This document shows, in pieces, positions 1 to 64,000 of a stretch of DNA of 64,000 bases. The notes beneath the pieces are model-generated. The model did not search any database and was not told the origin of the DNA. It worked only from the letters and a program-made list of their open reading frames with translations. Position 1 is the first letter of the stretch. Each line of letters starts with the position of its first letter. The translations under genes and the position numbers were made by a program. The stretch is taken from assembly GCA_023264445.1 (NCBI GenBank), contig JAHFMN010000002.1, forward strand, positions 66,365-130,364, written 5' to 3'. Source of the DNA: Candidatus Kaiserbacteria bacterium (lineage in GTDB: Bacteria > Patescibacteriota > Minisyncoccia > Phycocordibacterales > Phycocordibacteraceae).

Positions 1-122
1 AAGCCGCGGTCGCACGCATGATTCCGCGGCTCATCTCTCTGCCGAAGAAAAAGCGTCTGGATGATGAATTGGATGCAATAGGAATTGGTATTACCGGACT
101 TGCTCGGCTTCCATATCATTAA
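1..122 (+). CDS. 3' end of a gene entering the window (C-terminus ...DDELDAIGIGITGLARLPYH*), possibly a RuvC-like Holliday junction resolvase
   Basis: Open frame from the window edge to TAA at 120-122; C-terminal D-x-x-DAIGIGI pattern resembles the RuvC C-terminus; weak. Confidence 0.3.
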   Translation, partial: AAVARMIPRLISLPKKKRLDDELDAIGIGITGLARLPYH

Positions 123-319
123 TCCACACCAATCAATAAAAGTGCTTGCATAAGAAATAGTATTTGTTCAAATGTATCCGTCCCCTATGGGGTTAACGTT
201 TAATCTACGATTATGGATGAACTGCGTCCTGATGATATAGATTCCGAAGAAGAGGCGGATGAAATCGGCTTCGAAGACGAGAGTGAGGAAGAAACGTATT
301 AAATACGGTATCACCTAGC

Positions 320-2524
320 ATGCACGGCTCCACCGGTGGAGCCGTGCATGCTACCATACTCGCCATGGAGTTCTTCCGGAACGCACCGTGGCGGCACACC
401 TTTTTTGCATCCATTCTCACCATTTTTGGAATCGGTTTCTTCATAACAGGGGGTATTTTTATTGCGGTCGCGGTTTCCCCTGTACCCGACATAATCTCAT
501 TTGCTTCCCGACAAATAGACCAATCAACGAAGATCTACGATCGTACCGGCCAAATCCTTCTCTATGATTATAATCGCGACGCAAAGAGGGATGTCGTCTC
601 AATCGGAGATATATCTCCAAACATTATTAATGCGACGATTGCTATTGAGGATTCTAGTTTTTATGATCATGGTGGCATTCGCTTGACGTCTATTTTCCGT
701 GCCATGCTTGCTGACGCCTTCGGCGGTTCCCTTTCTCAAGGCGGTTCCACCATCACTCAACAGGTCGTAAAAAATACTCTTCTTACAAGCAAGAAGAGTG
801 TCATTCGAAAAATCCACGAATGGGTGCTCGCTATAAAGCTTGAACAGTCCTATTCGAAGGAACAAATTCTTGAAACGTATCTGAATACCATTCCATACGG
901 CGGTACCCTCTATGGCGTTGAAGCGGCTTCTGAATCATACTTCGGCATCCCTGCGAAGGACCTTTCACTCACAGAAGCAGCATATCTCGCTTCAATGATT
1001 CAAGCCCCGTCATATTATTCGCCATACGGTTCCCATCAGATTGAGCTCGATGCACGTAAGAATCTAGTTCTTGAGCGGATGCATACGCTTGGTTTTATAG
1101 ACGATACAGCATATGAACAAGGGTTAGACGAGAAAGTGTCTTTCGCTCCAACGGGACAAAACTCGATCATCGCTCCTCATTTCGTCTTCTATATCCTTGG
1201 TCAACTTGAAGAAATGTACGGTTCAAATGCACTTATCTCTGGATTAAAAGTGACGACCACTCTTGATGCTGAACTTGAAGTAAAAGCTGAATCAATCGTA
1301 AATCGCTATGCGCTCGAAAACACACAGAAATTTAAGGCCTCTAATGCCTCTCTTGTCGCCCTCGATCCTTCTACGGGACAAATCCTTGCAATGGTCGGTT
1401 CACGTGATTTCTTTGACACTGATATCGATGGTCAATATAACGCTACTCTCGCCCTGCGGCAGCCGGGCTCCGCGATGAAACCTTTCATCTACGCACTCTC
1501 ACTCATGCGCGGATATACGCGTAATACGGTCATATTTGATGTACCAACTCAATTTTCCACGAATTGCCGCCCATCAGATACCTCCAATAACGAACCTCCT
1601 TGTTATGCCCCTTCTGATTATGACAATACATTCAGAGGTCCTATGACATTTGAAACTGCACTTGCACAATCAATCAATATTCCCGCTATTAAGGTATTGT
1701 ATTTAGTCGGCATACAGAATGCTATAAATCTTGCAAAATCATTTGGTTTGACTACACTCGGCGACCCCAACCAATACGGACTCACTCTCGTGCTCGGTGG
1801 TGGTGAAGTACGCTTACTCGATCTTACGGGCGCCTATGCTGCTTTTGCAAATGATGGTGTATTACATCCTCCTTCCGGCATACTTGAAGTTACTGATACG
1901 AAAGGGAATATTCTTACCCAATACACTCCTAAACCTTCAAGAGTGCTCCCTGAAAACACTGCACATGACATTTCCGCCATGCTTTCGGACGCGCCAGCAC
2001 GTTTACCAGAATATCCACTTAATTCACCACTTTCATTTTCTGGATATGATGTTGCGGTAAAGACAGGAACTACTGACGACACACGCGACGCATGGGTTGT
2101 TGGATATACCCCTTCAGTCGCCATTGGGGTGTGGGCAGGAAATAATGATAATTCAAAAATGGTGAAATCTGTAGCCGGATTTATTTCAGCACCAATGTGG
2201 CATGAGGTGATGGCGTATGCACTCTCAAAATATCCCAAAATGTATTTTGGTGAACCAAGTCCTATTCCAAACACTGTTCCACAAATGCTTCAGGGAAATT
2301 GGCGTATTCCCGACGCAAATAAGAATATCGTTCCACATAGCTTATTGTATTGGACGGATAAAAATAATCCTCTTGGCCCTCCTCCTTCACATCCTGAACA
2401 AGACCCTCAATTTGAGTATTGGGAATACGGTATTACTGCATGGTATATTTCCCATCCGAATCTCTTTTCAGGAGGGGTTATGCTCCCTGTTCCTCTTTCA
2501 TTCTCCCCTACTACTACTCAATAA
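320..2524 (+). CDS. class A penicillin-binding protein (bifunctional glycosyltransferase/transpeptidase, PBP1A family)
   Basis: N-terminal TM anchor; GT51 motifs EDSSFYDHGGI and TITQQ; transpeptidase SAMKPF (SxxK) and KTGTT motifs. Confidence 0.9.
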   Translation: MHGSTGGAVHATILAMEFFRNAPWRHTFFASILTIFGIGFFITGGIFIAVAVSPVPDIISFASRQIDQSTKIYDRTGQILLYDYNRDAKRDVVSIGDISPNIINATIAIEDSSFYDHGGIRLTSIFRAMLADAFGGSLSQGGSTITQQVVKNTLLTSKKSVIRKIHEWVLAIKLEQSYSKEQILETYLNTIPYGGTLYGVEAASESYFGIPAKDLSLTEAAYLASMIQAPSYYSPYGSHQIELDARKNLVLERMHTLGFIDDTAYEQGLDEKVSFAPTGQNSIIAPHFVFYILGQLEEMYGSNALISGLKVTTTLDAELEVKAESIVNRYALENTQKFKASNASLVALDPSTGQILAMVGSRDFFDTDIDGQYNATLALRQPGSAMKPFIYALSLMRGYTRNTVIFDVPTQFSTNCRPSDTSNNEPPCYAPSDYDNTFRGPMTFETALAQSINIPAIKVLYLVGIQNAINLAKSFGLTTLGDPNQYGLTLVLGGGEVRLLDLTGAYAAFANDGVLHPPSGILEVTDTKGNILTQYTPKPSRVLPENTAHDISAMLSDAPARLPEYPLNSPLSFSGYDVAVKTGTTDDTRDAWVVGYTPSVAIGVWAGNNDNSKMVKSVAGFISAPMWHEVMAYALSKYPKMYFGEPSPIPNTVPQMLQGNWRIPDANKNIVPHSLLYWTDKNNPLGPPPSHPEQDPQFEYWEYGITAWYISHPNLFSGGVMLPVPLSFSPTTTQ

Positions 2525-2527
2525 ACA

Positions 2528-3628
2528 TTACTGATTCATCGGAGATACAAGATAGAGAAGTGATGGATCATTAACACCTTTAATAATGAGTGGGCGGCCG
2601 ATACCAGCTGCGGTTATTGAGAGACTTTCTGCTGTAGTAAGAGAAAATATTGTTGAGAGATAACGATGATTAAAGGAAAGTTCAATATCACTTCCTGATA
2701 TTTGTGCTGGAAATGTTTCGGATGATTCTCCCACTTCAGTATTTTTTGCAAAGAAAGAAAAGATATTCTTTTTTTGATTAAAGCCAATACGTATTTTTTG
2801 GAATGAATCAGAAAAGATGGTTGTTCGCTTTAATCCTGCTTCAAAATCTTTTCGAAGAATAATTGCTTCTACAACCGATTCCTTTGGTATGATTTGTCGA
2901 TAATCGGGATAAATTGCGTTCGTGAGTCGTGAAACTATCATCCCGGTATTCCCTACGAATGCACATTGATGGTCATCGAACGATAGAATAATATCCTCAT
3001 CAGGTAGTGCTTGAGCTATATCGAGCGCATTTTTTGCAGGAATAAGGAATTTTCCTTGTGTACCTTTATTTGAAAGAGGTATTTTTTTCTCCGTAAGCCG
3101 GAATGAATCAGTTGCAACTGCAGTGAGTAATCCTCCTTCTATAGAGAGATAGAGACTTGAAAGTTCTGGGCGAATAGTTGAAGTTGATGCACAGGAAGAA
3201 ATTGAATTAAATAGGTTCTTTAAAAGAACCCCTGAAAGTACGATTCTATTTTTTGGATTTTCTGGAAATGGTATAGAAGGAAAATCGTCGTAGGGTATGG
3301 TTTTTATTGAACTTTTCCCCATACCACTCTTAAGAGAAATAATATCCCCTATATGTTCAAGAGATATTTTTCCTTCTTGAGTCAGAGAAGTAGCTATTTG
3401 TTGTAATAGAATTGCAGGAATTGCTACGACGCCATGAGAAATAACTTCTCCTTCTAGTTTTAAATCAATACCAGTTTCGAGATTGGTAGCTCTCATTTTA
3501 ATACCTTCATCCCCCGCAACTATAAGGATAGAAGAAAGAACAGGGAGTGTAGTTGTCTTTCGTTCTGCAAAACGAGAGACGGTATGTACTGCTTCAGAGA
3601 ATGTCTTTTTTTCTATTGAAATATTCAT
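2528..3628 (-). CDS. dnaN: DNA polymerase III beta subunit (sliding clamp)
   Basis: MNISIEKKTFSEAV...LPVLSSILIVA clamp-like N-terminus; lies downstream of dnaA; internal ATG at 3628 chosen because DnaA boxes lie in the longer ORF's extension. Confidence 0.88.
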   Translation of the reverse strand: MNISIEKKTFSEAVHTVSRFAERKTTTLPVLSSILIVAGDEGIKMRATNLETGIDLKLEGEVISHGVVAIPAILLQQIATSLTQEGKISLEHIGDIISLKSGMGKSSIKTIPYDDFPSIPFPENPKNRIVLSGVLLKNLFNSISSCASTSTIRPELSSLYLSIEGGLLTAVATDSFRLTEKKIPLSNKGTQGKFLIPAKNALDIAQALPDEDIILSFDDHQCAFVGNTGMIVSRLTNAIYPDYRQIIPKESVVEAIILRKDFEAGLKRTTIFSDSFQKIRIGFNQKKNIFSFFAKNTEVGESSETFPAQISGSDIELSFNHRYLSTIFSLTTAESLSITAAGIGRPLIIKGVNDPSLLYLVSPMNQ

Positions 3629-3739
3629 ATCATTCCTATTAGGAGTGTGGATAAGTGGAGAAAGAAAAAATACGATGTATATATTGATTATTTTTTCCAC
3701 CTATACACGAATATAGTGTGGATAGATAGTAGGAAAAGA
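3629..3739. promoter_or_regulatory. putative oriC segment: DnaA boxes TGTGGATAA (3646-3654, perfect) and TGTGGATAG (3717-3725) flanking an AT-rich stretch (3661-3700)
   Basis: dnaA-dnaN intergenic position; consensus DnaA box; AT-rich candidate unwinding element. Confidence 0.5.
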
Positions 3740-5098
3740 TCATACAAGAAGTGTGCGGATATTTTGAATTTCTTTTGCGAGCTCATTATCAACAACTACT
3801 TCACGCTTTATTTTCTCACATGAGTGGATAACTGTTGTATGATCGCGCCCACCAAGTTTTGTTCCGATAGTTGGATACGAAATACTAAAATCCTCACGAA
3901 GAATATACATAATGACTTGCCGTGGGCGCACCACTTCCCTTCTTCGGGTCTTTTCATAAATACTTTCTTCATCAATTCCATAATATTCAGCAACCTTATC
4001 AACCACATTTTTCACAGATATATTTTTCTGGGGTCGGGTGAATGAACGTAATGATTGTCTCACTTCAGCAATATCAGGGGAAGATCCTTTTACTTGAGCA
4101 TGGCAAATAATACTATTCACCATTCCTTCTAATTCTCGAATAGATCCTGATATAGAAGTAGCGACATATTCAACCACCTCATCCGACAATAAAATACCGT
4201 GTAACGAAGCCTTTTTCCGAACAATAGTCATACGTGATTCAGGATCAGGTTCACCAATATCAATAGTCATTCCGCTTGCTAAACGACCCTTCAAGCGCTC
4301 GGCGATATCAGGGATAGCAGCAGGCGCTCGATCAGAAGAAAAGATAATCTGCTTATTTGTATCGTGGAGGGTATTGAATAAGTGAAATAGTTCCTCCTCC
4401 GTCTTCAATTTTTTAGAAAGAAACTGTACATCATCCATGATAAGAAGATCATATTGACGGTATTTATCTTTAAATCGATTTGCTGTTCCTGCTTGCACAG
4501 AATCGGTGTAATCAATAGTGAATTTTTCAGAGGTAAGATAAAACACTTTACGTCCTTGGTACTGTTTTTTAAATTGATTACCGATAGCTTGAATGAGGTG
4601 TGTTTTACCACGGCCAGTGTCGCCGTAGATGAAGAGAGGATTATAGGTAATACCTGGACGATTCAGTACCGCTTGTGCCGCTGCGTATGCAAGATTATTG
4701 AATGAACCAATAACAAACGTATCAAATGTATAACGAGGATTCAGATTATCGCTTTTATTAATATAAAATTCATCCAACGGAAGTTCCAAAATACCCCGTA
4801 AAGGGTTTTTGTTCTCTTTTTGGGACTTATTACGATGTTCATCCTTAACGATGAGATATTCAATGTTCCGAAATTCATATGAAATATCTCGGATAATTTT
4901 TAAGAGTAGAGAATGAAATTTCTTCAGGTACCAATCTTTAAAGAATTGGCTGGGTACACCGATATATACCACTCCATCCTCCCCTATCTTCACAATAAAA
5001 CTGTTGCGAAACCATGTATTGAAGTTTGCTGGCGATATAGAAAGTTCAATTTGAGTCAGAACGTATTCCCAGAGTTCCCGTGGATTCCCTTTGTCCAT
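3740..5098 (-). CDS. dnaA: chromosomal replication initiator DnaA
   Basis: AAA+ Walker A GDTGRGKTHL, Walker B LLIMDDVQF, C-terminal DnaA-box-binding domain (TLGGRDHTTVIHSCEKI); start at ATG 5098 (MDKGNPRELWEYV). Confidence 0.92.
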   Translation of the reverse strand: MDKGNPRELWEYVLTQIELSISPANFNTWFRNSFIVKIGEDGVVYIGVPSQFFKDWYLKKFHSLLLKIIRDISYEFRNIEYLIVKDEHRNKSQKENKNPLRGILELPLDEFYINKSDNLNPRYTFDTFVIGSFNNLAYAAAQAVLNRPGITYNPLFIYGDTGRGKTHLIQAIGNQFKKQYQGRKVFYLTSEKFTIDYTDSVQAGTANRFKDKYRQYDLLIMDDVQFLSKKLKTEEELFHLFNTLHDTNKQIIFSSDRAPAAIPDIAERLKGRLASGMTIDIGEPDPESRMTIVRKKASLHGILLSDEVVEYVATSISGSIRELEGMVNSIICHAQVKGSSPDIAEVRQSLRSFTRPQKNISVKNVVDKVAEYYGIDEESIYEKTRRREVVRPRQVIMYILREDFSISYPTIGTKLGGRDHTTVIHSCEKIKREVVVDNELAKEIQNIRTLLV

Positions 5099-5198
5099 GA
5101 TGAGATGGAGTATACGCCGTCCCGGAATGAATAGCACGTGTGGTGTTTCGGGGAGAACCTGTTAATATTATGTGTATAACCTAATCTTGCATTCCAGT

Positions 5199-5336
5199 AT
5201 GTCAAAACGGACCTATCAGCCGAAGAAGAAGAAGAGGGCCACAACCCATGGGTTCCTTTCACGCTCGAAAACAAGCGCCGGCCGTGCCATTGTGAGGCGC
5301 CGGCGCCATGCTGGTCGCACGCGGCTTACTCCATAG
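5199..5336 (+). CDS. rpmH: 50S ribosomal protein L34
   Basis: Not in the ORF track (45 aa): [45 protein letters not shown]; canonical rpmH-rnpA-yidC order. Confidence 0.9.
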
Positions 5337-5337
5337 C

Positions 5338-5649
5338 GTGTTTCCGCGCCGTAAGCGGTTTCCTCGTGCACTCTTCCCTACTGCCCTGAAGGGTGGACGT
5401 CGTCTTTCTTCTCCCCACTTCTCCATAATCCTTCCAAGGGAAGGCGCAGGATACGCGGTTGTAGTGTCAAAAAAGGTCGCCCGCCTCTCGGTTACCCGGC
5501 ATCGTATAAAGCGACGGATTCTTGAGGTACTCCGTACACTTCCTCTCCCACAAGCTCTCATTATCTTCCCAAAGTCTTCTGCCGCCGATATCCCCCGTCA
5601 AGAGATATACATAGAACTAGAAACCCTCCTTTCCAATACGCGGTCATAG
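5338..5649 (+). CDS. rnpA: ribonuclease P protein component
   Basis: LSSPHFSII...KKVARLSVTRHRIKRRILEVLR matches the RnpA basic motif; GTG at 5338 just after the rpmH stop is the likely start (the listed ORF overlaps rpmH). Confidence 0.8.
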   Translation: MFPRRKRFPRALFPTALKGGRRLSSPHFSIILPREGAGYAVVVSKKVARLSVTRHRIKRRILEVLRTLPLPQALIIFPKSSAADIPRQEIYIELETLLSNTRS

Positions 5650-5663
5650 CGTACAATACCCCT

Positions 5664-6395
5664 GTGATTTCATCTTTCTTTCACGCGGTGTTCTACGATC
5701 CGATTTATAACGCACTTGTCGCGCTCGTTTCTTTCATCCCTGGATCTGATGTTGGTATCGCCATCATCCTTATCACCATCCTCATCCGACTCGTCCTTCT
5801 CCCCTTCTCTCTTTCAGCGGCACGCACCCAGCGCGCGATGAAAATAATCGAACCGAAGATAAAGGAATTGAAGGAAAAGTATAAAGACGATAAAGAAAAG
5901 GAGGCGCTTGAGACCCTTGCTCTCTATCGTGAAGAGAAGGTAAATCCGTTTGCAAGTATCCTCATGGTTTTTATTCAGATTCCGGTCCTACTTGCTCTGT
6001 ATTTTGTCTTCTATCATGAACCATTTCCCGCCATCAATATTGCGCGGCTATATCCATTCACTCCAGTCCCTGGTATGGCATCGCTTGAATTCCTCGGTCT
6101 TATTTCGGTTGCAGGAAAAAGCCTGGTGCTTGCCTTTCTTGCAGGACTTACACAATTTTTCCAGGCACACGCAGCTCTTTCGGGGACTATGAAACCACCA
6201 GAAGGTACTGGCATGCAGGCCGATTTCCAGAGGATTATGGGACTGCAGCTGAAATACGTCTTCCCATTCCTTATCGGGACTATTTCCTATACGACGTCTG
6301 GCGCCATCGCGCTGTATTTCATCACGACGAACCTCGTCGGCGTACTGCAAGAAATGTATGTGCGCCGAGCACTCTCAAAAGAATCATCAAAATGA
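5664..6395 (+). CDS. yidC: membrane protein insertase YidC/Oxa1 (short form)
   Basis: Multi-TM; follows rnpA; LIRLVLLPFSL...QRAMKIIEPKIKELKEKYKDDKEK hallmark. Confidence 0.85.
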   Translation: MISSFFHAVFYDPIYNALVALVSFIPGSDVGIAIILITILIRLVLLPFSLSAARTQRAMKIIEPKIKELKEKYKDDKEKEALETLALYREEKVNPFASILMVFIQIPVLLALYFVFYHEPFPAINIARLYPFTPVPGMASLEFLGLISVAGKSLVLAFLAGLTQFFQAHAALSGTMKPPEGTGMQADFQRIMGLQLKYVFPFLIGTISYTTSGAIALYFITTNLVGVLQEMYVRRALSKESSK

Positions 6396-7577
6396 GTAAC
6401 TCCAGAGAGAACTATCATTCTTGTTAAGAAACACGAGCGTCGTACCCGAAGGATCGAGCGCGAGTGAGGAAGCATCAAGTACGTCTTTCGTTTCTGCTGT
6501 GAAATCAAGGACGAGCTGTGCATAACGACTTGTGACATCGATCCTCCATATACGGTCGGAGAAATGAACTATTCCCTGATACCAGTCATCGGGATAACGG
6601 GAAGAAGGAGGATTCACAGGTACACCGCAATACAGAGAAGAATCATCATTTGTCCATACACATTTTTCAGCAATAGTTGCGATAGGAAGAGGAATAGATT
6701 CTCCCGTCACTGTGTGTACGAGCCTCATCTGCATGGTGTTTCCGAGGGTGTAGCTTATAAGTGCCCACTTCCCCGACGGGCTCGTAAGGGCAGTAAGGCC
6801 ATAGAGTGGCCCGGCGATTCGGGAGAAATGTCCGGTGGTATCCACAAGAAATGCATCGCCCTGAAGAGATGATGAAGGCTTTGTATATGCAAGATATTGA
6901 TTCTTTCCGGCAAAGGAAATAATGAGAGAGGAAAGGGGCGTACGGAATATTTCGGCCGTATGCGAGCCGTCAGTACGTGAGAGAGAAGCGACTGAACCAT
7001 TTACTCCAGAAGAAAGTGTAAGCACATTTGTTGAGGAAAGAGAGATACCAGAGAGGTTCTGTGACAAAAAGAAGCCGTTTGTACCGGTCGATGGGAGCGC
7101 GTAAGTGTTAATGGTGGAAAAGTCAGCACCTGAAAGATACCGAACAAACGCAAACGACCCATTTGGAAGCCAGAGAGCAGACTGAATACCCGGAAGGGTT
7201 TTATTTGATATGCGAGTAGACCTCTTTGTCGCTGTGCTGTAGGAAAAGATATTGCCACTCTGTCGCTCAATGTACTGGGCGATGACTTCAGACGATGAAC
7301 TTGCACTCCCTCCCTTATTGATAACGATTTCTCCAGGCACAATCGGTCCCTCACTTACTTTCACTAATCGTGACGAAACAGAAGTCGCTGTGCCCGAAGA
7401 AGGAGGAATAATAGTCACTTCCTGCGAAGGAGGAGTCCCCTGCCCTGCCACAGGTAGACCAGTGTCCCCTCCCGGCGCAACGGTGACATTCGCGGAACGC
7501 ATAAAGAAGAAATACGCCGCCACGCCGGCAACTGCGAGGAGGAGTACGATTGCTGCGATGATAAGGGTTCGTCGCAT
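6387..7577 (-). CDS. hypothetical signal-anchored extracytoplasmic protein, possibly beta-propeller-like; last gene on the strand of the T4SS-like operon
   Basis: N-terminal TM MRRTLIIAAIVLLLAVAGVAAYFFF; Ser/Thr-rich repeats; no recognised catalytic motif. Confidence 0.55.
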   Translation of the reverse strand: MRRTLIIAAIVLLLAVAGVAAYFFFMRSANVTVAPGGDTGLPVAGQGTPPSQEVTIIPPSSGTATSVSSRLVKVSEGPIVPGEIVINKGGSASSSSEVIAQYIERQSGNIFSYSTATKRSTRISNKTLPGIQSALWLPNGSFAFVRYLSGADFSTINTYALPSTGTNGFFLSQNLSGISLSSTNVLTLSSGVNGSVASLSRTDGSHTAEIFRTPLSSLIISFAGKNQYLAYTKPSSSLQGDAFLVDTTGHFSRIAGPLYGLTALTSPSGKWALISYTLGNTMQMRLVHTVTGESIPLPIATIAEKCVWTNDDSSLYCGVPVNPPSSRYPDDWYQGIVHFSDRIWRIDVTSRYAQLVLDFTAETKDVLDASSLALDPSGTTLVFLNKNDSSLWSYSF

Positions 7578-7583
7578 ATTTAT

Positions 7584-8528
7584 TTATGGAGAACAAGTCA
7601 GTGACACGCCGTAGCAAATGACACCATATTGACTTGTAGTGGTGTACGTCACCCCCATCGACTCTGAACACCCATTCGTGAGTGATGTCCATGAATAAGT
7701 AGAGAGTGAATGGCTAGCTATAAATGCGGCTCCGGCAGCAGTTATGGTAGCTTTCATCGTACCCCCATCTGCAGTGCACCCTGCGCTAAAGGCATTTTGA
7801 ATTTGTGAATCCCTCGGTACAACCGTACTGTCCCACCCAGGGATAATTCCAAAAAGATGAGTCGCCTTTTGGTACTGAACGGTTATACTTTTTCCACAAT
7901 AGAGAGTGACACTCGCATCCACACAGTTACCGCTAGCATTTTCAGTTTGGCAAGACGCGATGGTCGGGGATAATCCATTGCTGCAGCTATAGCTTGATGC
8001 ATAATTTTGACTTGAACATACTGCTCTCTCGAGATAGGGGCCACTGCTTCCGGTCGTGCATCCAGCTGATGGAGCAGTCACCGAGGTCTGGGACCCATTG
8101 TTTGAGGTGGATCCGGTTGTTAACGTTTGTCCAGGTGCGGTGTCGAGTGGGCGGAGGTTGAGAGAGAGATTCAGGATACTCGGGTTGATGATCGAGAAGA
8201 CGAGAACGGGAGAGAGAACAAGTACAAGGCCGAAGATCGCCTGCACGATGCGTCCTTTTGCATCCGTTAGCTTGCTAACGTTTTCTTTATTAACCGCAAT
8301 CTCAAGCCCACCCCAGATGATTTCTATGACGGCAAGAGCTGCAGCGAGCCCAATGAGGTATTTGTAGAGATTATTGAAGAAGTTTGCGAGCGATTCTGAA
8401 TTGGCGATGGCCGAACTGGGATCAGTAAGTCCTGGAATTGGTGCGAGGGCAACGAATTCCTCCGCTAAGACATGAGGTGCTATCCCGAAGAGAAGGAAGC
8501 TACCTGCGATAAATAGTATTTTTTTCAT
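7584..8528 (-). CDS. pilin-like protein: signal peptide, two hydrophobic helices (VirB2/TrbC-like topology), Cys-rich C-terminal domain
   Basis: MKKILFIAGSFLLFGIAPHVLA signal; helices LYKYLIGLAAALAVIEIIWGGLEIAV and IVQAIFGLVLVLSPVLVFSII; at least 10 Cys in the C-terminal half; alternative starts at 8582 and 8612. Confidence 0.5.
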   Translation of the reverse strand: MKKILFIAGSFLLFGIAPHVLAEEFVALAPIPGLTDPSSAIANSESLANFFNNLYKYLIGLAAALAVIEIIWGGLEIAVNKENVSKLTDAKGRIVQAIFGLVLVLSPVLVFSIINPSILNLSLNLRPLDTAPGQTLTTGSTSNNGSQTSVTAPSAGCTTGSSGPYLERAVCSSQNYASSYSCSNGLSPTIASCQTENASGNCVDASVTLYCGKSITVQYQKATHLFGIIPGWDSTVVPRDSQIQNAFSAGCTADGGTMKATITAAGAAFIASHSLSTYSWTSLTNGCSESMGVTYTTTSQYGVICYGVSLTCSP

Positions 8529-8608
8529 CCCGTTAGAAATAGAACTTACAAGGTAATCTTTCAATGTTCGTTTATTATTCATGCTTTGCTCGTTATTTCT
8601 AACGGGAT
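8527..8608 (-). promoter_or_regulatory. 15-bp perfect inverted repeat (atcccgttagaaata / tatttctaacgggat) forming a large stem-loop in the leader of the pilin-like gene
   Basis: Arms at 8527-8541 and 8594-8608 read directly from the sequence. Confidence 0.45.
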
Positions 8609-9604
8609 TCATAGGCCGAAGAGATTAAATCCTTTTGTCGTGCCGAAGGAGAGTGAGAGATTTGTAGAAGCTCTCATATAGTCGCCAGAGGAAGCGACGA
8701 GTGAAAGAGAGGCACTTCCCTGCCCGTTCCCAGAGGGTCGCAGGGTTATTATGCCTCCCGTCTGCGCGTGTACACCGTTGAGGAACCACTCGAGAGTAGG
8801 TGAACCGCGCGACGTCCCGAAGGAAAACGGGGCGGCAAAAAGTGTTGCCTCGGCACTCTTGATGCTATAGGAGCCGAAAAGTGCATGGTCGAAGCGGACT
8901 CCAAGGAGTGGATCGTTCTCATAGATGCGCACTGAAGGATCGAGAGCGGAGAGTGAGAGAGTAGAACCACCTACCAAGCTTCCATCTTGGCTCATGACCG
9001 AGACCGAGACTTCGCGGGAACGGTATTGGAGTGGAGAGGCGACCATAATCGCCTCTTTACCAATACCAGAAGCGTTTGTGATCTGTGCCTTATCAACTAT
9101 CCATGTGTAGGAAAGTGTATGTGGATCAAGCGCCTTCCCGCTCGCATTTCTCATGTTCGCAATGGCGACAACTCGCACATTCCCCTCAAGCGGTACCGAA
9201 GGTTTTCCCGGATACAGTGGCGGAGCCGAGGAGATCGGCTCCGCCACAAGCGCGACATCTTGGGGTTGAATAGCAATTGATTGAGAGTACTGTGTCCCGC
9301 CAGACGTTATAGAGACCTCTACCTGTGTCACAGCCCCAGCTTTGCCGAGCGTAACGGTCATCGGCTGTATGTTGCCTTTATAGATATTCTTTCCGGCAAC
9401 CATGACAGACATCGACGCATTCGTTAGGTCAATAGTGGAAGAAAGGAATGAAAGTGTAGCTTGACCATATGGCATCGGATACTGCGGAGATATTGAAACA
9501 GAAAATGAGGAAGCACTACTGCCAAAGTCTCCGAGAGATTGTGCTGAGATTGAAAGAGGCAGTAAAAGCGCAATAGCAAGAGCGACAGGTGGTCCGAAGC
9601 GCAT
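8609..9604 (-). CDS. hypothetical secreted protein (signal peptide), T4SS-like operon member
   Basis: MRFGPPVALAIALLLPLSISAQS signal; 4-nt overlap with the downstream gene. Confidence 0.55.
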   Translation of the reverse strand: MRFGPPVALAIALLLPLSISAQSLGDFGSSASSFSVSISPQYPMPYGQATLSFLSSTIDLTNASMSVMVAGKNIYKGNIQPMTVTLGKAGAVTQVEVSITSGGTQYSQSIAIQPQDVALVAEPISSAPPLYPGKPSVPLEGNVRVVAIANMRNASGKALDPHTLSYTWIVDKAQITNASGIGKEAIMVASPLQYRSREVSVSVMSQDGSLVGGSTLSLSALDPSVRIYENDPLLGVRFDHALFGSYSIKSAEATLFAAPFSFGTSRGSPTLEWFLNGVHAQTGGIITLRPSGNGQGSASLSLVASSGDYMRASTNLSLSFGTTKGFNLFGL

Positions 9605-9633
9605 GCTTCTAGTATATAGCCTGCGCAGCGCCC

Positions 9634-10317
9634 TTATGCCGCTTTCCGTGCTCCCTCGGGGATTTCCTCGGCAGCGTATGCAGCATCATTTGATGCTTCT
9701 TGCTCTGTCTGTGCTATTTGACTAGCTTGATACTGCATTAGTTGTGCCTCCATCATGGCTTGCTGCCGCTGCTTTTGCTGTAGTGCGCCCTGCTCTTGTT
9801 GATATTTCTTCATCTTCGCCTTTTCTGATTTGATTTGGATGTGGTACATCCGCCACGTGGAAAGGGTGAATGAAGGGATGGCTCCAATAAGAGGGACTTC
9901 AGCGATGGCGAGACTGGCGACGAACCAGAGCGCGTGCCCAGCCTCTTCTTTAAATATGCGCGCGTTCATGAGCATGAGCATGAGACCAATGACGAGCCAG
10001 CCCAAAAACCCGGTAGCCATGGCCATGATGACACCGAATGTCTCAATTGCGCCTACACCGAAGAATCCCAATCCTCCAGCAATAGTGGTGCACCCTGCCG
10101 CCACAGCTTTCCCTGCTATGCCCGCCATGCTCGTCCCGGCCGCACTAGTAGCGGTAGCCGTACAAGCAACCGCAGCAACTACGGGTCCGAAGAACCAGAA
10201 GAATTCAAAAAAAATACGCAGGAGATCGAAAACGACGGCTACCGTAAGGACTGGTGATGCCTTCGGCCAGGTCATTACCGGCGGAGCCGGAGGAGGTTCA
10301 TTTCTTTTCAGTGGCAT
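9634..10317 (-). CDS. polytopic Gly/Ala-rich membrane protein with a Gln-rich C-terminal tail; possible T4SS inner-membrane component
   Basis: About 4 TM segments; start overlaps the VirB4-like stop by 20 nt. Confidence 0.55.
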   Translation of the reverse strand: MPLKRNEPPPAPPVMTWPKASPVLTVAVVFDLLRIFFEFFWFFGPVVAAVACTATATSAAGTSMAGIAGKAVAAGCTTIAGGLGFFGVGAIETFGVIMAMATGFLGWLVIGLMLMLMNARIFKEEAGHALWFVASLAIAEVPLIGAIPSFTLSTWRMYHIQIKSEKAKMKKYQQEQGALQQKQRQQAMMEAQLMQYQASQIAQTEQEASNDAAYAAEEIPEGARKAA

Positions 10318-12115
10318 AACGCTCCTTCTCTGCCTTTATCGCAAGGAGCTGGGAAGGATCGGACGTGATGATCTGGTCTTCCGTGTAGCTTGCGACGACC
10401 TTGATAGCAACGTGCTTCAGTCCCGCGAAGAAGAGTCCTTCTCCTACCCCCGCTTCGAGTAGTAGGTATTTTTCCTCATCAGTGAGGTTGAAGGTCTGCT
10501 GTAGCACATCGATCGTCGTTGGGGACTGCTTCAACAAGAGCTGTAATGAAGAGTTCGTGAGAATCGGCCGCCCATAGGGGCTCTTGAGGAAATCTTCCAC
10601 ATCCTGTGTGATGGTACAGACCCCGAGAAAATACTTGCGTCCACGCTTCGCGACAGAGTAGAGGAAGGATGCCGTATCTTCGCTCTTCATCATCCACCAT
10701 GCCTCATCGATAATGAGCAGACGCTTCTTCAGTTCATGGCGGATTTCGTTCCAGATATAGTGAGTGATGATGTACATTGCGACTGACTTCAATTCATCCT
10801 CCATATCGCGCACGGAGAAGACTATGAATTGCTGCTTGATGTCGATGTTGGTCGGTTGATTCATAAATCCCGCCCAGGTGCCGTGAGTGTATTTTGAAAG
10901 GCGTATGACGAGAGATTCGCTCCCTTCCATGCCAGAGAGCACCTGCTCGAAATCGGAGAGGAGCGGTGGTTCCGCACCGGTGAAGTCGACATCTCCAGTG
11001 ATGTCTTTGAGGGCATAGGTTTCGCTCACCGCGCGATCGATGATGGCGTCCTCCTCAGGCGTGAGGCCGCCGAGCATGATGCGGAAGAGCCCGACGAGCG
11101 AGATAATGTTGGAACGTAGGATATCTTTCGGGTCCTCATCGCTTTTTACCGGTGGCAGGTCAAACGGATTGATATGGTGTTCGGAGGAAAGTGAAATATG
11201 GAAAGAGCGCCCACCTGTCGCCTCTGCAAGCTGTTCGTATTCGCGCTCAGGGTCGATGACAATGATATCCGTACCAAACATGAGAGAACGAAGCACTTCA
11301 AGCTTTGTCGCATAGCTCTTTCCGGAGCCGGATTTGGCGAAGACGACGGAATTGTAGTTCTCGAGGGAGAATCGGTCGAAGAGGATGAGCGAGGAGTTAT
11401 GGCGATTGATGCCATAGAGGATGCCGCGGTCGCTCGTGAGATCAAAGGAGACGAATGGAAAGATTGATGAGAGCGGCGAAGAATTCAATTTTGAATTCAC
11501 GAGAAGCTCATCGGTGCCAAGCGGTAGGCAGGAGCGGAATCCCTGTTCCTGCTGAAACAGCGCCGGCTTCGTGTAGACGAGCTTTGCATCAAGGATGCCG
11601 CGTATCTCGCCTTCAGTCTTATCAATTTCCTCCCGGGAATCACCGTAGAGGGCAAGGTAGATGCCGACGTCAAAAAGCTTCTCTTGTGCCTGCTGCAGAC
11701 TATCGCGCAGGCTCTCGAGGTCCTGGTAGGCAGTGTCGAGGAGTGGATCGCGCACGAGTCCTTTTGCTTCACGCTCGCTGATCTGACTCTGTACTTCGGC
11801 CACCTTTTTCTGGAAGCTGCGGAGCGCTTGTTCGGTTTCAACTGGATGGATGAATATCGAAGCATCAAGTACGGTGTCCAGATTGATAATTGGAGAGAAC
11901 CAGCCATCGGAGAGGAATCGCGGGTAGGAAATAGTGTAGAAAGACCGGACGAACTTTTCTCCGAGCTCTAGCTCACGGGAACCGATCTTCAGCGCGGTCG
12001 GGGCGATAGTGTCCACAAGATCCAGCGCCCCTTGCTTGTAAATATCCTTCGGGAGCACGGGAACCACCATCGGGGATTGCTCGTTTTTGCGCTTGAGAAA
12101 ATCAAGTAAAGCCAT
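10298..12115 (-). CDS. VirB4/TrbE/CagE-family type IV secretion ATPase
   Basis: Walker A FAKSGSGKSY, Walker B LLIIDEAWWMM, C-terminal GVCTITQDVEDF motif typical of VirB4; start taken at MALLDFLKRK (12115). Confidence 0.85.
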   Translation of the reverse strand: MALLDFLKRKNEQSPMVVPVLPKDIYKQGALDLVDTIAPTALKIGSRELELGEKFVRSFYTISYPRFLSDGWFSPIINLDTVLDASIFIHPVETEQALRSFQKKVAEVQSQISEREAKGLVRDPLLDTAYQDLESLRDSLQQAQEKLFDVGIYLALYGDSREEIDKTEGEIRGILDAKLVYTKPALFQQEQGFRSCLPLGTDELLVNSKLNSSPLSSIFPFVSFDLTSDRGILYGINRHNSSLILFDRFSLENYNSVVFAKSGSGKSYATKLEVLRSLMFGTDIIVIDPEREYEQLAEATGGRSFHISLSSEHHINPFDLPPVKSDEDPKDILRSNIISLVGLFRIMLGGLTPEEDAIIDRAVSETYALKDITGDVDFTGAEPPLLSDFEQVLSGMEGSESLVIRLSKYTHGTWAGFMNQPTNIDIKQQFIVFSVRDMEDELKSVAMYIITHYIWNEIRHELKKRLLIIDEAWWMMKSEDTASFLYSVAKRGRKYFLGVCTITQDVEDFLKSPYGRPILTNSSLQLLLKQSPTTIDVLQQTFNLTDEEKYLLLEAGVGEGLFFAGLKHVAIKVVASYTEDQIITSDPSQLLAIKAEKERYATEKK

Positions 12116-12116
12116 A

Positions 12117-12752
12117 TCAGTTGTCGAGGCGGATAGGATTCTCCAATTCGCCCGGGTTAAACGAGCGATACATGAGCTCAATGACTTCTTCGGTTCCAAG
12201 CGGGACGGCGCGCACACCGGTGCCGGAAAGACTGCTTGCGATAAGCATTAGCCGCTGCTCGAGTTGCGCACGATCTTCTTCAAACGAACTTTCTGCAGCG
12301 GCGCTCTGCGCAGAAGCATTCCCCTTCCGCAAGAAGCCGACGGCGCGCGCGGCGGAGACACGGGGAGCATACGGCACGACGATGTAGAACGATTTCGTCA
12401 TAATGTTCGCGTGGTCGGTGAAGGAGCGGACGAATTCAATATATTCGCGCAACTGAATCCGCATAAGCTCTGTCTTTTGCCCTGGGGCTTTTTCCTCTAG
12501 AAGGGCGAGATACGGGCGCAAATCCATCTTGCGTGAGTTCACGACGATCTGGACGGAGAAATCGATTGTATTGAGGAAATTCTGGAAGCCAAGCGTGATG
12601 GCGCGCTGTTCGTCGGCCGATTTCAATCCGAAGTTGATTGAGGAACAGATGAGTACGCCGCGATAGCCCCCATCCTTCAACACGATGACGCCGTTCCGGA
12701 TCTCCTTTACCGGGACAAATTGCTGCGTTGCTCCTGAAGGTGCGGTTGCCAT
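12117..12752 (-). CDS. hypothetical soluble protein between the PrgI-like and VirB4-like genes
   Basis: Start at MATAPSG (12752); no recognisable motif; operon position only. Confidence 0.5.
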   Translation of the reverse strand: MATAPSGATQQFVPVKEIRNGVIVLKDGGYRGVLICSSINFGLKSADEQRAITLGFQNFLNTIDFSVQIVVNSRKMDLRPYLALLEEKAPGQKTELMRIQLREYIEFVRSFTDHANIMTKSFYIVVPYAPRVSAARAVGFLRKGNASAQSAAAESSFEEDRAQLEQRLMLIASSLSGTGVRAVPLGTEEVIELMYRSFNPGELENPIRLDN

Positions 12753-12753
12753 A

Positions 12754-13191
12754 TTAGGATGTGGGCTTTTCACCCCCTCCAGATACATCAAGCGACCATG
12801 CGAGCTCGGAAAGCTTGCCGCGGGTGAGTTTCGGCGTTCTACGCGCACTCTGCGCAGCAGCATCTGCTTGTGCGGCCGCCTGTACTGCAGCACTCTCCCC
12901 TGCCGCCTTCGACTCTTCGCGTTTCCAGAGGAAGAACTTTGCACCGATGTAGTAATTGAAGCCCGCCTCCAACACCTCTATGAAAGGTTTCCCGTTTATC
13001 TTGTAAAACGAAAGGGCCGCTGCGAGTGCTGCGACTGGCACCGAAAGCATGATGGCATACAGTATTGGCAGATAGACGAAGAGGATGACGCAGAGTCCAA
13101 TGCCGCCGGCGACATAAATAAATTGCTTCAGCGTCAAAGGGCCGATAATCTTGTCTTCAACCTCGATAAATTGTGGCACCTGGTACTCCAT
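12754..13191 (-). CDS. PrgI-family (VirB3-like) small membrane protein
   Basis: MEYQVPQFIEVEDKIIGPLTLKQFIYVAGG followed by two TM helices, immediately upstream of VirB4; arrangement typical of Gram-positive-type T4SS. Confidence 0.55.
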   Translation of the reverse strand: MEYQVPQFIEVEDKIIGPLTLKQFIYVAGGIGLCVILFVYLPILYAIMLSVPVAALAAALSFYKINGKPFIEVLEAGFNYYIGAKFFLWKREESKAAGESAAVQAAAQADAAAQSARRTPKLTRGKLSELAWSLDVSGGGEKPTS

Positions 13192-13483
13192 CTCCCACAG
13201 TATAACAGCAGCGAGCGCTCAAGGGCGTGGCCAGTGTTGTTATACTGTATTAGTGTTCCCTGTTCTTTTCGGGAGGTTCTCACATGTATATGTATATCGT
13301 TCATGAAGTGAAAAAAGAGGAGCATGTGAGATGTTCAAAATGCCGTGACACCATCGATCTTTCTACCGAAAGCTACCACAGAGAGGTTGATAGCTATGGT
13401 GTCTCGCTATTTTGGCATCACGAGTGCTGGCATGGACCGTTGCTGCTGCTCATCGATTGAAGAGGCCTCCAGCCTCTTCTCTT

Positions 13484-14122
13484 TTATAACGGAGAATTCC
13501 CTACGAGAAGGTCGAATACCCAGACGACCAGTCTGAAGAACGGCCCAGCAAACAAGTACGAGAAGGCAAACAAGAAAAGGATAAGTGAAAGCATTCCCGC
13601 CCCGCGGATGCTCTGCTCGATACGCGCAAGACCGCTCGCAAGGTGCCAGGGGAGTATCGCGCGAAGCGTGGTGAAGCCATCCAAAGGTGGAAATGGTATC
13701 AGGTTGAAAAGGCCGAGGAAAAGATTGATAAAGGCGATGGTCGTAGCAAATGAGATTGCGGTCGCATCGAGCCCCACCGCTCCACCGTAGCGAACGATTA
13801 TCCCGAAAATAACGGCGAGCAGGAGATTTGTCGCGCTTCCGGCGATGGCGACTAGTGCCTCACCCCAGCGCTGATTGCGCAGATTGTAGGGGTTATAGGG
13901 CACCGGCTTCGCCCACCCGAAAAGGATGGGAGAATGAGTGAAGATGAGGAGCGCTGGGAGAATGATGGACCCCATCAAATCGATGTGTGAAAGAGGGTTT
14001 AATGTGAGACGCCCGGCGAGCCGTGCAGTCGGGTCTCCGAGCGAGTTGGCGGCATAGCCATGCGCTACTTCATGCGCAATGACAGAAAGGATGAGGACAA
14101 TGAGCGAGAGGATGATTTCCAT
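13484..14122 (-). CDS. site-2 protease family (M50) zinc metalloprotease
   Basis: HEVAHGYAA zinc motif within a TM helix, LNPLSHIDLMGSI, multi-TM; internal ATG start at 14122. Confidence 0.75.
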   Translation of the reverse strand: MEIILSLIVLILSVIAHEVAHGYAANSLGDPTARLAGRLTLNPLSHIDLMGSIILPALLIFTHSPILFGWAKPVPYNPYNLRNQRWGEALVAIAGSATNLLLAVIFGIIVRYGGAVGLDATAISFATTIAFINLFLGLFNLIPFPPLDGFTTLRAILPWHLASGLARIEQSIRGAGMLSLILFLFAFSYLFAGPFFRLVVWVFDLLVGNSPL

Positions 14123-14161
14123 GGTTGCCGGTTTCGTATCGTATGCTACCATGCGGCAGTT

Positions 14162-14404
14162 ATGGCACGCGCCTGCGACATCACCGGCAAGAGCACGCAA
14201 ATTGGCGGGCGGTACTCCAACCGCACCCGCGCGACGCAATTCAACCCGACCGGCAAGGTACGCCGCAAGGCCAATCTCCAGAAGCGCCGCATCTACGTAG
14301 CAGAGCTTGGGAAAACAGTCATCGTGGACGTCTCGGTCAAGGGTCTCAAGACCATCAAGAAGCACGGCGCCTACGCCACCCTCAAGAAAGCGGGAGTTCT
14401 CTAG
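14162..14404 (+). CDS. rpmB: 50S ribosomal protein L28
   Basis: MARACDITGKSTQIGGRYSNRTRATQFNPTGKVRRKANLQKRRIYV. Confidence 0.85.
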   Translation: MARACDITGKSTQIGGRYSNRTRATQFNPTGKVRRKANLQKRRIYVAELGKTVIVDVSVKGLKTIKKHGAYATLKKAGVL

Positions 14405-14431
14405 CAGACAGTTCGACTTCTCCAGAAATAT

Positions 14432-14464
14432 GAGCTACATTCAAACGGTAGCTCTTTTTCTTTT
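14432..14464 (+). terminator. rho-independent terminator after rpmB (gagctac-N9-gtagctc followed by a T-run)
   Basis: Read directly. Confidence 0.5.
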
Positions 14465-14770
14465 GCATGTAGGGGTGAAGAATGGAAAATAATCATTTTA
14501 CTCAACTAGCTTCCTTGGTCGCCAAGGTCTACGCGGGGAAAGACTGGCATGCGTTGTCTCTACGAGAGAGAGAAATCGTGGGCATACTTGAGCTCACGGG
14601 GTATCTCGTGGTCAACGATCCTCCCAACGGTTTCGTCGGCCCAGCTGTTCCCCGACCGCATGATCGCCAACAGCAGTTGGACCTGGTCCACCACCAGTAA
14701 CGCGGGCGCCTCTCTAGAAGAGGCGCCCAACTCATTTCATAGCAACCAGGCGCTATGCTACATTTCATCT

Positions 14771-15376
14771 ATGACGTACACACCAAGAGTATTTAATTTA
14801 CCAGTGCTTGAGGGGATTTCAGAAAAGCAGATTAAAGTGCATCTCGCGCTCTACGAGGGCTATGTGAAGCATGTGAATCTCATCATGGGCATGTCCCAGA
14901 TGTACGGAAAGACCGATGATGAAGGCGGTAAGTATTCTCTCGCTGAATTCCGCCGCCGATTCGGTTTTGAGTTCGATGGGATGCGCATGCATGAATACTA
15001 TTTTGAGCAGTTTGAGGGCGAGAAAGGAGGAAGCCCCGATTCAGTGCTTGCGAAAGCGGCGGCCGAGAAATACGGAAGCGGCGAAGAATTTCTTGCACAC
15101 GTGAGGCAAGTGGCAGCGACTCGCGGCATCGGCTGGGTAGTGGTATATGCCGATCCCGTCGGAAAGACTATCCATACGGTATTCGTCGGCGACCACGAGT
15201 TTGGCCAGCTTTCCGGCCTCCCTGTCCTCCTCGCACTCGATCTCTGGGAGCATGCGTACATGGTGGACTATGTGCCAGCCGACAAGAAAAATTATATTGA
15301 TGCGTTCTTCGCCAATCTCAATTGGAGCGTCGTTGAGAAGCGTTTTGACGAGGCGATGAAAATAAGCGCCGCATAA
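14771..15376 (+). CDS. sodA: Fe/Mn superoxide dismutase
   Basis: C-terminal DLWEHAYMVDY and ANLNWSVVEKRF signatures; start at MTYTPRVF (14771) gives about 200 aa; the listed ORF extension is probably non-coding. Confidence 0.78.
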   Translation: MTYTPRVFNLPVLEGISEKQIKVHLALYEGYVKHVNLIMGMSQMYGKTDDEGGKYSLAEFRRRFGFEFDGMRMHEYYFEQFEGEKGGSPDSVLAKAAAEKYGSGEEFLAHVRQVAATRGIGWVVVYADPVGKTIHTVFVGDHEFGQLSGLPVLLALDLWEHAYMVDYVPADKKNYIDAFFANLNWSVVEKRFDEAMKISAA

Positions 15377-16788
15377 GCGGCGAGGACGAGCAGGAACGGA
15401 AAACGCTCGATAGTAAAGGCCGCAAACGGGAGCGCGGAGCTTTTCTCCGCGATAAAGATGAAGTATTTCATGAGTACGTACACGGGATAGCCCGCGATTT
15501 TTGCAATGAGCAGCACGAAAGGCCCGATGGTCATGCCGACGACGCCCGCGAGCGCGGCGAAAGCCATTGCAAATGGCACAAACGGATTCACAAGCAGATT
15601 CGCAGGCAGAGCGACGAGCGAGAAGAGACCGATGTCGTAAAGAAGAAGCGGTAATACCGAGATCTGCGCCGCGAGCGTCGTCGCGACAATGTTCCTCCAG
15701 AAGGAGTGCAAACGCATCAAGCGTGCTTCGATGAGAGGCGAAAGCCAGATAATTCCCGCAGTCGCGGCAACCGAGAGGCCGAATCCGGGGTCGAAGACGA
15801 GAAAGAGAGGATTCCAGATGAGCATCAAGAGGACCGCCACAAGAAGCGCGCGGCTCGCGGCGTACGAGCGACCTGTCGCGCGTGCATAGAGTGCGATGAT
15901 GGCCATGATGGCGGCGCGTATGGCCGTGGCAGAGATACCTGCAATGCCGACAAAGAGGAGGAGTGCCGCGCCGCCGGCGAAAAACTGCAGGCGGCGCGGG
16001 AGCTGTAGGAGTACGAAAAAAGCCATCACCCACTCGGCCACGACCATGATGTTGTATCCGGAGAGGACGATGATTTGCACGAGCCCCGAGCGCGTGAAGG
16101 CATCCTTCAGTGCAGTCCCTAGCCCCTCCTTCCCGCCGATGACGATGCCGCCCGCAAGCGCCGAAGCGGGCTCCGGCAAGGCAAGAGCAAGTCCATCGAG
16201 GAATGAATGCTTAATGCGCGCGAGCGCGGCAGGAATCGAGTACCAAGGCGCGGGCTCTACCGTATATATGGACCCGAATTGGATAAGGAAGCGGATATTC
16301 CGCGCCTCTAGGTATTTATCGTAGCGGAAGGTACGTCCGCCATCCGTTTCAAACGCCTGCGGCAGAGAAAGCGTCCCGTATACGCGCACGCGGTCGCCGA
16401 CGCGCACATCGGCAGAAAGCGGCATGACCGCAAGTGCGCCGACCTTCTCACTACCCTTCTCCACAACGAGCGCGATGCGCTGATTCTTCTCGCGCACATC
16501 TGGATCGCTCACGACCACTCCGTCATACTGCACACGATGCCGCAGGTCGCTCGCAAATGCTTGAGGCAACGGTGTGTCAGCAATCGTCGCACGCACCGTT
16601 CCGAACACGACGCAGATACAAAACACCGCACCAAGTGAGTACACAAGGCGCGGCTTCAAAAACGCCGCGCCGCCAAACAGCGCCGCGAGTAGCATTACAA
16701 ACAAAACTGCCTCCCATCCAAAATTAAAAACCGACTGCACCCCCACCCCACCCACAAACCCTGCAACAATGGCGATAAGAGCCTCCAT
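15292..16788 (-). CDS. comEC: ComEC/Rec2-family DNA internalisation channel (no metallo-beta-lactamase domain)
   Basis: N-terminal DUF4131-like region plus competence domain, GLVQIIVLSGYNIMVV, multiple TM. Confidence 0.78.
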   Translation of the reverse strand: MEALIAIVAGFVGGVGVQSVFNFGWEAVLFVMLLAALFGGAAFLKPRLVYSLGAVFCICVVFGTVRATIADTPLPQAFASDLRHRVQYDGVVVSDPDVREKNQRIALVVEKGSEKVGALAVMPLSADVRVGDRVRVYGTLSLPQAFETDGGRTFRYDKYLEARNIRFLIQFGSIYTVEPAPWYSIPAALARIKHSFLDGLALALPEPASALAGGIVIGGKEGLGTALKDAFTRSGLVQIIVLSGYNIMVVAEWVMAFFVLLQLPRRLQFFAGGAALLLFVGIAGISATAIRAAIMAIIALYARATGRSYAASRALLVAVLLMLIWNPLFLVFDPGFGLSVAATAGIIWLSPLIEARLMRLHSFWRNIVATTLAAQISVLPLLLYDIGLFSLVALPANLLVNPFVPFAMAFAALAGVVGMTIGPFVLLIAKIAGYPVYVLMKYFIFIAEKSSALPFAAFTIERFPFLLVLAAYAALIFIASSKRFSTTLQLRLAKNASI

Positions 16789-16919
16789 AGTTCTATGCTA
16801 CCGCGGAACAAGCACAACACTCTCATTAGGATCGCGCTTCCACAAGGCCCACCCACAAAGACTCTTGACGCGCTCGCCATGCTGGTATAACATATCCGTT
16901 ATGTTAGCAAAAGCACCTT

Positions 16920-17291
16920 ATGGAATATAACTTTTGGGTAAACCAACAAGGGCGGTCCCCCGTCCTTGAAGACCTAAAAGTGGTGTCCAGTGCCGATGCT
17001 AACTCAGGAAAGGCCTACTGGCTTCAGTTAAGTAAGGTCAGGAAGTATTCCTATCCACAAATGGCGGGGAAACTCATTAAAAAGCTTAAAGGCGAAAACC
17101 CATATAAGATTTTCGAGCTGAGATTTTCCCTGCCCCGGAAGATAGCGAGGACCTTCTGTGTTATTGGACGGGATTCAACATTGTGGCTGCTGCACCTAGT
17201 TATTAAGAAAAAAGATGGAACGAAGCATTCCGACATAAGGGTTGCCGAAGAAAGAGCAGGAATCCTTGAGCGCGCAATTCATTATTTATAA
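16920..17291 (+). CDS. RelE/HigB-type (phage Gp49-like) toxin
   Basis: KIFELRFSLPRKIARTFCVIGRDSTLWLLHLVIKKKDGTKHSDIRVAEERA matches the Gp49/HigB family; toxin-first order. Confidence 0.6.
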   Translation: MEYNFWVNQQGRSPVLEDLKVVSSADANSGKAYWLQLSKVRKYSYPQMAGKLIKKLKGENPYKIFELRFSLPRKIARTFCVIGRDSTLWLLHLVIKKKDGTKHSDIRVAEERAGILERAIHYL

Positions 17292-17302
17292 ACGAAGATT
17301 AT

Positions 17303-17755
17303 ATGAAGATCCAACACGCAAAAGAAATATTGCTTGGAGATGACAAAATCCGGAAATCATTTGAGAAAAATGATTTGGACAGCATCAAAATAAATGTTGG
17401 TCTGCAAATTCTTGAATTGAGGCTAATTAAAAATCTTACCCAGAAACAATTGGCTAAGAAGATTGGTACTAAACAGCCCAGCATCGCGCGCGTCGAAAGG
17501 GGAGCTACTGCTCCGAGCTTAACGTTCCTCTATAAGATTGCATCTGCAGTTGGTACGGACTTGATTCCACCAAAATTTGCAATCGTTGAAGAAAACGAAC
17601 TCCGAGATCAACTTAATTCGCTTGTGGTCGAGTCAGTCTTCCGTATTGCTGAGCACAAAACGGAGCCAACGGATAACTACAGAGTCTCCCAGGAAAGTAG
17701 AAATATTATTGGAAGCTCCACCAGTCCATTAGTCAATGCAAATAAATTCATATGA
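17303..17755 (+). CDS. XRE-family helix-turn-helix antitoxin (HigA-like) with a C-terminal extension
   Basis: HTH LTQKQLAKKIGTKQPSIARVERG. Confidence 0.65.
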   Translation: MKIQHAKEILLGDDKIRKSFEKNDLDSIKINVGLQILELRLIKNLTQKQLAKKIGTKQPSIARVERGATAPSLTFLYKIASAVGTDLIPPKFAIVEENELRDQLNSLVVESVFRIAEHKTEPTDNYRVSQESRNIIGSSTSPLVNANKFI

Positions 17756-18219
17756 AGAACAGAATTCGTTACATGGGAGGAATTATCTGCGGATCATCCT
17801 CCATTGATCAAGGAACACAAAACCTCTCGGCGTTTAATTTCATTGATCAGGTTACTGCAGATATAAAATCCACCGACCCGATAAAGACCACAAAGTCACT
17901 AGAAAAAATTACCATCCCCTTTTCTTTCCAGGTTATTTCTCTATGGAAGAGAAGTAACGTTTCTGATTTCGGAACGGAAATAAAAGGAACCGCCATTATC
18001 GAAGAGATCGATCCCCAGGGAAAAATTCTACAAACAATTCCCGTTGAATTTCTAATTCCTGTGACGGCAATAAGAGCACGACATATCTTAAAAGTACAAG
18101 GAATGATGGTCAGCACCACAGGGGAATATTGCTTTCAGTTTAGAGAGGTTGACGAAAAAGGCGAACGGTCCGAACCTATCGCAAAGCTTTGTTTTGATGT
18201 CGTTCTTAATAAATCTTAA
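17752..18219 (+). CDS. hypothetical protein translationally coupled (ATGA) to the antitoxin gene
   Basis: ORF only; AT-rich islet. Confidence 0.45.
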   Translation: MKNRIRYMGGIICGSSSIDQGTQNLSAFNFIDQVTADIKSTDPIKTTKSLEKITIPFSFQVISLWKRSNVSDFGTEIKGTAIIEEIDPQGKILQTIPVEFLIPVTAIRARHILKVQGMMVSTTGEYCFQFREVDEKGERSEPIAKLCFDVVLNKS

Positions 18220-18242
18220 AATCTAACAGCAAGGAGGTGGTG

Positions 18243-18662
18243 TCACGCACCGCGGTCCATGGCGGCGTTGGCGAGGGCGTCGGCGTCGGAGTTTTCGGCG
18301 CGCGGGACGTGCGCAAAGGAGACCGTGCCGAAGGCGGCGGCGTTGTGCGCGAGGCGCGCCTGCTGTTCCTTCATGACTGGATGCTTCACCTTATAAAGCC
18401 CGTTCATCTGCTTCACGACGAGCTCGCTATCCATCTTCACCACGACCTCCGTCTTACCGCGCTTCCCTTCCGGGACGAGCTTCAAGAGCTCTTCAAAGGC
18501 GAGGATGACCGCTTCGTATTCTGCGAAGTTGTTGGTGCGCGTTCCGAGGAATTTGGAGACGCTCGCGACTGAATTGCCGAGCTCGTCGCGTATCATCGCG
18601 CCCGCGCCCGCTGGCCCCGGGTTGCTCCGCGAGCCGCCATCGGCATGAATAGTGAATTTCAT
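18243..18662 (-). CDS. rnhA: ribonuclease HI
   Basis: MKFTIHADGGSRSNPGPAGAG...NFAEYEAVI...HVPRAENSDADALAN. Confidence 0.85.
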   Translation of the reverse strand: MKFTIHADGGSRSNPGPAGAGAMIRDELGNSVASVSKFLGTRTNNFAEYEAVILAFEELLKLVPEGKRGKTEVVVKMDSELVVKQMNGLYKVKHPVMKEQQARLAHNAAAFGTVSFAHVPRAENSDADALANAAMDRGA

Positions 18663-18706
18663 GCGCGTACTATACACCCAGTATCATTCGGCAGAATAAT
18701 ACGATA

Positions 18707-18736
18707 TTGACAATCATCTTTTAAAATTGTTAAGAT
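18707..18736 (+). promoter_or_regulatory. sigma70-like promoter TTGACA-N17-TAAGAT for the small secreted repeat protein
   Basis: Perfect -35 hexamer; SD aaaggagg 6 nt before the GTG start. Confidence 0.45.
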
Positions 18737-18774
18737 GAAGTCTGACCCACAATGCTCTTCGAAAGGAGGTTTAG

Positions 18775-19086
18775 GTGAAAAAGCACATACTCCTGGCTTC
18801 TACGCTCCTTTTCATCGGCACGGCATCTGCGCAGGGCTACCGTATGCCACAGCAATACCGCCCACCGGTAATGCAGCGCCCGATGATTCAGCCGTACGCC
18901 GGTGCTACCCCGATGTACTCGCAACCGTTTCAGTACTATGCGCCGCAGGTATACCGGTACCAGCCGCCGGTGATGGTGCCGCCGCCTCAGTACCAGATTC
19001 AGCCGTACGCCGGTGCCACCCAGATGTACCCGCAGTTCCTAGTTCGACCGCAACCGCCGCCGGTTATCTTTTACTACTACCGGTAA
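18775..19086 (+). CDS. small secreted Tyr/Pro/Gln-rich repeat protein
   Basis: Signal peptide MKKHILLASTLLFIGTASA; two copies of an IQPYAGAT-MY-Q repeat; about 30-bp DNA-level repeat. Confidence 0.6.
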   Translation: MKKHILLASTLLFIGTASAQGYRMPQQYRPPVMQRPMIQPYAGATPMYSQPFQYYAPQVYRYQPPVMVPPPQYQIQPYAGATQMYPQFLVRPQPPPVIFYYYR

Positions 19087-19094
19087 GCGCCCAG

Positions 19095-19145
19095 CCCTAG
19101 TGGAGAAGGACAGTCCTTCTCCACTAGGGCTGTCTTTCTTTTTCG
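19095..19145 (+). terminator. rho-independent terminator (ccctagtggagaagga-cagt-ccttctccactaggg followed by a T-run); may also serve convergent recJ
   Basis: Read directly. Confidence 0.6.
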
Positions 19146-20867
19146 TTAAACCATTCGGATATCGATGAGTCGCAGGCGGACAGGATTGCCGCGCGAGAAG
19201 GTGTCGCGCTCAAGATGCGCGAGCATATGCACCCTACTTCCCGATGAAAGCGTTTCTGCAGTGCGTGCGATGGCGCCTTTTGCAAAAAAGGTCACGGCGT
19301 CAATGTGCACATTTCCTTCATGTGCAGCTATTTTTAATTTCAAATGTTCCTCGCCTTTTCCAAAACGTGAAATCTCATGCGCGATGACCTCGCGTAAAAG
19401 AAACACCGGCTTCGGATTCTCCATACCGAACGGCGCGAGCCGCTCTATTTTTTTCAGGAACGATTCATTTATTTCTTCCGGTGCAATGGTGCCGTCGGCA
19501 TGCTTGGAAAGATCATCTTCGGCTTCTTGCGTCTCCAAACGTGCGTGCGCCTCGACGAGTCGGTCTTCCAGAAAAAATACTTCCGTATCTTGCACGGTGA
19601 AACCGCCCGCTTTTGCATGGCCGCCGAATTCTACAAACATGTTTTCCGTGCCGCGCATGAGCTCGAGGATATGCGTATCGCCGCCACTTCGCACTGAACC
19701 TTTGAGACTCATGTTCCCCTCCCTTCCCCAGAGGAATACTGGCCGCTCATATTCGTCTGCGATGGTATTGCACACGAGCCCGAGGAGTGCCGGGCGCCAT
19801 TCCGGATCGCCGAGCGCGATGACGCTACGCACCTCGCGCTCTTTGAGCCGCGTGTGCACCGCGCGCGTGATGGCGCCCGCTTCTGCCTTGCGCTGGCGGT
19901 TCGCCTTCTCGAGCTTTTTTGCGAGCGCGTCTGCTTCGCTCTCATCCTCCGTGGTGAAGAGGCGGAACGCATCGCGTGCATCGCCCATGCGGCTCGCCGC
20001 ATTCACACGCGGCGCTATCATGAAGCCGACATCGTCTTCGGTAATCGTGCGCTGGTTTACGCGCATGCCGCGACAGAGCTTCTGGAGGCCGATTCGCGGC
20101 GATTTGCGCATGACGAGGAGGCCATAGGTAGCGAGCAGCCGGTTCTCGTCTATAAGCGGGACCATGTCGGCGATGGTTGCGAGCCCCACCATGTCCAGGA
20201 GCCACTTCTCCCACCCCTCCGGCACCTTCTCGCGGAGCTTCGGTTCCACAGCGAGCGTCGCGCAGATGAGCTTCCACGCCACCGCCGAACCGCAGAGTCC
20301 GTGAAAGGGATATGCTTCATCCTCTCTCGCATTCGGGTTTACGACGGCGAATGCTTCGGGAAGCGTCTCGCCCGGGAGGTGATGGTCCGTGATGATGACA
20401 TCAATCCCAAGCTCCTTTGCGCGAGCAACCGGCTTGGTATCAGTGATGCCGGAATCAGCGGTGATGATGAGCGTGACGCCATCTTTTGCGAGCTTCTCAA
20501 TACCGCTTACATTCATGCCATACCCTTCTTCATGTCGATGCGGAATGTAATTTTGAAAGTTCGCTCCCGCTTTCTTGAGAAAATCGTGCAGAAGAGATCC
20601 GCCCGGAATGCCATCGCAGTCATAGTCGCTCCAGACAGCAATATGCTCTCGCGAGAGAATGGCGCTCGCGAAACGCTTCGCGGCCTTCTCCATATCAGTC
20701 ATGAGGAGCGGATCGTACAGGTGTAGATCGTATGAGGGATTCAGGAATTTTTCCGCCGCTTCTTTGGTCATGATGCCGCGGCGCGCAAGTAATGCAGCAG
20801 TTAGGTCATCGTACGAAGCAAGTTCGGTACGGAGCACCTCATCAAGCGGGTCATGGAGCGGAAACAT
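19146..20867 (-). CDS. recJ: single-stranded-DNA-specific exonuclease RecJ
   Basis: DHH motifs DYDCDG, DVIITDHH, DHHI-like; DHHA1 region. Confidence 0.9.
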   Translation of the reverse strand: MFPLHDPLDEVLRTELASYDDLTAALLARRGIMTKEAAEKFLNPSYDLHLYDPLLMTDMEKAAKRFASAILSREHIAVWSDYDCDGIPGGSLLHDFLKKAGANFQNYIPHRHEEGYGMNVSGIEKLAKDGVTLIITADSGITDTKPVARAKELGIDVIITDHHLPGETLPEAFAVVNPNAREDEAYPFHGLCGSAVAWKLICATLAVEPKLREKVPEGWEKWLLDMVGLATIADMVPLIDENRLLATYGLLVMRKSPRIGLQKLCRGMRVNQRTITEDDVGFMIAPRVNAASRMGDARDAFRLFTTEDESEADALAKKLEKANRQRKAEAGAITRAVHTRLKEREVRSVIALGDPEWRPALLGLVCNTIADEYERPVFLWGREGNMSLKGSVRSGGDTHILELMRGTENMFVEFGGHAKAGGFTVQDTEVFFLEDRLVEAHARLETQEAEDDLSKHADGTIAPEEINESFLKKIERLAPFGMENPKPVFLLREVIAHEISRFGKGEEHLKLKIAAHEGNVHIDAVTFFAKGAIARTAETLSSGSRVHMLAHLERDTFSRGNPVRLRLIDIRMV

Positions 20868-20908
20868 GTCTGCCTCATTGTATACTGTGTCGCATGGAGG
20901 ACGTTTTC

Positions 20909-21301
20909 ATGAAAATCATTCGGCGCGAGATCCCTGCCGATATCGTGTATGAAGATGCCGATACGGTCGCCTTCCTCGATATCCGGCCGAATACTCCCGG
21001 CCACACGCTCGTCGTGCCGAAGAAGCCCGTGCAGAATATTTTTGATGCGGATGATGAGACGCTCGCCGCTACGATGCGTACGGTGCGTAAGATCGCCCCT
21101 GCTGTGAGGGATGCAGTCGGTGCACATGGCGTGCACATCAATTCCAACCATGGCGCAGCGGCCGGACAGATCGTCTTCCATCTCCACTTTCATATAATCC
21201 CCCGCCACGACAAGAGTGAATTCGCTTTTTGGCCTCAAAATGAATATCCGCCCGGCGAGGCCGCTACGATAGCGGAGAAGATACGTCAGGCACTCGGCTG
21301 A
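20909..21301 (+). CDS. HIT-family (histidine triad) hydrolase
   Basis: HLHFHIIPR histidine triad; SD ggagga upstream of ATG 20909. Confidence 0.8.
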   Translation: MKIIRREIPADIVYEDADTVAFLDIRPNTPGHTLVVPKKPVQNIFDADDETLAATMRTVRKIAPAVRDAVGAHGVHINSNHGAAAGQIVFHLHFHIIPRHDKSEFAFWPQNEYPPGEAATIAEKIRQALG

Positions 21302-22455
21302 TTATTTAGCGCTTCGATGCCGGGCAAGGTGCCGTTCCCGATGAAGTCGAGCATCGCACCACCTCCGGTGGAAACGAAGGAGAAGCGCGAGAGAAGGCCG
21401 AGATTCTGAATGGAAGCGACCGTGTCGCCGCCGCCCACTACCGAGTACGCGCCCGAGGCGGCGATGGCGCGCGCAAGCGCATCGGTCGCCTCGATGAATC
21501 CATTCTCATAATTTCCCAGAGGGCCGTTCCAGAGGATGACCTTGGCTTTCTGAGCGAGCTCTTTCAGGAGTGCCACGGTGGCTGGGCCATGGTCGAGGAT
21601 GACTTCGTCGCTCCGTACGTCGTCCACTGAAGCGATGCGTGCCTCTGCTCGCGCATCCATGCTTCCCATTGCACCCGCGGGAATGACGAGAGCGTCAACG
21701 GGCAAAACGATTTTCGGCGAGGCGAGGATATTTTTAATAGTCTGTTCGTCAGCGCCTGAAACGAGGGACTTCCCCACTTCTTTCCCGGATGCTTTGAGAA
21801 AATCATGCGCGAGCGCGCCGCCAATAAATAGATGGTCGTAGCTCGAGAGAAGAGTGGTGAGCACCGCCTCTTTCGTATTGAATTTCGCTCCGCCAATAAC
21901 GGCGAATGCAGGATGCTCCGGCGCGCGTGCTTGAAGCAGCACCCGTGCCTCTTCCTCAAGAAGCAGTCCGGCATACGACGGGAGCAGTTTCGGAAGGCCG
22001 ACGATGGAGGCATGCACACGATGGCAGGTGTCGAAAGAGTCTTCCACAAAGATGTCGGCAAGCGTGGCGAGCTCGCGGGCAAATGCGGAATCATTCTCTT
22101 TTTCTCTGCGGTCGCGCCGCAGGTTTTCCAGTACGAGCACCTGCCCCGGATGGAGGGAGCGGATAGCCGCCCGTGCTCCGGCACCGATAGTTTCTGGAAA
22201 GAATGACACATCAGGAACGAGTTTTCCCAGCGCGCGTGCCACCGGCGCGAGCGTCTCGGTCCCCTGCTCGCCGATATGGCCGATGAGCACTACTTTCGCA
22301 CCGCGCTCTTTCAAATATTGGATAGTCGGGAGCGCGCGGCGCAAACGATAATCATTTACAACGCTCTCATTTTCAACCGGAACGTTCAGTGCGGCGCGCA
22401 CCAGTACCGGAATATCCGCGAGAAGCCGTATATCGCGGATGCTCCGCATATTCAA
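21286..22455 (-). CDS. pgk: phosphoglycerate kinase
   Basis: N-terminal VDFNVP-like motif, PTIQYLKERGAKVVLIGHIG, full length. Confidence 0.92.
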   Translation of the reverse strand: MNMRSIRDIRLLADIPVLVRAALNVPVENESVVNDYRLRRALPTIQYLKERGAKVVLIGHIGEQGTETLAPVARALGKLVPDVSFFPETIGAGARAAIRSLHPGQVLVLENLRRDRREKENDSAFARELATLADIFVEDSFDTCHRVHASIVGLPKLLPSYAGLLLEEEARVLLQARAPEHPAFAVIGGAKFNTKEAVLTTLLSSYDHLFIGGALAHDFLKASGKEVGKSLVSGADEQTIKNILASPKIVLPVDALVIPAGAMGSMDARAEARIASVDDVRSDEVILDHGPATVALLKELAQKAKVILWNGPLGNYENGFIEATDALARAIAASGAYSVVGGGDTVASIQNLGLLSRFSFVSTGGGAMLDFIGNGTLPGIEALNNQPSA

Positions 22456-23195
22456 GCGAGCTGTCGTACGAGCACCGAAAAGGCATCAGGGTCGACTGAC
22501 GCATGTCCGACAAGAAGCCCATCTACACCAGAGCTCGCAACGAGTGCGCGCGCATTTTCCGGCTCGACTGATCCGCCATAGAGAATGAGGGAACCGCGAG
22601 AGCTTTTTCCTGGAAGGAGTTCGGCGAGAACCTTGCGTATATAGAGAACCATCTCGGCGAGATCGTTTGGAGAAATCGCTGCTGCAGCAGTTTTGCCGAT
22701 AGCCCAGAGCGGTTCGTACGCGATGATGACCTCATTCCGTTCTTTCGGCGTAAGGGATTCTATGGCGGCAGTCATCTCTTCGCGCACGGTCGCGAGATAG
22801 CGCCCCTCGCCATCGCGCTCGCTCTCGCCGATGCAGAGAATTGGTCGGAGTCCGTGTGCGAGCGCATGTGCAAGCTTCTCGGCAATGATAGGGTCGGTGT
22901 CCCCCGCCGATCTTCGCTCGGAGTGACCGATGATTGCATAGGTCGCTCCGGCCGCTGCATATGCTTGTGCAGTCGCTTCCCCAGTGAACGCGCCGCCGGT
23001 GGTGCGGGATACGTCTTGTGCGGCAAAGGCGACTTTTGACTTGTTTCTTGCCGCGAGTGCACCGAGCAAGGGCGCAGGCGGCGCAAGGACAATGGAAATG
23101 TCGGTTGCAGACGCGAGACGCTTCGCAAGCTCAAAGAGTTTTTTTGCTTTCGATTGTTCTTCTACATAGGCCTTCCAGTTGGCGACAATGAGCAT
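22452..23195 (-). CDS. tpiA: triosephosphate isomerase
   Basis: ANWK, AYEPLWAIGKTAA, GGSV motifs. Confidence 0.92.
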   Translation of the reverse strand: MLIVANWKAYVEEQSKAKKLFELAKRLASATDISIVLAPPAPLLGALAARNKSKVAFAAQDVSRTTGGAFTGEATAQAYAAAGATYAIIGHSERRSAGDTDPIIAEKLAHALAHGLRPILCIGESERDGEGRYLATVREEMTAAIESLTPKERNEVIIAYEPLWAIGKTAAAAISPNDLAEMVLYIRKVLAELLPGKSSRGSLILYGGSVEPENARALVASSGVDGLLVGHASVDPDAFSVLVRQLA

Positions 23196-23231
23196 GTTTC
23201 TATGATACCAGGGCGAAGCTCTCTCGCGTAT

Positions 23232-24569
23232 TCACCGGATAATAGCGTAGGTACCGGGAATGAAGCTCCAGCTTCCACCCGGACCGGACTCAAACACGGA
23301 ACTGGGAAGTCCAGTGTCGTAGGTGACGTTTGCGGAGTTCTGAAGATGAATCTTATAGGCCGTGACCTCTTTTAGAGAGACAGTATTCGCAAGTGGGATT
23401 AGCCCGTGTGCTGCATAGGCGACGAGCGCAGAGGCACTGTTGCTCAAACTAAAGGCCGCTACCGAGCCCCCGGTTTCAGCGCTCCTATTCTGAGAGATTA
23501 GAAAGACAAATGAGCCTGGGGTTCCGGAGTTCTGAAATGTCGCCGTGTTTGCGACCGTGATGATGCTGCTCGTGAGCCGATTCGACGGTTTGTCGGCTAT
23601 GATGGCCACGTTATTTGCTCCGAGAGAACTTGCCATCTTCACTTTTGAAGAGTTTTGGACCGTGATGTCGCCGGTGACCCAGACATGCCCGCCGATGGTC
23701 ACTATAGCGCTGTTGCTGATAATGAGATTACACGGAATTTTTATTGGTCCGAGCGAAACGCTACCGGAGGAGATAGAGTAATTGCCGCCCACGCAGGACG
23801 AAGTCGCCGTCCCGCCTGCTGTCGCAATCCCCTCCCACTCTGCGATCTGCTCATCAGAAATCGGTAAAGAACTCGTAGCCTGGTCAGCACTGTTTGGGTG
23901 CGAAGTGCCGTGCACCGTTGTATTAGTCTTAGTGGAATAATAGTAGGCGTCTTTATCTATAATCGTGCTCTCTGAAGCATTTCCGATGGTATGGGCATAT
24001 ACGGAGCTCGTCGCGTGGATGCCATACACGAGCCCGTTTGATCCCGAGGAGACGACATCGCCGTAGATATAATTCTGGCTCGTGCCGATGACCGAACCGC
24101 TTGAGAACACATTACCGATCACCGTGGAAGAGTTCTCCATGAAGAAGCCGCCATTTCCGGACTGTATGCCATAGTGGAATGAGACGACCGAGCTATCGAT
24201 TCCGACATTTGCCTTGATAGTCTTCGTCGCCACAGGATTTGCGCTGTTCGGTACGGAGGCGGTTATGGTGATACGTTTCGTATCGGTATCGACGGTTGCA
24301 AGCGTAATGGTATATACGCCGCCACCCAATGCGGTGTTGGCCTCACCAGCGTAGCTCGGGTCCTGGTTCAGCTGGTAGACTGCTGCATCGAGAGCCCCCT
24401 CGGCGATAGAAAGAGCCTGTGCCGCGGCAACCGTCGTCCGCCCGGCCTTACTGTAGGAAGTTACGTGTCCCACGAGCGCAGCTGATACCGTGAAAAAGAT
24501 TCCGGCAAAGACAAGGGCGAGCAGTATGACCTGTCCTCGAGAGTAGTGTGATGGTATGACGCGGGTCAT
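23232..24569 (-). CDS. large type IV pilus-associated protein with a degenerate prepilin-like N-terminus (SRG-QVILLALVF, no Glu5)
   Basis: Last gene of the pilB-pilC-pilin operon; N-terminal RG plus hydrophobic helix resembling ComGG/PilX-type minor pilins. Confidence 0.5.
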   Translation of the reverse strand: MTRVIPSHYSRGQVILLALVFAGIFFTVSAALVGHVTSYSKAGRTTVAAAQALSIAEGALDAAVYQLNQDPSYAGEANTALGGGVYTITLATVDTDTKRITITASVPNSANPVATKTIKANVGIDSSVVSFHYGIQSGNGGFFMENSSTVIGNVFSSGSVIGTSQNYIYGDVVSSGSNGLVYGIHATSSVYAHTIGNASESTIIDKDAYYYSTKTNTTVHGTSHPNSADQATSSLPISDEQIAEWEGIATAGGTATSSCVGGNYSISSGSVSLGPIKIPCNLIISNSAIVTIGGHVWVTGDITVQNSSKVKMASSLGANNVAIIADKPSNRLTSSIITVANTATFQNSGTPGSFVFLISQNRSAETGGSVAAFSLSNSASALVAYAAHGLIPLANTVSLKEVTAYKIHLQNSANVTYDTGLPSSVFESGPGGSWSFIPGTYAIIR

Positions 24570-25126
24570 AGCGTTGGTTGCAGGTTGCGCAAGTGTAATT
24601 GTTCTCGCAGATGGCTCTGCACCACCTCCTGCTTGAATTGCGCCTGCATGCGTAGCTCGGCAGTTACATTCGCGACTTGAGCGAAGTCGGCATTGTCATA
24701 CGTGAAAGAGAGAGCATTAAGCGTGGTGGAGAGCAGGGTGAGGCCTGAAACGCGAGTACTTCCCGACCCTGCTTCAACCAGACGGTAGAATTTTGCTGAA
24801 TCGGTGTAGAAGGCGACGTAGTCTTTCACCCCGGAGATGATATTTCCGGAACTATCGATGGAAGGGAGCTCTAGGACGAGCACGGTTGTAGAAGAAGTGT
24901 ACGTCGTGCCGGAAAAGCTGCGGGAAGCAAGCACATGTTCTGCGGGAAAGACGGCCGCTTCAAGTGCATTTAGTGTTTTGCTCGCGGAGCCGGAGGTGGC
25001 CATGAAGACCTGCTGGTATCCATATATGGAATTGAAAATAAAGAAGAGATTGGAGAGTGCAATAAGCGCGAGCGCGCTTATGCCGATGACGATGACTGAT
25101 TCCAATAAGGTAAAGCCACGTTTCAT
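24566..25126 (-). CDS. type IV pilin/pseudopilin (prepilin N-terminal methylation motif)
   Basis: KRG-FTLLESVIVIGI class III signal peptide. Confidence 0.75.
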   Translation of the reverse strand: MKRGFTLLESVIVIGISALALIALSNLFFIFNSIYGYQQVFMATSGSASKTLNALEAAVFPAEHVLASRSFSGTTYTSSTTVLVLELPSIDSSGNIISGVKDYVAFYTDSAKFYRLVEAGSGSTRVSGLTLLSTTLNALSFTYDNADFAQVANVTAELRMQAQFKQEVVQSHLREQLHLRNLQPTL

Positions 25127-25545
25127 AAGCCGTTGTCTTCAGTGATAAGTGTTGTGAGAGAGACTGATCGCGTACTAGAGCCCGCACCTCTCCATGACAC
25201 GCTTACCTCCACTTGTTTCGTTTTTGCATTTACGCTCGTAATCATCAGGGAGGTAGTACCTGCTGCGAGTGAGCTAAGAAGCGTGTCGGCGAATGAACCA
25301 CTTACAGGGAGTGCAGCGTAGCCAGAAGCGCGCAGCGTCTCGATCTTATTGCGCGCTATGCGAAGAGCAAGGTCCTGATCGCGGACTTCCCTCCCCCCGA
25401 CGGGAATACGCGCAAGTAGCGCACCGGTTGCGGCGATGAGAATGCCGATGATGGCGACTGCGACCGTTACCTCAATTAGCGTGAATCCTCGAGTGGACTG
25501 CCGCATCATGTTAGATGGCGGAGGAAAGCTGGTAAATCGGCGCAA
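25123..25545 (-). CDS. type IV pilin/pseudopilin
   Basis: TRG-FTLIEVTVAVAIIGILIA; start may be an internal Met (about 25509). Confidence 0.75.
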   Translation of the reverse strand: MRRFTSFPPPSNMMRQSTRGFTLIEVTVAVAIIGILIAATGALLARIPVGGREVRDQDLALRIARNKIETLRASGYAALPVSGSFADTLLSSLAAGTTSLMITSVNAKTKQVEVSVSWRGAGSSTRSVSLTTLITEDNGL

Positions 25546-26728
25546 TCATGGACACGGCGAAGACGCCCACAATCGTACCGATGACGAGCATGAGGATCGG
25601 CTCGATGATGGTGGAGAGGTTTTTCGTCTTTTCGGCGACCGTCTCTTCATAAAATTCGGCGATTTGTTTCAGCATGTCGGCGACTTTACCCGTCTCCTCG
25701 CCCACCGCGAGCATCTCGCCCATCAAGATGGGATAGATCTTTTCATGTTCGATGAACGAAGTGGAGAGTGGCTCTCCTTTCTTAACGTGCGCCTCGGCTT
25801 CTTCTACGACCTCTGCAAACATACTTGCCTGCACGACGCTGCGCGTGATGGAGAGAGCGCTTAATACGGGCACGCCGGCTGCAAGGAGCGAGGAAAGCGT
25901 CCGGGCAGTGCGCGCGGTATACGTCTCGCGCACCAATTCGCCGATAATCGGCAGGTGGAGCGCAACGCGCAGCATTATTTTTCCTCCTACTTTTGACTGG
26001 AAGAAGAGGAAGCTGCCGAGTGCGAGTACCGCAAGCGTCAGAAGCACCGCCACCATATGGCTCACCATGAAACTCGATAAGAACACGATGACGCGGGTCG
26101 CAAGCGGCACTTGCACCCCGAGCGATGTGAAGGTACTGGTCAGGGTCGGTACTACATAGAGAAGCATCAGGATAGCGACGATGATGACTGCAGTGATAAC
26201 GATGGCTGGGTAGATCATCGCACCCTTTATTTTCCGTATCAGTTCCTCGGAGCGTTCCATCTGGAGGGCGACGATGGAGAGCGATTCGGTCAGGGCGCCT
26301 GATTCCTCCCCCGCTCGCACCATCGCGACAAAGAGTTCAGGGAATACGCGCGGGTAGTCTGCGAGGGCCTCGTGGAACGATGTTCCTTTCTTTATTGATT
26401 CAGAGAGACCAGTGATGACCCGCTTCAGATACGCATTACTCGATTGACGTTCGATGATGGAGAGCGCACGCGAAATGGAAATACCGGCAGAAAGCATCGA
26501 GGAGAGATTCTTTGCGGTACGAACAATTTCTATGCGCTTTATTCCCGTGCCGATTGATATATTGAGATTCACCAATTTCCCGGAGATAAATCCGTCTTGT
26601 TCCGTAATTGAGACGACGAGACCTCCTTCACGCCGTATTTGTTCATATATCTCAAAGCGCGAAGGCGCCTCAATCATCCGTATTTCGTCCGGTGCGTTTT
26701 CCTTTCGTATGGTGACACGGAATTTCAT
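25511..26728 (-). CDS. pilC: type IV pilus assembly platform protein PilC/GspF family
   Basis: Two T2SSF repeats, three TM, family-typical sequence. Confidence 0.85.
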   Translation of the reverse strand: MKFRVTIRKENAPDEIRMIEAPSRFEIYEQIRREGGLVVSITEQDGFISGKLVNLNISIGTGIKRIEIVRTAKNLSSMLSAGISISRALSIIERQSSNAYLKRVITGLSESIKKGTSFHEALADYPRVFPELFVAMVRAGEESGALTESLSIVALQMERSEELIRKIKGAMIYPAIVITAVIIVAILMLLYVVPTLTSTFTSLGVQVPLATRVIVFLSSFMVSHMVAVLLTLAVLALGSFLFFQSKVGGKIMLRVALHLPIIGELVRETYTARTARTLSSLLAAGVPVLSALSITRSVVQASMFAEVVEEAEAHVKKGEPLSTSFIEHEKIYPILMGEMLAVGEETGKVADMLKQIAEFYEETVAEKTKNLSTIIEPILMLVIGTIVGVFAVSMIAPIYQLSSAI

Positions 26729-26732
26729 ATGT

Positions 26733-28481
26733 CTATTCGCTTATGGCGCGCAAGACCTCTTCAATGCTCGTGATGCCGCGTGCGGCCTTGTAGAGCCCGT
26801 CTTCAAGCATCGTGAGCATACCCTCTTTCTTCGCCTGCGTCTCAATGGCATCGCTAGTGCTTGAGCGGAGAATAATCTCGCGGATTGTCGGGGTAACCGC
26901 AAGCACTTCATGGATGCCGATACGGCTCTTGTATCCGTCTTCGCATTCGGGAGTCGGCGTCGGTCGATAGAAGGAGAGGTCATCGAGCGTGGACCCTTTC
27001 TTGACGAGCTTTTCATCTTCAAGGGCTTTGAACGCCGCTTTGAATTCCGTATCAGCGGCGATTTTCGCCCGCATCGCGGTACTCATGGAGTAAGACTCTT
27101 TACTCTCACAAAGCTTGCGAACGAGCCGTTGCCCGATGATGACACGGACGGTAGAAGCGAGAAGGAAGGGTTCCACGCCCATATCAAGGAGGCGCGGGAT
27201 GGAGCCGGCAGCGCTGTTGGTGTGAATAGTCGAGAGCACGAGATGGCCAGTGAGTGCAGCGTTGATGGCAAGCGAAGCCGTCTCGCTGTCGCGGATTTCG
27301 CCGACCATGATGATGTCAGGGTCCTGGCGCACGAGCGAGCGGAGTCCATTTGCAAAGGTGAATCCGATGGTTGGATTTACCTGTGTCTGGTTGACCCGCT
27401 TCATCTGGTACTCGATAGGGTCTTCGATCGTGGAGATGTTTACGTCCGGCTGGTTGAGGATATCCATCATCGTATACAGCGTTGTCGTCTTGCCGCTTCC
27501 AGTTGGGCCCGAGATGAGGATGATGCCGCTCGTCTGCTTGAGCGCACGATGAATGCGCTCCGTATTTTCCCCGTGGAGACCGAGTACGTCGAGCGTGAAG
27601 CCCTCCCCCGTTTCGCGCAGAAGGCGCATCACCGTCTTCTCACCGAAGAAGGTTGGGAGGATTGAGACGCGGAAGGACACGCGATCTGCTTCGGTCTCCA
27701 TCTTGAAGCGGCCGTCCTGCGGGAGGCGCTTTTCATCGAGTTTTAGATTGGAGAGCACTTTGATGCGCGCGACGACGCTCGGAGCCGCAGCCTTCGGTAG
27801 CGTCATCGCGTCGTGGAGGATGCCGTCAATGCGATAGCGCACTAGCACCTCGCTTTCCATCGGTTCGATATGGATGTCGGAAGCGCCTTGCACGATGGCA
27901 TGCCGCAGAAGCGTATCCACGATGCGCACGATGGGCAGGTCCTCCGCCATCTTCTTGAGGTCATCGCTTGAGAGGTCCTTGTTTCCCTCTGCGATGACCC
28001 TGATTTTCCCCGCCTCGGTAGAAATGATGTCGCCAAACTCGTCCTTGAGCGATTTCTGGTACTGCAGGAGGGAGAATTTGATGCTCTCGGTATCGGTGAG
28101 CCGCGAAAGGATCTTCAAGCCGGTCTTCTTGCGCACTGAATCGATCGAGGAGAGGTCTTCCACGTCGAGCATCGCCACTTCAAGCGATTCTCCTTCTTTC
28201 TTGTACGCGATGATATTGTGCGTGCGCGCAATCGGCTCGGGGATGAGCGCGAGCACCTCAACCGGAATCCGGTGGTCTTTTAGGTTTACGAACGGAATAC
28301 CGAGCACATACGCCTGGATGCGCCGGAGTGCGTCATCGGTCAAGGAGCCGCACGAGACGAGGATATCGCCGAGCGATTGGCCGCGTTTCTTCGCCTCTTC
28401 ATCGGCAGCATCAATTTCTTTCTTGGCGACGAGGCCAGAATCAATAATGAACTCTTTCAGTTCGCCTTCTGAAACGTGCAT
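26733..28481 (-). CDS. pilB: type IV pilus assembly ATPase PilB/GspE family
   Basis: Walker A GPTGSGKTT, Asp box, GEIRDSETASLAINAALTGHLVLSTIHTN His box; start taken at MHVSEGELKEF (28481). Confidence 0.88.
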   Translation of the reverse strand: MHVSEGELKEFIIDSGLVAKKEIDAADEEAKKRGQSLGDILVSCGSLTDDALRRIQAYVLGIPFVNLKDHRIPVEVLALIPEPIARTHNIIAYKKEGESLEVAMLDVEDLSSIDSVRKKTGLKILSRLTDTESIKFSLLQYQKSLKDEFGDIISTEAGKIRVIAEGNKDLSSDDLKKMAEDLPIVRIVDTLLRHAIVQGASDIHIEPMESEVLVRYRIDGILHDAMTLPKAAAPSVVARIKVLSNLKLDEKRLPQDGRFKMETEADRVSFRVSILPTFFGEKTVMRLLRETGEGFTLDVLGLHGENTERIHRALKQTSGIILISGPTGSGKTTTLYTMMDILNQPDVNISTIEDPIEYQMKRVNQTQVNPTIGFTFANGLRSLVRQDPDIIMVGEIRDSETASLAINAALTGHLVLSTIHTNSAAGSIPRLLDMGVEPFLLASTVRVIIGQRLVRKLCESKESYSMSTAMRAKIAADTEFKAAFKALEDEKLVKKGSTLDDLSFYRPTPTPECEDGYKSRIGIHEVLAVTPTIREIILRSSTSDAIETQAKKEGMLTMLEDGLYKAARGITSIEEVLRAISE

Positions 28482-28673
28482 ATACCTTTGAAGTATAACG
28501 CGCCCATACTCAACTCTAGCGTGCTGTGCATATATACTGTTGCTATTGACGCAGTTTCGCTCTTTAACAATTCGGAAGATGTAAGACATCCTAGGTAACG
28601 TTCGACGTTACAGCAGGATTAGGATGTCGCGTACGGGGGCGAATCGTAAACGATTCGCCCCCAACTCTTTCTA

Positions 28674-28701
28674 TTGACGCGCGCAGTGCTTCTGGTATAC
28701 T
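28674..28701 (+). promoter_or_regulatory. sigma70-like promoter TTGACG-N16-TATACT upstream of nusA
   Basis: Read directly. Confidence 0.45.
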
Positions 28702-28765
28702 TCCTCATACCTGAATGCCCCGCAGAGGGCTTTCTTTATAAAACGTGCGACATACATAATCCATA

Positions 28766-30136
28766 GTGAATATGATTGATTTGAAAACCATCAATGCAGT
28801 GCTCGGGGAGTTTGAGGACAGAGGCATCAGTCGTGCGACGATGCTCGAAGCCATCGAGAGCGCCATGGCGACCGCCTACAAGCGCGAATACGGCAAGCGC
28901 GGGCAAGTCATAAACGCCAAACTCGACCTCAACACCGGCACTATCTCCTTTGAACAGGTAAAAACGATCGTGGATGACACGACCGTGCGTTTCCCTGCGC
29001 CCGGCGAGGAAATTCCTGAAGAACATGCGCATGGACATGGATTTCATGCCGATGAGGAACATCTCGCGGAGGGCGAATTGCCGCGCTTTGACTCTGAAAA
29101 GCATATTCTGCTTACCGATGCGAAATTGATAAAGCGCGGTGCGGCGCTCAGCGAGGAAATAATCTTCCCGCTTGAACCACAGGATGATTTCGGTCGTATT
29201 GCCGCGCAGACTGCCAAGCAGGTCGTCATCCAGAAGGTGCGCGAAGCGGAAAAGCTCTCGATGATGGAGGAATTCAGCGAGAAAAAGGGGCAGATCGTGA
29301 GCGGCATCGTACAGCGCATGGAGCGCGGCGCGATTTTTGTCGACCTCGGACGTACGACCGGCATCATTCCCTACGAGGAACAGATTCCGGGCGAGCGGTA
29401 CCGCATGGGTGAGCGCATTCGCGCCTATCTTTATGCGGTGGACGAGGGCTTCCGCGGCGTCTACTTGCGGCTTTCGCGCGCGCATCCGAAATTTGTCGTG
29501 AAGCTTTTCGAACTTGAGGCGCCAGAGCTCGCCGCTGGTTCTATTGAAGTGAAGGCGCTTGCGCGCGAGCCAGGCAGCCGGACTAAAATCGCACTTGCAT
29601 CGATTGATGCACACGTCGATCCGGTCGGCTCTCTCGTCGGTCAGCGTGGCGTGCGCGTCTCGACTGTGATGAGCGAGCTCGGCGGCGAGCGCATCGATAT
29701 TATTGAATGGAACGATGACGCCAAGGAATTCGTGAAAGAGGCGCTCTCCCCTGCTACGCCGCTTGAGGTCGTGCTTGATGAGGCCGAGCACCGCGCGACC
29801 GTGACGGTCGCCGAAGACGAACAGTCTCTCGCCATCGGTCGCGGCGGCCAAAATGTACGCCTTGCCGCAAAGCTTACGGGCTGGAATATCGATATCGTTT
29901 CTGCTGGCGGTGCCGAAGTTGCCGAGTCCGATGGCGAGACCGTTGCGGTCGCTCCGGAGGAAGAGAGTCCTGCAGAAGCTGCAGGCGTCATGCCGACTGA
30001 AAGCGCGGAAATAATTACTGACGCGACTCCGGAAATAACGGCACTACCGGCTGAAGAAGAGACAACGATACTTCCGGCGAGCGATGAAACCGCTGCTGAT
30101 AAAGAGGAAGATCGCGACAAAGCAACTGACGAATAA
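28766..30136 (+). CDS. nusA: transcription termination/antitermination factor NusA
   Basis: N-terminal domain, S1, two KH (GSRTKIALASID...GQRGVRV...), acidic C-terminal tail. Confidence 0.92.
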   Translation: MNMIDLKTINAVLGEFEDRGISRATMLEAIESAMATAYKREYGKRGQVINAKLDLNTGTISFEQVKTIVDDTTVRFPAPGEEIPEEHAHGHGFHADEEHLAEGELPRFDSEKHILLTDAKLIKRGAALSEEIIFPLEPQDDFGRIAAQTAKQVVIQKVREAEKLSMMEEFSEKKGQIVSGIVQRMERGAIFVDLGRTTGIIPYEEQIPGERYRMGERIRAYLYAVDEGFRGVYLRLSRAHPKFVVKLFELEAPELAAGSIEVKALAREPGSRTKIALASIDAHVDPVGSLVGQRGVRVSTVMSELGGERIDIIEWNDDAKEFVKEALSPATPLEVVLDEAEHRATVTVAEDEQSLAIGRGGQNVRLAAKLTGWNIDIVSAGGAEVAESDGETVAVAPEEESPAEAAGVMPTESAEIITDATPEITALPAEEETTILPASDETAADKEEDRDKATDE

Positions 30137-30163
30137 CGTATCGGTACGGTATAATCACCCTCT

Positions 30164-30682
30164 ATGAACTTACTGCACGATATTGATCCGGGTACGAAAG
30201 AGGAAATGAACGTCATCGTCGAGGTCCCGATGGGCTCTCATAATAAGTATGAGATCGACAAGAAGACCGGCCTTATCGCTCTTGATCGCGTCGCGCATAC
30301 TGCGCAAGGATTCCCTTTCGATTACGGCTTCGTGCCGCAGACGCTCTGGGACGATGATGATGCACTCGATGTGATATTGCTCACGACCTACCCTTTTCTA
30401 CCCGGCATCCTGGTTCGCGCTCGCCCGGTCGGCCTAATGAAAATGATCGATAGCGGAGACTCCGACGACAAAGTCATCGCTGTGCCGGTGGATGATCCGC
30501 GCTGGAAGGATGTGAAGGACCTCCCTGACGTCAACGTGCACACGCTCAAGGAAATGGAGCACTTCTACACGACCTATAAGAAGCTGCAGAACAAAGAGGT
30601 CATCGTTGGCGGTTTCGAGGGAAAGGCGGCTGCAGAAGCGGCATTCGAGCGCGCTCGAAAGATGTATGACGATGCAAAATAA
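30164..30682 (+). CDS. ppa: inorganic pyrophosphatase (family I)
   Basis: VIVEVPMGSHNKYEIDK...FPFDYGFVPQTLWDDDDALDVILL. Confidence 0.9.
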   Translation: MNLLHDIDPGTKEEMNVIVEVPMGSHNKYEIDKKTGLIALDRVAHTAQGFPFDYGFVPQTLWDDDDALDVILLTTYPFLPGILVRARPVGLMKMIDSGDSDDKVIAVPVDDPRWKDVKDLPDVNVHTLKEMEHFYTTYKKLQNKEVIVGGFEGKAAAEAAFERARKMYDDAK

Positions 30683-30938
30683 TACGGAACCGGAGAAACT
30701 CCTTTCTGTCGGCGAACCGGGCATTGAGGTAAGTGCATTGCCGATAACGCGTACCCCTGCAGAACCTATAGAGCCAGTTGTCGCCCTCCCTGGTGTGCCG
30801 TCGCAAAAACAGCAGCAGTGGGGCGTCGTGATTTCGATTATTGTTATCGTCGGCATGATTGTCATCGGCGCATTCTATTCTTGGGGAAAGCGGATCGCTG
30901 AACAGAATCCCTCCGCAGCGGCCTCAATCGCGCAATAG
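30666..30938 (+). CDS. small hypothetical protein with a C-terminal TM helix
   Basis: ORF overlapping the ppa stop; [20 protein letters not shown]; weak. Confidence 0.35.
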
Positions 30939-30991
30939 TCTTACGTAGCTTGCTTGGCAATAGAATTCAGAATAAAATCACCTCCTACCCT

Positions 30992-31591
30992 ATGAACAAA
31001 ATGACACCCCGCGCATCCATGCTTGTGCCGATGGTTATTGAAAAGAGCCAGTTCGGCGAGCGTGCCTACGATATCTACTCGCGCCTTTTGAAGGAGCGTA
31101 TCGTCTTTCTTGGTGGACCTATCGACGACGACGTTGCGAACCTCGTTATCGCGCAGCTCCTCTTTCTTGAAGCGGAAGACCCGAAGAAGGATATTTCGCT
31201 CTACATCAATTCTCCGGGCGGCTCGGTAACCGCCACGCTCGCGATGGTCGACACCATGAATCATGTGAAGCCCCCCGTCTCGACTGTCTGTGTCGGCATG
31301 GCGGCCTCGGGCGCGGCAATACTTCTCTCTGCCGGAGAGAAGGGTAAGCGCTACGCGCTTCCGAATGCTGAAGTGATGATCCATCAGCCGCACGGCGGTG
31401 CCGAAGGTCAGGCGACCGATATTGAAATCACTGCAAAGCAGATACTGAAGCTCCGTGCTGTCCTCAACAAGATACTCGCGAAGAATACTGGCCAGGCACT
31501 CTCAAAAATAGAAAAGGATGTGGAGCGCGACTTCTTCATGACCGCAGATGAAGCCAAGAAATACGGCCTTGTCGATAAAGTATATTCGTAG
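30992..31591 (+). CDS. clpP: ATP-dependent Clp protease proteolytic subunit
   Basis: [31 protein letters not shown], catalytic [10 protein letters not shown] region; start at MNKMTPRA chosen. Confidence 0.9.
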
Positions 31592-31610
31592 ATCATAGGT
31601 TATCGGAGAG

Positions 31611-31644
31611 ACACGCGCCACTTCGTGGCGCGTGTTGTTTGTGG
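31611..31644 (+). terminator. rho-independent terminator after clpP (acacgcgccac-ttcg-gtggcgcgtgt followed by a T-rich tail)
   Basis: Read directly. Confidence 0.55.
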
Positions 31645-31759
31645 TAGAGTCCCCGCATACCGCTTCGCTGATTGATTGATTCGAACGTTCTGCCGATCCT
31701 CTTCTTTTAGAACTTCATCCTGTTGTGCTTTGTGCGACAGGGCTAACAAAACGGGCTGT

Positions 31760-33289
31760 ATGTCACTCAAAATCATACTAATCATGCTTGCGCTTTCGGG
31801 CGTGGGCGGCGTTGCACTCGGCTACGTGCTGCGCGTACTCATCGGCCTCGCGCAGCGCGGCTCGATCGAGCTCGACATAAAGCAGAAACTCTTGCAGGCG
31901 AAGGAGCAGGCGGCGAAAATCATCGCCGAAGCCGAATTTCGTGGCGAGGTTGTGGAGACGGAACGCCTGGCACCCGTCGAAGGGCGTGAGGAGAAGGTCG
32001 CCGCGCGTGAAGAACGCGTCGCTTCGCGTGAGGAATTTCTTGATTCACGCCAGAGAGACTTGGATGAAAAGGAGGACGATGTACGTGCACGCGAGCAGGA
32101 AGCGGCTCGCGCGAAAAGCGAAGCAGAAAAACTCGCAGTGGAGCGCACCAAAGAGCTTGCGAAAGTTGCTCACCTCTCCGAAGATAAGGCACGCGAAGAA
32201 CTTTTTTCAGAAATCGAACGCACCAATGAGGAAGCGATTCTCCTCCGGCTTCAGAAACTGGCTGCGCACGGAGAAGAACGCCTTGAAGAGAAGGCGCGTA
32301 CGCTCCTGACAACGATCATTCACCGCATGGGAAATGCAGTGAATGCAGACGTCATGTCGCTCTCGGTCGCGATTCCTTCAGAGGAGATGAAGGGGAAGAT
32401 TATCGGCAAAGAAGGCCGCAATATCAAGGCATTTGAGCGCGCGACCGGCGTCGACGTCCTTATCGACGACGTGCCAGGCCGGATAACGCTCGCCTCTTTT
32501 GACCCGCTCCGCCGCTCTATCGCGAAAATCGCTTTGGAGAAGCTCATCGTTGATGGCCGCATCCAGCCCGCCAAGATAGAGGAGATAGTGGAAAAGACAA
32601 AGGTGGAGGTTGGAGAAATCGTGAAGCAGAAAGGCGAAGCAGCGGCGTATGAAGCTGGCGTCATAGGCCTAGACCCGAAGCTCACTGCACTCCTTGGGCG
32701 GCTTAATTTCCGCACGAGTTATGGGCAGAACGTGCTCCAGCATTCTATCGAGATGGCGCACATCGCCGGTATGCTTGCCACGGAACTTGGAATCGACCAA
32801 ACCATAGCCCGTACTGCTGCCCTTCTTCATGACATTGGGAAGGCGGTTGATCACGAGGTACAAGGCACGCACGTCGAGATCGGACGCCGTGTGCTGGAGA
32901 AATTCGGTATTGATAAGCGTGTGATTCTCGCAATGCAGTCGCATCATGAGGAGTATCCCTATGAAACACCAGAGTCGGTCATCGTGCAGGTGGCGGATGC
33001 CATCTCCGGAGGCCGCCCGGGCGCTCGTCGCGACACGGTTGACCGCTATCTGGAGCGCCTTGGAGACTTGGAACGCCTTGCGGGCACTTTTGAAGGCGTT
33101 GAGAAGGTGTATGCGATAGCGGCAGGGCGTGAAATCCGTGTCTTCGTGAACCCCGGCAAGGTAACTGACCTCGCCATGCACAAGCTTGCGCGCGATATTG
33201 CAAAGCGCATCCAAGAGGAGCTCAAATATCCGGGCGAAATCAAAGTAAATATCATCCGCGAAAATCGGGTCGTTGAATTTGCACGCTGA
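31760..33289 (+). CDS. rny: ribonuclease Y
   Basis: N-terminal TM MSLKIILIMLALSGVGGVALGYVL, coiled coil, KH domain, HD domain LLHDIGKAVDHE. Confidence 0.88.
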   Translation: MSLKIILIMLALSGVGGVALGYVLRVLIGLAQRGSIELDIKQKLLQAKEQAAKIIAEAEFRGEVVETERLAPVEGREEKVAAREERVASREEFLDSRQRDLDEKEDDVRAREQEAARAKSEAEKLAVERTKELAKVAHLSEDKAREELFSEIERTNEEAILLRLQKLAAHGEERLEEKARTLLTTIIHRMGNAVNADVMSLSVAIPSEEMKGKIIGKEGRNIKAFERATGVDVLIDDVPGRITLASFDPLRRSIAKIALEKLIVDGRIQPAKIEEIVEKTKVEVGEIVKQKGEAAAYEAGVIGLDPKLTALLGRLNFRTSYGQNVLQHSIEMAHIAGMLATELGIDQTIARTAALLHDIGKAVDHEVQGTHVEIGRRVLEKFGIDKRVILAMQSHHEEYPYETPESVIVQVADAISGGRPGARRDTVDRYLERLGDLERLAGTFEGVEKVYAIAAGREIRVFVNPGKVTDLAMHKLARDIAKRIQEELKYPGEIKVNIIRENRVVEFAR

Positions 33290-33322
33290 TTCCACGCTAT
33301 CCACGCATCTTGTAAAGGCCCA

Positions 33323-33350
33323 TTGCGCAAAATGGCGTGTTTCCTATACT
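33323..33350 (+). promoter_or_regulatory. promoter-like TTGCGC-N16-TATACT upstream of the HU gene
   Basis: Read directly. Confidence 0.4.
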
Positions 33351-33404
33351 TTCCCCCATACCCGCCCCGTAGAGGCCGCGGGGATTACCAGCTAGCAGAT
33401 ACTC

Positions 33405-33677
33405 ATGAATAAAGCAGATATCGTAGACAAGGTGCACGGCGTCCTCGGCACGACGAAGGCCGACGCCGAGCGCGCCGTCGAGACGATGATCGATTCGATT
33501 GTTTCCGGCCTGAAAGGCGGTGACGAAGTATCGGTCGCAGGCCTCGGCATCTTTGCGACCAAGGCGCGCCCTGCACGCCAGGGCCGCAATCCCCGCACGG
33601 GCGAGACGATTCACATCAATGCGACCCGCACGGCGAAGTTCCGCCCCGCAAAGGCGCTCAAGGACGCAGTCAAATAG
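33405..33677 (+). CDS. hup: DNA-binding protein HU
   Basis: MNKADIVDKV...GFGTF-like core GLGIFATKARPARQGRNPRTGETI. Confidence 0.9.
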   Translation: MNKADIVDKVHGVLGTTKADAERAVETMIDSIVSGLKGGDEVSVAGLGIFATKARPARQGRNPRTGETIHINATRTAKFRPAKALKDAVK

Positions 33678-33818
33678 TACGCGTCGCGACCCGACGGACA
33701 TTTAACGTTTCTACATTTCAAGAAAAGCCGCGGCACCCGAGAGGGTACCGGGGTTTCTCTTGCATAATCCTTATAGAGAGGAGTAGGATGACTGCCAGTT
33801 CACTTCGAGGGGAATGAA

Positions 33819-33995
33819 ATGACAAGATCGTGCAATGTCGGGATTGATCTGGATGTGTTCGATGCATTCCGCAATCCGCGAAAGAAAGCATCGAAGCCGG
33901 AACCGAAAAAACCAGCGGTAAATGTCTATCGGGCAGCACGCCAGCTCGAGAGGCTCATTCCGAACAGTTCGGTTTGGAGACGGACCGTGTATTGA
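33819..33995 (+). CDS. unlisted small ORF (58 aa: MTRSCNVGIDLDVFDAFRNPRKKASKPEPKKPAVNVYRAARQLERLIPNSSVWRRTVY)
   Basis: SD gagggg 7 nt upstream of the ATG; followed 20 nt later by a strong terminator; below the ORF-track length cutoff. Confidence 0.4.
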   Translation: MTRSCNVGIDLDVFDAFRNPRKKASKPEPKKPAVNVYRAARQLERLIPNSSVWRRTVY

Positions 33996-34017
33996 CTCTT
34001 GCAGTACTCACCGCCCC

Positions 34018-34048
34018 AGAGGGCCCTCACAAGGGCCCTCTTTATTTC
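34018..34048 (+). terminator. rho-independent terminator (agagggccc-tcacaa-gggccctct-TTATTT)
   Basis: Read directly; overlaps the 3' end of convergent rarA. Confidence 0.55.
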
Positions 34049-35169
34049 AAATACTTCTTTTTCTTTATTTTGTCCGGCAGGTATGATTCACCGTCGTATT
34101 TCTCATATCCTTTTCCATAATCCTGTTCTTTCATGAGCTTCGTGACAGCGTTACGTATCTTTTTCGGCACGGGCAGGTTGCCAAATGCATGCACGTCTGC
34201 TTGCGCCGCACGGAGCGCATCATACGCAGAGCGGTCCTTCTTCGCTTGGGCGAGATAGGCGACGCCGTGGGCGAGATTGATGGCGCACTCCGGGTAGCCG
34301 ATGGTCTCGCAGGCGCGGAATACGGCATTTGCGACGACGAGTGCGGTGGGCTGGGCGAGCCCAACGTCTTCGCTTGCGAATATCACCATCCTCCGCGCGA
34401 TAAAGAGCGGGTCCTCCCCTGCTTCCACCATCCGCGCAAGGTAGTAGAGTGCGGCATCAGCTTGCGAGGCCCGCATGCTTTTTATAAAAGCGCTGACAGT
34501 GTCGTAATGCTCCTCTCCTTTCTTGTCGTAGCGCAGATGCGGCGATTCAAGCGCCTTGTTTAAAGTCTCCGTCGTCACTTCTCCATACAGACTCTGTGCG
34601 CCCTCCATCATGCCGAGCGCCTTGCGTGCGTCGCCGTTTGCATAGCCCATGAGCCAATCGAATGCGTCCTTCCCCACTTTCAGCTTTGTACGTTTGATGA
34701 TTGCGCGCAATGCCTCTTCGGAAAGCGGTTCAAGCACGAAGACGCGGCAACGCGAGAGAAGCGGAGCGATAACCTCAAACGATGGGTTCTCGGTTGTCGC
34801 GCCGATGAGCGTGAGTTCCCCGCTCTCCACGTATGGCAGGAGAAAATCCTGCTGGCTTTTATTAAAGCGATGGATTTCATCAAGGAAGAGCACTTTGTCC
34901 TTCCCTTTTGCATCCGCTGAAACGATTTTCCGAATATCATCCTTCCCCGCTGATACGGCGGATAATTCAAAAAGTTCTGTGTCGAGTGCGCGCGCATAAA
35001 TGCGTGCAATGGTGGTCTTTCCCGTCCCCGGTGGTCCCCAGAGCACAAACGAGAACCGATGCTTCTTCTCCACCGCCACCCGTAAGGGCTTTCCTGCTCC
35101 GACAAGGTGCTCCTGCCCGACGACTTCATCGAGCGTCTTCGGTCGTATTCGTGCGGCAAGCGGCTCCAT
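34042..35169 (-). CDS. rarA: replication-associated recombination protein A (MgsA/RarA AAA ATPase)
   Basis: Walker [26 protein letters not shown]-terminal MgsA helical domain. Confidence 0.9.
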   Translation of the reverse strand: MEPLAARIRPKTLDEVVGQEHLVGAGKPLRVAVEKKHRFSFVLWGPPGTGKTTIARIYARALDTELFELSAVSAGKDDIRKIVSADAKGKDKVLFLDEIHRFNKSQQDFLLPYVESGELTLIGATTENPSFEVIAPLLSRCRVFVLEPLSEEALRAIIKRTKLKVGKDAFDWLMGYANGDARKALGMMEGAQSLYGEVTTETLNKALESPHLRYDKKGEEHYDTVSAFIKSMRASQADAALYYLARMVEAGEDPLFIARRMVIFASEDVGLAQPTALVVANAVFRACETIGYPECAINLAHGVAYLAQAKKDRSAYDALRAAQADVHAFGNLPVPKKIRNAVTKLMKEQDYGKGYEKYDGESYLPDKIKKKKYLK

Positions 35170-35218
35170 GCTCCTATGGTACTCTCGTTGAGGATTTTTG
35201 CCCTACAGGGCCACTTTG

Positions 35219-35292
35219 TGGTGCGGGATAGGAGAATCGAACTCCTGCTCTCAGTTTGGAAAACTGACGTTCTACCATTAAACTAATCCCGC
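35219..35292 (-). tRNA. tRNA-Gly (anticodon TCC), CCA encoded
   Basis: Hand-folded cloverleaf: acceptor GCGGGAT/ATCCCGC, anticodon loop TTTCCAA, T-loop TTCGATT. Confidence 0.8.
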
Positions 35293-35350
35293 CCTTCTTC
35301 GCTAAAGCTACAAAGGGCACAGTGCGAGAATACCATTTTTAGGTTAGCGT

Positions 35351-36469
35351 ATGAATATGCCTCGCCTCCTCCCTTATCTCGGTGCCGTTGTGGCGGCATT
35401 CTTTTTCATTCTTTTTGTGAATACGTTTGCGCATGTGCCGGCCATTTTTGTTAAAGCTCCTATCGTGCCGGATACAAATCTGGCTGCACAAACGAGCACG
35501 GAACTTTCTTCGGAGCCAGATGCAACCACTTCCCCCGCTACTGCGGCGGCTCCCGCGACTCCGCAAACACAGAAAGCACCGGCATTAAACGCATCGGCCA
35601 TCCAACCGGTGCAGTTCCCCTCGCTACCTCCTGTTCCGACAAGCGCGGAGCTCGATGCAGCCGCTTCCGTACTACGCAATGCGCTCGTTAATATTCTCTG
35701 CTATGCACCTTTTGGCAGCGGCTTGCACTCGATTTCTGGCAGCGGCGTCTTCATCAGTTCAAAAGGCATTATTCTCACCAACGCGCACATCGGGCAGTAT
35801 TTCCTCTTTTCTGATCTCGGCGTTTCCTGCACTATCCGCACGGGAAGCCCGGCCACAGATCGTTATGAAGCCGACCTTATGTTTATTTCGCCCGCGTGGG
35901 TCAACACAAATCCGGATGTGCTTACCAAGGCCTCGCCAATCGGGACTGGCGAGCATGACTTCGCACTCCTCGCTGTGACAAAGAGCGCAACGAGGGCGGC
36001 GCTTCCCGCATCCTTCCCCTTCATATCACTTGCAGCGAGCCCCCCTTTCCCTGGTACCCCCATTATCATAGCTTCGTACGGTGCACAGTTTCTTGTATCA
36101 AGTCAGGTAGAATCTTCCCTCTTCCCCACCATCGTGTTCGGCTCGGTGAAAGATGTGTTTACCTTTGCTCTCAATACCATTGACGTGCTTGCGCTTGGCG
36201 GTTCCGCCGCCGCGCAAGAAGGATCTTCAGGAGGAGGTGTCGCAGATGCCTCTGGGGAACTGGTAGGGACCATTACGACGAGTACTGTTGAGGGTTCAAC
36301 CGACACTCGCTCACTCGATGCTATTACGGCTTCCTATATCCGTTCCGACTATGCAAGCGAGACCGGGCGTCCACTCGATCTCCTCCTCGCCGGGTCGACC
36401 ACCACTGCCATAGCCGATTTTGCTCCGCAGATACCGGTACTTGAAGCGATCTTAACCGCTCATCTGTAA
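35351..36469 (+). CDS. secreted trypsin-like (S1/HtrA-type) serine protease without a PDZ domain
   Basis: ILTNAHIG (His), DFALLAV (Asp), GSSGGGV (Ser) catalytic-triad contexts; N-terminal signal anchor. Confidence 0.7.
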   Translation: MNMPRLLPYLGAVVAAFFFILFVNTFAHVPAIFVKAPIVPDTNLAAQTSTELSSEPDATTSPATAAAPATPQTQKAPALNASAIQPVQFPSLPPVPTSAELDAAASVLRNALVNILCYAPFGSGLHSISGSGVFISSKGIILTNAHIGQYFLFSDLGVSCTIRTGSPATDRYEADLMFISPAWVNTNPDVLTKASPIGTGEHDFALLAVTKSATRAALPASFPFISLAASPPFPGTPIIIASYGAQFLVSSQVESSLFPTIVFGSVKDVFTFALNTIDVLALGGSAAAQEGSSGGGVADASGELVGTITTSTVEGSTDTRSLDAITASYIRSDYASETGRPLDLLLAGSTTTAIADFAPQIPVLEAILTAHL

Positions 36470-36487
36470 CTTTAGTCGGGTTTTTTG

Positions 36488-36558
36488 TCGGGGCGCCGGG
36501 AATCGAACCCGGTCTATCTGCTCCCAAAGCAGGCGTACTACCGGTATACTACGCCCCG
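36488..36558 (-). tRNA. tRNA-Pro (anticodon TGG), CCA not encoded
   Basis: Hand fold: C1-G72 pair and A73 typical of tRNA-Pro, U8, A14, G18G19, anticodon loop TTTGGGA, T-arm CCGGG-TTCGATT-CCCGG. Confidence 0.75.
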
Positions 36559-36659
36559 ATATGGAGGAAGGGTGGCGCAAGTCCTCTTGCGAGCACTCTC
36601 TCCGTAATATCGAGGCGAAAGCTTTGCTTACGCCCCGATGTTCAAGCACTCTAGCAGTT

Positions 36660-37055
36660 TTATACGATTTGCGGCAGGTAGCGGACACGTGCCATGCCGT
36701 CTCCGCGGCGCAACCATACGAGACAACCGTCTACCTGCCACTCTCCTTCCCAGTTCTTCTCAAGGACATACCACTCCCCGGTCCGTGCGACCTTCCGTAT
36801 TTTCATTTCATGCAGATTGAGTGACGGATCATAGTTATCGCGGGCATCTTTTTCAACAGGAAATTCGTCAACAAGAATCGTCTTCACTTCAATAACGTGC
36901 AGCGTATCTTCGCTTCTTGCGACGATGTCCAACTCGCCGGTTTTACGCATCACATTCCGGTCGATAACCGAAAACCTATGCCTTTTGAGGTACTCGGCAG
37001 CCACGTTTTCCCCTAGAGCACCAATTTCCTTCCTGGTCTTAGAGGAAAGGTCCAC
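36660..37055 (-). CDS. yraN: YraN-family (UPF0102) endonuclease
   Basis: GALGENVAAEYLKRHRFSVIDRN...GELDIVA...VIEVKT. Confidence 0.75.
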   Translation of the reverse strand: MDLSSKTRKEIGALGENVAAEYLKRHRFSVIDRNVMRKTGELDIVARSEDTLHVIEVKTILVDEFPVEKDARDNYDPSLNLHEMKIRKVARTGEWYVLEKNWEGEWQVDGCLVWLRRGDGMARVRYLPQIV

Positions 37056-37225
37056 GGCTTTTAGAAATATGGCTCATTTGCTCACTATTTCACAGACTTG
37101 TTGAAAAGTCCTATGTCCTTTATCCCCAATATCCCCTATGTTATCCACTTTTACCACATTACCAAAAGACAGGCAAAAACAGCCTAGTCCTCAATGAGGA
37201 CTCTCACGTCCCCACTCGTTCGCTG

Positions 37226-37296
37226 TGCGGGTAGGGAGAATCGAACTCCCATCATCTGATTGGCAACCAGATGTTCTACCATTGAACCATACCCGC
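37226..37296 (-). tRNA. tRNA-Gly (anticodon GCC), CCA not encoded
   Basis: Hand fold: acceptor GCGGGTA/TACCCGC, anticodon loop TTGCCAA. Confidence 0.8.
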
Positions 37297-37345
37297 GCTA
37301 GGCGGCATGATACCACATCGCCCGATTCAATTTCTAGTAGCTTTG

Positions 37346-37417
37346 TGCCCCGACCAGGACTCGAACCTGGAACGACAGTTCCGAAGACTGTTGTGATATC
37401 CATTTCACCATCGGGGC
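37346..37417 (-). tRNA. tRNA-Arg (anticodon TCG), CCA not encoded
   Basis: Hand fold: acceptor GCCCCGA/TCGGGGC, anticodon loop CTTCGGA, T-arm CCAGG-TTCGAGT-CCTGG. Confidence 0.75.
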
Positions 37418-37454
37418 GTATCTGCATAGTAAGGTACTATGCTACGATTTGGAA

Positions 37455-38918
37455 ATGTCGTACCGCATTCCGAATGAAGTCTCTAAAGTTTCTGAAACAC
37501 TCCGGAATGCCGGGTTCGAGACATATCTCGTCGGAGGATGCGTTCGGGACCTGATTATCGGCCTAGAACCTAAGGATTGGGACATTACTACCAACGCAAC
37601 TCCAGAGCAGATTCAGCAAGTATTTCCTGATTCTTTTTACGAAAATGACTACGGCACGGTAGGAGTGAAGACTGGCTCCGAAGATGCCCGTCTTGCTATC
37701 GTAGAAATAACCCCGTATCGCACCGAGTCAGAATATTCCGACAAGCGCCGACCAGACAAGGTAGAGTTTGGCACTTCCCTCTCTCAAGATCTCGCCCGCC
37801 GTGACTTCACCGTGAATGCCATCGCCCTCGATGACTCTAAAGGACAAATTATTGACCCGTTTGATGGTCAAAAGGACATAAAGGACAAGCTCGTGCGAGC
37901 GGTCGGTAATCCTTCTGAACGTTTCAATGAAGATGCGTTGCGGATGTTACGTGCAGTACGTCTTGTTGCCGAACTTGGATTTGGTATAGATGGCGAAACA
38001 GCAAAGGCAATAAGCGAAAATAGCAAGCATTTAAGCCATGTTTCACGTGAAAGAGTCCGGGACGAATTAACTCGTATACTGAACTCAAGTCAACCAATGA
38101 ATGCGCTAGTTCTCGCACAGCGACTAGGCATTCTCGAGCATATTTCTGCGGATCTCATCCGTGGTATCGGCGTTGAGCAGAATCAAGCCCATAGCTATGA
38201 TGTATTTGAGCATCTCATGCGCACCATGCAACACGCGGCTGACAAGGACTGGAACTTCGACATTCGCCTTGCCGGGTTATTCCATGATGTGTCAAAGCCG
38301 GAGACGAGGCGTTGGTCCGATGAGAAGAAGGATTGGACCTTCCATGGTCATGACGTAGTTGGTTCACGTGTAACAAAGAAAGCCCTAGAAGATCTTCATT
38401 TTTCACGTGAAATCATAGATAAGGTCGTAAAGTTGGTCAGATGGCATATGTTCTTCTCTGACCCTGATCAAATCACCCTTTCTGCCGTACGACGCATGAT
38501 TAAGAACGTTGGAGAAGAAAACATATGGGATTTACTTAACCTACGCATCTGCGACCGCATAGGCACTGGAAGGCCAAAGGAGCAGCCATTTCGCTTCCGT
38601 AAGTACAAGGCAATGGTTGAGCAGGCGCTTCGCGACCCTATTTCTGTAACTATGCTAAAGACCGGTGGCACCCACCTCATGGAGAAGTTCCACATGAAAC
38701 CAGGACCAAAAATCGGATGGACACTTAACGCACTTCTTGAGGAAATTCTTGATGATTCAGCTAAAAATACCGAGGAATACCTTGATAAAAGAGCAAGAGA
38801 GCTAATAGAGATGTCTGAAGAAGATCTAAAAAAGCTTGGTGAAGCAGGGAAGGAGCGTCGTGAGGCAGCAGAAGACGAGGAAATAAAGCAAATAATGGAT
38901 AAATATCACGTTTGTTAG
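37455..38918 (+). CDS. cca: CCA-adding tRNA nucleotidyltransferase with HD domain
   Basis: GGCVRDLIIG...DWDITT polymerase-beta head; HD region LFHDVSKPET; ATG at 37455 preferred over the listed TTG start. Confidence 0.85.
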   Translation: MSYRIPNEVSKVSETLRNAGFETYLVGGCVRDLIIGLEPKDWDITTNATPEQIQQVFPDSFYENDYGTVGVKTGSEDARLAIVEITPYRTESEYSDKRRPDKVEFGTSLSQDLARRDFTVNAIALDDSKGQIIDPFDGQKDIKDKLVRAVGNPSERFNEDALRMLRAVRLVAELGFGIDGETAKAISENSKHLSHVSRERVRDELTRILNSSQPMNALVLAQRLGILEHISADLIRGIGVEQNQAHSYDVFEHLMRTMQHAADKDWNFDIRLAGLFHDVSKPETRRWSDEKKDWTFHGHDVVGSRVTKKALEDLHFSREIIDKVVKLVRWHMFFSDPDQITLSAVRRMIKNVGEENIWDLLNLRICDRIGTGRPKEQPFRFRKYKAMVEQALRDPISVTMLKTGGTHLMEKFHMKPGPKIGWTLNALLEEILDDSAKNTEEYLDKRARELIEMSEEDLKKLGEAGKERREAAEDEEIKQIMDKYHVC

Positions 38919-39231
38919 ACGTGAAATGTGTTCCACGTGGAACAAAAAAGCTGCCCAGTGGCGATTGGAGATGAAAAGGAGCAGGGGCGTAAATGATGGT
39001 TCTCCAACCAGAGAAATTGGGGCAGCTTTTGTTTTTGCGTCTGGCGCTTCTCTACTCAAGGAAGCCATGCCGGAGGGCTTGTATCGCGGATCGCCGCGGA
39101 GCGGAGGCAGGAACCTCGCAGATAGCACTCTGACGCCGATGATTTTTAAAGAACGAAAAGGAACACCCGTCCTTTTCCTATAGTAGCGGAATAAAGGACA
39201 GTGTAAAGGACACTATGTGGATAAGTGTCCT

Positions 39232-39999
39232 TTATTGAATTGTTATAGAGACAGGGCAGTGGTCGGAACCAAAGATATCGGGGTGGATATCGCCTTTCTT
39301 CACGCGCCTCATGAACTCGCTTACTACGAAGAAGTAATCAATGCGCCAACCGACGTTTCTATCGCGCGCGTGGGTGAACATATCCCAGTAGCTGTAAGCG
39401 TCTTTCGTCTGGGGGTGGAAATGACGAAATGTGTCAATGTAGCCGGCGGCTACGACCTCATCTATCCAGGCGCGTTCTTCAGGGAGAAAGCCCGTCGTAT
39501 CTTCGTTTGCCTTTGGCCGGGCTAAGTCTATTTCCTCATGGGCAGTGTTGATGTCGCCGGTGAATATGACTGGCTTTTTCTTCCGTAATTTCTCTGCAAA
39601 TGACAGAAAGGCATCATAAAAACGCATTTTGTAGTCAAGCCGGTGAGGGCCCTGGCCGCCGTTAGGGAAGTAGGCGTTTAAGAGCCAGAAATCTTCATAT
39701 TCGGCCCCGATGAGGCGCCCCTCCTCATCAAATTCCTTTATTCCCATTCCGTATATGACATTCAAAGGTTCGACCTTGGAATAGAGGGCGACGCCGCTGT
39801 AGCCCTTCTTGACCTGGGAGGAGGAAAAGAAAGCTGAATAGCCAGCGGGGGAGAGGAATTCTTCTGAAAGCTGTTCCGGGCTCGCTTTCGTCTCTTGGAG
39901 GCAGAAAATATCTGGTTTTGTTCCCTTCAAAAATGACTCCCAATAGCCGTTTTTCCCAAGCGAGCGCAAACCGTTCACGTTCCACGATACGATTCTCAT
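39232..39999 (-). CDS. xth: exodeoxyribonuclease III (AP endonuclease)
   Basis: MRIVSWNVNGLRS, QETK, FTGDINTAHEEIDL, SDHCPV motifs. Confidence 0.9.
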   Translation of the reverse strand: MRIVSWNVNGLRSLGKNGYWESFLKGTKPDIFCLQETKASPEQLSEEFLSPAGYSAFFSSSQVKKGYSGVALYSKVEPLNVIYGMGIKEFDEEGRLIGAEYEDFWLLNAYFPNGGQGPHRLDYKMRFYDAFLSFAEKLRKKKPVIFTGDINTAHEEIDLARPKANEDTTGFLPEERAWIDEVVAAGYIDTFRHFHPQTKDAYSYWDMFTHARDRNVGWRIDYFFVVSEFMRRVKKGDIHPDIFGSDHCPVSITIQ

Positions 40000-40105
40000 C
40001 CCGTCATTCTATACCCCATATGAGATTTTTCATTATATGCGTCGGTTAACAAAGGACGGATTTTGTACTACGATATGAACAGGTTGGCTCTGGAGGAGTA
40101 GTGCG

Positions 40106-40408
40106 ATGGACGACGAAGAGACAAGTGCCGAGGAGATTCTTAACCAGCTATCAAATTTTCACGCTGATCTGATGTTGTGCCCACGGCCTGCCCGTTCCGC
40201 CAAAGCGAGAGCGAAAAGAGCGAATATAGAGAGGAAGATACGGGAGATTGTGGGAAAACATCGAGAAACGCTCCTAACCGAGCTCTTGTCGGAGGTGATG
40301 TTCCTTCATCAACACGATGATGATTTCGGAAAGGCGCTTCGGGAGCTGGTAATCCATCATCCGATGAGGATGCTGATCGCTAACACCCTCATCAAATCGT
40401 TGTCGTAA
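40106..40408 (+). CDS. hypothetical protein
   Basis: ORF only. Confidence 0.35.
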   Translation: MDDEETSAEEILNQLSNFHADLMLCPRPARSAKARAKRANIERKIREIVGKHRETLLTELLSEVMFLHQHDDDFGKALRELVIHHPMRMLIANTLIKSLS

Positions 40409-40473
40409 GCGAGCGGCTCTTTTAGCGTCAACGGCACCCTCGAGGTGCCGTTTCGCTTTGTGCTCAATACAAA

Positions 40474-41394
40474 CTAGCTACGAGTTTTGCCGTGGAATTT
40501 TTTGTGGATTTCGCGCAGATGCGAATCGGTGATATGCGTGTAGATTTGCGTGGTATTGATAGAAGCATGGCCGAGAAGCTGTTGAACCGAACGGATGTCG
40601 GCACCATTAGAGAGTAGATCGGTGGCAAATGCGTGGCGAAGCGTGTGCGGTGTCACGACGTTCGTGATGCCGGCGTGCGCCACGTATACCTTTAGGTGCC
40701 GTTGCACATCTCTTGGCGTGATGCGATGCAATGCATTCGGTCGGCCGTCGACAAAAAGCGCCTCCTCCATATCCTTTCTTGCTTTTAGATACTCGCGCAC
40801 GGCTACTTTTGCAGCAGAGGAAAGAAAGACGACTCTCACTTTCTCACCTTTGCCGCGTACCGATAATTCATCACGCGAGAGATCAATGTCGGCATTGAGC
40901 GCGCACAGCTCGGATACGCGCAATCCGGTAGAAAATAAGAGTTCAAGAATGGCGCTATCGCGCAGATAGGGAAGTGCTTTCTCGGGATCCGTCTCCTTTT
41001 CAAATGCTACTCGCGGTGCACGCATCAGCCGCTCAAGCTCAGCAGGGGTAATGAGGTCAATCTGGCGCTCCGGAAGCTTCGCGAGCTCTATTTTCTCTGG
41101 AGAAATTGCCTTGATATCGCGCTTGCGGAGGAACTTCAGAAATGCGCGGAGTGCGATCATATAGTAGTTCTGGGTGCGGCGCTTCATGGAGTCACTTTTG
41201 GTTCCGGGCTGGCGATTTAGCCAGAGGCGGAAATCGCGAACGTTTTGTTCAGTGATGTCGCCGACCTCCTGTATCTCCATCTGGGTGAAATAGCGCGTGA
41301 GGTATCGGTCGTAATTTTCAATAGTCTTTACGGCGCGTCCGCGCTCTATCTCGATGTGTTCGAGAAACTGTCGTTTTGCCGTTTCAGCGTCCAT
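40474..41394 (-). CDS. tyrosine recombinase XerC/XerD family
   Basis: R...HxxR...Y catalytic context HTLRHAFATDLL...LGHASINTTQIYTHI; SAM-like N-terminal domain; start at MDAETAKRQF. Confidence 0.85.
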   Translation of the reverse strand: MDAETAKRQFLEHIEIERGRAVKTIENYDRYLTRYFTQMEIQEVGDITEQNVRDFRLWLNRQPGTKSDSMKRRTQNYYMIALRAFLKFLRKRDIKAISPEKIELAKLPERQIDLITPAELERLMRAPRVAFEKETDPEKALPYLRDSAILELLFSTGLRVSELCALNADIDLSRDELSVRGKGEKVRVVFLSSAAKVAVREYLKARKDMEEALFVDGRPNALHRITPRDVQRHLKVYVAHAGITNVVTPHTLRHAFATDLLSNGADIRSVQQLLGHASINTTQIYTHITDSHLREIHKKFHGKTRS

Positions 41395-41495
41395 TAGAAA
41401 CCAGTATAAGGCAATATTGTGCGTACGGTATAAATAGAATGCTGTGCGAGGCTCAGATTCCGCGATACTTGTGCAAATAAGCAAGATATGGTAGG

Positions 41496-41774
41496 GTGAG
41501 CAGACTCATGCTTACCACTAAGAAAAAGGCGGCCATTATAAAAGGTACCGCCCGACACGACTCTGACACCGGCTCGCCGGATGTACAGGTCGCGCTTCTC
41601 TCAAAGCAGATTGATGATCTTGCGAAGCATCTGAAGAAGAATCCGAAGGATGTGCATTCCCGCCGGGGGCTCTTGCAGATGGTCGCTGACCGTCGCTCGC
41701 ACCTGCGCTATCTCGAGACGAATGATAAGCGTCGCTACAACGCGATTATCAAGAAACTTGGTCTCAAGAAGTAA
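41496..41774 (+). CDS. rpsO: 30S ribosomal protein S15
   Basis: GSPDVQVALLSKQIDDLAKHLKKNPKDVHSRRGLLQMVADRRSHLRYL. Confidence 0.9.
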   Translation: MSRLMLTTKKKAAIIKGTARHDSDTGSPDVQVALLSKQIDDLAKHLKKNPKDVHSRRGLLQMVADRRSHLRYLETNDKRRYNAIIKKLGLKK

Positions 41775-41939
41775 GCTGGATTACCAGCTTGCTCCCTACG
41801 CTCGATTCGGACGAATCAAGTAAGAACTTATTCGTCGCTCGTCTCGCTTGGTAGTAAGCCCCTTTCTGGGTGGTATCATGAGGGAAGGTAGTCTCCGACT
41901 ACTATTTAATAGTTTTGTTTTCATAAGTATTTATTTTCT

Positions 41940-42455
41940 ATGGCAGTTATCAAACATCCGGCTCAGCGTGTGGGCGTATTCATTGACACGCAAAATCTCT
42001 ATCACAGTGCCAAGCATCTCTACAAAGCGCGCGTGAACTTCGCAAAAGTGCTTGAAGAGGCCGTGGGCGGGCGCATTCTCGTCCGCGCCATTGCCTACGT
42101 CATCTCGACCGAAGCGGGCGATGAGAAGAACTTCTTTGAAGCACTCACGAAGATAGGCATCGAGACCAAGGTGAAGGATTTACAGGTCTTCGCCGATGGC
42201 GCGAAGAAGGCTGATTGGGACGTCGGCCTCGCCGTCGATGCGGTTAAACTTGCTCCCAAGCTCGACACGGTCATTCTCGCGACCGGCGACGGCGACTTTA
42301 TCCCGCTCATCCAGTATCTAGATATGAATGAGGGGTGCCAGGTGGAGGTCATCTCCTTCGGCAAGTCTTCATCGGCAAAACTCAAAGAGGTTGCGCATGC
42401 ATTTACCGACATGTGCGACGATCCGCGCAAATTTACTATCGCTTCACGCTCCTAA
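41940..42455 (+). CDS. NYN-domain (LabA/PIN-like) protein
   Basis: VGVFIDTQNLYHSAK...ILATGDGDFIPLIQ. Confidence 0.65.
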   Translation: MAVIKHPAQRVGVFIDTQNLYHSAKHLYKARVNFAKVLEEAVGGRILVRAIAYVISTEAGDEKNFFEALTKIGIETKVKDLQVFADGAKKADWDVGLAVDAVKLAPKLDTVILATGDGDFIPLIQYLDMNEGCQVEVISFGKSSSAKLKEVAHAFTDMCDDPRKFTIASRS

Positions 42456-42513
42456 GGAGTCCTATTTCTACTCATAAACCGCTTCCTGCGGGTTTAATGG
42501 GTTATCATAGTAT

Positions 42514-43599
42514 GTGATGGATGAAAACGCGGTCGTAACGGATGCTGTCCCACACGCTGGAGAGCAGAAAAAATATATCCGTACGTTTGGGCGCGACATG
42601 GAAATCCTGCAAAAAGGCGGCACGCCTGATCTCGCGCCGTTTCATAAGGCCCAGGAAGCGGCGCCACAGCCCAAACCGCAGCCCCCGAAAGAAGAGATAA
42701 GGTCATTCCCGGTGCCGCCGCCGCTTGAAGCGCCGCCGCGCCCGACAGAAATAGGGAGGTCGCCACTACCACTGAAGACATACGGAGGTGATTTCTCGAC
42801 CCGGATGAAAGAAACACGCGCTTCGACCGCCACCGTGCTAGCAGCAGAGCAGGACTCCACGTTTCGTCCGAGCGCTGCTTCGCCGGAGCAATTTTCACGC
42901 AGTGGCCTGATCTTCAGCATCGCCGGCGTGCTGCTCCTTATCCTCGGTGCCGCCGGCGCTTATATCGCATACACACGCTATCTTTCCGTGTCGGCACCAG
43001 TTGTGCTTACTCTTTCGGTGAAAGCGCCGATATTTGTTGATGAACGTGAACAGATTGCCGGTACTGGTCTCGCTCTGTCGCGTGCGATTGCGGAGTCGGT
43101 GGCGCATCCGATAACACAAGGAGCCGTCCGGCTTCTGTACACCGAGGGCGCGACCACGACGAGCATTTTTTCAGCTCTCCAAGAGCCCGCGCCAGGCTCG
43201 CTGCTCCGGAATATTTCAGCCGCTTCAAGCATGGCGGGCGTCATACGTATCAAAGGAAGCCAGAGCCCGTTCTTCATACTCTCCATCACCTCCTTCAGTA
43301 ACACGTTCGCCGGCATGCTTGAATGGGAGCGTGTCATGCCGCGCGATCTCGCTCAATTCTTCCCCCCATACGCTTCCGGACAGACTGCATCTTCCACCAC
43401 TGCGACCTCTACCCCAGTGGCAATAGCCGAGTGGCGTGACGAGGTCATTGCAAACCATGATGCACGTGTGTATCGCGATACATCGGGTCGGAGCGTTCTT
43501 CTCTACGGATATTGGGACCAAGCGACCCTCGTTATCGCCCGCGATCCTGCTGCTTTTACCGAAATACTAGCCCGTCTGGCAACGTCCCATACGCGTTAA
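42514..43599 (+). CDS. hypothetical single-TM protein with a Pro-rich N-terminal region
   Basis: ORF; TM LIFSIAGVLLLILGAAGAYIAY. Confidence 0.45.
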   Translation: MMDENAVVTDAVPHAGEQKKYIRTFGRDMEILQKGGTPDLAPFHKAQEAAPQPKPQPPKEEIRSFPVPPPLEAPPRPTEIGRSPLPLKTYGGDFSTRMKETRASTATVLAAEQDSTFRPSAASPEQFSRSGLIFSIAGVLLLILGAAGAYIAYTRYLSVSAPVVLTLSVKAPIFVDEREQIAGTGLALSRAIAESVAHPITQGAVRLLYTEGATTTSIFSALQEPAPGSLLRNISAASSMAGVIRIKGSQSPFFILSITSFSNTFAGMLEWERVMPRDLAQFFPPYASGQTASSTTATSTPVAIAEWRDEVIANHDARVYRDTSGRSVLLYGYWDQATLVIARDPAAFTEILARLATSHTR

Positions 43600-43620
43600 A
43601 TCGTCTGGTATCATTGAAGA

Positions 43621-43968
43621 ATGCGAACGGTACATTTTCGGAAGAAACTTGAGGCCGAGAAAGAAAAACTAGAATCGGAAATGGGAAGCGTCGGCCGTAA
43701 AAATCCCGTCGTTCCGGGCGATTGGGAAGCTATTCCCTCTGAAATTGGTAACGAAGCGGACCTTGCCGACCAAGCCGATGTGGTCATGAGCCGCGCAAAC
43801 AACGCTGCCATTCTTGCTGACCTTGAGGCGCGTTATGACACCGTGCTCGATGCGCTCGCGAGGATAGAGAAGAAAATGTACGGGAAGTGCGAGGTCTGCC
43901 ACAAGGAAATAGAAGACGCACGGCTCGAAGCAGACTCAGCGGCGACGACCTGCACGAAGCATTTGTAA
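43621..43968 (+). CDS. DksA/TraR-family C4 zinc-finger protein
   Basis: C-terminal CEVCHKEIEDARLEADSAATTCTKH. Confidence 0.65.
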   Translation: MRTVHFRKKLEAEKEKLESEMGSVGRKNPVVPGDWEAIPSEIGNEADLADQADVVMSRANNAAILADLEARYDTVLDALARIEKKMYGKCEVCHKEIEDARLEADSAATTCTKHL

Positions 43969-43974
43969 TACCTC

Positions 43975-45555
43975 ATGCGCCCTTCTTCGCCACAGGCATC
44001 GAAGGGCGCCGTACGTCGCGCTCCTGCAAAAAAAGTATCGCAAACAGGGTATGCGAAGACCTTTGCCGCACAGCCCGTCGGCTCAAGTGCAGAAGTGGTT
44101 TCAGTTGAAGCCGACCTCACACGCGGACTGCATGCGTTTTCCATCGTAGGTCTTGCGGACAAGGCGGTGGAGGAGGCGCGCGATCGTTTAAGCGCCGCAA
44201 TACGTCATTCCGGCTATAAGTCGCCCAAGCAGCAGAACAAGCGCATTGTCCTCTCGCTCTCGCCTGCAGATTTAAAAAAGGAAGGTTCGCATTATGACCT
44301 GGCGCTCGCGCTCGCGTACCTCATCGCCGCAGAGGACCTCGCACCGCTTGAAGAGGAAATGTTGTTTGCCGGCGAGCTTGCACTTGATGGGACGCTGCGC
44401 AGCGTGCGAGGCATTCTTCCGCAGGTGCTTGCCGCCAAGCGCCGCGGCGTGAAGACGATATTCGTCCCGCCAGGAAATGCACGCGAAGCGCTGCTTGCAG
44501 AGGGTGTGAGCGTATATGCGCCAGCAACGCTTGCGGAACTCTTGCAGCATTTGAAAAAAGAAAAGCCATTGCCGCGCCTTCTACGCGACAGGCGTTCGCC
44601 GGTTGTGCCGCTTTCGCTTGACCTGAAGGATGTGAAAGGGCAGGAGAGTGCAAAGCGCGCACTCGAAATAGCCGCTGCCGGGCGCCATAATATCGTTTTC
44701 TATGGCCCGCCGGGCACTGGTAAGACGATGCTCGCTCGCGCGCTCTCCGGAATCCTCCCGTCTCTCTCCGATGACGATATGCTCGAGGTAACCGCCATTC
44801 ACTCGACTGCGGGTCTTCTCGCAGAAGGCGAAGCAGTCCATTGGCCGCCGTTTCGTGCACCGCACCACTCCATATCGCACGTCGCCATCGTGGGCGGAGG
44901 CGCGTTCCCGAAAGCAGGTGAAGTGACCCTTGCGCACAAAGGTGTCTTGTTTCTGGACGAATTTCCAGAGTTTGATTCCCGTACACTTGAAGCGCTGCGA
45001 CAGCCGCTTGAGGATCGCGTCGTTACCGTCTCGCGTGCTCGGGCGAGTGTTACGTTCCCGGCCGACTGCATGATTGTCGCAGCGATGAACCCGGCGGATT
45101 CTCTTTCGGAAGACTCACGCGTGGCGATACGCGCTGCGGCGAAGCAGGCGCGGCGCATTTCGCGCCCCATCGTTGACCGTCTTGACCTCTGGATAGAAGT
45201 GCCGCTCGTTCCGCATGATACGCTCGCGAAATTAAGTACCGGCGAGCCGTCCGAAGAAGTACGCACACGCGTTATTGCCGCCCGGGCCCGCGCCGAAAAA
45301 CGCACCGGCAAACGTGGCGCGACAAATGCGGCTCTTACGGGTCGTGAACTTGATGAAAAAAGCGGCTTCAGTGCGGAGGCAAAAGAGACACTCATGCAAT
45401 CTGCCGCGCGTCTCCGTCTCTCGCCGCGCAGTTATCACCGCACGATGCGCGTAGCACGTACTATTGCTGACCTCGCTGGTGCTGATGTCGTCACGCCCGC
45501 CTTCGTGCACGAAGCGCTTCAATACCGCCCCCGGGGCCTCTTTGGATTTGAATAA
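43975..45555 (+). CDS. comM: YifB/ComM-family Mg-chelatase-like AAA ATPase (competence protein ComM)
   Basis: Lon-like N-terminal domain, Walker [22 protein letters not shown]-terminal helical domain. Confidence 0.88.
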
Positions 45556-45566
45556 TATTTGCGAGC

Positions 45567-46331
45567 TTATTGCGGAAAGCACACGCTACCCACGCGACAG
45601 TAACGGAAGGGATTTGCAGCACCACGGACTTCGAAGTGGAGGTGCGGACCAGTCGCTCGACCGCTTGCGCCGAGATAGCCGATGACCTGTCCAGAAAGGA
45701 CGGATTGGCCCGGAGAGACGGCAACACTTCTCATGTGCGAGTAGAGAGTCTGGGAGCCATTCTCGTGAGTGATAACGACATAGTTGCCGTAGCCGCCGTT
45801 CCATCCGCCGCCTCCTCGCGCGATGATGACGACGCCATCTGCAGCAGCATGAATCGGCGTGCCGCGTGCACCCCCGATGTCAACGCCGTTCCAACCATGG
45901 ATTCCTTGCGTAAGGATGCTGCCCGGAACGGGATTGCTGTAATAACCCGTCTGTGCGGCACCACCACCGCCAAGATACGGTTCTGATTTTGGCACAGGAG
46001 CGCGCGATGGGGCTGCTGCCGGTGCTTGCGTAATGAGCTCGCCGCCCGGAATGATGATAGTGGAGCCAACCGCAAGCGGCGCGGAAGGGTCAAGACCGTT
46101 GAAAGTCGCGATTTCGTCTGCATCCGCCCCGTATTTCTTTGCGAGCGATTTCAATGTGTCGCCTTTTACTACCACGCGCTCGATGCCTGAGACGGGTAGG
46201 ATGATGAGCGTATCGCCCGGATGCACGTCTTTCGCGCTCTTGAGGTTGTTTGCCCACATGATGGTGTTGATCGAGACATCAAACATCTTCGCGATATCCG
46301 AGAGCGTATCGCCTGCGCGTACGACATACAC
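45567..46331 (-). CDS. LysM-domain M23 metallopeptidase (reading frame stays open upstream to 46652 and encodes a hydrophobic anchor)
   Basis: Two LysM repeats (YVVRAGDTLSDIA..., VVKGDTLKSLA...), M23 HGWNGVDIGG...HLHFEV; GTG start at 46331 as listed. Confidence 0.8.
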   Translation of the reverse strand: MYVVRAGDTLSDIAKMFDVSINTIMWANNLKSAKDVHPGDTLIILPVSGIERVVVKGDTLKSLAKKYGADADEIATFNGLDPSAPLAVGSTIIIPGGELITQAPAAAPSRAPVPKSEPYLGGGGAAQTGYYSNPVPGSILTQGIHGWNGVDIGGARGTPIHAAADGVVIIARGGGGWNGGYGNYVVITHENGSQTLYSHMRSVAVSPGQSVLSGQVIGYLGASGRATGPHLHFEVRGAANPFRYCRVGSVCFPQ

Positions 46332-46803
46332 CGAAATGCGATCGGACTGCGTTTCTCCGGTAACATCCGCAACCGTGCCGGAGGGCCCGCTGTAGGAGAC
46401 GAGCGCCCCGCCTGAGGTAGCGAGTGCTATGGGCGCGCCCGCATTCGGATCTCTATTTATGGAGGCGACAAGCGCTGGCGTTGTGGCACTGGGGATGAAT
46501 GTGTTTACGGCAGCATCTGCTTGGGTAGAAAACGGCCAGAACGCGCTTGCGTAGTGTGGCAGAAGGAGGACTGCGCCGAAGATGGCTGCAAATCCCGGTA
46601 TGAGAAATTGTTTGTTGGAAGTGATAAGTGTGAAGGCGGTCGGTGGGTCTTTCTAAATACAAGAATGGCTTACATACGCCGTATATAAGCCATCCCTTGA
46701 ATACTGTCGTATCAGTCGATAGGGAAAGTATAGCCCCCTAGGAGAGGTAGTCAATGAGCCGGGAAATTGCCTGTGGAGAGCTACTTTGCGCTATAGTCCA
46801 TAA

Positions 46804-48711
46804 GTGAAATACCTCGAAGGTCTCAACGAAGCTCAAAAACGCGCGGTACTCGCAAAAGAAGGACCGGTCTCAGTCCTCGCGGGTGCCGGAAGCGGGAAAA
46901 CACGCGTCCTCACGACGCGCATCTACCACCTTATCCGCGAGAGTGTCCCCGCCGAGCAGATTCTCGCCGTCACGTTTACCAACAAAGCCGCTCGTGAGAT
47001 GCGCGAGCGGGTGAGGAGCCAACTTGGCGGGGACGGCCCGCTCCCATTCATCGCCACCTTCCACGGTCTCGGTCGGGAACTCCTCGAAAGTTACGGCAAG
47101 GCAATCGGCATCCCGCGTTTTTTCAGCGTGTATGACCGTGAAGACTCAGAGAAAGCCATCGGTGCCGCACTTAAGGCCCTCGATGTCGGGGCAAAGGAGC
47201 TCTCGCCGCGCACAGTGCTTGGACGCATCTCGCGCGCAAAGGGCGAGGGAATGCGGGCACAGGAGTTTTACGACAAGCACGGTCGCGGAAGCTTCGGTGC
47301 GCGCATCGTCGCGGAAGCGTGGCTTCGATATGAAAAGACGTTGCGAGAAGAAAAGGCGCTTGATTTCGACGACCTCATCGCGCTGCCGGTGCGCCTCTTA
47401 GAAGAGCACGACGACGTCCGCTCGCTCGCGCAAGAGCGCTGGCGGTATATCCACATAGATGAATATCAGGACACCAATGCGCTCCAAGGGCGCCTCGCGG
47501 GCCTGCTTGCCGAGATGCATCGGAATCTGTTCGTCGTCGGCGATATTGATCAGACCATCTACACGTGGCGGGGAGCGACGATTGAGAACCTGCTTGAGTT
47601 CGACAAGCTGTACAAGGAAGCACAGACAATCATTCTCGGGCAGAATTATCGTTCGACGAAAAATCTCGTTGAAGCAGCAAACGCCATCATTGAAAAGAAT
47701 AAGAATCGTAAGGAGAAATATTCTACGACCGAGCGGAATGCCGGTGAGCCCATCGTGCTTCATATCGCTCTCTCTGCTGAGGATGAGGCGCGCTGGATAG
47801 CTACAAAAATTAGAAAACTCATGCGAGAAAGCGTTCGCCCGGAAGACATAGCAGTACTGTTCCGAACGAATTTTCAATCCCGCGCGCTTGAAGAAGGTCT
47901 CTTGCGCGCTGGCATACCGTACAAGCTCCTCGGTACGCGCTTCTTCGCGCGTAAAGAAGTGAAGGATGCGCTCGCATGGATTCGGCTCGCGCTCGATCCT
48001 TCGCGCGAGGTCGATAAAGTGCGTGCAGCAGCCGCGCCCGCGCGCGGGCTGGGTCGCATCACGCTCGGGAAGCTTGCAGCAGGGCAGCGGAGCGAGCTGC
48101 GCGCGGGCGAGCTCGCAAAAGTCGAGGCCTTTGAAAACATCATTGCCGAGCTTTCACACGCTGCGGAAACACTCGCGCCCTCGGAATTCGTGAAGCTCGT
48201 GATAGAGAAGAGTGGTATGCGCCGCGCCCTCTTTGAAGAGGGGAATGCCGACGACCGTGAACGCTTCGAAAACGTAGAAGAACTCGCTTCGGTCGCAGCA
48301 CGGCATGACCTCTCACCGGGCAAGGAGGGTATTGCTGCGTTCCTTGCTGAAGCCGCACTCGCGAGCGATCAAGATGAGATGGACCAAGGCGAGAAGCGGG
48401 GAGTGACGCTCATGACCGTCCATGCGGCGAAGGGGCTTGAGTTCGATACGGTCTTCGTGAGCGGCATGGAGGAAGGACTCTTTCCACATGAGGGCATGGG
48501 AGGGGATGAAAAGCGCGATGAAGAAGAGGAGCGCCGGCTCTTCTATGTCGCGATGACGCGCGCGAAAGAGCGCCTCATCTTGACGCTTGCGCGCGTGCGC
48601 AAGATTTACGGCAGCGATTTTATCTCAGAACCTTCTTCGTTTCTCGCCGATATCGACGGCACACTCCTCGTGCTGGAGGAGGGCGATGATGGGGAAGTTA
48701 TCGAGGCCTAA
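46804..48711 (+). CDS. UvrD/PcrA/Rep-family ATP-dependent DNA helicase
   Basis: Walker A AGAGSGKTRVL, DEYQDTN, helicase motifs IV-VI (VHAAKGLEFD, YVAMTRAKE). Confidence 0.9.
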   Translation: MKYLEGLNEAQKRAVLAKEGPVSVLAGAGSGKTRVLTTRIYHLIRESVPAEQILAVTFTNKAAREMRERVRSQLGGDGPLPFIATFHGLGRELLESYGKAIGIPRFFSVYDREDSEKAIGAALKALDVGAKELSPRTVLGRISRAKGEGMRAQEFYDKHGRGSFGARIVAEAWLRYEKTLREEKALDFDDLIALPVRLLEEHDDVRSLAQERWRYIHIDEYQDTNALQGRLAGLLAEMHRNLFVVGDIDQTIYTWRGATIENLLEFDKLYKEAQTIILGQNYRSTKNLVEAANAIIEKNKNRKEKYSTTERNAGEPIVLHIALSAEDEARWIATKIRKLMRESVRPEDIAVLFRTNFQSRALEEGLLRAGIPYKLLGTRFFARKEVKDALAWIRLALDPSREVDKVRAAAAPARGLGRITLGKLAAGQRSELRAGELAKVEAFENIIAELSHAAETLAPSEFVKLVIEKSGMRRALFEEGNADDRERFENVEELASVAARHDLSPGKEGIAAFLAEAALASDQDEMDQGEKRGVTLMTVHAAKGLEFDTVFVSGMEEGLFPHEGMGGDEKRDEEEERRLFYVAMTRAKERLILTLARVRKIYGSDFISEPSSFLADIDGTLLVLEEGDDGEVIEA

Positions 48712-49007
48712 GAGGCTTCTTCTGTGATGCCGAAATGTTCTTTCAGCGCCGATTCTATATGCCGTTTCTGATGTTCTGGCATGTCCTTCCATCCTGGATG
48801 TTTTTTGTTGAGAAATTCCATAGCCGCATCAAGATGCTGTGCACCCATGCCATGATGAGTGTCCATCTTTTTTTCAATATGCCCTACCGCATCGCTCAAG
48901 ATGCTTTTTGCCCGGTCAAGGTCCCTCTTTTCAAAGCCATGCTGGAAACGCAACGTTCCTCGGAGCTCGCGGTCGAAGTTATCTGGGGTAAGTCGTTGTT
49001 CAGTCAT
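48708..49007 (-). CDS. hypothetical small protein
   Basis: ORF with 4-nt overlap of the uvrD stop; His-rich. Confidence 0.35.
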   Translation of the reverse strand: MTEQRLTPDNFDRELRGTLRFQHGFEKRDLDRAKSILSDAVGHIEKKMDTHHGMGAQHLDAAMEFLNKKHPGWKDMPEHQKRHIESALKEHFGITEEAS

Positions 49008-49027
49008 ACGCTAGAATCATAGCATCC

Positions 49028-49777
49028 ATGCGCCCTAAGAAATCACTGGGACAGAACTTCCTCATGCATGCCCGCATCGCGGAGCGTATTGCGCTTACCG
49101 CGGAGCTTGCTCCAGACGCGGTTGTATTTGAGATTGGCCCGGGGACCGGCATGCTCACGCGAGAATTACTAAAGCATGCAAAAAAGGTCATCGCACTTGA
49201 AGCGGATCAGGCGCTCGTCGAGAAATTGCAGGATGATTTTTCAAACGAGATTGCTCTGAAACGGCTCGAGCTCATACACGGCGACATTCGAACCTTTGAT
49301 ATCGCTGTACTGCCAAAAAAATATTCGCTCGTCGCGAACATCCCGTACTACCTGACCGGTGATATTTTTAGAATGTTCCTTGAAACGGAGAATCAGCCGA
49401 GCGCGCTTACGCTCCTCGTGCAGAAAGAGGTTGCCGAGCGCATCGCACGGTCAAAAAAGGAGAGCATTTTATCGCTTTCAGTGAAGGCATACGGTACGCC
49501 GAAGTATGAATTCACCGTTCCGCGCGGTGCATTTTTCCCTGCACCGAAGGTAGATTCTGCTGTGCTTACGGTCCGTGGTATTTCTCGGAAGCATTTTGCC
49601 GCGAGAGCTGAAGAAAAGTATTTTTTTGCGCTTCTGCATGCTGGATTCGCGCACAAGCGCAAATTTGTCCGAAGCAATTTGGCCGATGCCGGATTGTCTT
49701 CCGGAACTATTCCGGAAAAAGCGCGCGCAGAGGATCTCTTGCTCACTGACTGGCTTGCTCTGGTGAAAAACAAGTAG
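49028..49777 (+). CDS. rsmA: 16S rRNA (adenine1518/1519-N6)-dimethyltransferase
   Basis: KSLGQNFL, VFEIGPGTGMLT SAM motif, NIPY. Confidence 0.9.
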   Translation: MRPKKSLGQNFLMHARIAERIALTAELAPDAVVFEIGPGTGMLTRELLKHAKKVIALEADQALVEKLQDDFSNEIALKRLELIHGDIRTFDIAVLPKKYSLVANIPYYLTGDIFRMFLETENQPSALTLLVQKEVAERIARSKKESILSLSVKAYGTPKYEFTVPRGAFFPAPKVDSAVLTVRGISRKHFAARAEEKYFFALLHAGFAHKRKFVRSNLADAGLSSGTIPEKARAEDLLLTDWLALVKNK

Positions 49778-49784
49778 ATATCGG

Positions 49785-50552
49785 TTATTCCCACTCGGTT
49801 TTCGCGGCCGCTAGCAGCTTTTTGAATCGAGGATTCTCCATCATGATGGAGAAGAGTTGTTGTGCAAGCAGGACACCGGCACGTGTATCACTGGGGTAGT
49901 GGAGGCCAGCAATCTCGCGGTTCCTCGCTACCTGATCGGCGCGTGCGATGAATTCGTCCTTGCGCGCCGGTGCGAGCTCGCCGAGCACATACGCAAGAAA
50001 ATGCATCTGGGTGGAGTGGCCGCTCGGGTATGCAGGGTGCCCGGGTACCACGATTGCTGTAGTCAGGTCGGGGTCAAGCGCACTCGGTCGGACTCGGTCA
50101 AACTTCTTTTTTTGCTGGAGCGTAAGCACCGTCACATCATGGAAACTGTCTTCAAGCAGGAGCGCGGTGGCAGGGAATTTCTTCTTATCCGCGTAGTCAG
50201 TGACCATATGTCCCCCAAACTCGAGAGTCGATAATTCACGTTCGGCGAGAATATCTTTTATTTCCTGCGGCGTGCGCAGGTCGCGGTATGACATAAGCGT
50301 CGAGAGTTCCGCTCTGACCTCGCTTGAGGAGTTTTTTGGCGGCGGCGGGAGTGAAATATTCGCAAAGAGCTCCGCCGGATAGCACGTCGGCTCCTCCGAG
50401 AGCTCAAGCAATTGCGGTTCCCACGCCCCGGTGTTGGAGAAGGCGAGGACATCCTTCCGCGCTGCTTCCGCGGGGGCGAAAATGAAGAAATATCCGCCAA
50501 AAAGGAGTACAAGGCCGATAATGCCGAAGGTAGGAAGATACTTTTCAATCAT
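49785..50552 (-). CDS. PAP2-family phosphatase, membrane-anchored
   Basis: KX6RP (KKKFDRVRP), PSGH, SRX5HX3D (NREIAGLHYPSD) motifs; N-terminal TM. Confidence 0.7.
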   Translation of the reverse strand: MIEKYLPTFGIIGLVLLFGGYFFIFAPAEAARKDVLAFSNTGAWEPQLLELSEEPTCYPAELFANISLPPPPKNSSSEVRAELSTLMSYRDLRTPQEIKDILAERELSTLEFGGHMVTDYADKKKFPATALLLEDSFHDVTVLTLQQKKKFDRVRPSALDPDLTTAIVVPGHPAYPSGHSTQMHFLAYVLGELAPARKDEFIARADQVARNREIAGLHYPSDTRAGVLLAQQLFSIMMENPRFKKLLAAAKTEWE

Positions 50553-50635
50553 GCGTCAGGGAAGAGTATCATGGCGTAGCATTTCCGAAGCAATCTAATG
50601 CACAAGCGGTCGCCTTTGTCGGGCATAGACGGCAC

Positions 50636-51703
50636 ATGCGACTGCTATACTTCTGTATGAATACCATGGGGCAGATTCTACGACATTGGCGGGTGCTCAC
50701 GGCAGCAGCGTTCTCCGTTGTCATCATTGTCGGCGCCTATGTGCTTGTGCGTGGTGTAGGGTCTCCGCCACTTGCAGAAGCTTCAGCCGAGACGGCGCTC
50801 CTGCAGGCCATTGCGACAAAAGATTCGGATGGGGATGGACTTCCCGACTGGGAGGAAGCACTCTACGGCGCCGATCCTCGCATTACCGATACATTCCATC
50901 TGGGAATGACCGACGGCGAGGCAGTTTCTCGCGGTCTCGTTGTTCCGAAAGCAATCGCTGACATTAACATTGGGGATGCTTCACCCAGCGCATCTGCGAG
51001 TGTGGACGGCTCATTGCCACCGCCTCCTGCAGAGGGAAGCCTGACGGCTGCCTTTGCAGAACATTTCTTTGCGCTCTACCTCACGGCGAAAGAAAAGAAT
51101 GGCGGTGCGGACCTCTCTCAGGCCGATATGCAGACCATTGCGGATGAAACGGTGCGTGCACTTTCGGACACTCTTGCCGCCGCTCCTGATTTCAAGTCTG
51201 CAAAAGATCTCACAGTGTCGGGTTCAGGCACTGACGCGCTCCAGACATTTGCCATACAGGCGGAAGCAGTGCTTCTGAAGAATACGAGCACTGCGTCGGC
51301 GAGTGAGATTGCATATCTCACAGACGTAGTGCAGAACAATCATGAAGAATCCCTCACACCAATCATTTCAATAGCAAAGGCATATCGCGATTCTGCTGTC
51401 GGGCTCTCCGTGCTTCCCGCACCGCGTGAACTCGCTTCCGCTCACCTAGCACTTGTGAATGCACTCATGCGGGTGAGCGAGATATGCTCCGATTTTGCCC
51501 GAGTGAATACCGACCCCCTCGCGACCATGCTCGCGCTTGAGCAGTATCCGCAAGCAGTCCTTGCACTCGGTACGGCATTCATAGACATCGGCAAGGTATA
51601 TAAAACGGCGAATATCTCGCTTCCTGCCGACGCATCGGGAGCTGCCTTCGTGAACCTCATGACTGATATCGCAAACGAGCAGGCTGCCGCCAAGAAACCA
51701 TGA
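50636..51703 (+). CDS. hypothetical signal-anchored protein with a DSDGDGLPDWEE (DxDxDG calcium-binding-like) motif
   Basis: ORF; first gene of a 4-gene co-directional block. Confidence 0.5.
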   Translation: MRLLYFCMNTMGQILRHWRVLTAAAFSVVIIVGAYVLVRGVGSPPLAEASAETALLQAIATKDSDGDGLPDWEEALYGADPRITDTFHLGMTDGEAVSRGLVVPKAIADINIGDASPSASASVDGSLPPPPAEGSLTAAFAEHFFALYLTAKEKNGGADLSQADMQTIADETVRALSDTLAAAPDFKSAKDLTVSGSGTDALQTFAIQAEAVLLKNTSTASASEIAYLTDVVQNNHEESLTPIISIAKAYRDSAVGLSVLPAPRELASAHLALVNALMRVSEICSDFARVNTDPLATMLALEQYPQAVLALGTAFIDIGKVYKTANISLPADASGAAFVNLMTDIANEQAAAKKP

Positions 51704-53484
51704 GCACGCGCCCTTTCTCCTCCGTTATCGCGCTCTGTTTGATTGCTGTGCTCCTTGTTCCGTCCGCGTTTCTCGCCGTACCGCGGCAAGCTCACGCTAT
51801 TTTCGGAGGTGGCGGCCCTGGTCTTCCCTCTGTTTTCCCAACAGTGGAAATCCCGGGAGCCAATTATTTTGCAAACATAAAGACATCGGTTGAAAGTACT
51901 ATCAGCGCCATCAAGAACACTATTACGAGCGTAGCAAGTGTCACGAGTGCGGCCGCGAATGTTGCGATGCAGATAAACGCCTATGTGCTTCAGCCGCTCG
52001 CCTTTATCCTCTCGGGAAATCTGATGAAGGTGCTCACCGCCGGCGTCATCGCCTTCGTTATTGGTAAAGCAAATGGCACTGGCATCCCGCAGTTCGTGGT
52101 GGACGTGCAGAAATCACTCCAGACGGTCAGCGATGGGAAGGCGCTCGCTTTCTTCAGTCAATTCGGGCGCAATTCAAACTCACCCTTTGCCGGTTCCATC
52201 ACCTCGGCATTGCGCAATGATTATCTTTCTAAAACATCACTTGCCGGCTTCTGGGCCGCCAATATGAACACGCTTGCTGCCTCCTCGCCGACCTATAGGA
52301 GTGATTTTCTCACCGGGAACTGGTCGCACGGCGGTGTGGCAGCATGGTTCGCACTTACGACGCAGTCACAAAACAATCCATATACGTTCTATCCGGCGGC
52401 AAAAACCCAGCTCGCAAGTCTTATCGGCCCCGGTGCTGGCGGTGCAACTGGCGCACGCGTTGCGGAGCTGAGTTGGGGGCAAGGCTTTATGTCGTGGTGC
52501 GGCGCAAGCGATGCTGCCTCTGGAGCAACCGCAACCGATATTGCTCAGCTCGGAGGGGCGACCGGCGTCAATCCCGGAGATGCGTGCACCAATGAAGACG
52601 GCACGGTGGGTGCTATCAAAACACCGGGCTCGGTCATCTCTGCCACGCTCAATAAGGTGCTCGGTGGTCAGCAGGACATCATCACGCGCATGGGCAACGT
52701 CGGCCCCGAGATAAACGGCATCTTGCAAAATATCGGCACGGTTATGCAGACGGTAAATTTTGCGACGGAACTTCTCGGCGGCCCTGGCTCCGGCGGTCTC
52801 TTCGGCGTCGACCAACCTTCAGGAACCAATTCAACCTCTCGACTTCTGCAGTATCAGAGTTCTCCGGGCTATCTCGGCGTTACGAACTCAACGGTTCTCC
52901 AAAATAGTTCATCACTACCGGCATCGGGCGCTGAAATGACGGCTCGTATTACGCAATACCAATCGGCATGGAACGCTATCAACGTTTCAGCGACAGCGGC
53001 GTCAACGACGGTAGCGAGCCTCATCACCTTCTGTGCGAATGCCGCTCAAGTCGCCCAAGACTCGACATTTACGAATACGACCAACACGCAGATAACCGCT
53101 GCACGAGCCGCTCTTACAAACGAGATACAGCCAGTTCTTGTGCAGGTCGCCGCTGCACAAACTACCATTGCGACGGCACAGGCGATGGTGCAGAAAATCC
53201 AGAGCGAACTGAATGCATCTTCCGACGCAGAAGTGGCGACCTATGCAGCGGACATACAGGCACTACAGACCATGTCGCCGACTGCCTCTGACGTCGCGAA
53301 TGTGCAGCAGGAGGCGCAAGCGCTTGGTGGCGTCACAGCCGTTCCAGAGGGCTCGCTTACAGTCACTGGTGGCTCGCTCGTGGATCAAATGGCGCTTATA
53401 AGTACGAATGCGAATGCGCTGAAAGCGTCAGCCTGTACCTTTGTCCCGCCCACCGTCTTTTCAGGTGGTAATGACGGCTTTTAA
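51700..53484 (+). CDS. hypothetical large secreted Thr/Ala/Ser-rich protein with a signal peptide plus a second hydrophobic helix
   Basis: ORF; 4-nt overlap with the upstream gene. Confidence 0.5.
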   Translation: MSTRPFSSVIALCLIAVLLVPSAFLAVPRQAHAIFGGGGPGLPSVFPTVEIPGANYFANIKTSVESTISAIKNTITSVASVTSAAANVAMQINAYVLQPLAFILSGNLMKVLTAGVIAFVIGKANGTGIPQFVVDVQKSLQTVSDGKALAFFSQFGRNSNSPFAGSITSALRNDYLSKTSLAGFWAANMNTLAASSPTYRSDFLTGNWSHGGVAAWFALTTQSQNNPYTFYPAAKTQLASLIGPGAGGATGARVAELSWGQGFMSWCGASDAASGATATDIAQLGGATGVNPGDACTNEDGTVGAIKTPGSVISATLNKVLGGQQDIITRMGNVGPEINGILQNIGTVMQTVNFATELLGGPGSGGLFGVDQPSGTNSTSRLLQYQSSPGYLGVTNSTVLQNSSSLPASGAEMTARITQYQSAWNAINVSATAASTTVASLITFCANAAQVAQDSTFTNTTNTQITAARAALTNEIQPVLVQVAAAQTTIATAQAMVQKIQSELNASSDAEVATYAADIQALQTMSPTASDVANVQQEAQALGGVTAVPEGSLTVTGGSLVDQMALISTNANALKASACTFVPPTVFSGGNDGF

Positions 53485-53486
53485 GT

Positions 53487-55547
53487 ATGAACCGTTCATT
53501 TTTTAAAATCCCGCTCATCGTCATCGTGTTTCTCGCATGCACGATGGGTGCCACACCCAGCGTGCATGCCCAGAACACCACAACCTTCACCTCGCAAACT
53601 GCTCTTGATGCATATAACGCCTGTATAGAAAATCAGGGGACGGAAGAACAATGTAATGCAGCATACGAGATATATCTTGGGTCAGTGGGCACGACAATTC
53701 AAAATGATCCTGCAGCTGAAAAAACTCCACTCGATCTAAAATTGGGAGGAGATACGGGCGAAAAATTCGGCGAAATCGCTTCCTGGATTATGTCGCTCTT
53801 TGCATGGCTCGTTGGAGTCGCGATGCTCACTCTTGACTATGCGGCGTACTATACGGTCGTTACGATGGGGACGTATGTGAATGATCTCTCCGCAATCGGC
53901 GTCACGTGGCAAATTCTGCGAGATCTCGGCAACATCATTCTTATATTTGGGTTCCTTGCTATCGGTATTACCACCATTCTAAACGTGGACTGGTACGGCG
54001 GTGGAACCAAATTGCTCCCGAAGTTGCTCATTGCCGCTGTATTTCTAAATTTTTCCCTCTTTATAACCGAGGCGATCATTGATACCGGCAATTTATTTGC
54101 CACCCAGTTCTATAAGCAGATTAATGGCGGCAATCTCCCGACCCCGACCGGGACCGGAATAACCGGTTTAGCTGTGAATGGTGTCAACCTAACTACGGGG
54201 AATGAGGGTATTTCAACCAAGATCATGTCTCAACTAGGACTTCAGACTCTCTACGCAAACGGACAAGTCAATCAAAAACTTTTCAAGGGCGGAAATCTAT
54301 TTCTTATCGGCTTCTTGGGCATCATCCTTTTCATCGTTGCGGCGTTTGTGATGTTCTCGCTCGCTTTCATACTCATCGCGCGTTTCGTCATACTCCTCTT
54401 TCTTATCATCCTCGCCCCCATCGGCTTCGCTGGACTTGCGATACCTCAGCTCGCAGGCAGAGCAAAACAATGGTGGGACACACTCTTTGAGCAGACGCTC
54501 ACCGCGCCAATCCTGTTCCTCACTCTCTACATTGCGCTCGCCATCATCACCGACGCCTCGTTTCTAACTGGCTTCGGTATAAACGCTACCGCGACTGGCG
54601 CTACAGGGACCACGGGATTCTGGACTGGAGCCATAGAGAACGGCAATCTGGTCGGCTTCGCAGGGATACTCATCACGTTTCTTGTTGCGATGGGACTCTT
54701 GCTTGCCGTCACCATTTTCGCCAAAAAACTTTCCGCCTTCGGCGCAGGCTGGGCGATGAAAACCGCTGGTGCTCTTTCCTTTGGCGCAACCGCGTGGGCT
54801 GGGCGCAATACTGGTGGATGGCTGGCTAATAAAACTGCTCGCGGTCTTCGCAAAACCTGGGTAGCTCGCGTTCCTTTAGCTGGAACAGGTCTCGTGAAAG
54901 GATTGGACCGTGTTGCTGGTGCAAGCTTTGATGTACGTGGTGCCACGATGGGAGGTGGTTTGAAAGCGACTGGTATTGACGCTGGCACTGCTCAGAAGGG
55001 CGGCTACAAAGCCGAACTCAAGGGCCGTATTGAATCGAGAACGAAATACGCGGCTGAACTTAAGGGTCGCGAACTCACGGACGAGGAAAAGATTGATCAG
55101 AAAGTTGAACAAAATAAGATCAAGGCAACAGAAAAAAGGTTGGCGGATCTGCAAGTTCATCAGAGAGCGTTGGCCGCGGCCGGAAAAGATACGAAAGTTG
55201 CAGATGAAGAAATTGCCACTGAGAAAGAGCTACTTACAAGGTTCAAAGAGAAACTTGACGAGATAGAAAGTGTCACAGACAAGGGAGCTCAGCGTAAATA
55301 TGCAAATGCTCTCAATCTCTGGACTGACCCTAAGAATAGATTCAATAGAATATTCAACTTCGCTGCTAATACCGAAGCAGCGGAAAAGATACGAGGTGAA
55401 GCAAAAAAATCCTCCGATGATAAGACATTGGATAGTCTTAAAAAAGCGCTCAAGAAAGCTTCTGGTGAAGAGGAAACGCCAGCTACGACCCCGCCTCCAA
55501 CGGCCGCCCCTTCTGCCGGCGGTGCATCAGGTGCTGCAAAATCTTAA
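53487..55547 (+). CDS. polytopic membrane protein (signal peptide, about 8 TM, coiled-coil charged C-terminus, Pro-rich tail); VirB6/TrbL-like topology
   Basis: TM count and architecture only; no family motif confirmed. Confidence 0.45.
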   Translation: MNRSFFKIPLIVIVFLACTMGATPSVHAQNTTTFTSQTALDAYNACIENQGTEEQCNAAYEIYLGSVGTTIQNDPAAEKTPLDLKLGGDTGEKFGEIASWIMSLFAWLVGVAMLTLDYAAYYTVVTMGTYVNDLSAIGVTWQILRDLGNIILIFGFLAIGITTILNVDWYGGGTKLLPKLLIAAVFLNFSLFITEAIIDTGNLFATQFYKQINGGNLPTPTGTGITGLAVNGVNLTTGNEGISTKIMSQLGLQTLYANGQVNQKLFKGGNLFLIGFLGIILFIVAAFVMFSLAFILIARFVILLFLIILAPIGFAGLAIPQLAGRAKQWWDTLFEQTLTAPILFLTLYIALAIITDASFLTGFGINATATGATGTTGFWTGAIENGNLVGFAGILITFLVAMGLLLAVTIFAKKLSAFGAGWAMKTAGALSFGATAWAGRNTGGWLANKTARGLRKTWVARVPLAGTGLVKGLDRVAGASFDVRGATMGGGLKATGIDAGTAQKGGYKAELKGRIESRTKYAAELKGRELTDEEKIDQKVEQNKIKATEKRLADLQVHQRALAAAGKDTKVADEEIATEKELLTRFKEKLDEIESVTDKGAQRKYANALNLWTDPKNRFNRIFNFAANTEAAEKIRGEAKKSSDDKTLDSLKKALKKASGEEETPATTPPPTAAPSAGGASGAAKS

Positions 55548-55560
55548 TGTCTAGCTAGGT

Positions 55561-56490
55561 ATGGAACCATCAAACCAAAATATAAGTCTGGAAGAAAGTA
55601 TGAAGCAGGTTATGCAAACAGTACCGCCCGTTATACGTAATTATCTTGTTCAAGAGAAATATACACCGATTACAAAAGCTCTGATGACCAAGTATGCACT
55701 CCGGATTGATCAAGGTGGCATTCTGGAAAGAGAAATCATGCTGCTTTTGTTAGGAATCGAGAGTCCGGACGAATTTTCTCAAGCACTTGTCGGAGAGGCG
55801 AAGTTGAGTCAACAGGTGACGAGCGGGATTTTACAGGATGTAAACACACAGATTTTTGTGCCCCTGCGCGCACGGATGCAAAGTGGGGAAGGGAAGGTGG
55901 AACAACCAGTAAAGCCCGCAGCGCCGTGGACGCCACCACCGCGCCCGCCCGTCGTTCCGCGCGCGGCGTGGACCCGCCCGGCCCCAAGGCCGGTTGCGGC
56001 AGCGGCGCTCAGCACTCCCGTACCTCCTCTTCTGCAGCAGCCGCAGCGGCCAGCTCCTCTGCATCCGGTTGTAAAGGCAGAGCTGCCAAGCACGCCTCCT
56101 CCGCCAGTCCCGCCGCGTCCTCGCGGCCCGAGCCTTGCCCCGCTGCCGCCGAAGACTGTACTGCCGCGCGGTGGAATGACCCCTTCGGCTCAAACGGATA
56201 GCAGCCGACTGCTCGAAGACCATGAGGAGCCGCACATCGATATTAAAACAGCCATGCCGAAACCGCCTCCGCCACGTATTGCCCCTCCATCTCGTCCGAA
56301 CGGACCGCCGCCGAATTTGCCCGGTGCCATGCCGCCGCGCGGTATCGTTTCTCAAGTTATGCCGCCAGCCCCTCCGGCTGGAAGGATTGACCACCCTCCG
56401 CTTCCTGTACCACCTCCGCCTCGCCCGCCGGCTCCGCGTCCTCCTGTCCAACCCTATTCCTCTGACCCTTATCGTGAGCCGATAGAGTAG
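55561..56490 (+). CDS. hypothetical Pro-rich protein (PPxPP repeats)
   Basis: ORF. Confidence 0.45.
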   Translation: MEPSNQNISLEESMKQVMQTVPPVIRNYLVQEKYTPITKALMTKYALRIDQGGILEREIMLLLLGIESPDEFSQALVGEAKLSQQVTSGILQDVNTQIFVPLRARMQSGEGKVEQPVKPAAPWTPPPRPPVVPRAAWTRPAPRPVAAAALSTPVPPLLQQPQRPAPLHPVVKAELPSTPPPPVPPRPRGPSLAPLPPKTVLPRGGMTPSAQTDSSRLLEDHEEPHIDIKTAMPKPPPPRIAPPSRPNGPPPNLPGAMPPRGIVSQVMPPAPPAGRIDHPPLPVPPPPRPPAPRPPVQPYSSDPYREPIE

Positions 56491-56498
56491 CTGCCTAG

Positions 56499-56527
56499 TT
56501 GCGCTCCCTGCGGTATTCCTTTATATT
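56499..56527 (+). promoter_or_regulatory. promoter-like TTGCGC-N17-TATATT upstream of rpsL
   Basis: Read directly. Confidence 0.4.
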
Positions 56528-56560
56528 GTCTCTGACCCTCCTCGGGTCTTCTTTTTCTAA

Positions 56561-56974
56561 ATGGCTACCATCAATCAGCTCTCCAAGAGGGGACGCAAGA
56601 ACAAATCGTCTAAGACGAGCGTGCCTGCTTTGGCGCGCGGTTTCAATACGCTCAAGAATCGCCCGACCTTCTACCCGTCTCCTTTCAAGCGAGGCGTCTG
56701 CACGAAGGTGACCACCAAGACTCCGAGAAAGCCGAACTCCGCTATCCGAAAGATTGCGCGCGTCCGCCTCACGAACGGCATGGAAGTCACTGCCTACATT
56801 CCGGGCGAGGGGCACAATCTTCAGGAACACTCGGTCGTGATGCTTCGCGGCGGTCGCGTGAAGGATATCGGCGTGCAGTACACCATCGTGCGCGGCAAGC
56901 TCGATACCGCCGGCCTTGAGAAGCGCCGCACTGCCCGCTCACGCTATGGCGCGAAGCGCCCGTCTAGCAAATAA
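56561..56974 (+). CDS. rpsL: 30S ribosomal protein S12
   Basis: KRGVCTKV...[38 protein letters not shown]. Confidence 0.93.
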
Positions 56975-56976
56975 GT

Positions 56977-57441
56977 ATGCGCCGACCCCTTAAGAAAAAG
57001 CGCACCTGGCGCCCCGACCTCAAATACGGTTCGGAGACGCTCACTCGTTTCATCAACGCGCTCATGTGGAGCGGAAAGAAGGATACGGCGCGTGCCGTCG
57101 TGTATGACGCGCTCGCCGCTGTCGAAAAAGGAGGTGCGAATCCGCTCGAGACATTCGAAGCGGCGCTCCGCAACGTCTCGCCGCTCATGGAAGTCCGCTC
57201 TCGCCGCGTCGGTGGCGCCAACTACCAGGTGCCGCGCGAAGTACCGCAGAATCGCCGGCTCGCCCTCTCATTCCGCTGGCTCATCAATGCCGCTCGTGCG
57301 AAGAAAGGAAAGCCGATGGCAGAAAAACTCGCCGCGGAACTCCTCCTCGCCGCAAAGAATGAAGGCGACGCAATCAAGAAAAAGGACGAAATGCACCGCA
57401 TGGCCGAGGCCAACAAGGCCTTTGCTCACTTCGCGTGGTAA
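56977..57441 (+). CDS. rpsG: 30S ribosomal protein S7
   Basis: Family-typical sequence throughout. Confidence 0.93.
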   Translation: MRRPLKKKRTWRPDLKYGSETLTRFINALMWSGKKDTARAVVYDALAAVEKGGANPLETFEAALRNVSPLMEVRSRRVGGANYQVPREVPQNRRLALSFRWLINAARAKKGKPMAEKLAAELLLAAKNEGDAIKKKDEMHRMAEANKAFAHFAW

Positions 57442-57571
57442 GACCGCAAAGCCGGTCTTTCTCCCTGCATTTGCCTCGGACAAATATGTGCAGACACACA
57501 TTTGTCTCTCGGCTCGTTTGGTAGTAATCTTAATAGCAACGCCACGGCGCTTTTATTTTTTTATCTAATCT

Positions 57572-59719
57572 ATGAACCGCGACTATCCGCTTGAGAAAGT
57601 TCGTAACTTCGGCATCATTGCGCACATCGACGCAGGGAAGACGACGACTTCCGAGCGCGTGCTTTTCTATACGGGCGCCCAGCACAAGATAGGCGAAGTG
57701 CACGAGGGCGAGACCACGACCGACTGGATGGAGCAGGAGCGCGAGCGCGGCATCACCATCACCGCTGCCGCCATCACCTGCTTCTGGACCAAGACTGGCG
57801 AGCCGGACAAGAAAGACCTCGCGAAGAAATTCCGTTTCAACGTCATCGACACCCCAGGCCACATCGACTTCACGGCTGAAGTGAAGCGTTCGATGCGTGT
57901 GCTTGATGGTGCCATCGTCGTCTTCGACGGCGTCGCGGGCGTCGAGCCGCAGTCCGAGACCAACTGGCGCTACGCGGATGAGGCCGCAGTGCCACGCGTC
58001 TGCTTCATCAATAAGCTCGATCGCACCGGTGCATCGTTTGAACACTCCTACGCGAGCATCTTGGACCGGCTCTCGCCGAAAGCCATCCGCATGCAGATTC
58101 CTATCGGGGAGGAGGGTGCGCACGAAGGCGTCGTCGACCTGCTCACCATGAAGAGCTACACCTTCTCGGGGAATATGGGTGAGGAAGTGATAGAGGGCGA
58201 AGTACCGGCAAACCTGCTTGAGGATGCAAAGAAATATCGCAGTCAGCTTATTGAGCGCATCGTCGAGCAGGATGATGCTGCAATGAGTGCTTACCTCGAA
58301 GGAAAGGAACCATCACTCGATGAACTCAAGGCAATTTTGCGTAAAGCGGTCATCAATAATGAAATTTTCCCCGTCTACACCGGCTCTGCGCTCAAGAATA
58401 AGGGCGTGCAGCTCGTTCTCGATGCCGTCGTTGACTATCTTCCATCCCCACTCGATCTTAAGCCCGCTACCGGTACGAATCCGAAGACCGGTGAACCGAT
58501 AGAACGCCATGCTTCAGATGATGAGCCGTTCTGTGCGCTTGCCTTCAAGCTCCAGACCGATCCATTCGTCGGCGCGCTGACTTTCTTCCGTGTCTATTCC
58601 GGTACGTTGACTGCCGGTTCATACGTCTATAACTCCACCACCGGCTCCAAAGAACGCATCAGCCGCATCGTCCGGCTCCAAGCTGACAAGCGCGAAGAGG
58701 TGGAGAAGGTGTTCACGGGTGAGATTGCTGCCGCAGTAGGTCTCAAGGATACGAAGACCTCGCACACGCTCTGCGATGAGGCGAACCCGATTATGCTTGA
58801 AGAGATTAAATTTCCCGAGCCGGTGGTTAGCTTGCGCATTGAACCGAAGACCAAGGCCGACCAGGAGAAGATGGGCATCGCGCTCCGTAAACTTTCAGAT
58901 GAGGATCCGACGTTCCGCATCAAGACCGATGAAGAGACGAATGAAACGATCATTTCTGGCATGGGTGAACTTCACCTTGAGATTCTCGTTGACCGTATGA
59001 AGCGCGAATTCAGTGTCGTGGCGGATGTAGGAAAGCCGCAGGTGGCGTACCGCGAGACTATTCTCGGCTCTGCTGAAGCAGAAGGGAAGTACATCAAGCA
59101 GACCGGTGGTAAGGGTCAGTACGGTCACGTGAAGATTCGCATGAAGAAGATGGAGCCGGTAGACCCGGAGGCGAAGGTGGCGAAGAACATTACCCGCGAA
59201 GATCACTTCGAGTTCATCAACAACATCAAGGGAGGTGCGATTCCGCAAGAATTCATCTCGCCGGTCGAGAAGGGTCTCCGCGAGGCGATGACACGCGGCT
59301 TCCTCGCTGGCTTCCCGATGGTGGATATCTCGGTCGATCTCTACGACGGCTCGTATCACGACGTGGACTCTTCCGAAATCGCCTACAAGATTGCTGCGTC
59401 TATGGCCTTCCAAGAAGCGGCCGGTAAGGCGAAAGCCGTCATCCTTGAGCCGATTATGCGTGTCGAAGTTATCGTGCCAGAACAGTTCATGGGCGATATT
59501 ACTGGCAATATCTCCGGCAAACGCGGCCAGATAGAAGGCATGGAGGAGCGCGGCCTCCTTAAGGTCGTGAAGGCCCAGGTACCACTCTCTGAAATGTTTG
59601 GCTACACTACGACACTCCGCTCCATGACCGAGGGCCGCGGCAGCATGACGATGGAATTCGATCACTACGACACCGTCCCCAACAACATCGCCGCCGACAT
59701 CATCGCGAGCCGCAAATAA
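57572..59719 (+). CDS. fusA: elongation factor G
   Basis: G-domain AHIDAGKTT, DTPGH, NKLD; full length. Confidence 0.95.
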   Translation: MNRDYPLEKVRNFGIIAHIDAGKTTTSERVLFYTGAQHKIGEVHEGETTTDWMEQERERGITITAAAITCFWTKTGEPDKKDLAKKFRFNVIDTPGHIDFTAEVKRSMRVLDGAIVVFDGVAGVEPQSETNWRYADEAAVPRVCFINKLDRTGASFEHSYASILDRLSPKAIRMQIPIGEEGAHEGVVDLLTMKSYTFSGNMGEEVIEGEVPANLLEDAKKYRSQLIERIVEQDDAAMSAYLEGKEPSLDELKAILRKAVINNEIFPVYTGSALKNKGVQLVLDAVVDYLPSPLDLKPATGTNPKTGEPIERHASDDEPFCALAFKLQTDPFVGALTFFRVYSGTLTAGSYVYNSTTGSKERISRIVRLQADKREEVEKVFTGEIAAAVGLKDTKTSHTLCDEANPIMLEEIKFPEPVVSLRIEPKTKADQEKMGIALRKLSDEDPTFRIKTDEETNETIISGMGELHLEILVDRMKREFSVVADVGKPQVAYRETILGSAEAEGKYIKQTGGKGQYGHVKIRMKKMEPVDPEAKVAKNITREDHFEFINNIKGGAIPQEFISPVEKGLREAMTRGFLAGFPMVDISVDLYDGSYHDVDSSEIAYKIAASMAFQEAAGKAKAVILEPIMRVEVIVPEQFMGDITGNISGKRGQIEGMEERGLLKVVKAQVPLSEMFGYTTTLRSMTEGRGSMTMEFDHYDTVPNNIAADIIASRK

Positions 59720-59890
59720 TTTCTGTCCCCATAGATATTGCATTTTGGTGCGTGCTTGCGTATAGTGCTTCTAACGCATCTTGGCGTCGCTCTTTGGCTT
59801 GTCTGCTTTTGTGAGTCGGCAAGCTTTGGGGTTTGTTCCGACTCACGTCGGATTTATTCGTGATTTTTACTAAAACTAAATTATCCGATT

Positions 59891-61090
<1,200 letters not shown>

Positions 61091-61097
61091 ATTGACA

Positions 61098-61502
61098 ATG
61101 GCGACCGCAGCCAAAACGAAAACGAAGAGGGTCACGGCGCCAAAGGCGCCGCGGGCGAAAGTCGCACCGAAAAAGTCGGCAACGCCTACGCTCACCGAGC
61201 ACAAGCTCCGTATCCGCGTCCGCGCATACGAGCATAAGATTCTTGATCTTTCGGTGAAGCAGATCATGGACACCGCAGCGCGCTTCGATGCCGTCGTGGT
61301 CGGCCCGGTCCCGCTTCCTACCGAAATCAAGCGCTGGACGGTCAATCGCTCCACGTTCGTCCACAAAGACGCACGCGAGCAGTTCGAGATGCGCGTCCAT
61401 AAGCGCCTCATCGACATCATGAACCCCTCGCCCAAGGTGATCGAGGCCCTCACGAACCTCAATCTTCCTTCAGGGGTCACGATAGATGTAAAAATGGTTT
61501 AA
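61098..61502 (+). CDS. rpsJ: 30S ribosomal protein S10 with a Lys/Ala-rich N-terminal extension
   Basis: IRVRAYEHKILDLSVKQI...; ATG at 61098. Confidence 0.9.
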   Translation: MATAAKTKTKRVTAPKAPRAKVAPKKSATPTLTEHKLRIRVRAYEHKILDLSVKQIMDTAARFDAVVVGPVPLPTEIKRWTVNRSTFVHKDAREQFEMRVHKRLIDIMNPSPKVIEALTNLNLPSGVTIDVKMV

Positions 61503-61515
61503 CAAAGACCGCCAA

Positions 61516-61570
61516 GAAAATGAAAAACCGCTCTCACGAGCGGTTTTTCATTTTCTTGCATCTTTTTGAG
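61516..61570 (+). terminator. 18-bp perfect-stem hairpin (gaaaatgaaaaaccgctc-tcac-gagcggtttttcattttc) followed by a T-rich tract, between rpsJ and rplC
   Basis: Read directly; A-tract before and U-tract after make it bidirectional-capable. Confidence 0.55.
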
Positions 61571-61661
61571 TGCTCGTGTAGAGTGCCTGCATCGCTATGA
61601 CCCTTTCGGGTCCTCCAGCAAATCGCGCCCAGCGATTGCTGTGGCGCGATTTGCATTAAAA

Positions 61662-62276
61662 ATGAAATTCATTCTTGCCAAGAAAGAAGGAATGACCCGA
61701 GTCTTCGGGGAGGATGGCCGCGCTCGCGCGGGGACTATTCTCGCTGCCGACTCGGTGACGGTGACCGCTGTAAAGACAAAGGATGGTAAGGATGCGTACG
61801 CGGCCGTCCAGCTTGGTATGGGCACTCGCAAGACGAAAAACGTTGGCAAGGCCGTCCTTGGACACACAAAGGGGAAGGGATACGAAGCGATTCGCGAATT
61901 TCGTACTGAAGACGCAGCAGAAGTCGGTAGCGTCATCGACGCTTCAGTCTTTGCCGTTGGTGATACAGTCCAGGTCTCTGGGATCACGAAGGGTAAGGGC
62001 TTCGCTGGGGTTGTGAAGCGCCATGGCTTCCACGGCGGATCAAGAACTCACGGCCAGAAACACTCCGAACGTGAGGCAGGATCAATCGGCGGCTCGGGCG
62101 GCCGCGCCGGCGGTCGCGTCGCTAAGGGCATCCGCATGGCCGGCCGCATGGGCGCCGATCGCGTGACGGTCAAGAATCTAAAAGTGCTTGCTGTCGATGC
62201 GAAGGAGGGCAAGCTCGTCATCTCCGGCGCAGTACCAGGCCGCCGCGGCACGCTGCTCGAAGTAGTCTCCGCATAA
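61662..62276 (+). CDS. rplC: 50S ribosomal protein L3
   Basis: ATG 61662 (MKFILAKKEGMTRVF...), GKGFAGVVKRHGF. Confidence 0.92.
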   Translation: MKFILAKKEGMTRVFGEDGRARAGTILAADSVTVTAVKTKDGKDAYAAVQLGMGTRKTKNVGKAVLGHTKGKGYEAIREFRTEDAAEVGSVIDASVFAVGDTVQVSGITKGKGFAGVVKRHGFHGGSRTHGQKHSEREAGSIGGSGGRAGGRVAKGIRMAGRMGADRVTVKNLKVLAVDAKEGKLVISGAVPGRRGTLLEVVSA

Positions 62277-62286
62277 TTTTCATACC

Positions 62287-63036
62287 ATGGCTACTGCAAA
62301 GAAAATCGTAAAGAAGAAAGTCGTACGCGCGCCGAAGGCGCGTGTGGAGAAAGCTGCCACTCCTGCACAAGAAATGAAAATGTACTCGATGCAGGGGAAG
62401 GAAGTCGGTACCATCACTCTCCCGGAGAGAATTTTCAACACGCCATGGCGGAGCGACCTCGTGCATCAGGTGACGACTGCGATGCAGGCAAACCTGCGCC
62501 AGAATCGCGCACACACAAAGGACCGCGCTGAAGTGTCGGGTGGCGGTAAGAAGCCATGGAAGCAGAAGGGTACCGGTCAGGCACGTCATGGCTCAAGCCG
62601 CTCGCCTATCTGGCGCCACGGTGGCGTGACCTTCGGTCCTCGTTCGGAGCGCGATTACAGCGAGAAGATCAACAAGAAGATGCGCGTCGGCGCCCTGCTT
62701 TCGGTTCTTGCGAGAAAGGCAAAGGACGGCGAGATCGTTCTTGTCGATTCGTTCACCTTCGGCGCGCCGAAAACGAAAGAGGCGTTGCAGGCGCTCACTG
62801 CGATTTCAAAGGCGGCGAAGGTGCGCCTGCTTTCAGGCACGGGTTCGCAGTCTGCATTGGTCGCGCTCGCTTCGTACGACCGAAATGCCATGAAGAGTTT
62901 CAGCAACCTGCAAGGCGTCGCAACGGAAGAGGTCCGGAGCCTGAACCCGGTCGATGTGCTTTCGCACAAGTATCTCGTCATTGAGAAGCCGGAAGCGGCA
63001 TTCAAGGCGCTTCTTGCGCGAGCGATGTCCGCATAA
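62287..63036 (+). CDS. rplD: 50S ribosomal protein L4 with a basic N-terminal extension
   Basis: GGGKKPWKQKGTGQARHGS. Confidence 0.92.
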   Translation: MATAKKIVKKKVVRAPKARVEKAATPAQEMKMYSMQGKEVGTITLPERIFNTPWRSDLVHQVTTAMQANLRQNRAHTKDRAEVSGGGKKPWKQKGTGQARHGSSRSPIWRHGGVTFGPRSERDYSEKINKKMRVGALLSVLARKAKDGEIVLVDSFTFGAPKTKEALQALTAISKAAKVRLLSGTGSQSALVALASYDRNAMKSFSNLQGVATEEVRSLNPVDVLSHKYLVIEKPEAAFKALLARAMSA

Positions 63037-63046
63037 CTCCATTCCT

Positions 63047-63412
63047 ATGGCACTCTTCGGCAACAAAAAGAAAGAAAAGAAGGAAGCAAGCGTGAAGCAT
63101 CGCCACGCGCGCACGACCGCATCTGCGCATGGCATCGCGCATGAGGTCATTCGCGCGCCATGGTTCTCCGAGAAGGCGCTCATCGCTACTGAAAAGGGTA
63201 TCTATACCTTTGCAGTACCGTCGCGTGCGACGAAAGCCCAGGTCGCTGGCGCTATCAAGGAAATCTATGCGGTTACGCCAAGAAGCGTACGCATCGTAAA
63301 CCTGCCCGGCAAGGTGAAGACCATGCGCACCAAGCGCGGAGTAGGCCAGCGCGCCGCACGCCGCAAGGCATATGTGTACCTTAATCCCGGGGACACCATT
63401 CAATTTGCATAA
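63047..63412 (+). CDS. rplW: 50S ribosomal protein L23
   Basis: ATG 63047; IRAPWFSEKA...YTFAVPSRATKAQV. Confidence 0.9.
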   Translation: MALFGNKKKEKKEASVKHRHARTTASAHGIAHEVIRAPWFSEKALIATEKGIYTFAVPSRATKAQVAGAIKEIYAVTPRSVRIVNLPGKVKTMRTKRGVGQRAARRKAYVYLNPGDTIQFA

Positions 63413-63418
63413 ACCCGT

Positions 63419-64000
63419 ATGAAAACCTACAAACCCACATCAAAGAGCCGTCGTCACATGACTACCTTGCCGTACAAGGAGCTTCTTTCAGGCGATGCTC
63501 CGCACAAGCCCTTGCTTGCAAAGAAGAATAGCCAGGGCGGCAGAAACGCCTTCGGACGCATCACGACTCGGCACCAGGGCGGCGGGCATAAGCGTCGTCT
63601 GCGCGTCGTGGACTTCTCCTACAACAAGAAAAATATTCCGGCGAAAATCGAAACTATTGAATACGATCCGTTCCGCAGCGCCTTCATCGCTCTCGCGCTC
63701 TATCGCGATGGCGAACGACGCTACGTCATCGTCCCGAAGGAAATGAAAGTAGGGTCAACCTTCGTCGTTGGCGAAGATGCACCCCTCTCCATCGGCAATC
63801 GTATGCCACTCGGGAAAATTCCTGTCGGCACCTTTATCTACAATATTGAACTTTCTCCTGGTGCCGGTGCTAGTCTCGTCCGTTCTGCAGGCAACTTCGC
63901 TGAAGTGGTGGCGCACGATGCCGGCTATGCACAGGTGAAGCTCCCTTCAACCGAGATCCGCAAGATTTCCGACCTCTGCTCCGCAAATATCGGCGCGGTT
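63419..64000 (+). CDS. rplB: 50S ribosomal protein L2 (5' portion; continues beyond the window)
   Basis: Not in the ORF track (no stop in window); MKTYKPTSKSRRHMT...GRNAFGRITTRHQGGGHKRRLRVVDF. Confidence 0.9.
   Translation, partial: MKTYKPTSKSRRHMTTLPYKELLSGDAPHKPLLAKKNSQGGRNAFGRITTRHQGGGHKRRLRVVDFSYNKKNIPAKIETIEYDPFRSAFIALALYRDGERRYVIVPKEMKVGSTFVVGEDAPLSIGNRMPLGKIPVGTFIYNIELSPGAGASLVRSAGNFAEVVAHDAGYAQVKLPSTEIRKISDLCSANIGAV

Follow-up and report, generated by a model that had tools for sequence, protein, structure and literature searches.

What does a type IV secretion system (T4SS) do in a bacterium when neither a relaxase nor a coupling protein accompanies it? The question is raised by positions 6387-13191 of a 64,000 nt stretch of the genome of a Candidatus Kaiserbacteria bacterium (GCA_023264445.1, contig JAHFMN010000002.1, positions 66,365-130,364 of the forward strand), referred to here as the window. 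We conclude with considerable confidence that this locus and a second one at 50636-56490 are a vertically inherited, chromosomal Patescibacteria-clade T4SS of a Paceibacteria (Kaiserbacteria-like) bacterium, descended from monoderm MPF-FATA conjugation machinery that has ceased to belong to a mobile element. A relaxase-less T4SS near dnaA is carried by most ultrasmall Patescibacteria (CPR) and is important for their host-dependent life; the system was described between 2023 and 2025 (Wang et al. 2023, PMC10633639; Quinonero-Coronel et al. 2025, PMC12102498). Eleven genes make up the version encoded here: h1, h2, a VirB6-like gene, h4, PrgI/VirB3, TrsD, VirB4, and genes for a small membrane protein, a secreted protein with Ig-like domains, a VirB2-like pilin and a membrane-anchored propeller.

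Gene content of the main locus

The ORF listing confirms seven co-directional genes within 6387-13191, all on the minus strand. They had been described as mostly overlapping, but the successive spacings from prgI to the propeller gene (1, 1, -20, 29, 80 and 6 nt) amount to tight packing instead. The seven-gene order is kept in at least 59 Paceibacteria genomes, and because the identical order recurs in loci from other genomes of this group, these are not chance ORFs.

The first gene (12754-13191, 145 aa) encodes a PrgI/VirB3-like small membrane protein, recognized as such in the preliminary description, with a score above the cut-off of Pfam PF12666 (41.3 versus 27 bits) and a single long hydrophobic stretch at about residues 31-49. 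In 73 of 80 related loci the gene precedes trsD-virB4. The second product (12117-12752, 211 aa, lacking Walker A), previously regarded as an unknown soluble protein, is TrsD-like, a stand-alone counterpart of the N-terminal domain of VirB4. It matches positions 1-168 of the NCBIfam profile conju_CD1110 (E 5e-6), as well as VirB4_plasma (E 3e-7) and TrsD (E 0.009), and has a precomputed Pfam match to PF26593 (TraC-like).

The VirB4-family ATPase (10298-12115, 605 aa from an ATG at 12115) lacks the usual N-terminal ~180 residues. It was correctly identified from its motifs, which we locate at residues 260 (Walker A, AKSGSGKS), 466 (Walker B, LLIIDEAW) and 502 (ITQD), and it scores 377 bits against conju_CD1110 (cut-off 325; profile positions 179-733 of 752) and 91 bits against Pfam P-loop_TraG. 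The TrsD-like protein covers profile positions that the ATPase lacks (1-168 versus 179-733), and we infer that the two are effectively one VirB4 split into N-domain and ATPase. VirB4 has at least 593 relatives; identity is 71-93% for the best 80, and those of their record titles that name a group all name Patescibacteria groups. The closest plasmid relatives, from Bacillota and Actinomycetota and annotated as CD1110 family, are at most 35% identical.

Immediately after virB4 lies g4 (9634-10317, 227 aa), which encodes a small polytopic membrane protein of unassigned family with four TM-like segments and a Gly/Ala-rich insert, as first described. The insert is specific to this lineage; the family has a core of 110-280 aa with the motif ExxPxxxxLP, is found directly 3' of virB4 in 34 loci, and gave no TrbL/VirB6, other Pfam or PDB signal. 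The product of g5 (8609-9604, 331 aa) was noted as a secreted protein, and this holds: behind its signal peptide, AlphaFold2 and Foldseek show three Ig/FnIII-like beta-sandwich domains in tandem (three all-beta domains, pLDDT 70). The top Foldseek matches are phage Hoc (3shs, E 2e-7), CD22 and SiiE, and a profile search of the PDB also returned Hoc (E 4e-5). This gene is kept at the same position in 55 loci that span virB4 to yidC.

The VirB2-like pilin (7584-8528, 314 aa) consists of a signal peptide, two hydrophobic helices and a 180 aa C-terminal domain that holds all ten of its Cys residues. Its start may instead be at 8612, which would turn the 80 nt gap into a 4 nt overlap. The proposed VirB2/TrbC-like topology is borne out by Pfam T4SS_pilin PF18895 (33.5 bits, cut-off 26.6), with TrbC falling just short of its threshold (27.6 versus 27.9). 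The pilin domain is kept in 53 loci, with a C-terminal extension that cannot be aligned and a total length of 130-615 aa; no second T4SS pilin gene was found within the 64-kb window. The last gene, g7 (6387-7577, 396 aa), precedes yidC in 59 loci. Its product had been called a signal-anchored beta-propeller-like protein, and AlphaFold2 (pLDDT 79.8, pTM 0.75) agrees, placing a TM helix at residues 2-24, a low-confidence, disordered linker at 24-67 and an all-beta propeller at 70-396. Foldseek matches, the strongest at E 2e-10, include propellers of oligogalacturonate lyase, TolB and WD40 proteins, and the profile search of the PDB found TolB (E 0.0015).

PrgI, VirB4 and T4SS_pilin thus all exceed curated cut-offs. 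That most members have no assignable family was an overstatement, given that HMMs assign four of the seven and folds another two. The Gram-positive type ascribed to the system fits the presence of PrgI, VirB4 and a VirB2-like pilin and their MPF-FATA derivation.

A second locus of the same system

Four further genes, on the plus strand at 50636-56490 and 37 kb from the main locus, were missed when the system was delimited at seven. In most other Paceibacteria they lie directly upstream of prgI, and this is therefore an eleven-gene system that is split here. The split is consistent with one inversion of ~43 kb. The conserved order is ksgA-h1-h2-virB6-h4-prgI-trsD-virB4-g4-g5-pilin-g7, then yidC-rnpA-rpmH, then dnaA-dnaN.

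The genes h1, h2 and h4 are placed by synteny; like g4, they have no assignable fold or family. The first (50636-51703, 355 aa) encodes a signal-anchored protein with a bacterial TSP3 (Ca-binding) repeat, for which Pfam gave only a weak TSP3_bac match (E 0.003) and the PDB profile search none; in 43 loci the gene comes immediately 3' of ksgA and is followed by h2 and the VirB6-like gene. The product of h2 (51700-53484, 594 aa) is an exported or membrane protein with a helical C-terminus and conserved core motifs WIN.GF, TPG and ADEIDEI; no Pfam or PDB family was found for it, and in 49 loci the gene is flanked by h1 and the VirB6-like gene. At 53487-55547 is a gene for a polytopic membrane protein of 686 aa, with a signal peptide, about six further TM-like segments and a charged C-terminal tail. 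We regard it as VirB6/TrbL-like, based on weak matches in 13 of 45 orthologues (ten to Pfam TrbL PF04610, best E 1.1e-5, and three to TrbL_4, 6.7e-6), the copy in the window itself scoring below the Pfam threshold. Other orthologues have precomputed matches to TrbL_3 (PF19590). In 51 of 80 loci a homologue precedes prgI, on the same strand as virB4, and h4 is the sole gene between them where it is detected. In 56 loci h4 (55561-56490, 309 aa) separates the VirB6-like gene from prgI. Its product has a conserved N-terminal domain of ~110 aa, a tail rich in proline and the motif DPYREP at the C-terminus, with no TM segment and no family match in domain searches.

Inside the cluster, nothing resembling VirB8 or VirB1 was identified. 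A LysM plus M23 peptidase (45567-46331, minus strand; Pfam Peptidase_M23 and LysM) is a candidate cell-wall hydrolase and VirB1 analogue. It is upstream of uvrD-ksgA-h1 here and in loci L039, L043, L073, L074, L084 and L085, a weak tie to the T4SS. VirB1-like matches elsewhere include M23/LysM proteins, and VirB1 homologues are associated with virB4 in Paceibacteria (Quinonero-Coronel et al., PMC12102498).

Predicted function

We predict that PrgI, TrsD plus VirB4 and the VirB6-like protein form a motor and platform in the cytoplasmic membrane. The platform would pull the Sec-exported pilin out of the membrane and polymerize it into a VirB2-type pilus or conduit. In classical systems this activity requires VirB4 and can do without a coupling protein; in the Agrobacterium VirB system, T-pilus biogenesis needs VirB4 and does not need VirD4. 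Outside the cell, the components that evolve fast (the propeller, the protein with three Ig-like domains, h1, h2 and the variable, Cys-rich C-terminus of the pilin) may build or decorate an envelope-spanning end that contacts the host. The core task is probably the assembly of a pilus or conduit at the host interface. More tentatively, this conduit may import host macromolecules (RNA, DNA or nucleotides) rather than export effectors.

The composition had been thought possibly undescribed, but relaxase-less Patescibacteria T4SSs with TrsD, PrgI, VirB4, VirB6 and VirB2 are known, located in Paceibacteria beside dnaA, dnaN, rnpA, rpmH and ksgA (PMC12102498); the system in the window has the same composition and location. 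It is also collinear with SEML1_0005-0019 of the Saccharibacterium Ca. Southlakia, a cluster essential for epibiotic growth (Wang et al. 2023, PMC10633639), essentiality being known for this one Saccharibacterium and the window belonging to Paceibacteria. A FEMS review lists that system among monoderm T4SSs as one that bears a pilus and is required for growth (PMC12857230), and tubular structures and uptake of host RNA are reported for one cultivated member of the Microgenomatia (bioRxiv 10.64898/2026.06.21.733656).

A rather unlikely alternative is an effector translocator that subverts a bacterial or archaeal host by injecting proteins into it and plays no role in import. According to a suggestion by Wang et al., the system of Southlakia "may instead export proteins" (PMC10633639), some T4SSs are known to kill or manipulate target bacteria, and the fast evolution of the extracellular components is expected for host contact. 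Against this, the cluster has no linked coupling protein and the distant T4CP homologue of Southlakia is non-essential (PMC12102498). Export independent of a T4CP (Ptl, Brucella) depends on a periplasm, which a monoderm cell would lack, and no candidate effector genes are conserved beside the cluster in the loci compared.

Less probable still is a DNA-uptake system that passes incoming DNA to ComEC. The system resembles Helicobacter ComB, as both are without coupling protein and relaxase (in the window, within 64 kb); in this lineage ComEC (15292-16788) is encoded upstream of prgI, three genes away, and the T4SS of the class ABY1 co-localizes with comF, recG and radA (PMC12102498). However, this proximity of ComEC is a by-product of a rearrangement specific to the lineage, and the other 70 loci do not have it. 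The window encodes type IV pilus machinery (PilB, PilC and a pilin), to which natural competence in Saccharibacteria is credited (PMC12857230), and deletion of comEC in Ca. Southlakia abolishes transformation but not growth, for which the T4SS is essential (PMC12102498, PMC12857230).

An ordinary conjugative element (an ICE or its decayed remnant), with relaxase, coupling protein and oriT outside the window, has very little chance of being correct. The VirB4, PrgI and TrsD families do derive from conjugative MPF-FATA systems, a tyrosine recombinase is encoded at 40474-41484, inspection for conjugative-element genes covered 64 kb, and VirD4-like genes lie elsewhere in many Patescibacteria genomes (PMC12102498). 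Yet this reading is refuted by conserved synteny: the main locus adjoins yidC-rnpA-rpmH-dnaA-dnaN, and in dozens of species-level genomes, with GC of 0.34 to 0.58, the T4SS occupies the same place in the core chromosome, with ksgA on one side and yidC/dnaA on the other. The GC of its genes (0.49-0.59) brackets the typical value of the window (~0.53). VirB4 is more conserved than DnaA (median identities in the same genomes of 74% for VirB4, 54% for DnaA and 35% for DnaN, where the selection of loci by VirB4 similarity biases the absolute figures and the within-genome contrast stands). The published tree is congruent with classes and indicates mostly vertical inheritance, with relaxases in only 103 of 3,035 genomes (PMC12102498). 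As first reported, neither VirD4/T4CP nor a relaxase was found within the 64 kb, nor was a flanking repeat/integrase pair at the T4SS. All Walker A ORFs of at least 250 aa in the window are accounted for (DnaA, VirB4, PilB, MgsA, ComM-like, UvrD, EF-G and EF-Tu), leaving no unassigned P-loop ORF of that size. Judged on these 64 kb, conjugation is an unlikely role, and the non-conjugative, host-contact role suggested earlier accords with the current view in the literature.

Finally, we consider it extremely unlikely that the trsD/virB4 split is a frameshifted pseudogene or assembly error in an inactive system: the two ORFs jointly cover one VirB4 profile and overlap by ~100 nt as mechanically listed, but the conserved ATG at 12115 places the genes 1 nt apart, the two-gene arrangement recurs in 72 of 73 loci (in most, the end of trsD precedes the start of virB4 by 1-117 nt) and in other, independent assemblies of this sequence, and TrsD is the most frequently reported T4SS component in Patescibacteria and is essential in Southlakia (PMC12102498).

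Gene content and organization of the region

The window is part of the core chromosome of a Patescibacteria (CPR) bacterium. It opens with genes for PBP1, dnaN (2528-3700) and dnaA (3740-5137), followed by rpmH, rnpA and yidC (5172-6395), which lie between dnaA and a cluster of type IV secretion system (T4SS) genes that we refer to as locus 1. After the cluster come genes for an M50 peptidase, SOD, ComEC, RecJ, PGK and TIM, then type IV pilus genes (pilin, PilC and PilB) and, later, RNase Y, tRNAs, a Xer-like recombinase, a ComM-like protein, a LysM-M23 peptidase, UvrD and KsgA. The ksgA gene (49028-49777) adjoins four ORFs without assignment (locus 2), and the window ends with rpsL, rpsG, EF-G and EF-Tu. 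A neighborhood of dnaA, dnaN, rpmH and rnpA plus ksgA likewise occurs in the related Paceibacteria loci that were gathered by VirB4 similarity and of which the best 80 were surveyed.

Our ORF survey of the window recovered the seven minus-strand ORFs of locus 1, from 13191 to 6387, that the preliminary description had reported. With the most plausible start codons the successive intergenic gaps are 1, 1, -20, 29, 80 and 6 nt, and the genes form a tight operon-like block. The 3' ends of the last gene, which encodes a propeller protein, and the convergent yidC overlap by 9 nt (6387-6395), leaving no intergenic room for terminators. A promoter and terminator scan of 5600-14600 returned sites no commoner than in shuffled sequence, and the operon boundaries are thus placed by gene spacing alone. 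Rfam and tRNA scans returned no hits within the T4SS locus, and paralogues of the cluster families were not found elsewhere in the window.

A two-piece VirB4 motor

The first gene of locus 1 (12754-13191) encodes a PrgI protein (PF12666, 41.3 bits against a cut-off of 27) and adjoins trsD and virB4 in the same direction. The VirB4 ATPase (10298-12115, 605 residues) matches the NCBIfam model conju_CD1110 (377 bits, cut-off 325) and Pfam P-loop_TraG (91 bits), with further profile scores of 187 bits for TraC-F and 123 bits for VirB4_CagE. It carries a Walker A motif (AKSGSGKS, residue 260), a Walker B motif (LLIIDEAW, residue 466) and the sequence ITQD (residue 502). Grouping with FtsK/HerA, a possibility raised earlier, is not what profile searches indicate, HerA/DUF87 giving a weak partial match only. 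The archaeal CedB and CedD models score far under their cut-offs (for CedB, 34 bits against 700). The earlier PrgI, VirB4 and VirB2-type pilin calls all pass curated profile cut-offs.

Between prgI and virB4 is an ORF (12117-12752) that had been described as an unknown soluble protein. Its product is instead a TrsD-like protein, the N-terminal domain of VirB4 encoded as a separate polypeptide, because it covers positions 1-168 of conju_CD1110 (the ATPase covers positions 179-733 of the same model), also matches the TrsD/TraD model and has a precomputed Pfam match to a TraC-like family. A frameshift as the cause of the TrsD/VirB4 split is ruled out by the 1-nt gap, with an ATG at 12115, and by the presence of the two-ORF arrangement in 72 of 73 related loci and in independent assemblies.

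Exported and membrane proteins of locus 1

The pilin gene (7584-8528) encodes a protein that matches PF18895 (33.5 bits, cut-off 26.6) and falls just under the threshold for TrbC (27.6 against 27.9); VirB2-type pilins are an optional T4SS component, usually of diderm systems. After a signal peptide and two hydrophobic helices comes a C-terminal domain of 180 residues that contains ten cysteines. Orthologues align well over the pilin domain but not at all over the C-terminal part, and their total length ranges from 130 to 615 residues. In a search of the pilin profile against the PDB, VirB2 was barely seen (E 2.4).

Structure models were built from alignments of database homologues about 65% identical, and they fit the secreted protein and the signal-anchored beta-propeller proposed in the preliminary description. 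The first (8609-9604) is predicted to consist of three tandem all-beta domains (pLDDT 70), and the structures it matches best are chains of Ig/FnIII domains, e.g., phage Hoc, CD22 and the adhesin SiiE; the sequence profile also finds Hoc (E 4e-5). Confidence in the relative placement of these three domains is poor (pTM 0.45) owing to the use of homologues at that level of identity. The second (6387-7577) gave a model of good confidence (pLDDT 80, pTM 0.75), in which a membrane helix at the N-terminus leads through a disordered linker into a beta-propeller that matches oligogalacturonate lyase, TolB and WD40 propellers. No NTF2/VirB8-like domain is present in the model of this bitopic protein, and a role as a VirB8 analogue is ruled out, as the model consists of the transmembrane helix, linker and propeller only.

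The gene after virB4 (9634-10317) encodes the Gly-rich membrane protein, a member of a family whose small proteins have three or four transmembrane segments, always follow virB4 and share a conserved core of only about 110-130 aa. Its profile has no match in the PDB or in Pfam. The family was considered as a VirB6 homologue and rejected, as 32 members and their profile lack any TrbL or PDB signal.

A second locus completes an eleven-gene unit

The system is larger than the seven genes first reported, comprising eleven genes in two loci. The missing upstream half of the cluster is the plus-strand group at 50636-56490, which encodes the proteins h1 (50636-51703), h2 (51700-53484), a VirB6-like protein (53487-55547) and h4 (55561-56490), none with Pfam matches of its own. 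This group is located 37 kb from prgI in the window and is contiguous with prgI in most other Paceibacteria.

The third ORF encodes 686 residues with a signal peptide, about six further transmembrane segments and a charged tail. It has no Pfam match itself; 10 of its 45 orthologues match TrbL/VirB6 (best E 1.1e-5) and three match TrbL_4, all weakly, and further orthologues bear precomputed TrbL_3 matches. Membership of the VirB6/TrbL-like group is likely, given this orthology and the position of the homologue upstream of prgI, on the same strand, in 51 of 80 Paceibacteria loci, with only h4 between them where it was detected. With tblastn, h1, h2 and h4 homologues were found in 28, 25 and 20 loci, respectively; iterative HMM searches brought these numbers to 43, 49 and 56. 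The bitopic h1 has no PDB or Pfam match, and neither the h1 and h2 profiles against the PDB nor the h2 profile against Pfam returned one.

The upstream order in relatives is uvrD-ksgA-h1-h2-VirB6-like-h4-prgI-trsD-virB4. The downstream order (small membrane protein, three-Ig protein, pilin and propeller, then yidC-rnpA-rpmH and dnaA-dnaN) is equally conserved, and so, judging from synteny, the ancestral unit comprised eleven genes between ksgA and yidC. That the contiguous state is the ancestral one follows from the same backbone order in the cluster of Ca. Southlakia. No HMM family could be assigned to six of the eleven genes, two of which are predicted to fold as the three-Ig protein and the membrane-anchored propeller. 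In one Paceibacteria subclade (L019-L023, L029 and L034) there are two h1 paralogues, the propeller gene precedes the pilin gene and our ORF survey picked up no small-membrane-protein gene directly after virB4.

In the window and its closest relatives (L001-L009, L018 and L085) the first four genes are located beside rpsL, and genes for the M50 peptidase, SOD and ComEC are upstream of prgI. If approximately 13.2-56.5 kb of the window is inverted, the ancestral order returns and every strand relation with it, also that of the LysM-M23 peptidase gene, which lies opposite to uvrD. The two-locus split is thus consistent with a single inversion of about 43 kb, which would have broken the chromosome between h4 and prgI on one side and between rpsL and the M50 peptidase gene on the other; these closest relatives have the same rearranged order. 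The comEC gene (15292-16788, minus strand) is three genes upstream of prgI, an adjacency specific to this lineage and due to the rearrangement.

Conservation of the cluster

A scan of one genome per species yielded at least 593 VirB4 relatives. Identity is 71-93% for the best 80, and wherever a record title names a group, it is one within Patescibacteria (Paceibacterota, Kaiserbacteria, Parcubacteria, etc.). Among plasmid-borne VirB4 proteins the nearest belong to the CD1110 family, come from Bacillota and Actinomycetota and are only 29-35% identical. Together, the number of relatives, their titles and the low identity to plasmid proteins strongly suggest that this VirB4 falls within a monophyletic Patescibacteria clade nested in MPF-FATA.

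Median identity within the same genomes is 74% for VirB4 versus 54% for DnaA, 43% for YidC and 35% for DnaN, in loci that had been selected by VirB4 similarity. In the 70 more distant loci (L010-L080) VirB4 is 71-86% identical (median 74%), DnaA about 54% and DnaN about 35%. The extracellular T4SS components are the least conserved, at about 29-30% identity. The position of the cluster is fixed across genomes with GC contents of 0.34-0.58, and in the window the GC content of the T4SS genes is like that of their surroundings. Strong purifying selection acts on the cluster, which is a fixed part of the core genome. It is not on a mobile element, given its fixed position between ksgA and yidC/dnaA across loci, its surroundings-like GC content and a VirB4 more conserved than DnaA; an ICE or plasmid origin is ruled out by synteny across the related loci.

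Comparison with known systems

T4SSs of this kind are already known from Patescibacteria. In the catalogue of Quinonero-Coronel et al. (2025; Microb Genom 11:001409, PMC12102498), 2,417 of 3,035 Patescibacteria genomes encode a VirB4, and these proteins make up one monophyletic clade within MPF-FATA, with TrsD the commonest accompanying component and PrgI/VirB3, VirB6 and VirB2-like pilins near virB4. Relaxases were found in only 103 genomes, and T4CP homologues are mostly far from virB4. In Paceibacteria and Microgenomatia the cluster is near dnaA, dnaN, rnpA, rpmH and ksgA, and in Paceibacteria VirB1-like M23/LysM proteins are associated with virB4 (PMC12102498). The system in the window matches this point by point: a VirB4 of MPF-FATA ancestry, a separate TrsD-like protein, PrgI/VirB3, a probable VirB6-like protein and a VirB2-like pilin near virB4, no relaxase or T4CP nearby, a chromosomal location beside the same five genes, and an M23/LysM candidate for a VirB1-like protein. 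Nothing essential differs, and the window is a typical instance. The identification as a T4SS therefore stands, but the suggestion that this exact composition may be undescribed does not, since the system has been reported (PMC12102498, PMC10633639). What we add is incremental: an eleven-gene parts list for Paceibacteria, two predicted accessory folds, one pilin gene, whose product has a hypervariable C-terminal domain, in place of a pilin array, and a lineage-specific split.

The equivalent cluster of Ca. Southlakia epibionticum (strain ML1, SEML1_0005-0019) was shown by Tn-seq to be essential for epibiotic growth, and its unusual pilins and absent relaxase and coupling protein were noted (Wang et al., 2023; Cell 186:4803, PMC10633639). 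Essentiality has been shown for the Southlakia cluster only. Both clusters are at low gene numbers near the genome start, have the order VirB6-like, then after an interval PrgI, TrsD-like, VirB4 and, further on, an exported Ig/FnIII-like protein, encode VirB2-like pilins (PF18895) and lack a linked relaxase or coupling protein. The Southlakia cluster encodes six pilins in tandem, large proteins of 998-1113 aa, a lysozyme/amidase and an NTF2-like (VirB8-like) protein. In contrast, the cluster in the window has one pilin with a C-terminal domain, the propeller, the small four-transmembrane protein and h1, h2 and h4, and neither a lysozyme nor an NTF2-like protein was found in it. A 2025 review classes these systems as pilus-bearing monoderm T4SSs and names them as the first T4SS that its bearer needs in order to grow (PMC12857230).

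With the MPF-FATA conjugative systems (the Clostridioides CTn2 CD1110 type, pCF10 Prg/Pcf and pGO1/pIP501 Trs/Tra) the window shares a CD1110-family VirB4, the lack of an outer-membrane core, PrgI immediately upstream of VirB4 and a polytopic membrane gene upstream of PrgI; the TrsD-then-VirB4 pair is common to pGO1/pIP501 and the window. The conjugative systems are on mobile elements; their operons also encode MobC/relaxase, a VirD4-like coupling protein (CD1115) and an SLT hydrolase, and they have no VirB2-like pilin. In one example, the C. perfringens plasmid pSXP-169_2, virB4 is part of a canonical operon (MobC, relaxase, VirD4-like protein, PrgI and SLT hydrolase), with MobC, relaxase and VirD4 within 7 kb. 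The window cluster, unlike these, has a pilin and is on the core chromosome, lacks MobC/relaxase, coupling protein and SLT hydrolase, and its VirB4 is only 29-35% identical to theirs.

Possible functions

The gene set provides a two-piece VirB4 motor with its VirB3-like partner in the membrane, what is probably a VirB6-like platform, a VirB2-type pilin exported by Sec, and several exported or membrane-anchored proteins. By analogy, the motor would assemble a VirB2-type filament or conduit. Pilus assembly in the classical Agrobacterium VirB system needs VirB4 and not VirD4. The end that contacts the host would be built, or decorated, by the variable extracellular proteins. C-terminal fusions of F-pilin are shown on the filament surface, and the pilin C-terminus may be displayed in the same way here.

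Import of host macromolecules by the T4SS is the role we rate highest, though it is less likely than not. Import is favored by the lack of a coupling protein linked to the cluster in the 64 kb, by a metabolism that depends on the host, and by host-RNA uptake and tubular connections reported in a cultivated Microgenomatia (2026 preprint, bioRxiv 10.64898/2026.06.21.733656). A more particular version, which we regard as a somewhat doubtful possibility, is that a VirB2-type tube driven by VirB4/TrsD pierces the envelope of a specific host and draws in host RNA, DNA or nucleotides. The fast-evolving pilin C-terminal domain, together with the three-Ig protein and the propeller, would tip or sheathe this tube. 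If so, the variable extracellular module would set host range, and the cluster would be the central feeding organ of Paceibacteria rather than a usual secretion system, supplying host RNA, DNA or nucleotides to a cell that cannot make its own.

Export of effectors through the same apparatus is rather unlikely, and a purely adhesive pilus, or some other role, is at best as probable as export. DNA uptake of the Helicobacter pylori ComB type is improbable. ComB and the archaeal Ced system are, like the cluster here, VirB4-based and without a relaxase (ComB also without a coupling protein), and both import rather than export. However, ComB has a diderm core, and profile searches of the window gave no matches to VirB7, VirB9 or VirB10 (ComB7, 9 and 10). 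ComB also co-operates with ComEC, and a synteny comparison shows no functional link to ComEC that is conserved outside this lineage. Conjugation is the least probable role, with very little to recommend it: as noted earlier for the region in view, no relaxase domain occurs in any scanned ORF of the 64-kb window, and no T4CP (VirD4/TcpA) domain either, every Walker A-containing ORF of 250 aa or more belonging to another family.

A substantial part of bacterial diversity belongs to Patescibacteria, which live at the expense of other microbes, and their origin-proximal T4SS is one of the strongest candidates for the organ behind this dependence. The biology of the system is important; the interest of this locus, a typical instance, is modest. 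It adds no new kind of system and offers a tidier inventory of the Paceibacteria version, in which eleven genes are conserved, the motor is more conserved than DnaA and the extracellular module diverges rapidly. The three-Ig protein, the propeller and the pilin with its variable Cys-rich C-terminal domain that make up this module are natural targets for work on host recognition and transport direction.

Other features of the window

The dnaN/dnaA region (2001-5000) has a GC content of 0.36-0.39, versus about 0.52-0.55 for the rest of the window. The dip is weaker in close relatives (in L007, 0.38 for dnaN versus 0.50 for the locus) and absent from distant ones. Beside comEC, at 16920-17755 (plus strand), a Gp49/HigB-like gene and an HTH gene probably form a toxin-antitoxin module; these Pfam labels were taken from the gene table of an identical contig (L081). 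The minus-strand region 23232-29851 encodes a type IV pilus/competence set consisting of a pilin-like gene with an N-methylation motif (24566-25126), PilC and PilB, along with two unassigned ORFs of 445 and 371 aa. At 35219-41484 we identified four tRNA genes (Gly, Pro, Gly and Arg) followed by genes for a CCA-adding enzyme, a member of the exo/endonuclease/phosphatase family and a Xer-like tyrosine recombinase. The GC content within this stretch is mildly lower (0.48-0.50) at 38-42 kb, and the stretch may be a small island or simply xerC/D.

Follow-up and report, generated by a model that had tools for sequence, protein, structure and literature searches.

Stop/start overlaps of the ATGA type permit termination-reinitiation, and the propilins F TraA and Agrobacterium VirB2 carry unusually long cleaved leaders of about 47-51 residues. 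VirB2-like pilins have been reported in 1,948 Patescibacteria assemblies, often near the origin, according to the survey in PMC12102498. Among short mobile repeats, the paired ends of Correia-type elements form RNA hairpins that can be cut by RNase III in Neisseria (PMC10969869), and Rickettsia palindromic elements (RPEs) add a peptide segment in frame inside protein-coding genes (Ogata et al. 2000/2002, as summarized in PMC10969869).

The locus described here lies in a window of 64,000 nucleotides (the whole stretch of DNA analysed) from a contig of Candidatus Kaiserbacteria, where a predicted pilin gene is preceded by a perfect inverted repeat. This repeat is real and non-random. Very likely it consists of the 13-nt terminal repeats of a MITE-like element that sits on the start codon, an old in-frame insertion through which the pre-pilin is most likely translated.

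The pilin gene and its secretion cluster

The original prediction described the gene product as a VirB2/TrbC-like pilin with a signal peptide and a Cys-rich C-terminal region, and all three assignments hold. The Pfam T4SS_pilin family (PF18895) matches residues 72-134 with 33.5 bits (cut-off 26.6), while TrbC/VirB2 (PF04956) reaches 27.6 bits, slightly below its cut-off of 27.9; the AF2 model places long helices at residues 72-107 and 112-142, and a VirB4-like ATPase is encoded in the same cluster, a dnaA-proximal Patescibacteria T4SS cluster of a type already published. The coding features are the following:

7584..8612, minus strand: pilin ORF, 342 codons from 8612, stop codon 7586-7584; predicted VirB2-like T4SS pilin with a C-terminal Cys-rich domain
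8463..8528, minus strand: core of the signal peptide, MKKILFIAGSFLLFGIAPHVLA (residues 29-50 when numbering begins at 8612); in the alignment, MKK is conserved and is followed by hydrophobic residues and (V/A)xA
8211..8399, minus strand: T4SS_pilin/TrbC-like two-helix core, residues 72-134 (Pfam and AF2 model)
7587..8072, minus strand: C-terminal domain, residues 181-342, mixed alpha/beta, no known family, confident in the AF2 model
8609..9604, minus strand: upstream ORF of 331 aa with a signal peptide and no family, its stop overlapping ATG 8612
10298..12217, minus strand: VirB4-like T4SS ATPase of the same cluster (TraG P-loop 91 bits, AAA_10, DUF87)

The segment MKKILFIAGSFLLFGIAPHVLA followed by EE looks like a Sec-type signal peptide, with the leader (MKK, hydrophobic stretch, VLA) kept in the alignment and the cleavage site placed by inspection. 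Ten Cys fall within residues 185-340, inside the C-terminal domain, and across 30 homologues eight of them are invariant and one is nearly so. Pfam, NCBIfam and PDB sequence searches with this domain, here fused to a VirB2-like core, and with the neighbouring ORFs returned nothing significant; the 10-Cys domain is a candidate surface or adhesion module. Ahead of the ATG of the upstream ORF, at a distance of 6 nt, lies a -10-like TATACT.

The inverted repeat and its predicted fold

The two arms, ATCCCGTTAGAAATA at 8608-8594 and TATTTCTAACGGGAT at 8541-8527 of the minus strand, are complementary at 15/15 positions and enclose a 52-nt spacer, just as first described for 8527..8608. Perfect 15-mer inverted pairs no more than 150 nt apart were absent from 100 first-order Markov resamples of the window, and the real window has four such loci, the pilin repeat included. 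The suggested folding of the minus strand as RNA gives a stable stem: 8630-8500 has a minimum free energy of -27.3 kcal/mol, against -18.2 +/- 3.3 kcal/mol for 200 shuffles (z = -2.8; 0/200 reached the real value), and the 15-bp stem is the main feature of the predicted fold. A scan of 8300-8800 against Rfam 15 at a permissive E-value assigned no family, the best match having E = 0.76 and 17 bits against a 40-bit threshold. Also among the four inverted-pair loci of the window are two terminator-like hairpins followed by T-runs and one loop-less palindrome.

A stable, non-random stem is what would be expected of a dedicated RNA hairpin in an untranslated pilin leader, which would stabilise or process the transcript or mask the ribosome-binding site of a gene starting at 8528. 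The stem indeed contains the A and T of ATG 8528-8526 within its last two pairs, so that the placing of this codon at the stem base stands; as the true start of the gene, 8528 is less likely than an upstream start with a translated repeat (see below). There are in fact three in-frame candidate ATGs, 8612, 8582 and 8528, and neither the overlap of 8612 with the upstream stop nor 8582 had been noticed before. No Shine-Dalgarno sequence precedes any of the three, and its core is present in only 6/60 long ORFs of the window; since it is missing here and barely used by the organism, a masking stem would find nothing to mask, and the idea of an occluding switch was abandoned. Another candidate, a promoter in the loop giving a leaderless mRNA at 8528, was dropped, the sole sigma-70-like match on the minus strand being weak (9/12).

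A probable insertion at the stop/start overlap

Relatives that lack the insert begin their pilin at the ATGA overlap (..CTATGAAAAAA, read as MKK). Their sequence, TTCGGCCTATGAAAAAAAT.., equals that of the window minus the element and one TGAA, and the empty site also occurs as ..CGGCCTATGAAAAAA.. among pilin loci without insert. The whole element spans 8607-8528 of the minus strand (80 nt), and its parts and surroundings are:

8610..8612, minus strand: ATG sharing the ATGA overlap with the upstream stop; the coupled start lay here ancestrally, and the extended pre-pilin may start at it
8608..8611, minus strand: target-site duplication copy 1, TGAA; the flanking 4-mers are identical (TGAA/TGAA), with a single TGAA in the empty site of relatives
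8595..8607, minus strand: 5' terminal inverted repeat TCCCGTTAGAAAT, inside the left arm 8594-8608; this 13-mer, with Y at position 1, is shared by more than 120 copies from metagenomes
8541..8594, minus strand: internal segment, 54 nt, A-rich, containing the in-frame ATG 8582-8580; pilin-lineage indels are all multiples of 3
8580..8582, minus strand: in-frame ATG in the element loop, a candidate start and the start in the public annotation (P0001, 332 aa)
8528..8540, minus strand: 3' terminal inverted repeat ATTTCTAACGGGA, ending in A8528, which forms the A of the regenerated ATG
8524..8527, minus strand: target-site duplication copy 2, TGAA, whose TG completes ATG 8528-8526 and whose next A opens the Lys codon

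The first duplication copy also holds the stop codon of the upstream ORF (TGA 8611-8609).

A dispersed family of elements

The element in the window shares its 13-nt ends, YCCCGTTAGAAAT / ATTTCTAACGGGR, with more than 120 copies from metagenomes. When metagenomes were scanned with a DNA pattern, at least 120 contigs had these arms, and the counts below refer to the 120 elements listed. These elements are 29-200 nt long, with variable interiors that often contain stops, and their end pairs co-vary, one being C-G in 70 and T-A in 48 (2 exceptions), the other A-T in 104 and G-C in 16 (0 exceptions). A long ORF starts at the ATG or GTG formed by the last arm base and the next two bases in 102/120, a start-codon share inflated by the scan pattern, which forced ATGAR at the left; the right-hand ATG or GTG is an automatic result of the duplication, and the pattern imposed neither the long ORFs nor the orientation bias nor the right-hand 4-mers. 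The genes abutted by listed copies are unrelated (murG, tsaD, metG, dnaJ, gap and others). Ten downstream ORFs were identified as MurG, TsaD, MetRS, DnaJ, GAPDH, an epimerase, MiaA, acetate kinase, PheT and Dus, and in most of them the Pfam domain begins no more than 4 residues from the start (later in TsaD, Dus and PheT). In-frame fusions are found in only 26/120 of the listed elements.

The 4-nt flanks outside both arms are identical in 97/120 listed copies. Right-hand flanks follow left-hand ones: a left TGAG is paired with a right TGAG or CGAG in 10/12 cases, a left TGAA with a right TGAG in only 2/108. Copies in the same loci whose flanks were not constrained by the pattern have identical 4-mers in 15/23 cases, where about 0.1 would be expected by chance, and these 15 comprise 10 different 4-mers (CGAG, TAAA, TCAA, CAAG, TTTA, TTCA, TGTA, TATG, TTAA and TGAA). 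Because the arms occur at the starts of unrelated genes and are bounded by target-site duplications, they are best understood as the terminal inverted repeats of a mobile element, and the same two facts tell against the stabilising or processing hairpin of pilin genes that had been suggested. To our knowledge, neither an integron attC site nor a REP/RAYT repeat produces the arm order GTTAG...CTAAC with a variable 4-bp duplication, and attC-like and REP/RAYT-like origins were rejected on these two features. The 1.27 Mb of loci fetched contained no two arms spaced 250-4000 nt apart, the arrangement that would indicate an autonomous element or transposase with the same ends. A scan of viral-collection contigs gave three copies, with flanks matching at 3/4 positions only.

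The ends hardly vary among genomes of 30-57% GC, the interiors between them being very heterogeneous. This is out of the ordinary for a MITE that is purely selfish, and hints that the ends serve some function at the host level. Read in the extreme, this free interior between fixed arms would make the repeat a non-mobile, conserved cis-element of Patescibacteria gene starts, a site for a translation factor or regulator in which an inverted pair surrounds an A-rich initiation region, with the pilin as one of many genes so equipped. The right arm adjoining the start codon in 102/120 listed copies would agree with such a role, as would the strong bias in how the element is oriented towards the downstream gene (46 listed copies have an internal arm-like copy beside the left arm and 5 have the mirror arrangement), the enrichment of loop ATGs in the frame of the gene (64, versus 18 and 24) and the persistence of conserved arms in the old pilin copy. 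A fixed host site is, however, difficult to reconcile with the variable 4-bp direct repeats that also surround copies in non-start contexts, and with filled and empty sites at orthologous positions, such as murG, which is filled in L082 and L203 and unfilled in L202 (most MurG homologues have 371-376 aa, against 403 aa where the gene caller reads through the element). Further points against it are that copies may be nested and clustered, with several per contig in L082, L093, L112, L157 and L164 and about four within 8 kb in L093, that the element is absent from most orthologous genes, as the insert is from most pilin family members, and that the 64-kb window holds the pilin copy alone (none further with up to two mismatches or by partner search). 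We regard the non-mobile reading as very unlikely and retain the mobile element, which may have a domesticated role in addition to its mobility.

Promoter-like and RNA-level signals were also inspected in the general family. A TAnnnT ending 6-10 nt upstream of the left arm is present in 36/119 copies against a background of about 14, which fits some targets being leaderless genes; a fixed promoter at this place as part of the element was rejected, the signal amounting to an enrichment only. The -10-like boxes keep no fixed spacing relative to the loop ATG. G.U and A.C mismatches are equally common in the stems and, therefore, selection at the RNA level is not demonstrated for the family at large.

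The insert in the pilin lineage

Conservation of the inverted repeat in related genomes, proposed as a check on its relevance, was found at related pilin loci, 13/76 of which carry the insert (10 canonical, 3 degenerate). An ATG at codon 11 in 10/10 pilin copies, versus 4/120 of the listed general copies, indicates that the pilin copies are homologous. In a quick NJ tree built from a 109-aa region, the pilins with the insert do not form a single clade, implying several precise losses, repeated gains or tree error.

A DNA search showed the reading frame through the insert to be in frame and open in all 12-13 insert-bearing pilin loci. The internal segment between the 13-nt repeats measures 54, 51, 39, 36 or 30 nt in canonical copies and 9 nt in the degenerate L077, and every indel in the pilin-lineage insert is a multiple of three. 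After ISNG, the start codon is replaced by GCN or ACN in 5/13 pilin loci, and no start codon exists at the position equivalent to 8528 in about 10/23 leader-bearing protein clusters. Open frame, indel lengths and the frequently missing junction start codon together argue that the insert is probably translated, contrary to the untranslated repeat with a start at 8528 that had been envisaged. Most likely, judging from these alignments, the pre-pilin is translated through the insert from 8612 and/or 8582, the start being one that we infer.

The arms themselves are constrained at the nucleotide level. Between pairs of pilin copies, the arms have an identity of 0.87-0.90 and the loop one of 0.49, and third-codon positions in the arms are 0.85 identical versus 0.48 at synonymous sites of invariant pilin-core residues; the arm codons (AGA, TCT, GTT, ATT, GGG) run contrary to the C-ending preference of the hosts. 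RNAalifold finds the stem de novo, with 86.7% of cells paired versus 36-47% in slid controls. Double changes occur at three stem pairs, the overall covariation being modest, with a score matched by 39/500 shuffles. Since synonymous sites are conserved in the two arms, the stem may play a structural or regulatory part; either it or the arm sequence probably matters in the pilin lineage.

These data bring the untranslated leader hairpin back into consideration, since the stem is kept in at least 10 related pilin loci with synonymous-site conservation and three compensated pairs, an ATG or GTG is kept at the 3' junction in 8/13 loci, and the Neisseria repeats cut by RNase III offer a precedent. 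It must nevertheless contend with arms that are not specific to pilins, an uninterrupted in-frame ORF at every pilin locus, the loci and clusters devoid of a junction start codon, the lack of a Shine-Dalgarno sequence to mask, and the majority of family members, which have no insert and start at the ATGA overlap. We consider it improbable.

The 15-bp repeats could also be imagined as recombinase sites around an invertible 52-bp segment, a phase-variation switch that toggles pilin expression. Pilins are classic phase-variable genes and the inverted loop, read from the sequence, is also stop-free in frame (an outcome with a chance of about 0.4), but no recombinase gene lies next to the locus, the copies at pilin loci all point the same way and have their ATG at a constant distance from the left arm, the general family is biased 46:5 rather than mixed, and 52 bp is very short for synapsis. 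This switch is hardly credible, and the start-codon insertion of a MITE-like element remains the reading followed below.

A model for the insertion and its consequences

The proposed course of events is as follows. A miniature non-coding element, one of a family dispersed in Patescibacteria whose surviving copies are mostly exactly on start codons, would have inserted into the ATGA stop/start overlap of the upstream ORF and the pilin gene, duplicating the 4-bp target TGAA. The left TGAA would preserve the upstream stop and the old ATG (8612), while the terminal purine of the element and the right TGAA would create a new ATG (8528) ahead of the original Met-Lys-Lys signal peptide. The insertion is old, common to many related genomes and kept in frame and stop-free. 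Translation would begin at 8612, by termination-reinitiation at the ATGA, and/or at the loop ATG 8582, the 3' repeat being read as Ile-Ser-Asn-Gly. The insert would thereby lengthen the N-region of the signal peptide by 18-28 residues, and because this peptide is removed by cleavage in any case, the mature pilin would be unchanged. On the operon mRNA the repeats are predicted to pair as a 15-bp stem, with 8582 in the A-rich loop and 8528 buried. The simplest idea of what the stem does is that it may restrict translation of the pilin to ribosomes that come from the upstream ORF.

A bolder and doubtful extension, which we put forward only tentatively, is that the element represents a portable gene-start cassette used across Patescibacteria, more than a tolerated parasite. 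It would insert at the TGAA inside ATGAA start sites and rebuild the start codon, and in its one preferred orientation it would supply an A-rich loop with its own in-frame ATG. The ends might form a hairpin or a protein-binding site for the control or coupling of translation in hosts that are poor in Shine-Dalgarno sequences and largely leaderless. The pilin copy would then be a long domesticated case, adjusting how much of the major T4SS pilin is made in proportion to the product of the upstream gene.

Among the papers searched, none dealt with MITEs of Patescibacteria (CPR). Genomes of this group are tiny, and a repeat family that has nearly identical ends in many lineages, and whose remaining copies regenerate the start codons on which they lie, would be a new example of mobile DNA coexisting with extreme streamlining. 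The family also raises an annotation issue: gene callers use three different start codons for element-bearing genes, and housekeeping proteins are given spurious or real N-termini of the form MNPVRN...ISNG. For these episymbionts, an essential T4SS pilin may carry an element-derived leader and be made under a conserved mRNA stem.

Comparison with known systems

As in translational coupling at ATGA overlaps, insert-free relatives start the pilin at the overlap and the window retains the ATGA; unlike plain coupling, here an 84-nt in-frame, foldable insert lies between the overlap and the original second codon. By analogy with the F TraA and VirB2 propilins, a leader of 40-50 residues on the window pilin would not be out of character, although the extra length would come in this case from a transposable-element insertion that is absent in most orthologues.

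The gene cluster resembles the Patescibacteria T4SS of PMC12102498 in its position near dnaA, its VirB4-like ATPase and a pilin detected by PF18895/PF04956; the passages of that paper that were searched do not describe the C-terminal 10-Cys pilin domain or a repeat element at the pilin start.

Among mobile repeats, the bacterial MITEs exemplified by the Correia elements of Neisseria are similar in being short and non-coding, with conserved terminal inverted repeats and short target-site duplications, and in having many copies that adjoin gene starts and are co-transcribed with the genes. The present family differs in that its duplication is 4 bp (often TGAA) rather than TA, its elements are much shorter (29-200 nt) with very heterogeneous interiors, and the conservation of its ends extends over many species, not just a single genus. 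It is further distinguished by a terminal purine that rebuilds the start codon together with the duplicated TGA, and by the absence of a cognate transposase from the 1.27 Mb of loci fetched.

With the RPEs it shares the character of palindromic mobile repeats in a reduced-genome, host-dependent lineage, with in-frame insertions tolerated within genes. RPEs lie in the bodies of ORFs and encode a conserved peptide of about 45-50 aa, whereas here the insertion is at the start codon and conservation is limited to the two ends; the peptide added falls in the N-region of the signal peptide and is presumably removed.

The pilin gene and its neighbourhood

The pilin ORF (7584-8612, minus strand) encodes 342 residues counted from ATG 8612, an ATG that shares bases with the TGA ending the upstream ORF 8609-9604 (ATGA); the window sequence holds two further in-frame ATGs, at 8582 and 8528. 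The pilin character and the two long helices originally predicted are borne out, since PF18895 (Pfam T4SS_pilin) matches residues 72-134 above threshold, with the TrbC/VirB2 profile slightly under its own, and the AF2 model, built on 30 homologues, places the helices at 72-107 and 112-142. The predicted Cys-rich C-terminal region is likewise present as a mixed alpha/beta domain (residues 181-342, window 7587-8072, about 160 residues; AF2 block pLDDT mostly 81-92) containing ten Cys, eight of them invariant and one nearly invariant in the homologue alignment. The Pfam, NCBIfam and PDB searches run gave no sequence relative of this domain, and no PDB fold matched it. The fused domain is uncharacterised; conserved on a VirB2-like core, it may be a module of the pilus surface or for adhesion.

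Concerning the genomic context, a VirB4-like ATPase gene is among the neighbours, and dnaA, rpmH, rnpA and yidC lie at 2-4 kb. The locus agrees with the Patescibacteria T4SS clusters, with VirB2-like pilins near the origin, described in PMC12102498, and the homologues that carry names belong to Minisyncoccota, Paceibacteria and Kaiserbacteria. Given the profile match, the VirB4-like neighbour and the fit to published clusters, the gene and its T4SS context are of an already known kind.

In many pilin relatives (L005, L016, L019, L025, L030, L036, L039, L052 and L066) the reading frame ahead of the two-helix core contains long stretches rich in Cys and Gly/Ser/Thr. These lie upstream of an FFNNLYKY motif and, in loci with a recognisable signal peptide (e.g. 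L016, L025), separate that peptide from the core; hence, extra Cys-rich modules occur at either end of these pilins.

The inverted repeat belongs to a MITE-like element

The 15-nt arms (minus strand, 8608-8594 and 8541-8527) are complementary at 15/15 positions and 52 nt apart, as predicted, and 100 Markov resamples of the window yielded no perfect inverted pair of 15-mers less than 150 nt apart. The RNA from 8630 to 8500 folds at -27.3 kcal/mol vs -18.2 +/- 3.3 for shuffled sequences (z = -2.8), the 15-bp stem dominating. The real window has four loci with such pairs, this one included. Another is a perfect 38-bp palindrome at 316-353, whose 19-nt arms meet without a loop (TAGCATGCACGGCTCCACC/GGTGGAGCCGTGCATGCTA); it spans ATG 320 of a 734-codon ORF, and its sequence is not related to that of the pilin-start element. 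The remaining two, at 19092-19132 and 61513-61558, are perfect 20- and 21-nt inverted repeats with loops of 1 and 4 nt followed by T-runs; they look like intrinsic terminators, the latter seemingly bidirectional.

The arms resolve into a 13-nt terminal inverted repeat (TIR), one inner base pair and one fortuitous pair between the copies of a 4-bp target-site duplication (TSD):

Features of the element at the pilin start
8611-8608, minus strand: TSD TGAA, copy 1
8607-8595, minus strand: 5' TIR
8594-8541, minus strand: element interior
8540-8528, minus strand: 3' TIR
8527-8524, minus strand: TSD TGAA, copy 2

A scan of metagenome contigs with a degenerate pattern of both arms, the left side anchored on ATGAR, matched at least 120 contigs; counts for this general set refer to 120 elements among the matches listed. 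The four bases outside the arms are identical in 97 of the 120 listed copies and change together as direct repeats: 88 copies have TGAA on both sides, a left TGAG (n=12) has TGAG on the right nine times and CGAG once, and a left TGAA (n=108) meets a right TGAG only twice. Among 23 further copies from fetched loci, whose flanks were unconstrained, 15 have identical flanking 4-mers, with about 0.1 expected by chance, and these comprise ten different 4-mers (CGAG, TAAA, TCAA, CAAG, TTTA, TTCA, TGTA, TATG, TTAA and TGAA). Some contigs carry several copies, nested ones included, and both filled and empty orthologous sites exist for the pilin locus and for murG. Conserved TIRs (here of 13 nt), a TSD (here of 4 bp), small size and presence/absence polymorphism together define a MITE, hence the element is a MITE-like mobile element.

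Nested or adjacent copies were seen at L093:6794-6890, L092:1275-1400 and L095:1004-1100, for example a copy with a TAAA duplication inside another. Short forms with 3-27-nt loops also occur, and L013:4379-4410 has the arm variant TTGGAAAT. On contigs filed in a viral collection (IMG/VR), which may be phage or misfiled Patescibacteria, the flanking 4-mers of three copies (L204:3127-3203, L205:3246-3323, L206:4676-4756) agree at only 3/4 positions.

No arm pair 250-4000 nt apart, as an autonomous partner might show, was found in 1.27 Mb of fetched loci, and the 64-kb window holds a single copy at up to 2 mismatches. Rfam has no model for the element, and our literature search found no description of the motif or of MITEs in Patescibacteria. 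The inverted repeat is a copy of an apparently undescribed, start-codon-regenerating MITE-like family of Patescibacteria.

The element at unrelated genes

In 102 of the 120 listed elements the last base of the arm and the two bases after it form the ATG (46) or GTG (57) at which a long ORF begins; the ATGAR anchor inflates the share of copies at start codons. Ten of these ORFs encode MurG, TsaD, MetRS, DnaJ, GAPDH, an NAD-epimerase, MiaA, acetate kinase, PheT and Dus. In most of them the Pfam domain begins within four residues, so that the junction codon is the genuine start; in TsaD, Dus and PheT it begins later. The nearest named homologues of the murG copy are from Patescibacteria; most MurG homologues have 371-376 aa vs 403 aa where the gene caller read through the element (P0121; L203:301-384). 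Many JGI and ENA gene calls similarly add 'MNPVRN...ISNG' to housekeeping proteins, either an annotation artefact or a real N-terminal extension, according to the start used. Since the element is generic across unrelated genes, the proposal of a leader hairpin typical of highly expressed pilins fails.

Loop lengths of the 120 listed elements show no frame preference, and 68 have a stop in the loop. An internal arm-like copy adjoins the left arm in 46 listed elements vs 5 in the mirror arrangement, so orientation to the downstream gene is strongly biased, and loop ATGs fall in frame with that gene 64 times vs 18 and 24 in the other frames. Neither feature is forced by the search pattern, and both go beyond simple tolerance.

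Hexamers resembling a -10 box end 6-10 nt before the left ATG in 36 of 119 listed elements vs a background of about 14. Of 60 window ORFs that span at least about 200 codons between stops, only 6 have an SD core ahead of their first ATG, and many (e.g. 9604, 5098, 39999, 41394, 20867) have a -10-like box (TATACT, TAGAAT, CATAGT) that ends 6-10 nt short of the ATG; this organism may generally use leaderless mRNAs. The hexamer enrichment, together with the rarity of SD and the -10-like boxes in window genes, suggests that leaderless starts are common targets of the element.

The insert in pilin relatives

Of the 76 genome loci compared that encode pilin relatives, the majority begin the pilin right at the ATGA overlap (..CTATGAAAAAA, Met-Lys-Lys), and 13 carry the insert between ATGA and the Lys-Lys codons, ten canonical (window copy, L003, L011, L015, L021, L024, L037, L043, L046, L060) and three degenerate (L077, L031, L004). 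It is also present in about 23 of the best 120 protein clusters. Its translation reads M-N-P-V/I-R-N-x4-M-...-I-S-N-G, NPVRN and ISNG being the two arms, and in every one of the 13 loci the frame is kept, with no stops. The segment between the 13-nt repeats measures 54, 51, 39, 36 or 30 nt in canonical copies, 24 nt in L031 and 9 nt in L077; all alignment gaps are multiples of three and lie between the second Met and the right arm.

The start originally favoured, 8528, is an ATG in the window; at its position 5 of the 13 loci have GCN or ACN and two have GTG, and about 10 of the 23 insert-bearing clusters lack a start codon. Translation in those genomes must therefore start further upstream, either at the ATG coupled to the preceding stop (ATGA) or at the conserved codon for Met-11 (8582 in the window, the start used in public annotation).

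A different in-frame insert occupies the ATGA junction at L048:2911-3060 and L050:2971-3120, in which consecutive AAATCCG heptamers (translated ..KSEIRNPKSET..) precede an AT-rich stretch; insertions seem to arise readily at this junction.

Age and constraint at the pilin locus

An ATG at a constant distance of 12 nt from the left arm is present in 10/10 pilin copies vs 4/120 listed general copies, and pilin loops retain residual similarity; therefore, the pilin copies are homologous. Mean pairwise identity is 0.49 in loops and 0.48 at synonymous third positions of invariant residues of the pilin core, with 0.87-0.90 in the arms and 0.85 at third-codon positions within them. The arm codons AGA, TCT, GTT, ATT and GGG are nearly fixed, against the CGC, TCG/TCC, GTC, ATC and GGC/GGT that hosts favour. 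Third-position identity and disfavoured codons show the arms to be under nucleotide-level selection, in a pilin copy that is old and apparently immobile. The inverted repeat does recur in related genomes, as an element copy kept and constrained for a long time.

RNAalifold finds the stem de novo, with 86.7% of cells paired vs 36-47% in slid controls, and three stem pairs show double changes, e.g. AAT>AAC with ATG>GTG (L003, L011) and AAAT>AGAC with ATTT>GTCT (L021); the covariation score is only modestly above shuffles, 39 of 500 of which reach it. In degenerate L077 and L031 the right arm and peptide pattern remain and pairing has decayed, therefore pairing is not the sole possible constraint. 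A quick NJ tree places the insert-bearing pilins on scattered branches, reflecting either several precise losses or tree noise; precise losses are plausible because the hairpin is flanked by direct repeats.

A proposed mechanism

By landing in the pilin ATGA junction, the MITE-like element divided it and restored a start codon; the insert has stayed in frame and open in this lineage. With a purine at the end of its TIR and TGAA as the usual target, an element entering ATGAA keeps the old ATG on its left and creates a new A/G-TG-A on its right; such regeneration explains how elements can occupy start codons without gene destruction. Translation of the pre-pilin probably starts at 8612 through termination-reinitiation, at 8582 within the A-rich loop, or at both. 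The ribosome would read through the right repeat as ISNG, giving a signal peptide N-region 18-28 residues longer that would be removed on export, so that the mature pilin would be unchanged.

Masking of an RBS, the other role proposed for the hairpin, does not hold, as no SD is present; the original prediction is confirmed as an observation and only partly supported in its interpretation. That the conserved stem affects pilin expression is a tentative suggestion, which we consider somewhat doubtful. Unless ribosomes from the upstream ORF open the stem, both 8528 and the bases directly following 8612 could be hidden in it. Alternatively, RNase action or transcript stability could depend on the stem, as in Correia elements.

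Follow-up and report, generated by a model that had tools for sequence, protein, structure and literature searches.

Between comEC and rnhA in the window, the 64,000-nucleotide stretch of a Candidatus Kaiserbacteria contig analysed here, lie three co-oriented genes on the + strand in the order toxin, antitoxin and a gene of 155 amino acids, all of them found as open reading frames where the first-pass annotation had placed them. The features of the locus are as follows.

16865–16893, + strand: predicted sigma-70-like promoter (scanner match 9/12)
16888–16906, no strand assigned: probable operator, the perfect inverted repeat TAACATA-N5-TATGTTA, overlapping the -10 element
16920–17291, + strand: toxin gene ORF1, 123 aa, Gp49/HigB (RelE-superfamily) type
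17303–17755, + strand: antitoxin gene ORF2, 150 aa, HigA-like HTH
17303–17596, + strand: antitoxin core, residues 1–98, a conserved N-terminal segment plus the XRE/HTH_3 domain
17597–17755, + strand: antitoxin C-terminal tail and stop codon, residues 99–150, variable and polar, ending ...NANKFI
17752–18219, + strand: third gene ORF3, 155 aa, predicted all-beta Ig-like sandwich

Profile searches bear out the toxin-first pairing of a HigB/Gp49 toxin with an XRE-HTH antitoxin, ORF1 scoring 36.5 bits against Pfam Gp49 (PF05973; cut-off 23.9) and ORF2 matching HTH_3 at residues 37–87 (E 4e-14). Sequence searching of solved structures detected no homologue of ORF1; for ORF2 the best match is the 97-residue HigA antitoxin 6AF3_B (E 5.7e-7), with residues 20–87 aligned to residues 18–87 of that chain. 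In PADLOC, ORF1 gives a weak match to NsnC (E 9e-4) and ORF2 matches generic HTH models only. The locus therefore shares with HigBA type II TA systems a toxin of the HigB/Gp49 family and the reverse order, toxin before antitoxin, which is common to the window and all relatives examined. As in canonical two-gene HigBA (e.g. that of Streptococcus pneumoniae, PDB 6AF3), the Gp49/HigB toxin precedes the XRE-HTH antitoxin and a palindromic operator is predicted to lie across the promoter. It differs from that system in two respects: the C terminus of ORF2 is ~50 residues longer, and there is a conserved, translationally coupled third gene. The C-terminal extension of ORF2 had already been noticed, as an additional domain of 70 residues; the extension is real, but what lies past the HigA-like core is no domain but ~52–60 residues of variable, S/N/T-rich, non-conserved sequence with no recognisable domain, a tail that is probably unstructured. 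The overlap of the third gene with the antitoxin stop codon was confirmed, the ORF3 ATG and the ORF2 stop being fused as ATGA, and from this overlap ORF3 is read as translationally coupled to the antitoxin.

Both hexamers of the promoter proposed earlier, TTGACG...TATAAC, are present, with the -35 element at 16865–16870. The assignment of the -10 element is less clear, as TATAAC (16886–16891) would leave a 15-nt spacer and is immediately preceded by TGg, whereas the scanner favours TAACAT (16888–16893) with a 17-nt spacer. Across five divergent loci TTGAC and ATAACAT are invariant and the sequence farther upstream is unalignable; ATAACATATCCGTTATGT is invariant in the window, L007, L004, L001 and L008, L007 being the locus in a related Parcubacteria genome. 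The inverted repeat is identical in the window and L007, and we infer that the HTH antitoxin binds it as a putative operator. With promoter and operator invariant in five loci, the operon is, by sequence conservation, a conserved unit.

The drop in base composition that had drawn attention to this islet is real, the GC content being 0.425 across 16801–18200 with both flanks at 0.55–0.58, and GC3 being 0.49, 0.41 and 0.38 in ORF1, ORF2 and ORF3 as against 0.57–0.79 in comEC, rnhA, recJ, sod and HIT. The combination named at the outset as counting against this reading of the islet, an ORF3 not conserved with the pair in relatives together with normal GC or codon usage, was looked for and not found. 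Low GC is not, however, peculiar to the islet, because dnaA and dnaN (2528–5137) have a GC content lower still, with GC3 of 0.22–0.32. Nor is the horizontal gain that was read from this composition a recent one, since L007 carries the triplet at the identical comEC–rnhA site. Near the islet no tRNA, no integrase and no flanking repeats longer than 7 nt were found, and an Rfam search returned no RNA at the locus. The neighbours of the islet are housekeeping genes rather than a defence island, and the addiction or defence role suggested earlier is a candidate function.

Comparison of the window with L007 reveals a markedly uneven divergence, the identity being 76% for the toxin, 87% for the antitoxin core, ~6% for the tail and 58% for the third protein, and the nucleotide identity falls to ~0.38 precisely at the antitoxin tail. 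Tail and third protein are the fastest-diverging parts in the window's clade. The dN/dS of the tail, calculated for one close pair of relatives, is 0.14, so that the tail, like the third protein, is nevertheless under purifying selection; that of the toxin (L004 vs L007) is 0.11.

ORF3 is a real gene, given that its family comprises 832 representative clusters, that its dN/dS in one close pair of relatives is 0.08 and that its AF2 model, built from a 53-sequence alignment, reaches a pLDDT of 90.9. This model is an all-beta sandwich with no long helices and supersedes an initial one from 5 sequences (pLDDT 59.6), which gave generic fold matches. Residues W65, R108, R110 and Y126 are conserved. 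Among solved structures the model comes closest to RhoGDI, PDE6delta and UNC119 (TM 0.40–0.50, identity 7–12%), beta-sandwiches in which the lipidated end of a client protein is buried. They resemble the ORF3 model in fold and hold a terminal segment of a client, as is proposed for ORF3, and differ in being eukaryotic and in binding lipid moieties; at the level of the model, the likeness is probably a generic Ig-like fold resemblance. Weak matches to DUF6941 (PF22091) were obtained from 96 of 119 family members (best E 3.3e-7), although ORF3 itself gives none even at E ≤ 1, and some of its database relatives carry a precomputed PF22091 label. DUF6941 proteins are likewise single-domain and of similar size (~140–165 aa). 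These sequence matches suggest that ORF3 is distantly related to DUF6941, as a distant member or a sister family. A literature search for DUF6941, PF22091, and DUF4258 with DUF2283 found nothing; DUF6883 and DUF4926 are both mentioned in one preprint.

Several other identities for ORF3 were considered and rejected or set aside. A SecB-like chaperone is contradicted by the lack of any match to Pfam SecB (PF02556) at E ≤ 1, by the absence of SecB from the 25 families that the 119 relatives match most frequently, by an hhalign probability of 0.1% against a manually entered E. coli SecB sequence, and by a model that lacks the SecB helices; with no SecB similarity, 'chaperone' can be applied to ORF3 only by analogy. 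The N terminus, MGGIIC, is by eye not a lipobox and is modelled as a confident beta-strand, so that a lipoprotein or secreted protein was discounted. Nor was the conserved motif near the N terminus taken for a catalytic Cys-His site, since conservation of its His and Trp does not extend to the clade of the window. ORF3 and its relatives gave nothing meaningful against PADLOC and PHROGs, annotated phage and plasmid collections yielded no tblastn match, and a search of IMG/VR returned a single viral contig.

Searches with the family HMM, using alignments narrower than the 119-sequence one, which is too diverse, identified 99 third-gene loci, and all family examples whose source is named are CPR bacteria. 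The third gene follows an antitoxin directly, on the same strand and tightly coupled, in all 95 loci that can be assessed; the other 4 sit at contig ends with no room upstream. The junctions are commonly 4-nt overlaps or gaps of 0–30 nt. The upstream antitoxins belong to three unrelated families (HTH, 62; DUF4926, 17; DUF2283, 15) and the toxins are of Gp49 (50), DUF6883 (14) or a family of 93–95 aa that has only weak or faint matches to DUF4258 (13), while L099 and L101 carry a fourth type of TA pair. The search for the triplet in other genomes, proposed with the original description, places it in at least four further genomic contexts among relatives, and the view that this is more than a plain two-gene TA is upheld, the third gene being a conserved member of a module that recurs in relatives. 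On the third-protein tree the TA class changes at least 10 times. As antitoxin and third gene are found without an intact toxin in L004, L012 and L044, the two may have a role that does not need the toxin. Directly 3′ of the triad in L020 lies a ClpP gene.

The linked antitoxins are long when gauged against Pfam domain lengths and one solved HigA: 96–139 aa for DUF4926 (57-aa domain), 89–114 aa for DUF2283 (49-aa domain) and mostly 121–179 aa for the HTH proteins (97 aa in the solved HigA). By this measure all three families that are linked to the third gene carry long C-terminal tails, the DUF4926 and DUF2283 antitoxins exceeding their Pfam domains by 30–80 aa. An aromatic residue at -6 to -4 with Leu or Ile at -1 occurs in 41% of the antitoxins and in 10% of control ORFs (Fisher p 1.6e-7). 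In the tail of ORF2 (...NANKFI) this aromatic/aliphatic motif is only weakly developed. Tails of different antitoxin families whose third proteins are ≥50% identical give a mean Smith-Waterman score of 24.1, whereas within-class permutation of the tails gives 19.5 ± 0.8 (none of 5000 permutations reaches the observed value); this covariation of tail and third protein is modest, and part of it could come from shared ancestry or from the composition of related genomes. Judged by the sequences, tail and third gene together act like a portable cassette, one that has repeatedly been joined to unrelated TA pairs in CPR bacteria (Patescibacteria).

This behaviour resembles that of toxin-antitoxin-chaperone (TAC) systems, for which we took M. 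tuberculosis HigBA1-SecB(TA) (Rv1955–57), E. coli HigBAC and CmdTAC as the comparison set, with features drawn from PMC5105189, PMC6377645, bioRxiv 10.1101/2024.02.24.581848 and PMC11618068. In TAC, the antitoxins of HigBA, MqsRA and HicAB pairs carry C-terminal ChAD extensions that are variable and can be transferred, and it is through these that SecB-like chaperones serve the pairs (PMC5105189); ChAD recognition relies on aromatic residues, the chaperone is a phage sensor, and ClpXP degrons have been described at ChAD ends (bioRxiv 10.1101/2024.02.24.581848). The window has the identical order of toxin, antitoxin and third gene, with a toxin-first HigB/HigA-type pair, and ORF2 likewise has a variable C-terminal extension (~52 aa past the core). 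As in TAC, one third component serves several unrelated TA families (here three major classes and one minor), extension and third gene behave as a unit that can be transferred, and the aromatic-rich recognition pattern of the extension has its counterpart in the tail motif present in 41%. The differences are that ORF3, a ~150-aa all-beta sandwich, resembles SecB neither in sequence nor in predicted fold, and that its partners are partly DUF6883/DUF4926 and DUF2283-antitoxin pairs rather than MqsRA, HicAB or CmdTA. We propose from these parallels that the antitoxin tail is a ChAD-like docking element for the third protein.

Other TA operons also comprise three genes. The third component is a DNA-binding regulator in omega-epsilon-zeta and paaR-paaA-parE and an enhancer of neutralisation in pasABC. 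Unlike the former two, the present locus already has its HTH on the antitoxin, and ORF3 has no DNA-binding signature. To our knowledge, the third protein of a TAC system has hitherto always been a SecB homologue.

The reading towards which we lean, with slightly better than even confidence, is that these three genes form an autoregulated type II TA operon of TAC-like design in which a different third protein binds the antitoxin tail. From family membership, the Gp49/HigB toxin would be neutralised by the HigA-like HTH antitoxin, which probably acts at the conserved inverted repeat on the -10 element to repress the operon. Comparative genomics suggests that the beta-sandwich of ORF3 would bind the antitoxin tail and thereby control the stability and activity of the antitoxin. 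More speculatively, by analogy with SecB-type TAC, the third protein might be titrated away, e.g. by a phage protein with a similar short aromatic motif, freeing the toxin.

The linkage, the tail and the covariation would fit equally well an ORF3 that works in the opposite sense, as an anti-antitoxin or an SspB-like protease adaptor that binds the tail and delivers or inactivates the antitoxin, so arming the toxin. The last residues of many tails are aliphatic and recall C-terminal degrons, ClpXP degrons lie at ChAD ends (bioRxiv 10.1101/2024.02.24.581848), and ClpP is encoded next to the triad in L020, although this adjacency is seen in one locus only. An antitoxin destroyer constitutively co-translated through the ATGA overlap would, however, poison its own operon unless finely balanced, and the toxin-less loci that keep antitoxin and third gene are easier to explain with a protective ORF3; we regard an adaptor role as rather unlikely. 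It appears quite improbable that ORF3 acts on the toxin instead, as a second neutraliser or a PasC-like enhancer of neutralisation. Such auxiliary factors are known from pasABC, and gene order implies that ORF3 is always co-transcribed with the TA pair, but this role would demand recognition of at least three to four structurally unrelated toxins, the feature shared across classes and covarying is the antitoxin tail rather than the toxin, and the third gene is retained in loci with a truncated or missing toxin.

The generic Ig-like fold of ORF3, and the fact that ORF3 alone matches no defence, phage or Pfam model, would also suit an ordinary two-gene HigBA with ORF3 as a passenger on its promoter or an independent neighbour stabilised by the TA pair. 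This explanation is already disfavoured, and we hold it to be very improbable: an antitoxin lies directly upstream in 95 of 95 assessable loci, spanning three to four TA families and many genomic contexts, the tails covary with the third protein, and one would not expect a passenger to depend on antitoxins with tails.

A TAC-like operon whose third protein binds the antitoxin tail would matter because TAC is the clearest case in which a TA pair acquires phage sensing from a third protein. Should a beta-sandwich unrelated to SecB occupy this place, coupling a TA pair to a trigger by 'tail plus tail-binder' would be a general solution reached convergently, and a family of more than 800 clusters for which no literature was found would gain a testable function. 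It would also hint that CPR bacteria, which are hard to culture and about whose immunity little is known, possess a mechanism of defence or addiction; three genes and a ~50-residue tail are small parts, and heterologous tests in E. coli are therefore straightforward. A bolder extension is possible, and we put it forward only tentatively: the large Ig-like family, named so far only in CPR/Patescibacteria, would be a second addiction chaperone and sensor of type II TA systems, one that evolved independently and serves CPR abortive-infection defence. It would recognise a short aromatic/aliphatic motif at the end of a disordered tail, travel with that tail as a plug-in unit between at least four unrelated TA pairs, and release the toxin when invader proteins compete for the sandwich. 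Were this so, the triads would constitute a major uncatalogued abortive-infection defence of these ultra-small bacteria.

The three co-oriented ORFs that the first-pass annotation had placed between comEC and rnhA lie exactly as described, including the ATGA in which the third start overlaps the antitoxin stop.

15292-16788, minus strand: comEC-type competence gene (Pfam Competence and DUF4131), one flank of the triplet
16920-17291, plus strand: ORF1, toxin gene, 123 aa
17303-17755, plus strand: ORF2, antitoxin gene, 150 aa
17752-18219, plus strand: ORF3, third gene, 155 aa, its own ATG and the ORF2 stop overlapping in ATGA
18243-18677, minus strand: RNase H gene (rnhA), the other flank

ORF1 passes the Pfam threshold for Gp49/HigB (36.5 bits against 23.9), and ORF2 carries an HTH_3 domain at residues 37-87. 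The closest solved relative of ORF2, the 97-residue HigA antitoxin 6AF3_B, aligns with residues 20-87, which makes ORF2 a HigA-like antitoxin with ~50-60 additional C-terminal residues; of the extra 70-residue C-terminal domain proposed earlier, the extension therefore stands at this length, but it holds no conserved domain. A promoter scan places TTGACG at 16865, followed by TATAAC/TAACAT, with a perfect inverted repeat (TAACATA-N5-TATGTTA, 16888-16906) overlapping the -10 element, the signature expected of an operon autoregulated by its antitoxin, which may bind here. Five divergent loci, taken from differing genomic contexts, align without any change in TTGAC and ATAACATATCCGTTATGT, and the sequence 5' of the promoter elements is unalignable; the conserved module has its left edge here. 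Searches of the triplet region for terminators, tRNAs, Rfam RNAs and flanking repeats found none.

The islet has a GC content of 0.38-0.47 against 0.52-0.63 around it (300-nt windows), and GC3 is 0.49, 0.41 and 0.38 for ORF1, ORF2 and ORF3 against 0.57-0.79 for the neighbours. The drop taken earlier as foreign composition is thus real but inconclusive by itself, since dnaN and dnaA (Pfam; 2528-5137, minus strand) have a GC3 of 0.22-0.32, below that of the islet, and a GC of 0.36-0.39 in a window averaging 0.53; in this genome, low GC alone does not establish a foreign source. Going into the window, GC rises gradually from 0.37 to 0.52 over 10 kb, with the minimum of cumulative GC skew at ~5.6-7 kb. 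This first ~10 kb, with dnaA and dnaN, is probably the replication origin region, and a chimeric assembly could be another cause of the odd composition of these core genes. Between rnhA and recJ lies a 103-aa ORF (18775-19086, plus strand) with a signal-peptide-like N terminus and Pro/Gln/Tyr-rich repeats (…PQQYRPPVMQRPMIQPYAGATPMY…) that found no match in a Pfam search; it is missing from L007, a syntenic relative, where rnhA and recJ abut.

The coupling of the third gene to the pair, also claimed at first pass, is borne out by recurrence of the triplet at several sites in relatives (L numbers denote related loci outside the window).

L001-L003: Gp49, HTH and third gene, between ftsH and a LapA-domain gene
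L004: triplet with truncated toxin, adjoining RNase H
L007 (Parcubacteria bacterium GW2011_GWA1_56_13): triplet at the identical site, sod-comEC-[triplet]-rnhA-recJ
L008 (uncultured bin): triplet in another genomic context
L013, L017-L020: more distant antitoxin homologues, then a family member

Recurrence in differing contexts identifies the module as a conserved unit at different chromosomal sites, and the L001 copy keeps its low GC (~0.40-0.45, background 0.52-0.58). In the lineage of the window the triplet is older than the separation from L007, where the flanking proteins are 59-83% identical to those of the window. All source-named relatives are CPR (Parcubacteria, Kaiserbacteria, Shapirobacteria, Microgenomates). 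At L020 (1-5477) the Gp49, HTH and third-gene triad lies inside phage-like DNA with a serine recombinase and a small terminase, and a ClpP protease gene begins 2 nt 3' of the third gene. Toxin decay alongside a retained antitoxin and third gene is seen at L004, where the toxin is shortened to 94 aa and its end diverges (1601-1885), and at L012 and L044, which have no toxin ORF 5' despite >1.6 kb of sequence.

With 80 further loci contributed by a metagenome scan, the family HMM found the third gene in 99 loci. In 95 of these a same-strand gene stops only a few bases from the third-gene start, the usual spacing being a 4-nt overlap or 0-30 nt of separation, and the remaining four loci sit at contig ends. 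By clustering, the proteins encoded 5' fall into three unrelated antitoxin families (HTH, 62; DUF4926, 17; DUF2283, 15), plus one other protein, preceded in turn by Gp49 (50), DUF6883 (14) or a 93-95-aa family whose DUF4258 matches are at best weak or faint (13). A fourth pair type ahead of this third-gene family consists of a DUF7689-like protein (171-172 aa) and then a 216-228-aa protein lacking a Pfam match (L099, 1331-2941; a candidate at L101, 4863-6456, the one viral contig, from IMG/VR). On a neighbour-joining tree of third proteins the toxin-antitoxin class changes at least 10 times, and near-identical third proteins are joined to differing families.

In every family the antitoxins linked to the third gene far exceed their domains in length: 96-139 aa for DUF4926 (57-aa model), 89-114 aa for DUF2283 (49-aa model) and mostly 121-179 aa for HTH (97-aa solved HigA). 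Alignments of ORF2 homologues span just 45-85% of the query, and against the L007 antitoxin, identity is 87% in the core and ~6% in the tail (residues 99-150). Nucleotide identity to L007 falls from 0.72-0.83 to the background level of ~0.38 exactly at 17600-17750, the antitoxin tail, and in the third gene is 0.47-0.77, below toxin, antitoxin core and flanking rnhA, a dip that suggests either that the cassette was replaced or that tail and partner have evolved faster. In the closer pair L004/L007 the tail has a dN/dS of 0.14, indicating purifying selection and hence a functional sequence with fast turnover. The tails are rich in Ser, Asn, Thr and Tyr and tend to have aromatics at -6 to -4 and Leu/Ile at -1 from their C-terminal end. 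This ending is found in 41% of antitoxins; its frequency is 10% among control ORFs (Fisher p 1.6e-7 for this comparison), 24% among toxins and 3% among third proteins. Where third proteins are at least 50% identical, cross-family tail pairs have a mean Smith-Waterman score of 24.1, reached in 0 of 5000 permutations of tails within class (mean 19.5 +/- 0.8), as exemplified by L035 (HTH, ...EKVKFSTESKESKAE...) and L045 (DUF4926, ...EELRFNMDTPKSKAD...). Tail similarity that tracks third-protein kinship across families argues that tail and third gene travel and evolve together.

ORF3 itself has no match in Pfam, NCBIfam or PADLOC. A word-indexed search returned only four close relatives; an exhaustive profile search returned 832 representative proteins at E <= 1e-3 and 220 at E <= 1e-10, and among the 150 matches listed nearly all are single-domain proteins of ~140-170 aa. 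Weak matches to Pfam DUF6941, of which no mention was found in the literature searched, occur in 96 of 119 aligned family members. An AF2 model from a 53-sequence alignment (pLDDT 90.9, pTM 0.83) has nine beta strands and no long helix; the nearest solved folds are sandwiches of the RhoGDI, PDE6delta and UNC119 type, with a TM of just 0.40-0.50. The best viral matches (BFVD; TM 0.58-0.73) are uncharacterised proteins of ~135-165 aa from Anoxybacillus phage A403 and uncultured siphoviruses, so the fold is present also in phages of other bacteria. A SecB-like identity was rejected on sequence-family matches and profile comparison. W65, R108, R110 and Y126 of the sandwich are nearly invariant and, speculatively, could form a pocket for the aromatic residues and C-terminal carboxylate of the tail.

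In SecB-type toxin-antitoxin-chaperone (TAC) systems a C-terminal extension, the ChAD, renders the antitoxin chaperone-dependent and is transferable by grafting to other antitoxins (PMC5105189, PMC6377645). The window system shares with these the place of the third gene behind the antitoxin, an antitoxin C terminus extended by a variable segment, promiscuous joining of the third component to unrelated pairs, co-transfer of extension and third gene, and aromatic recognition residues within the extension. Since this five-element pattern matches one established experimentally, we propose that ORF3 would bind the ORF2 tail and gate antitoxin stability or activity. What the analysis itself demonstrates is the linkage, the modularity, the tails, their covariation, the fold and the conservation of the operon. 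Unlike the SecB-type systems, the window system lacks the defining SecB-like chaperone and so is not to be classed as a TAC; the third component is undescribed in the literature and defence catalogues searched.

A tail-binding adaptor promoting antitoxin degradation would leave the same genomic pattern, but is less compatible with constitutive co-translation with the antitoxin and with loci at which antitoxin and third gene outlast a lost toxin. An enhancer acting on the toxin would need to recognize three or four unrelated toxins, and a mere passenger gene is hard to reconcile with linkage to an antitoxin in 95 of 95 cases. We favour binding of ORF3 to the tail, and infer that its effect is protective rather than destabilising. 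The TAC chaperone is also a phage sensor, since a phage protein with aromatic motifs like those of the ChAD competes with it (bioRxiv 10.1101/2024.02.24.581848; for CmdTAC, see also PMC11618068). By analogy, the window triplet appears to work like a TAC, and its third protein may likewise have a role in sensing phage.
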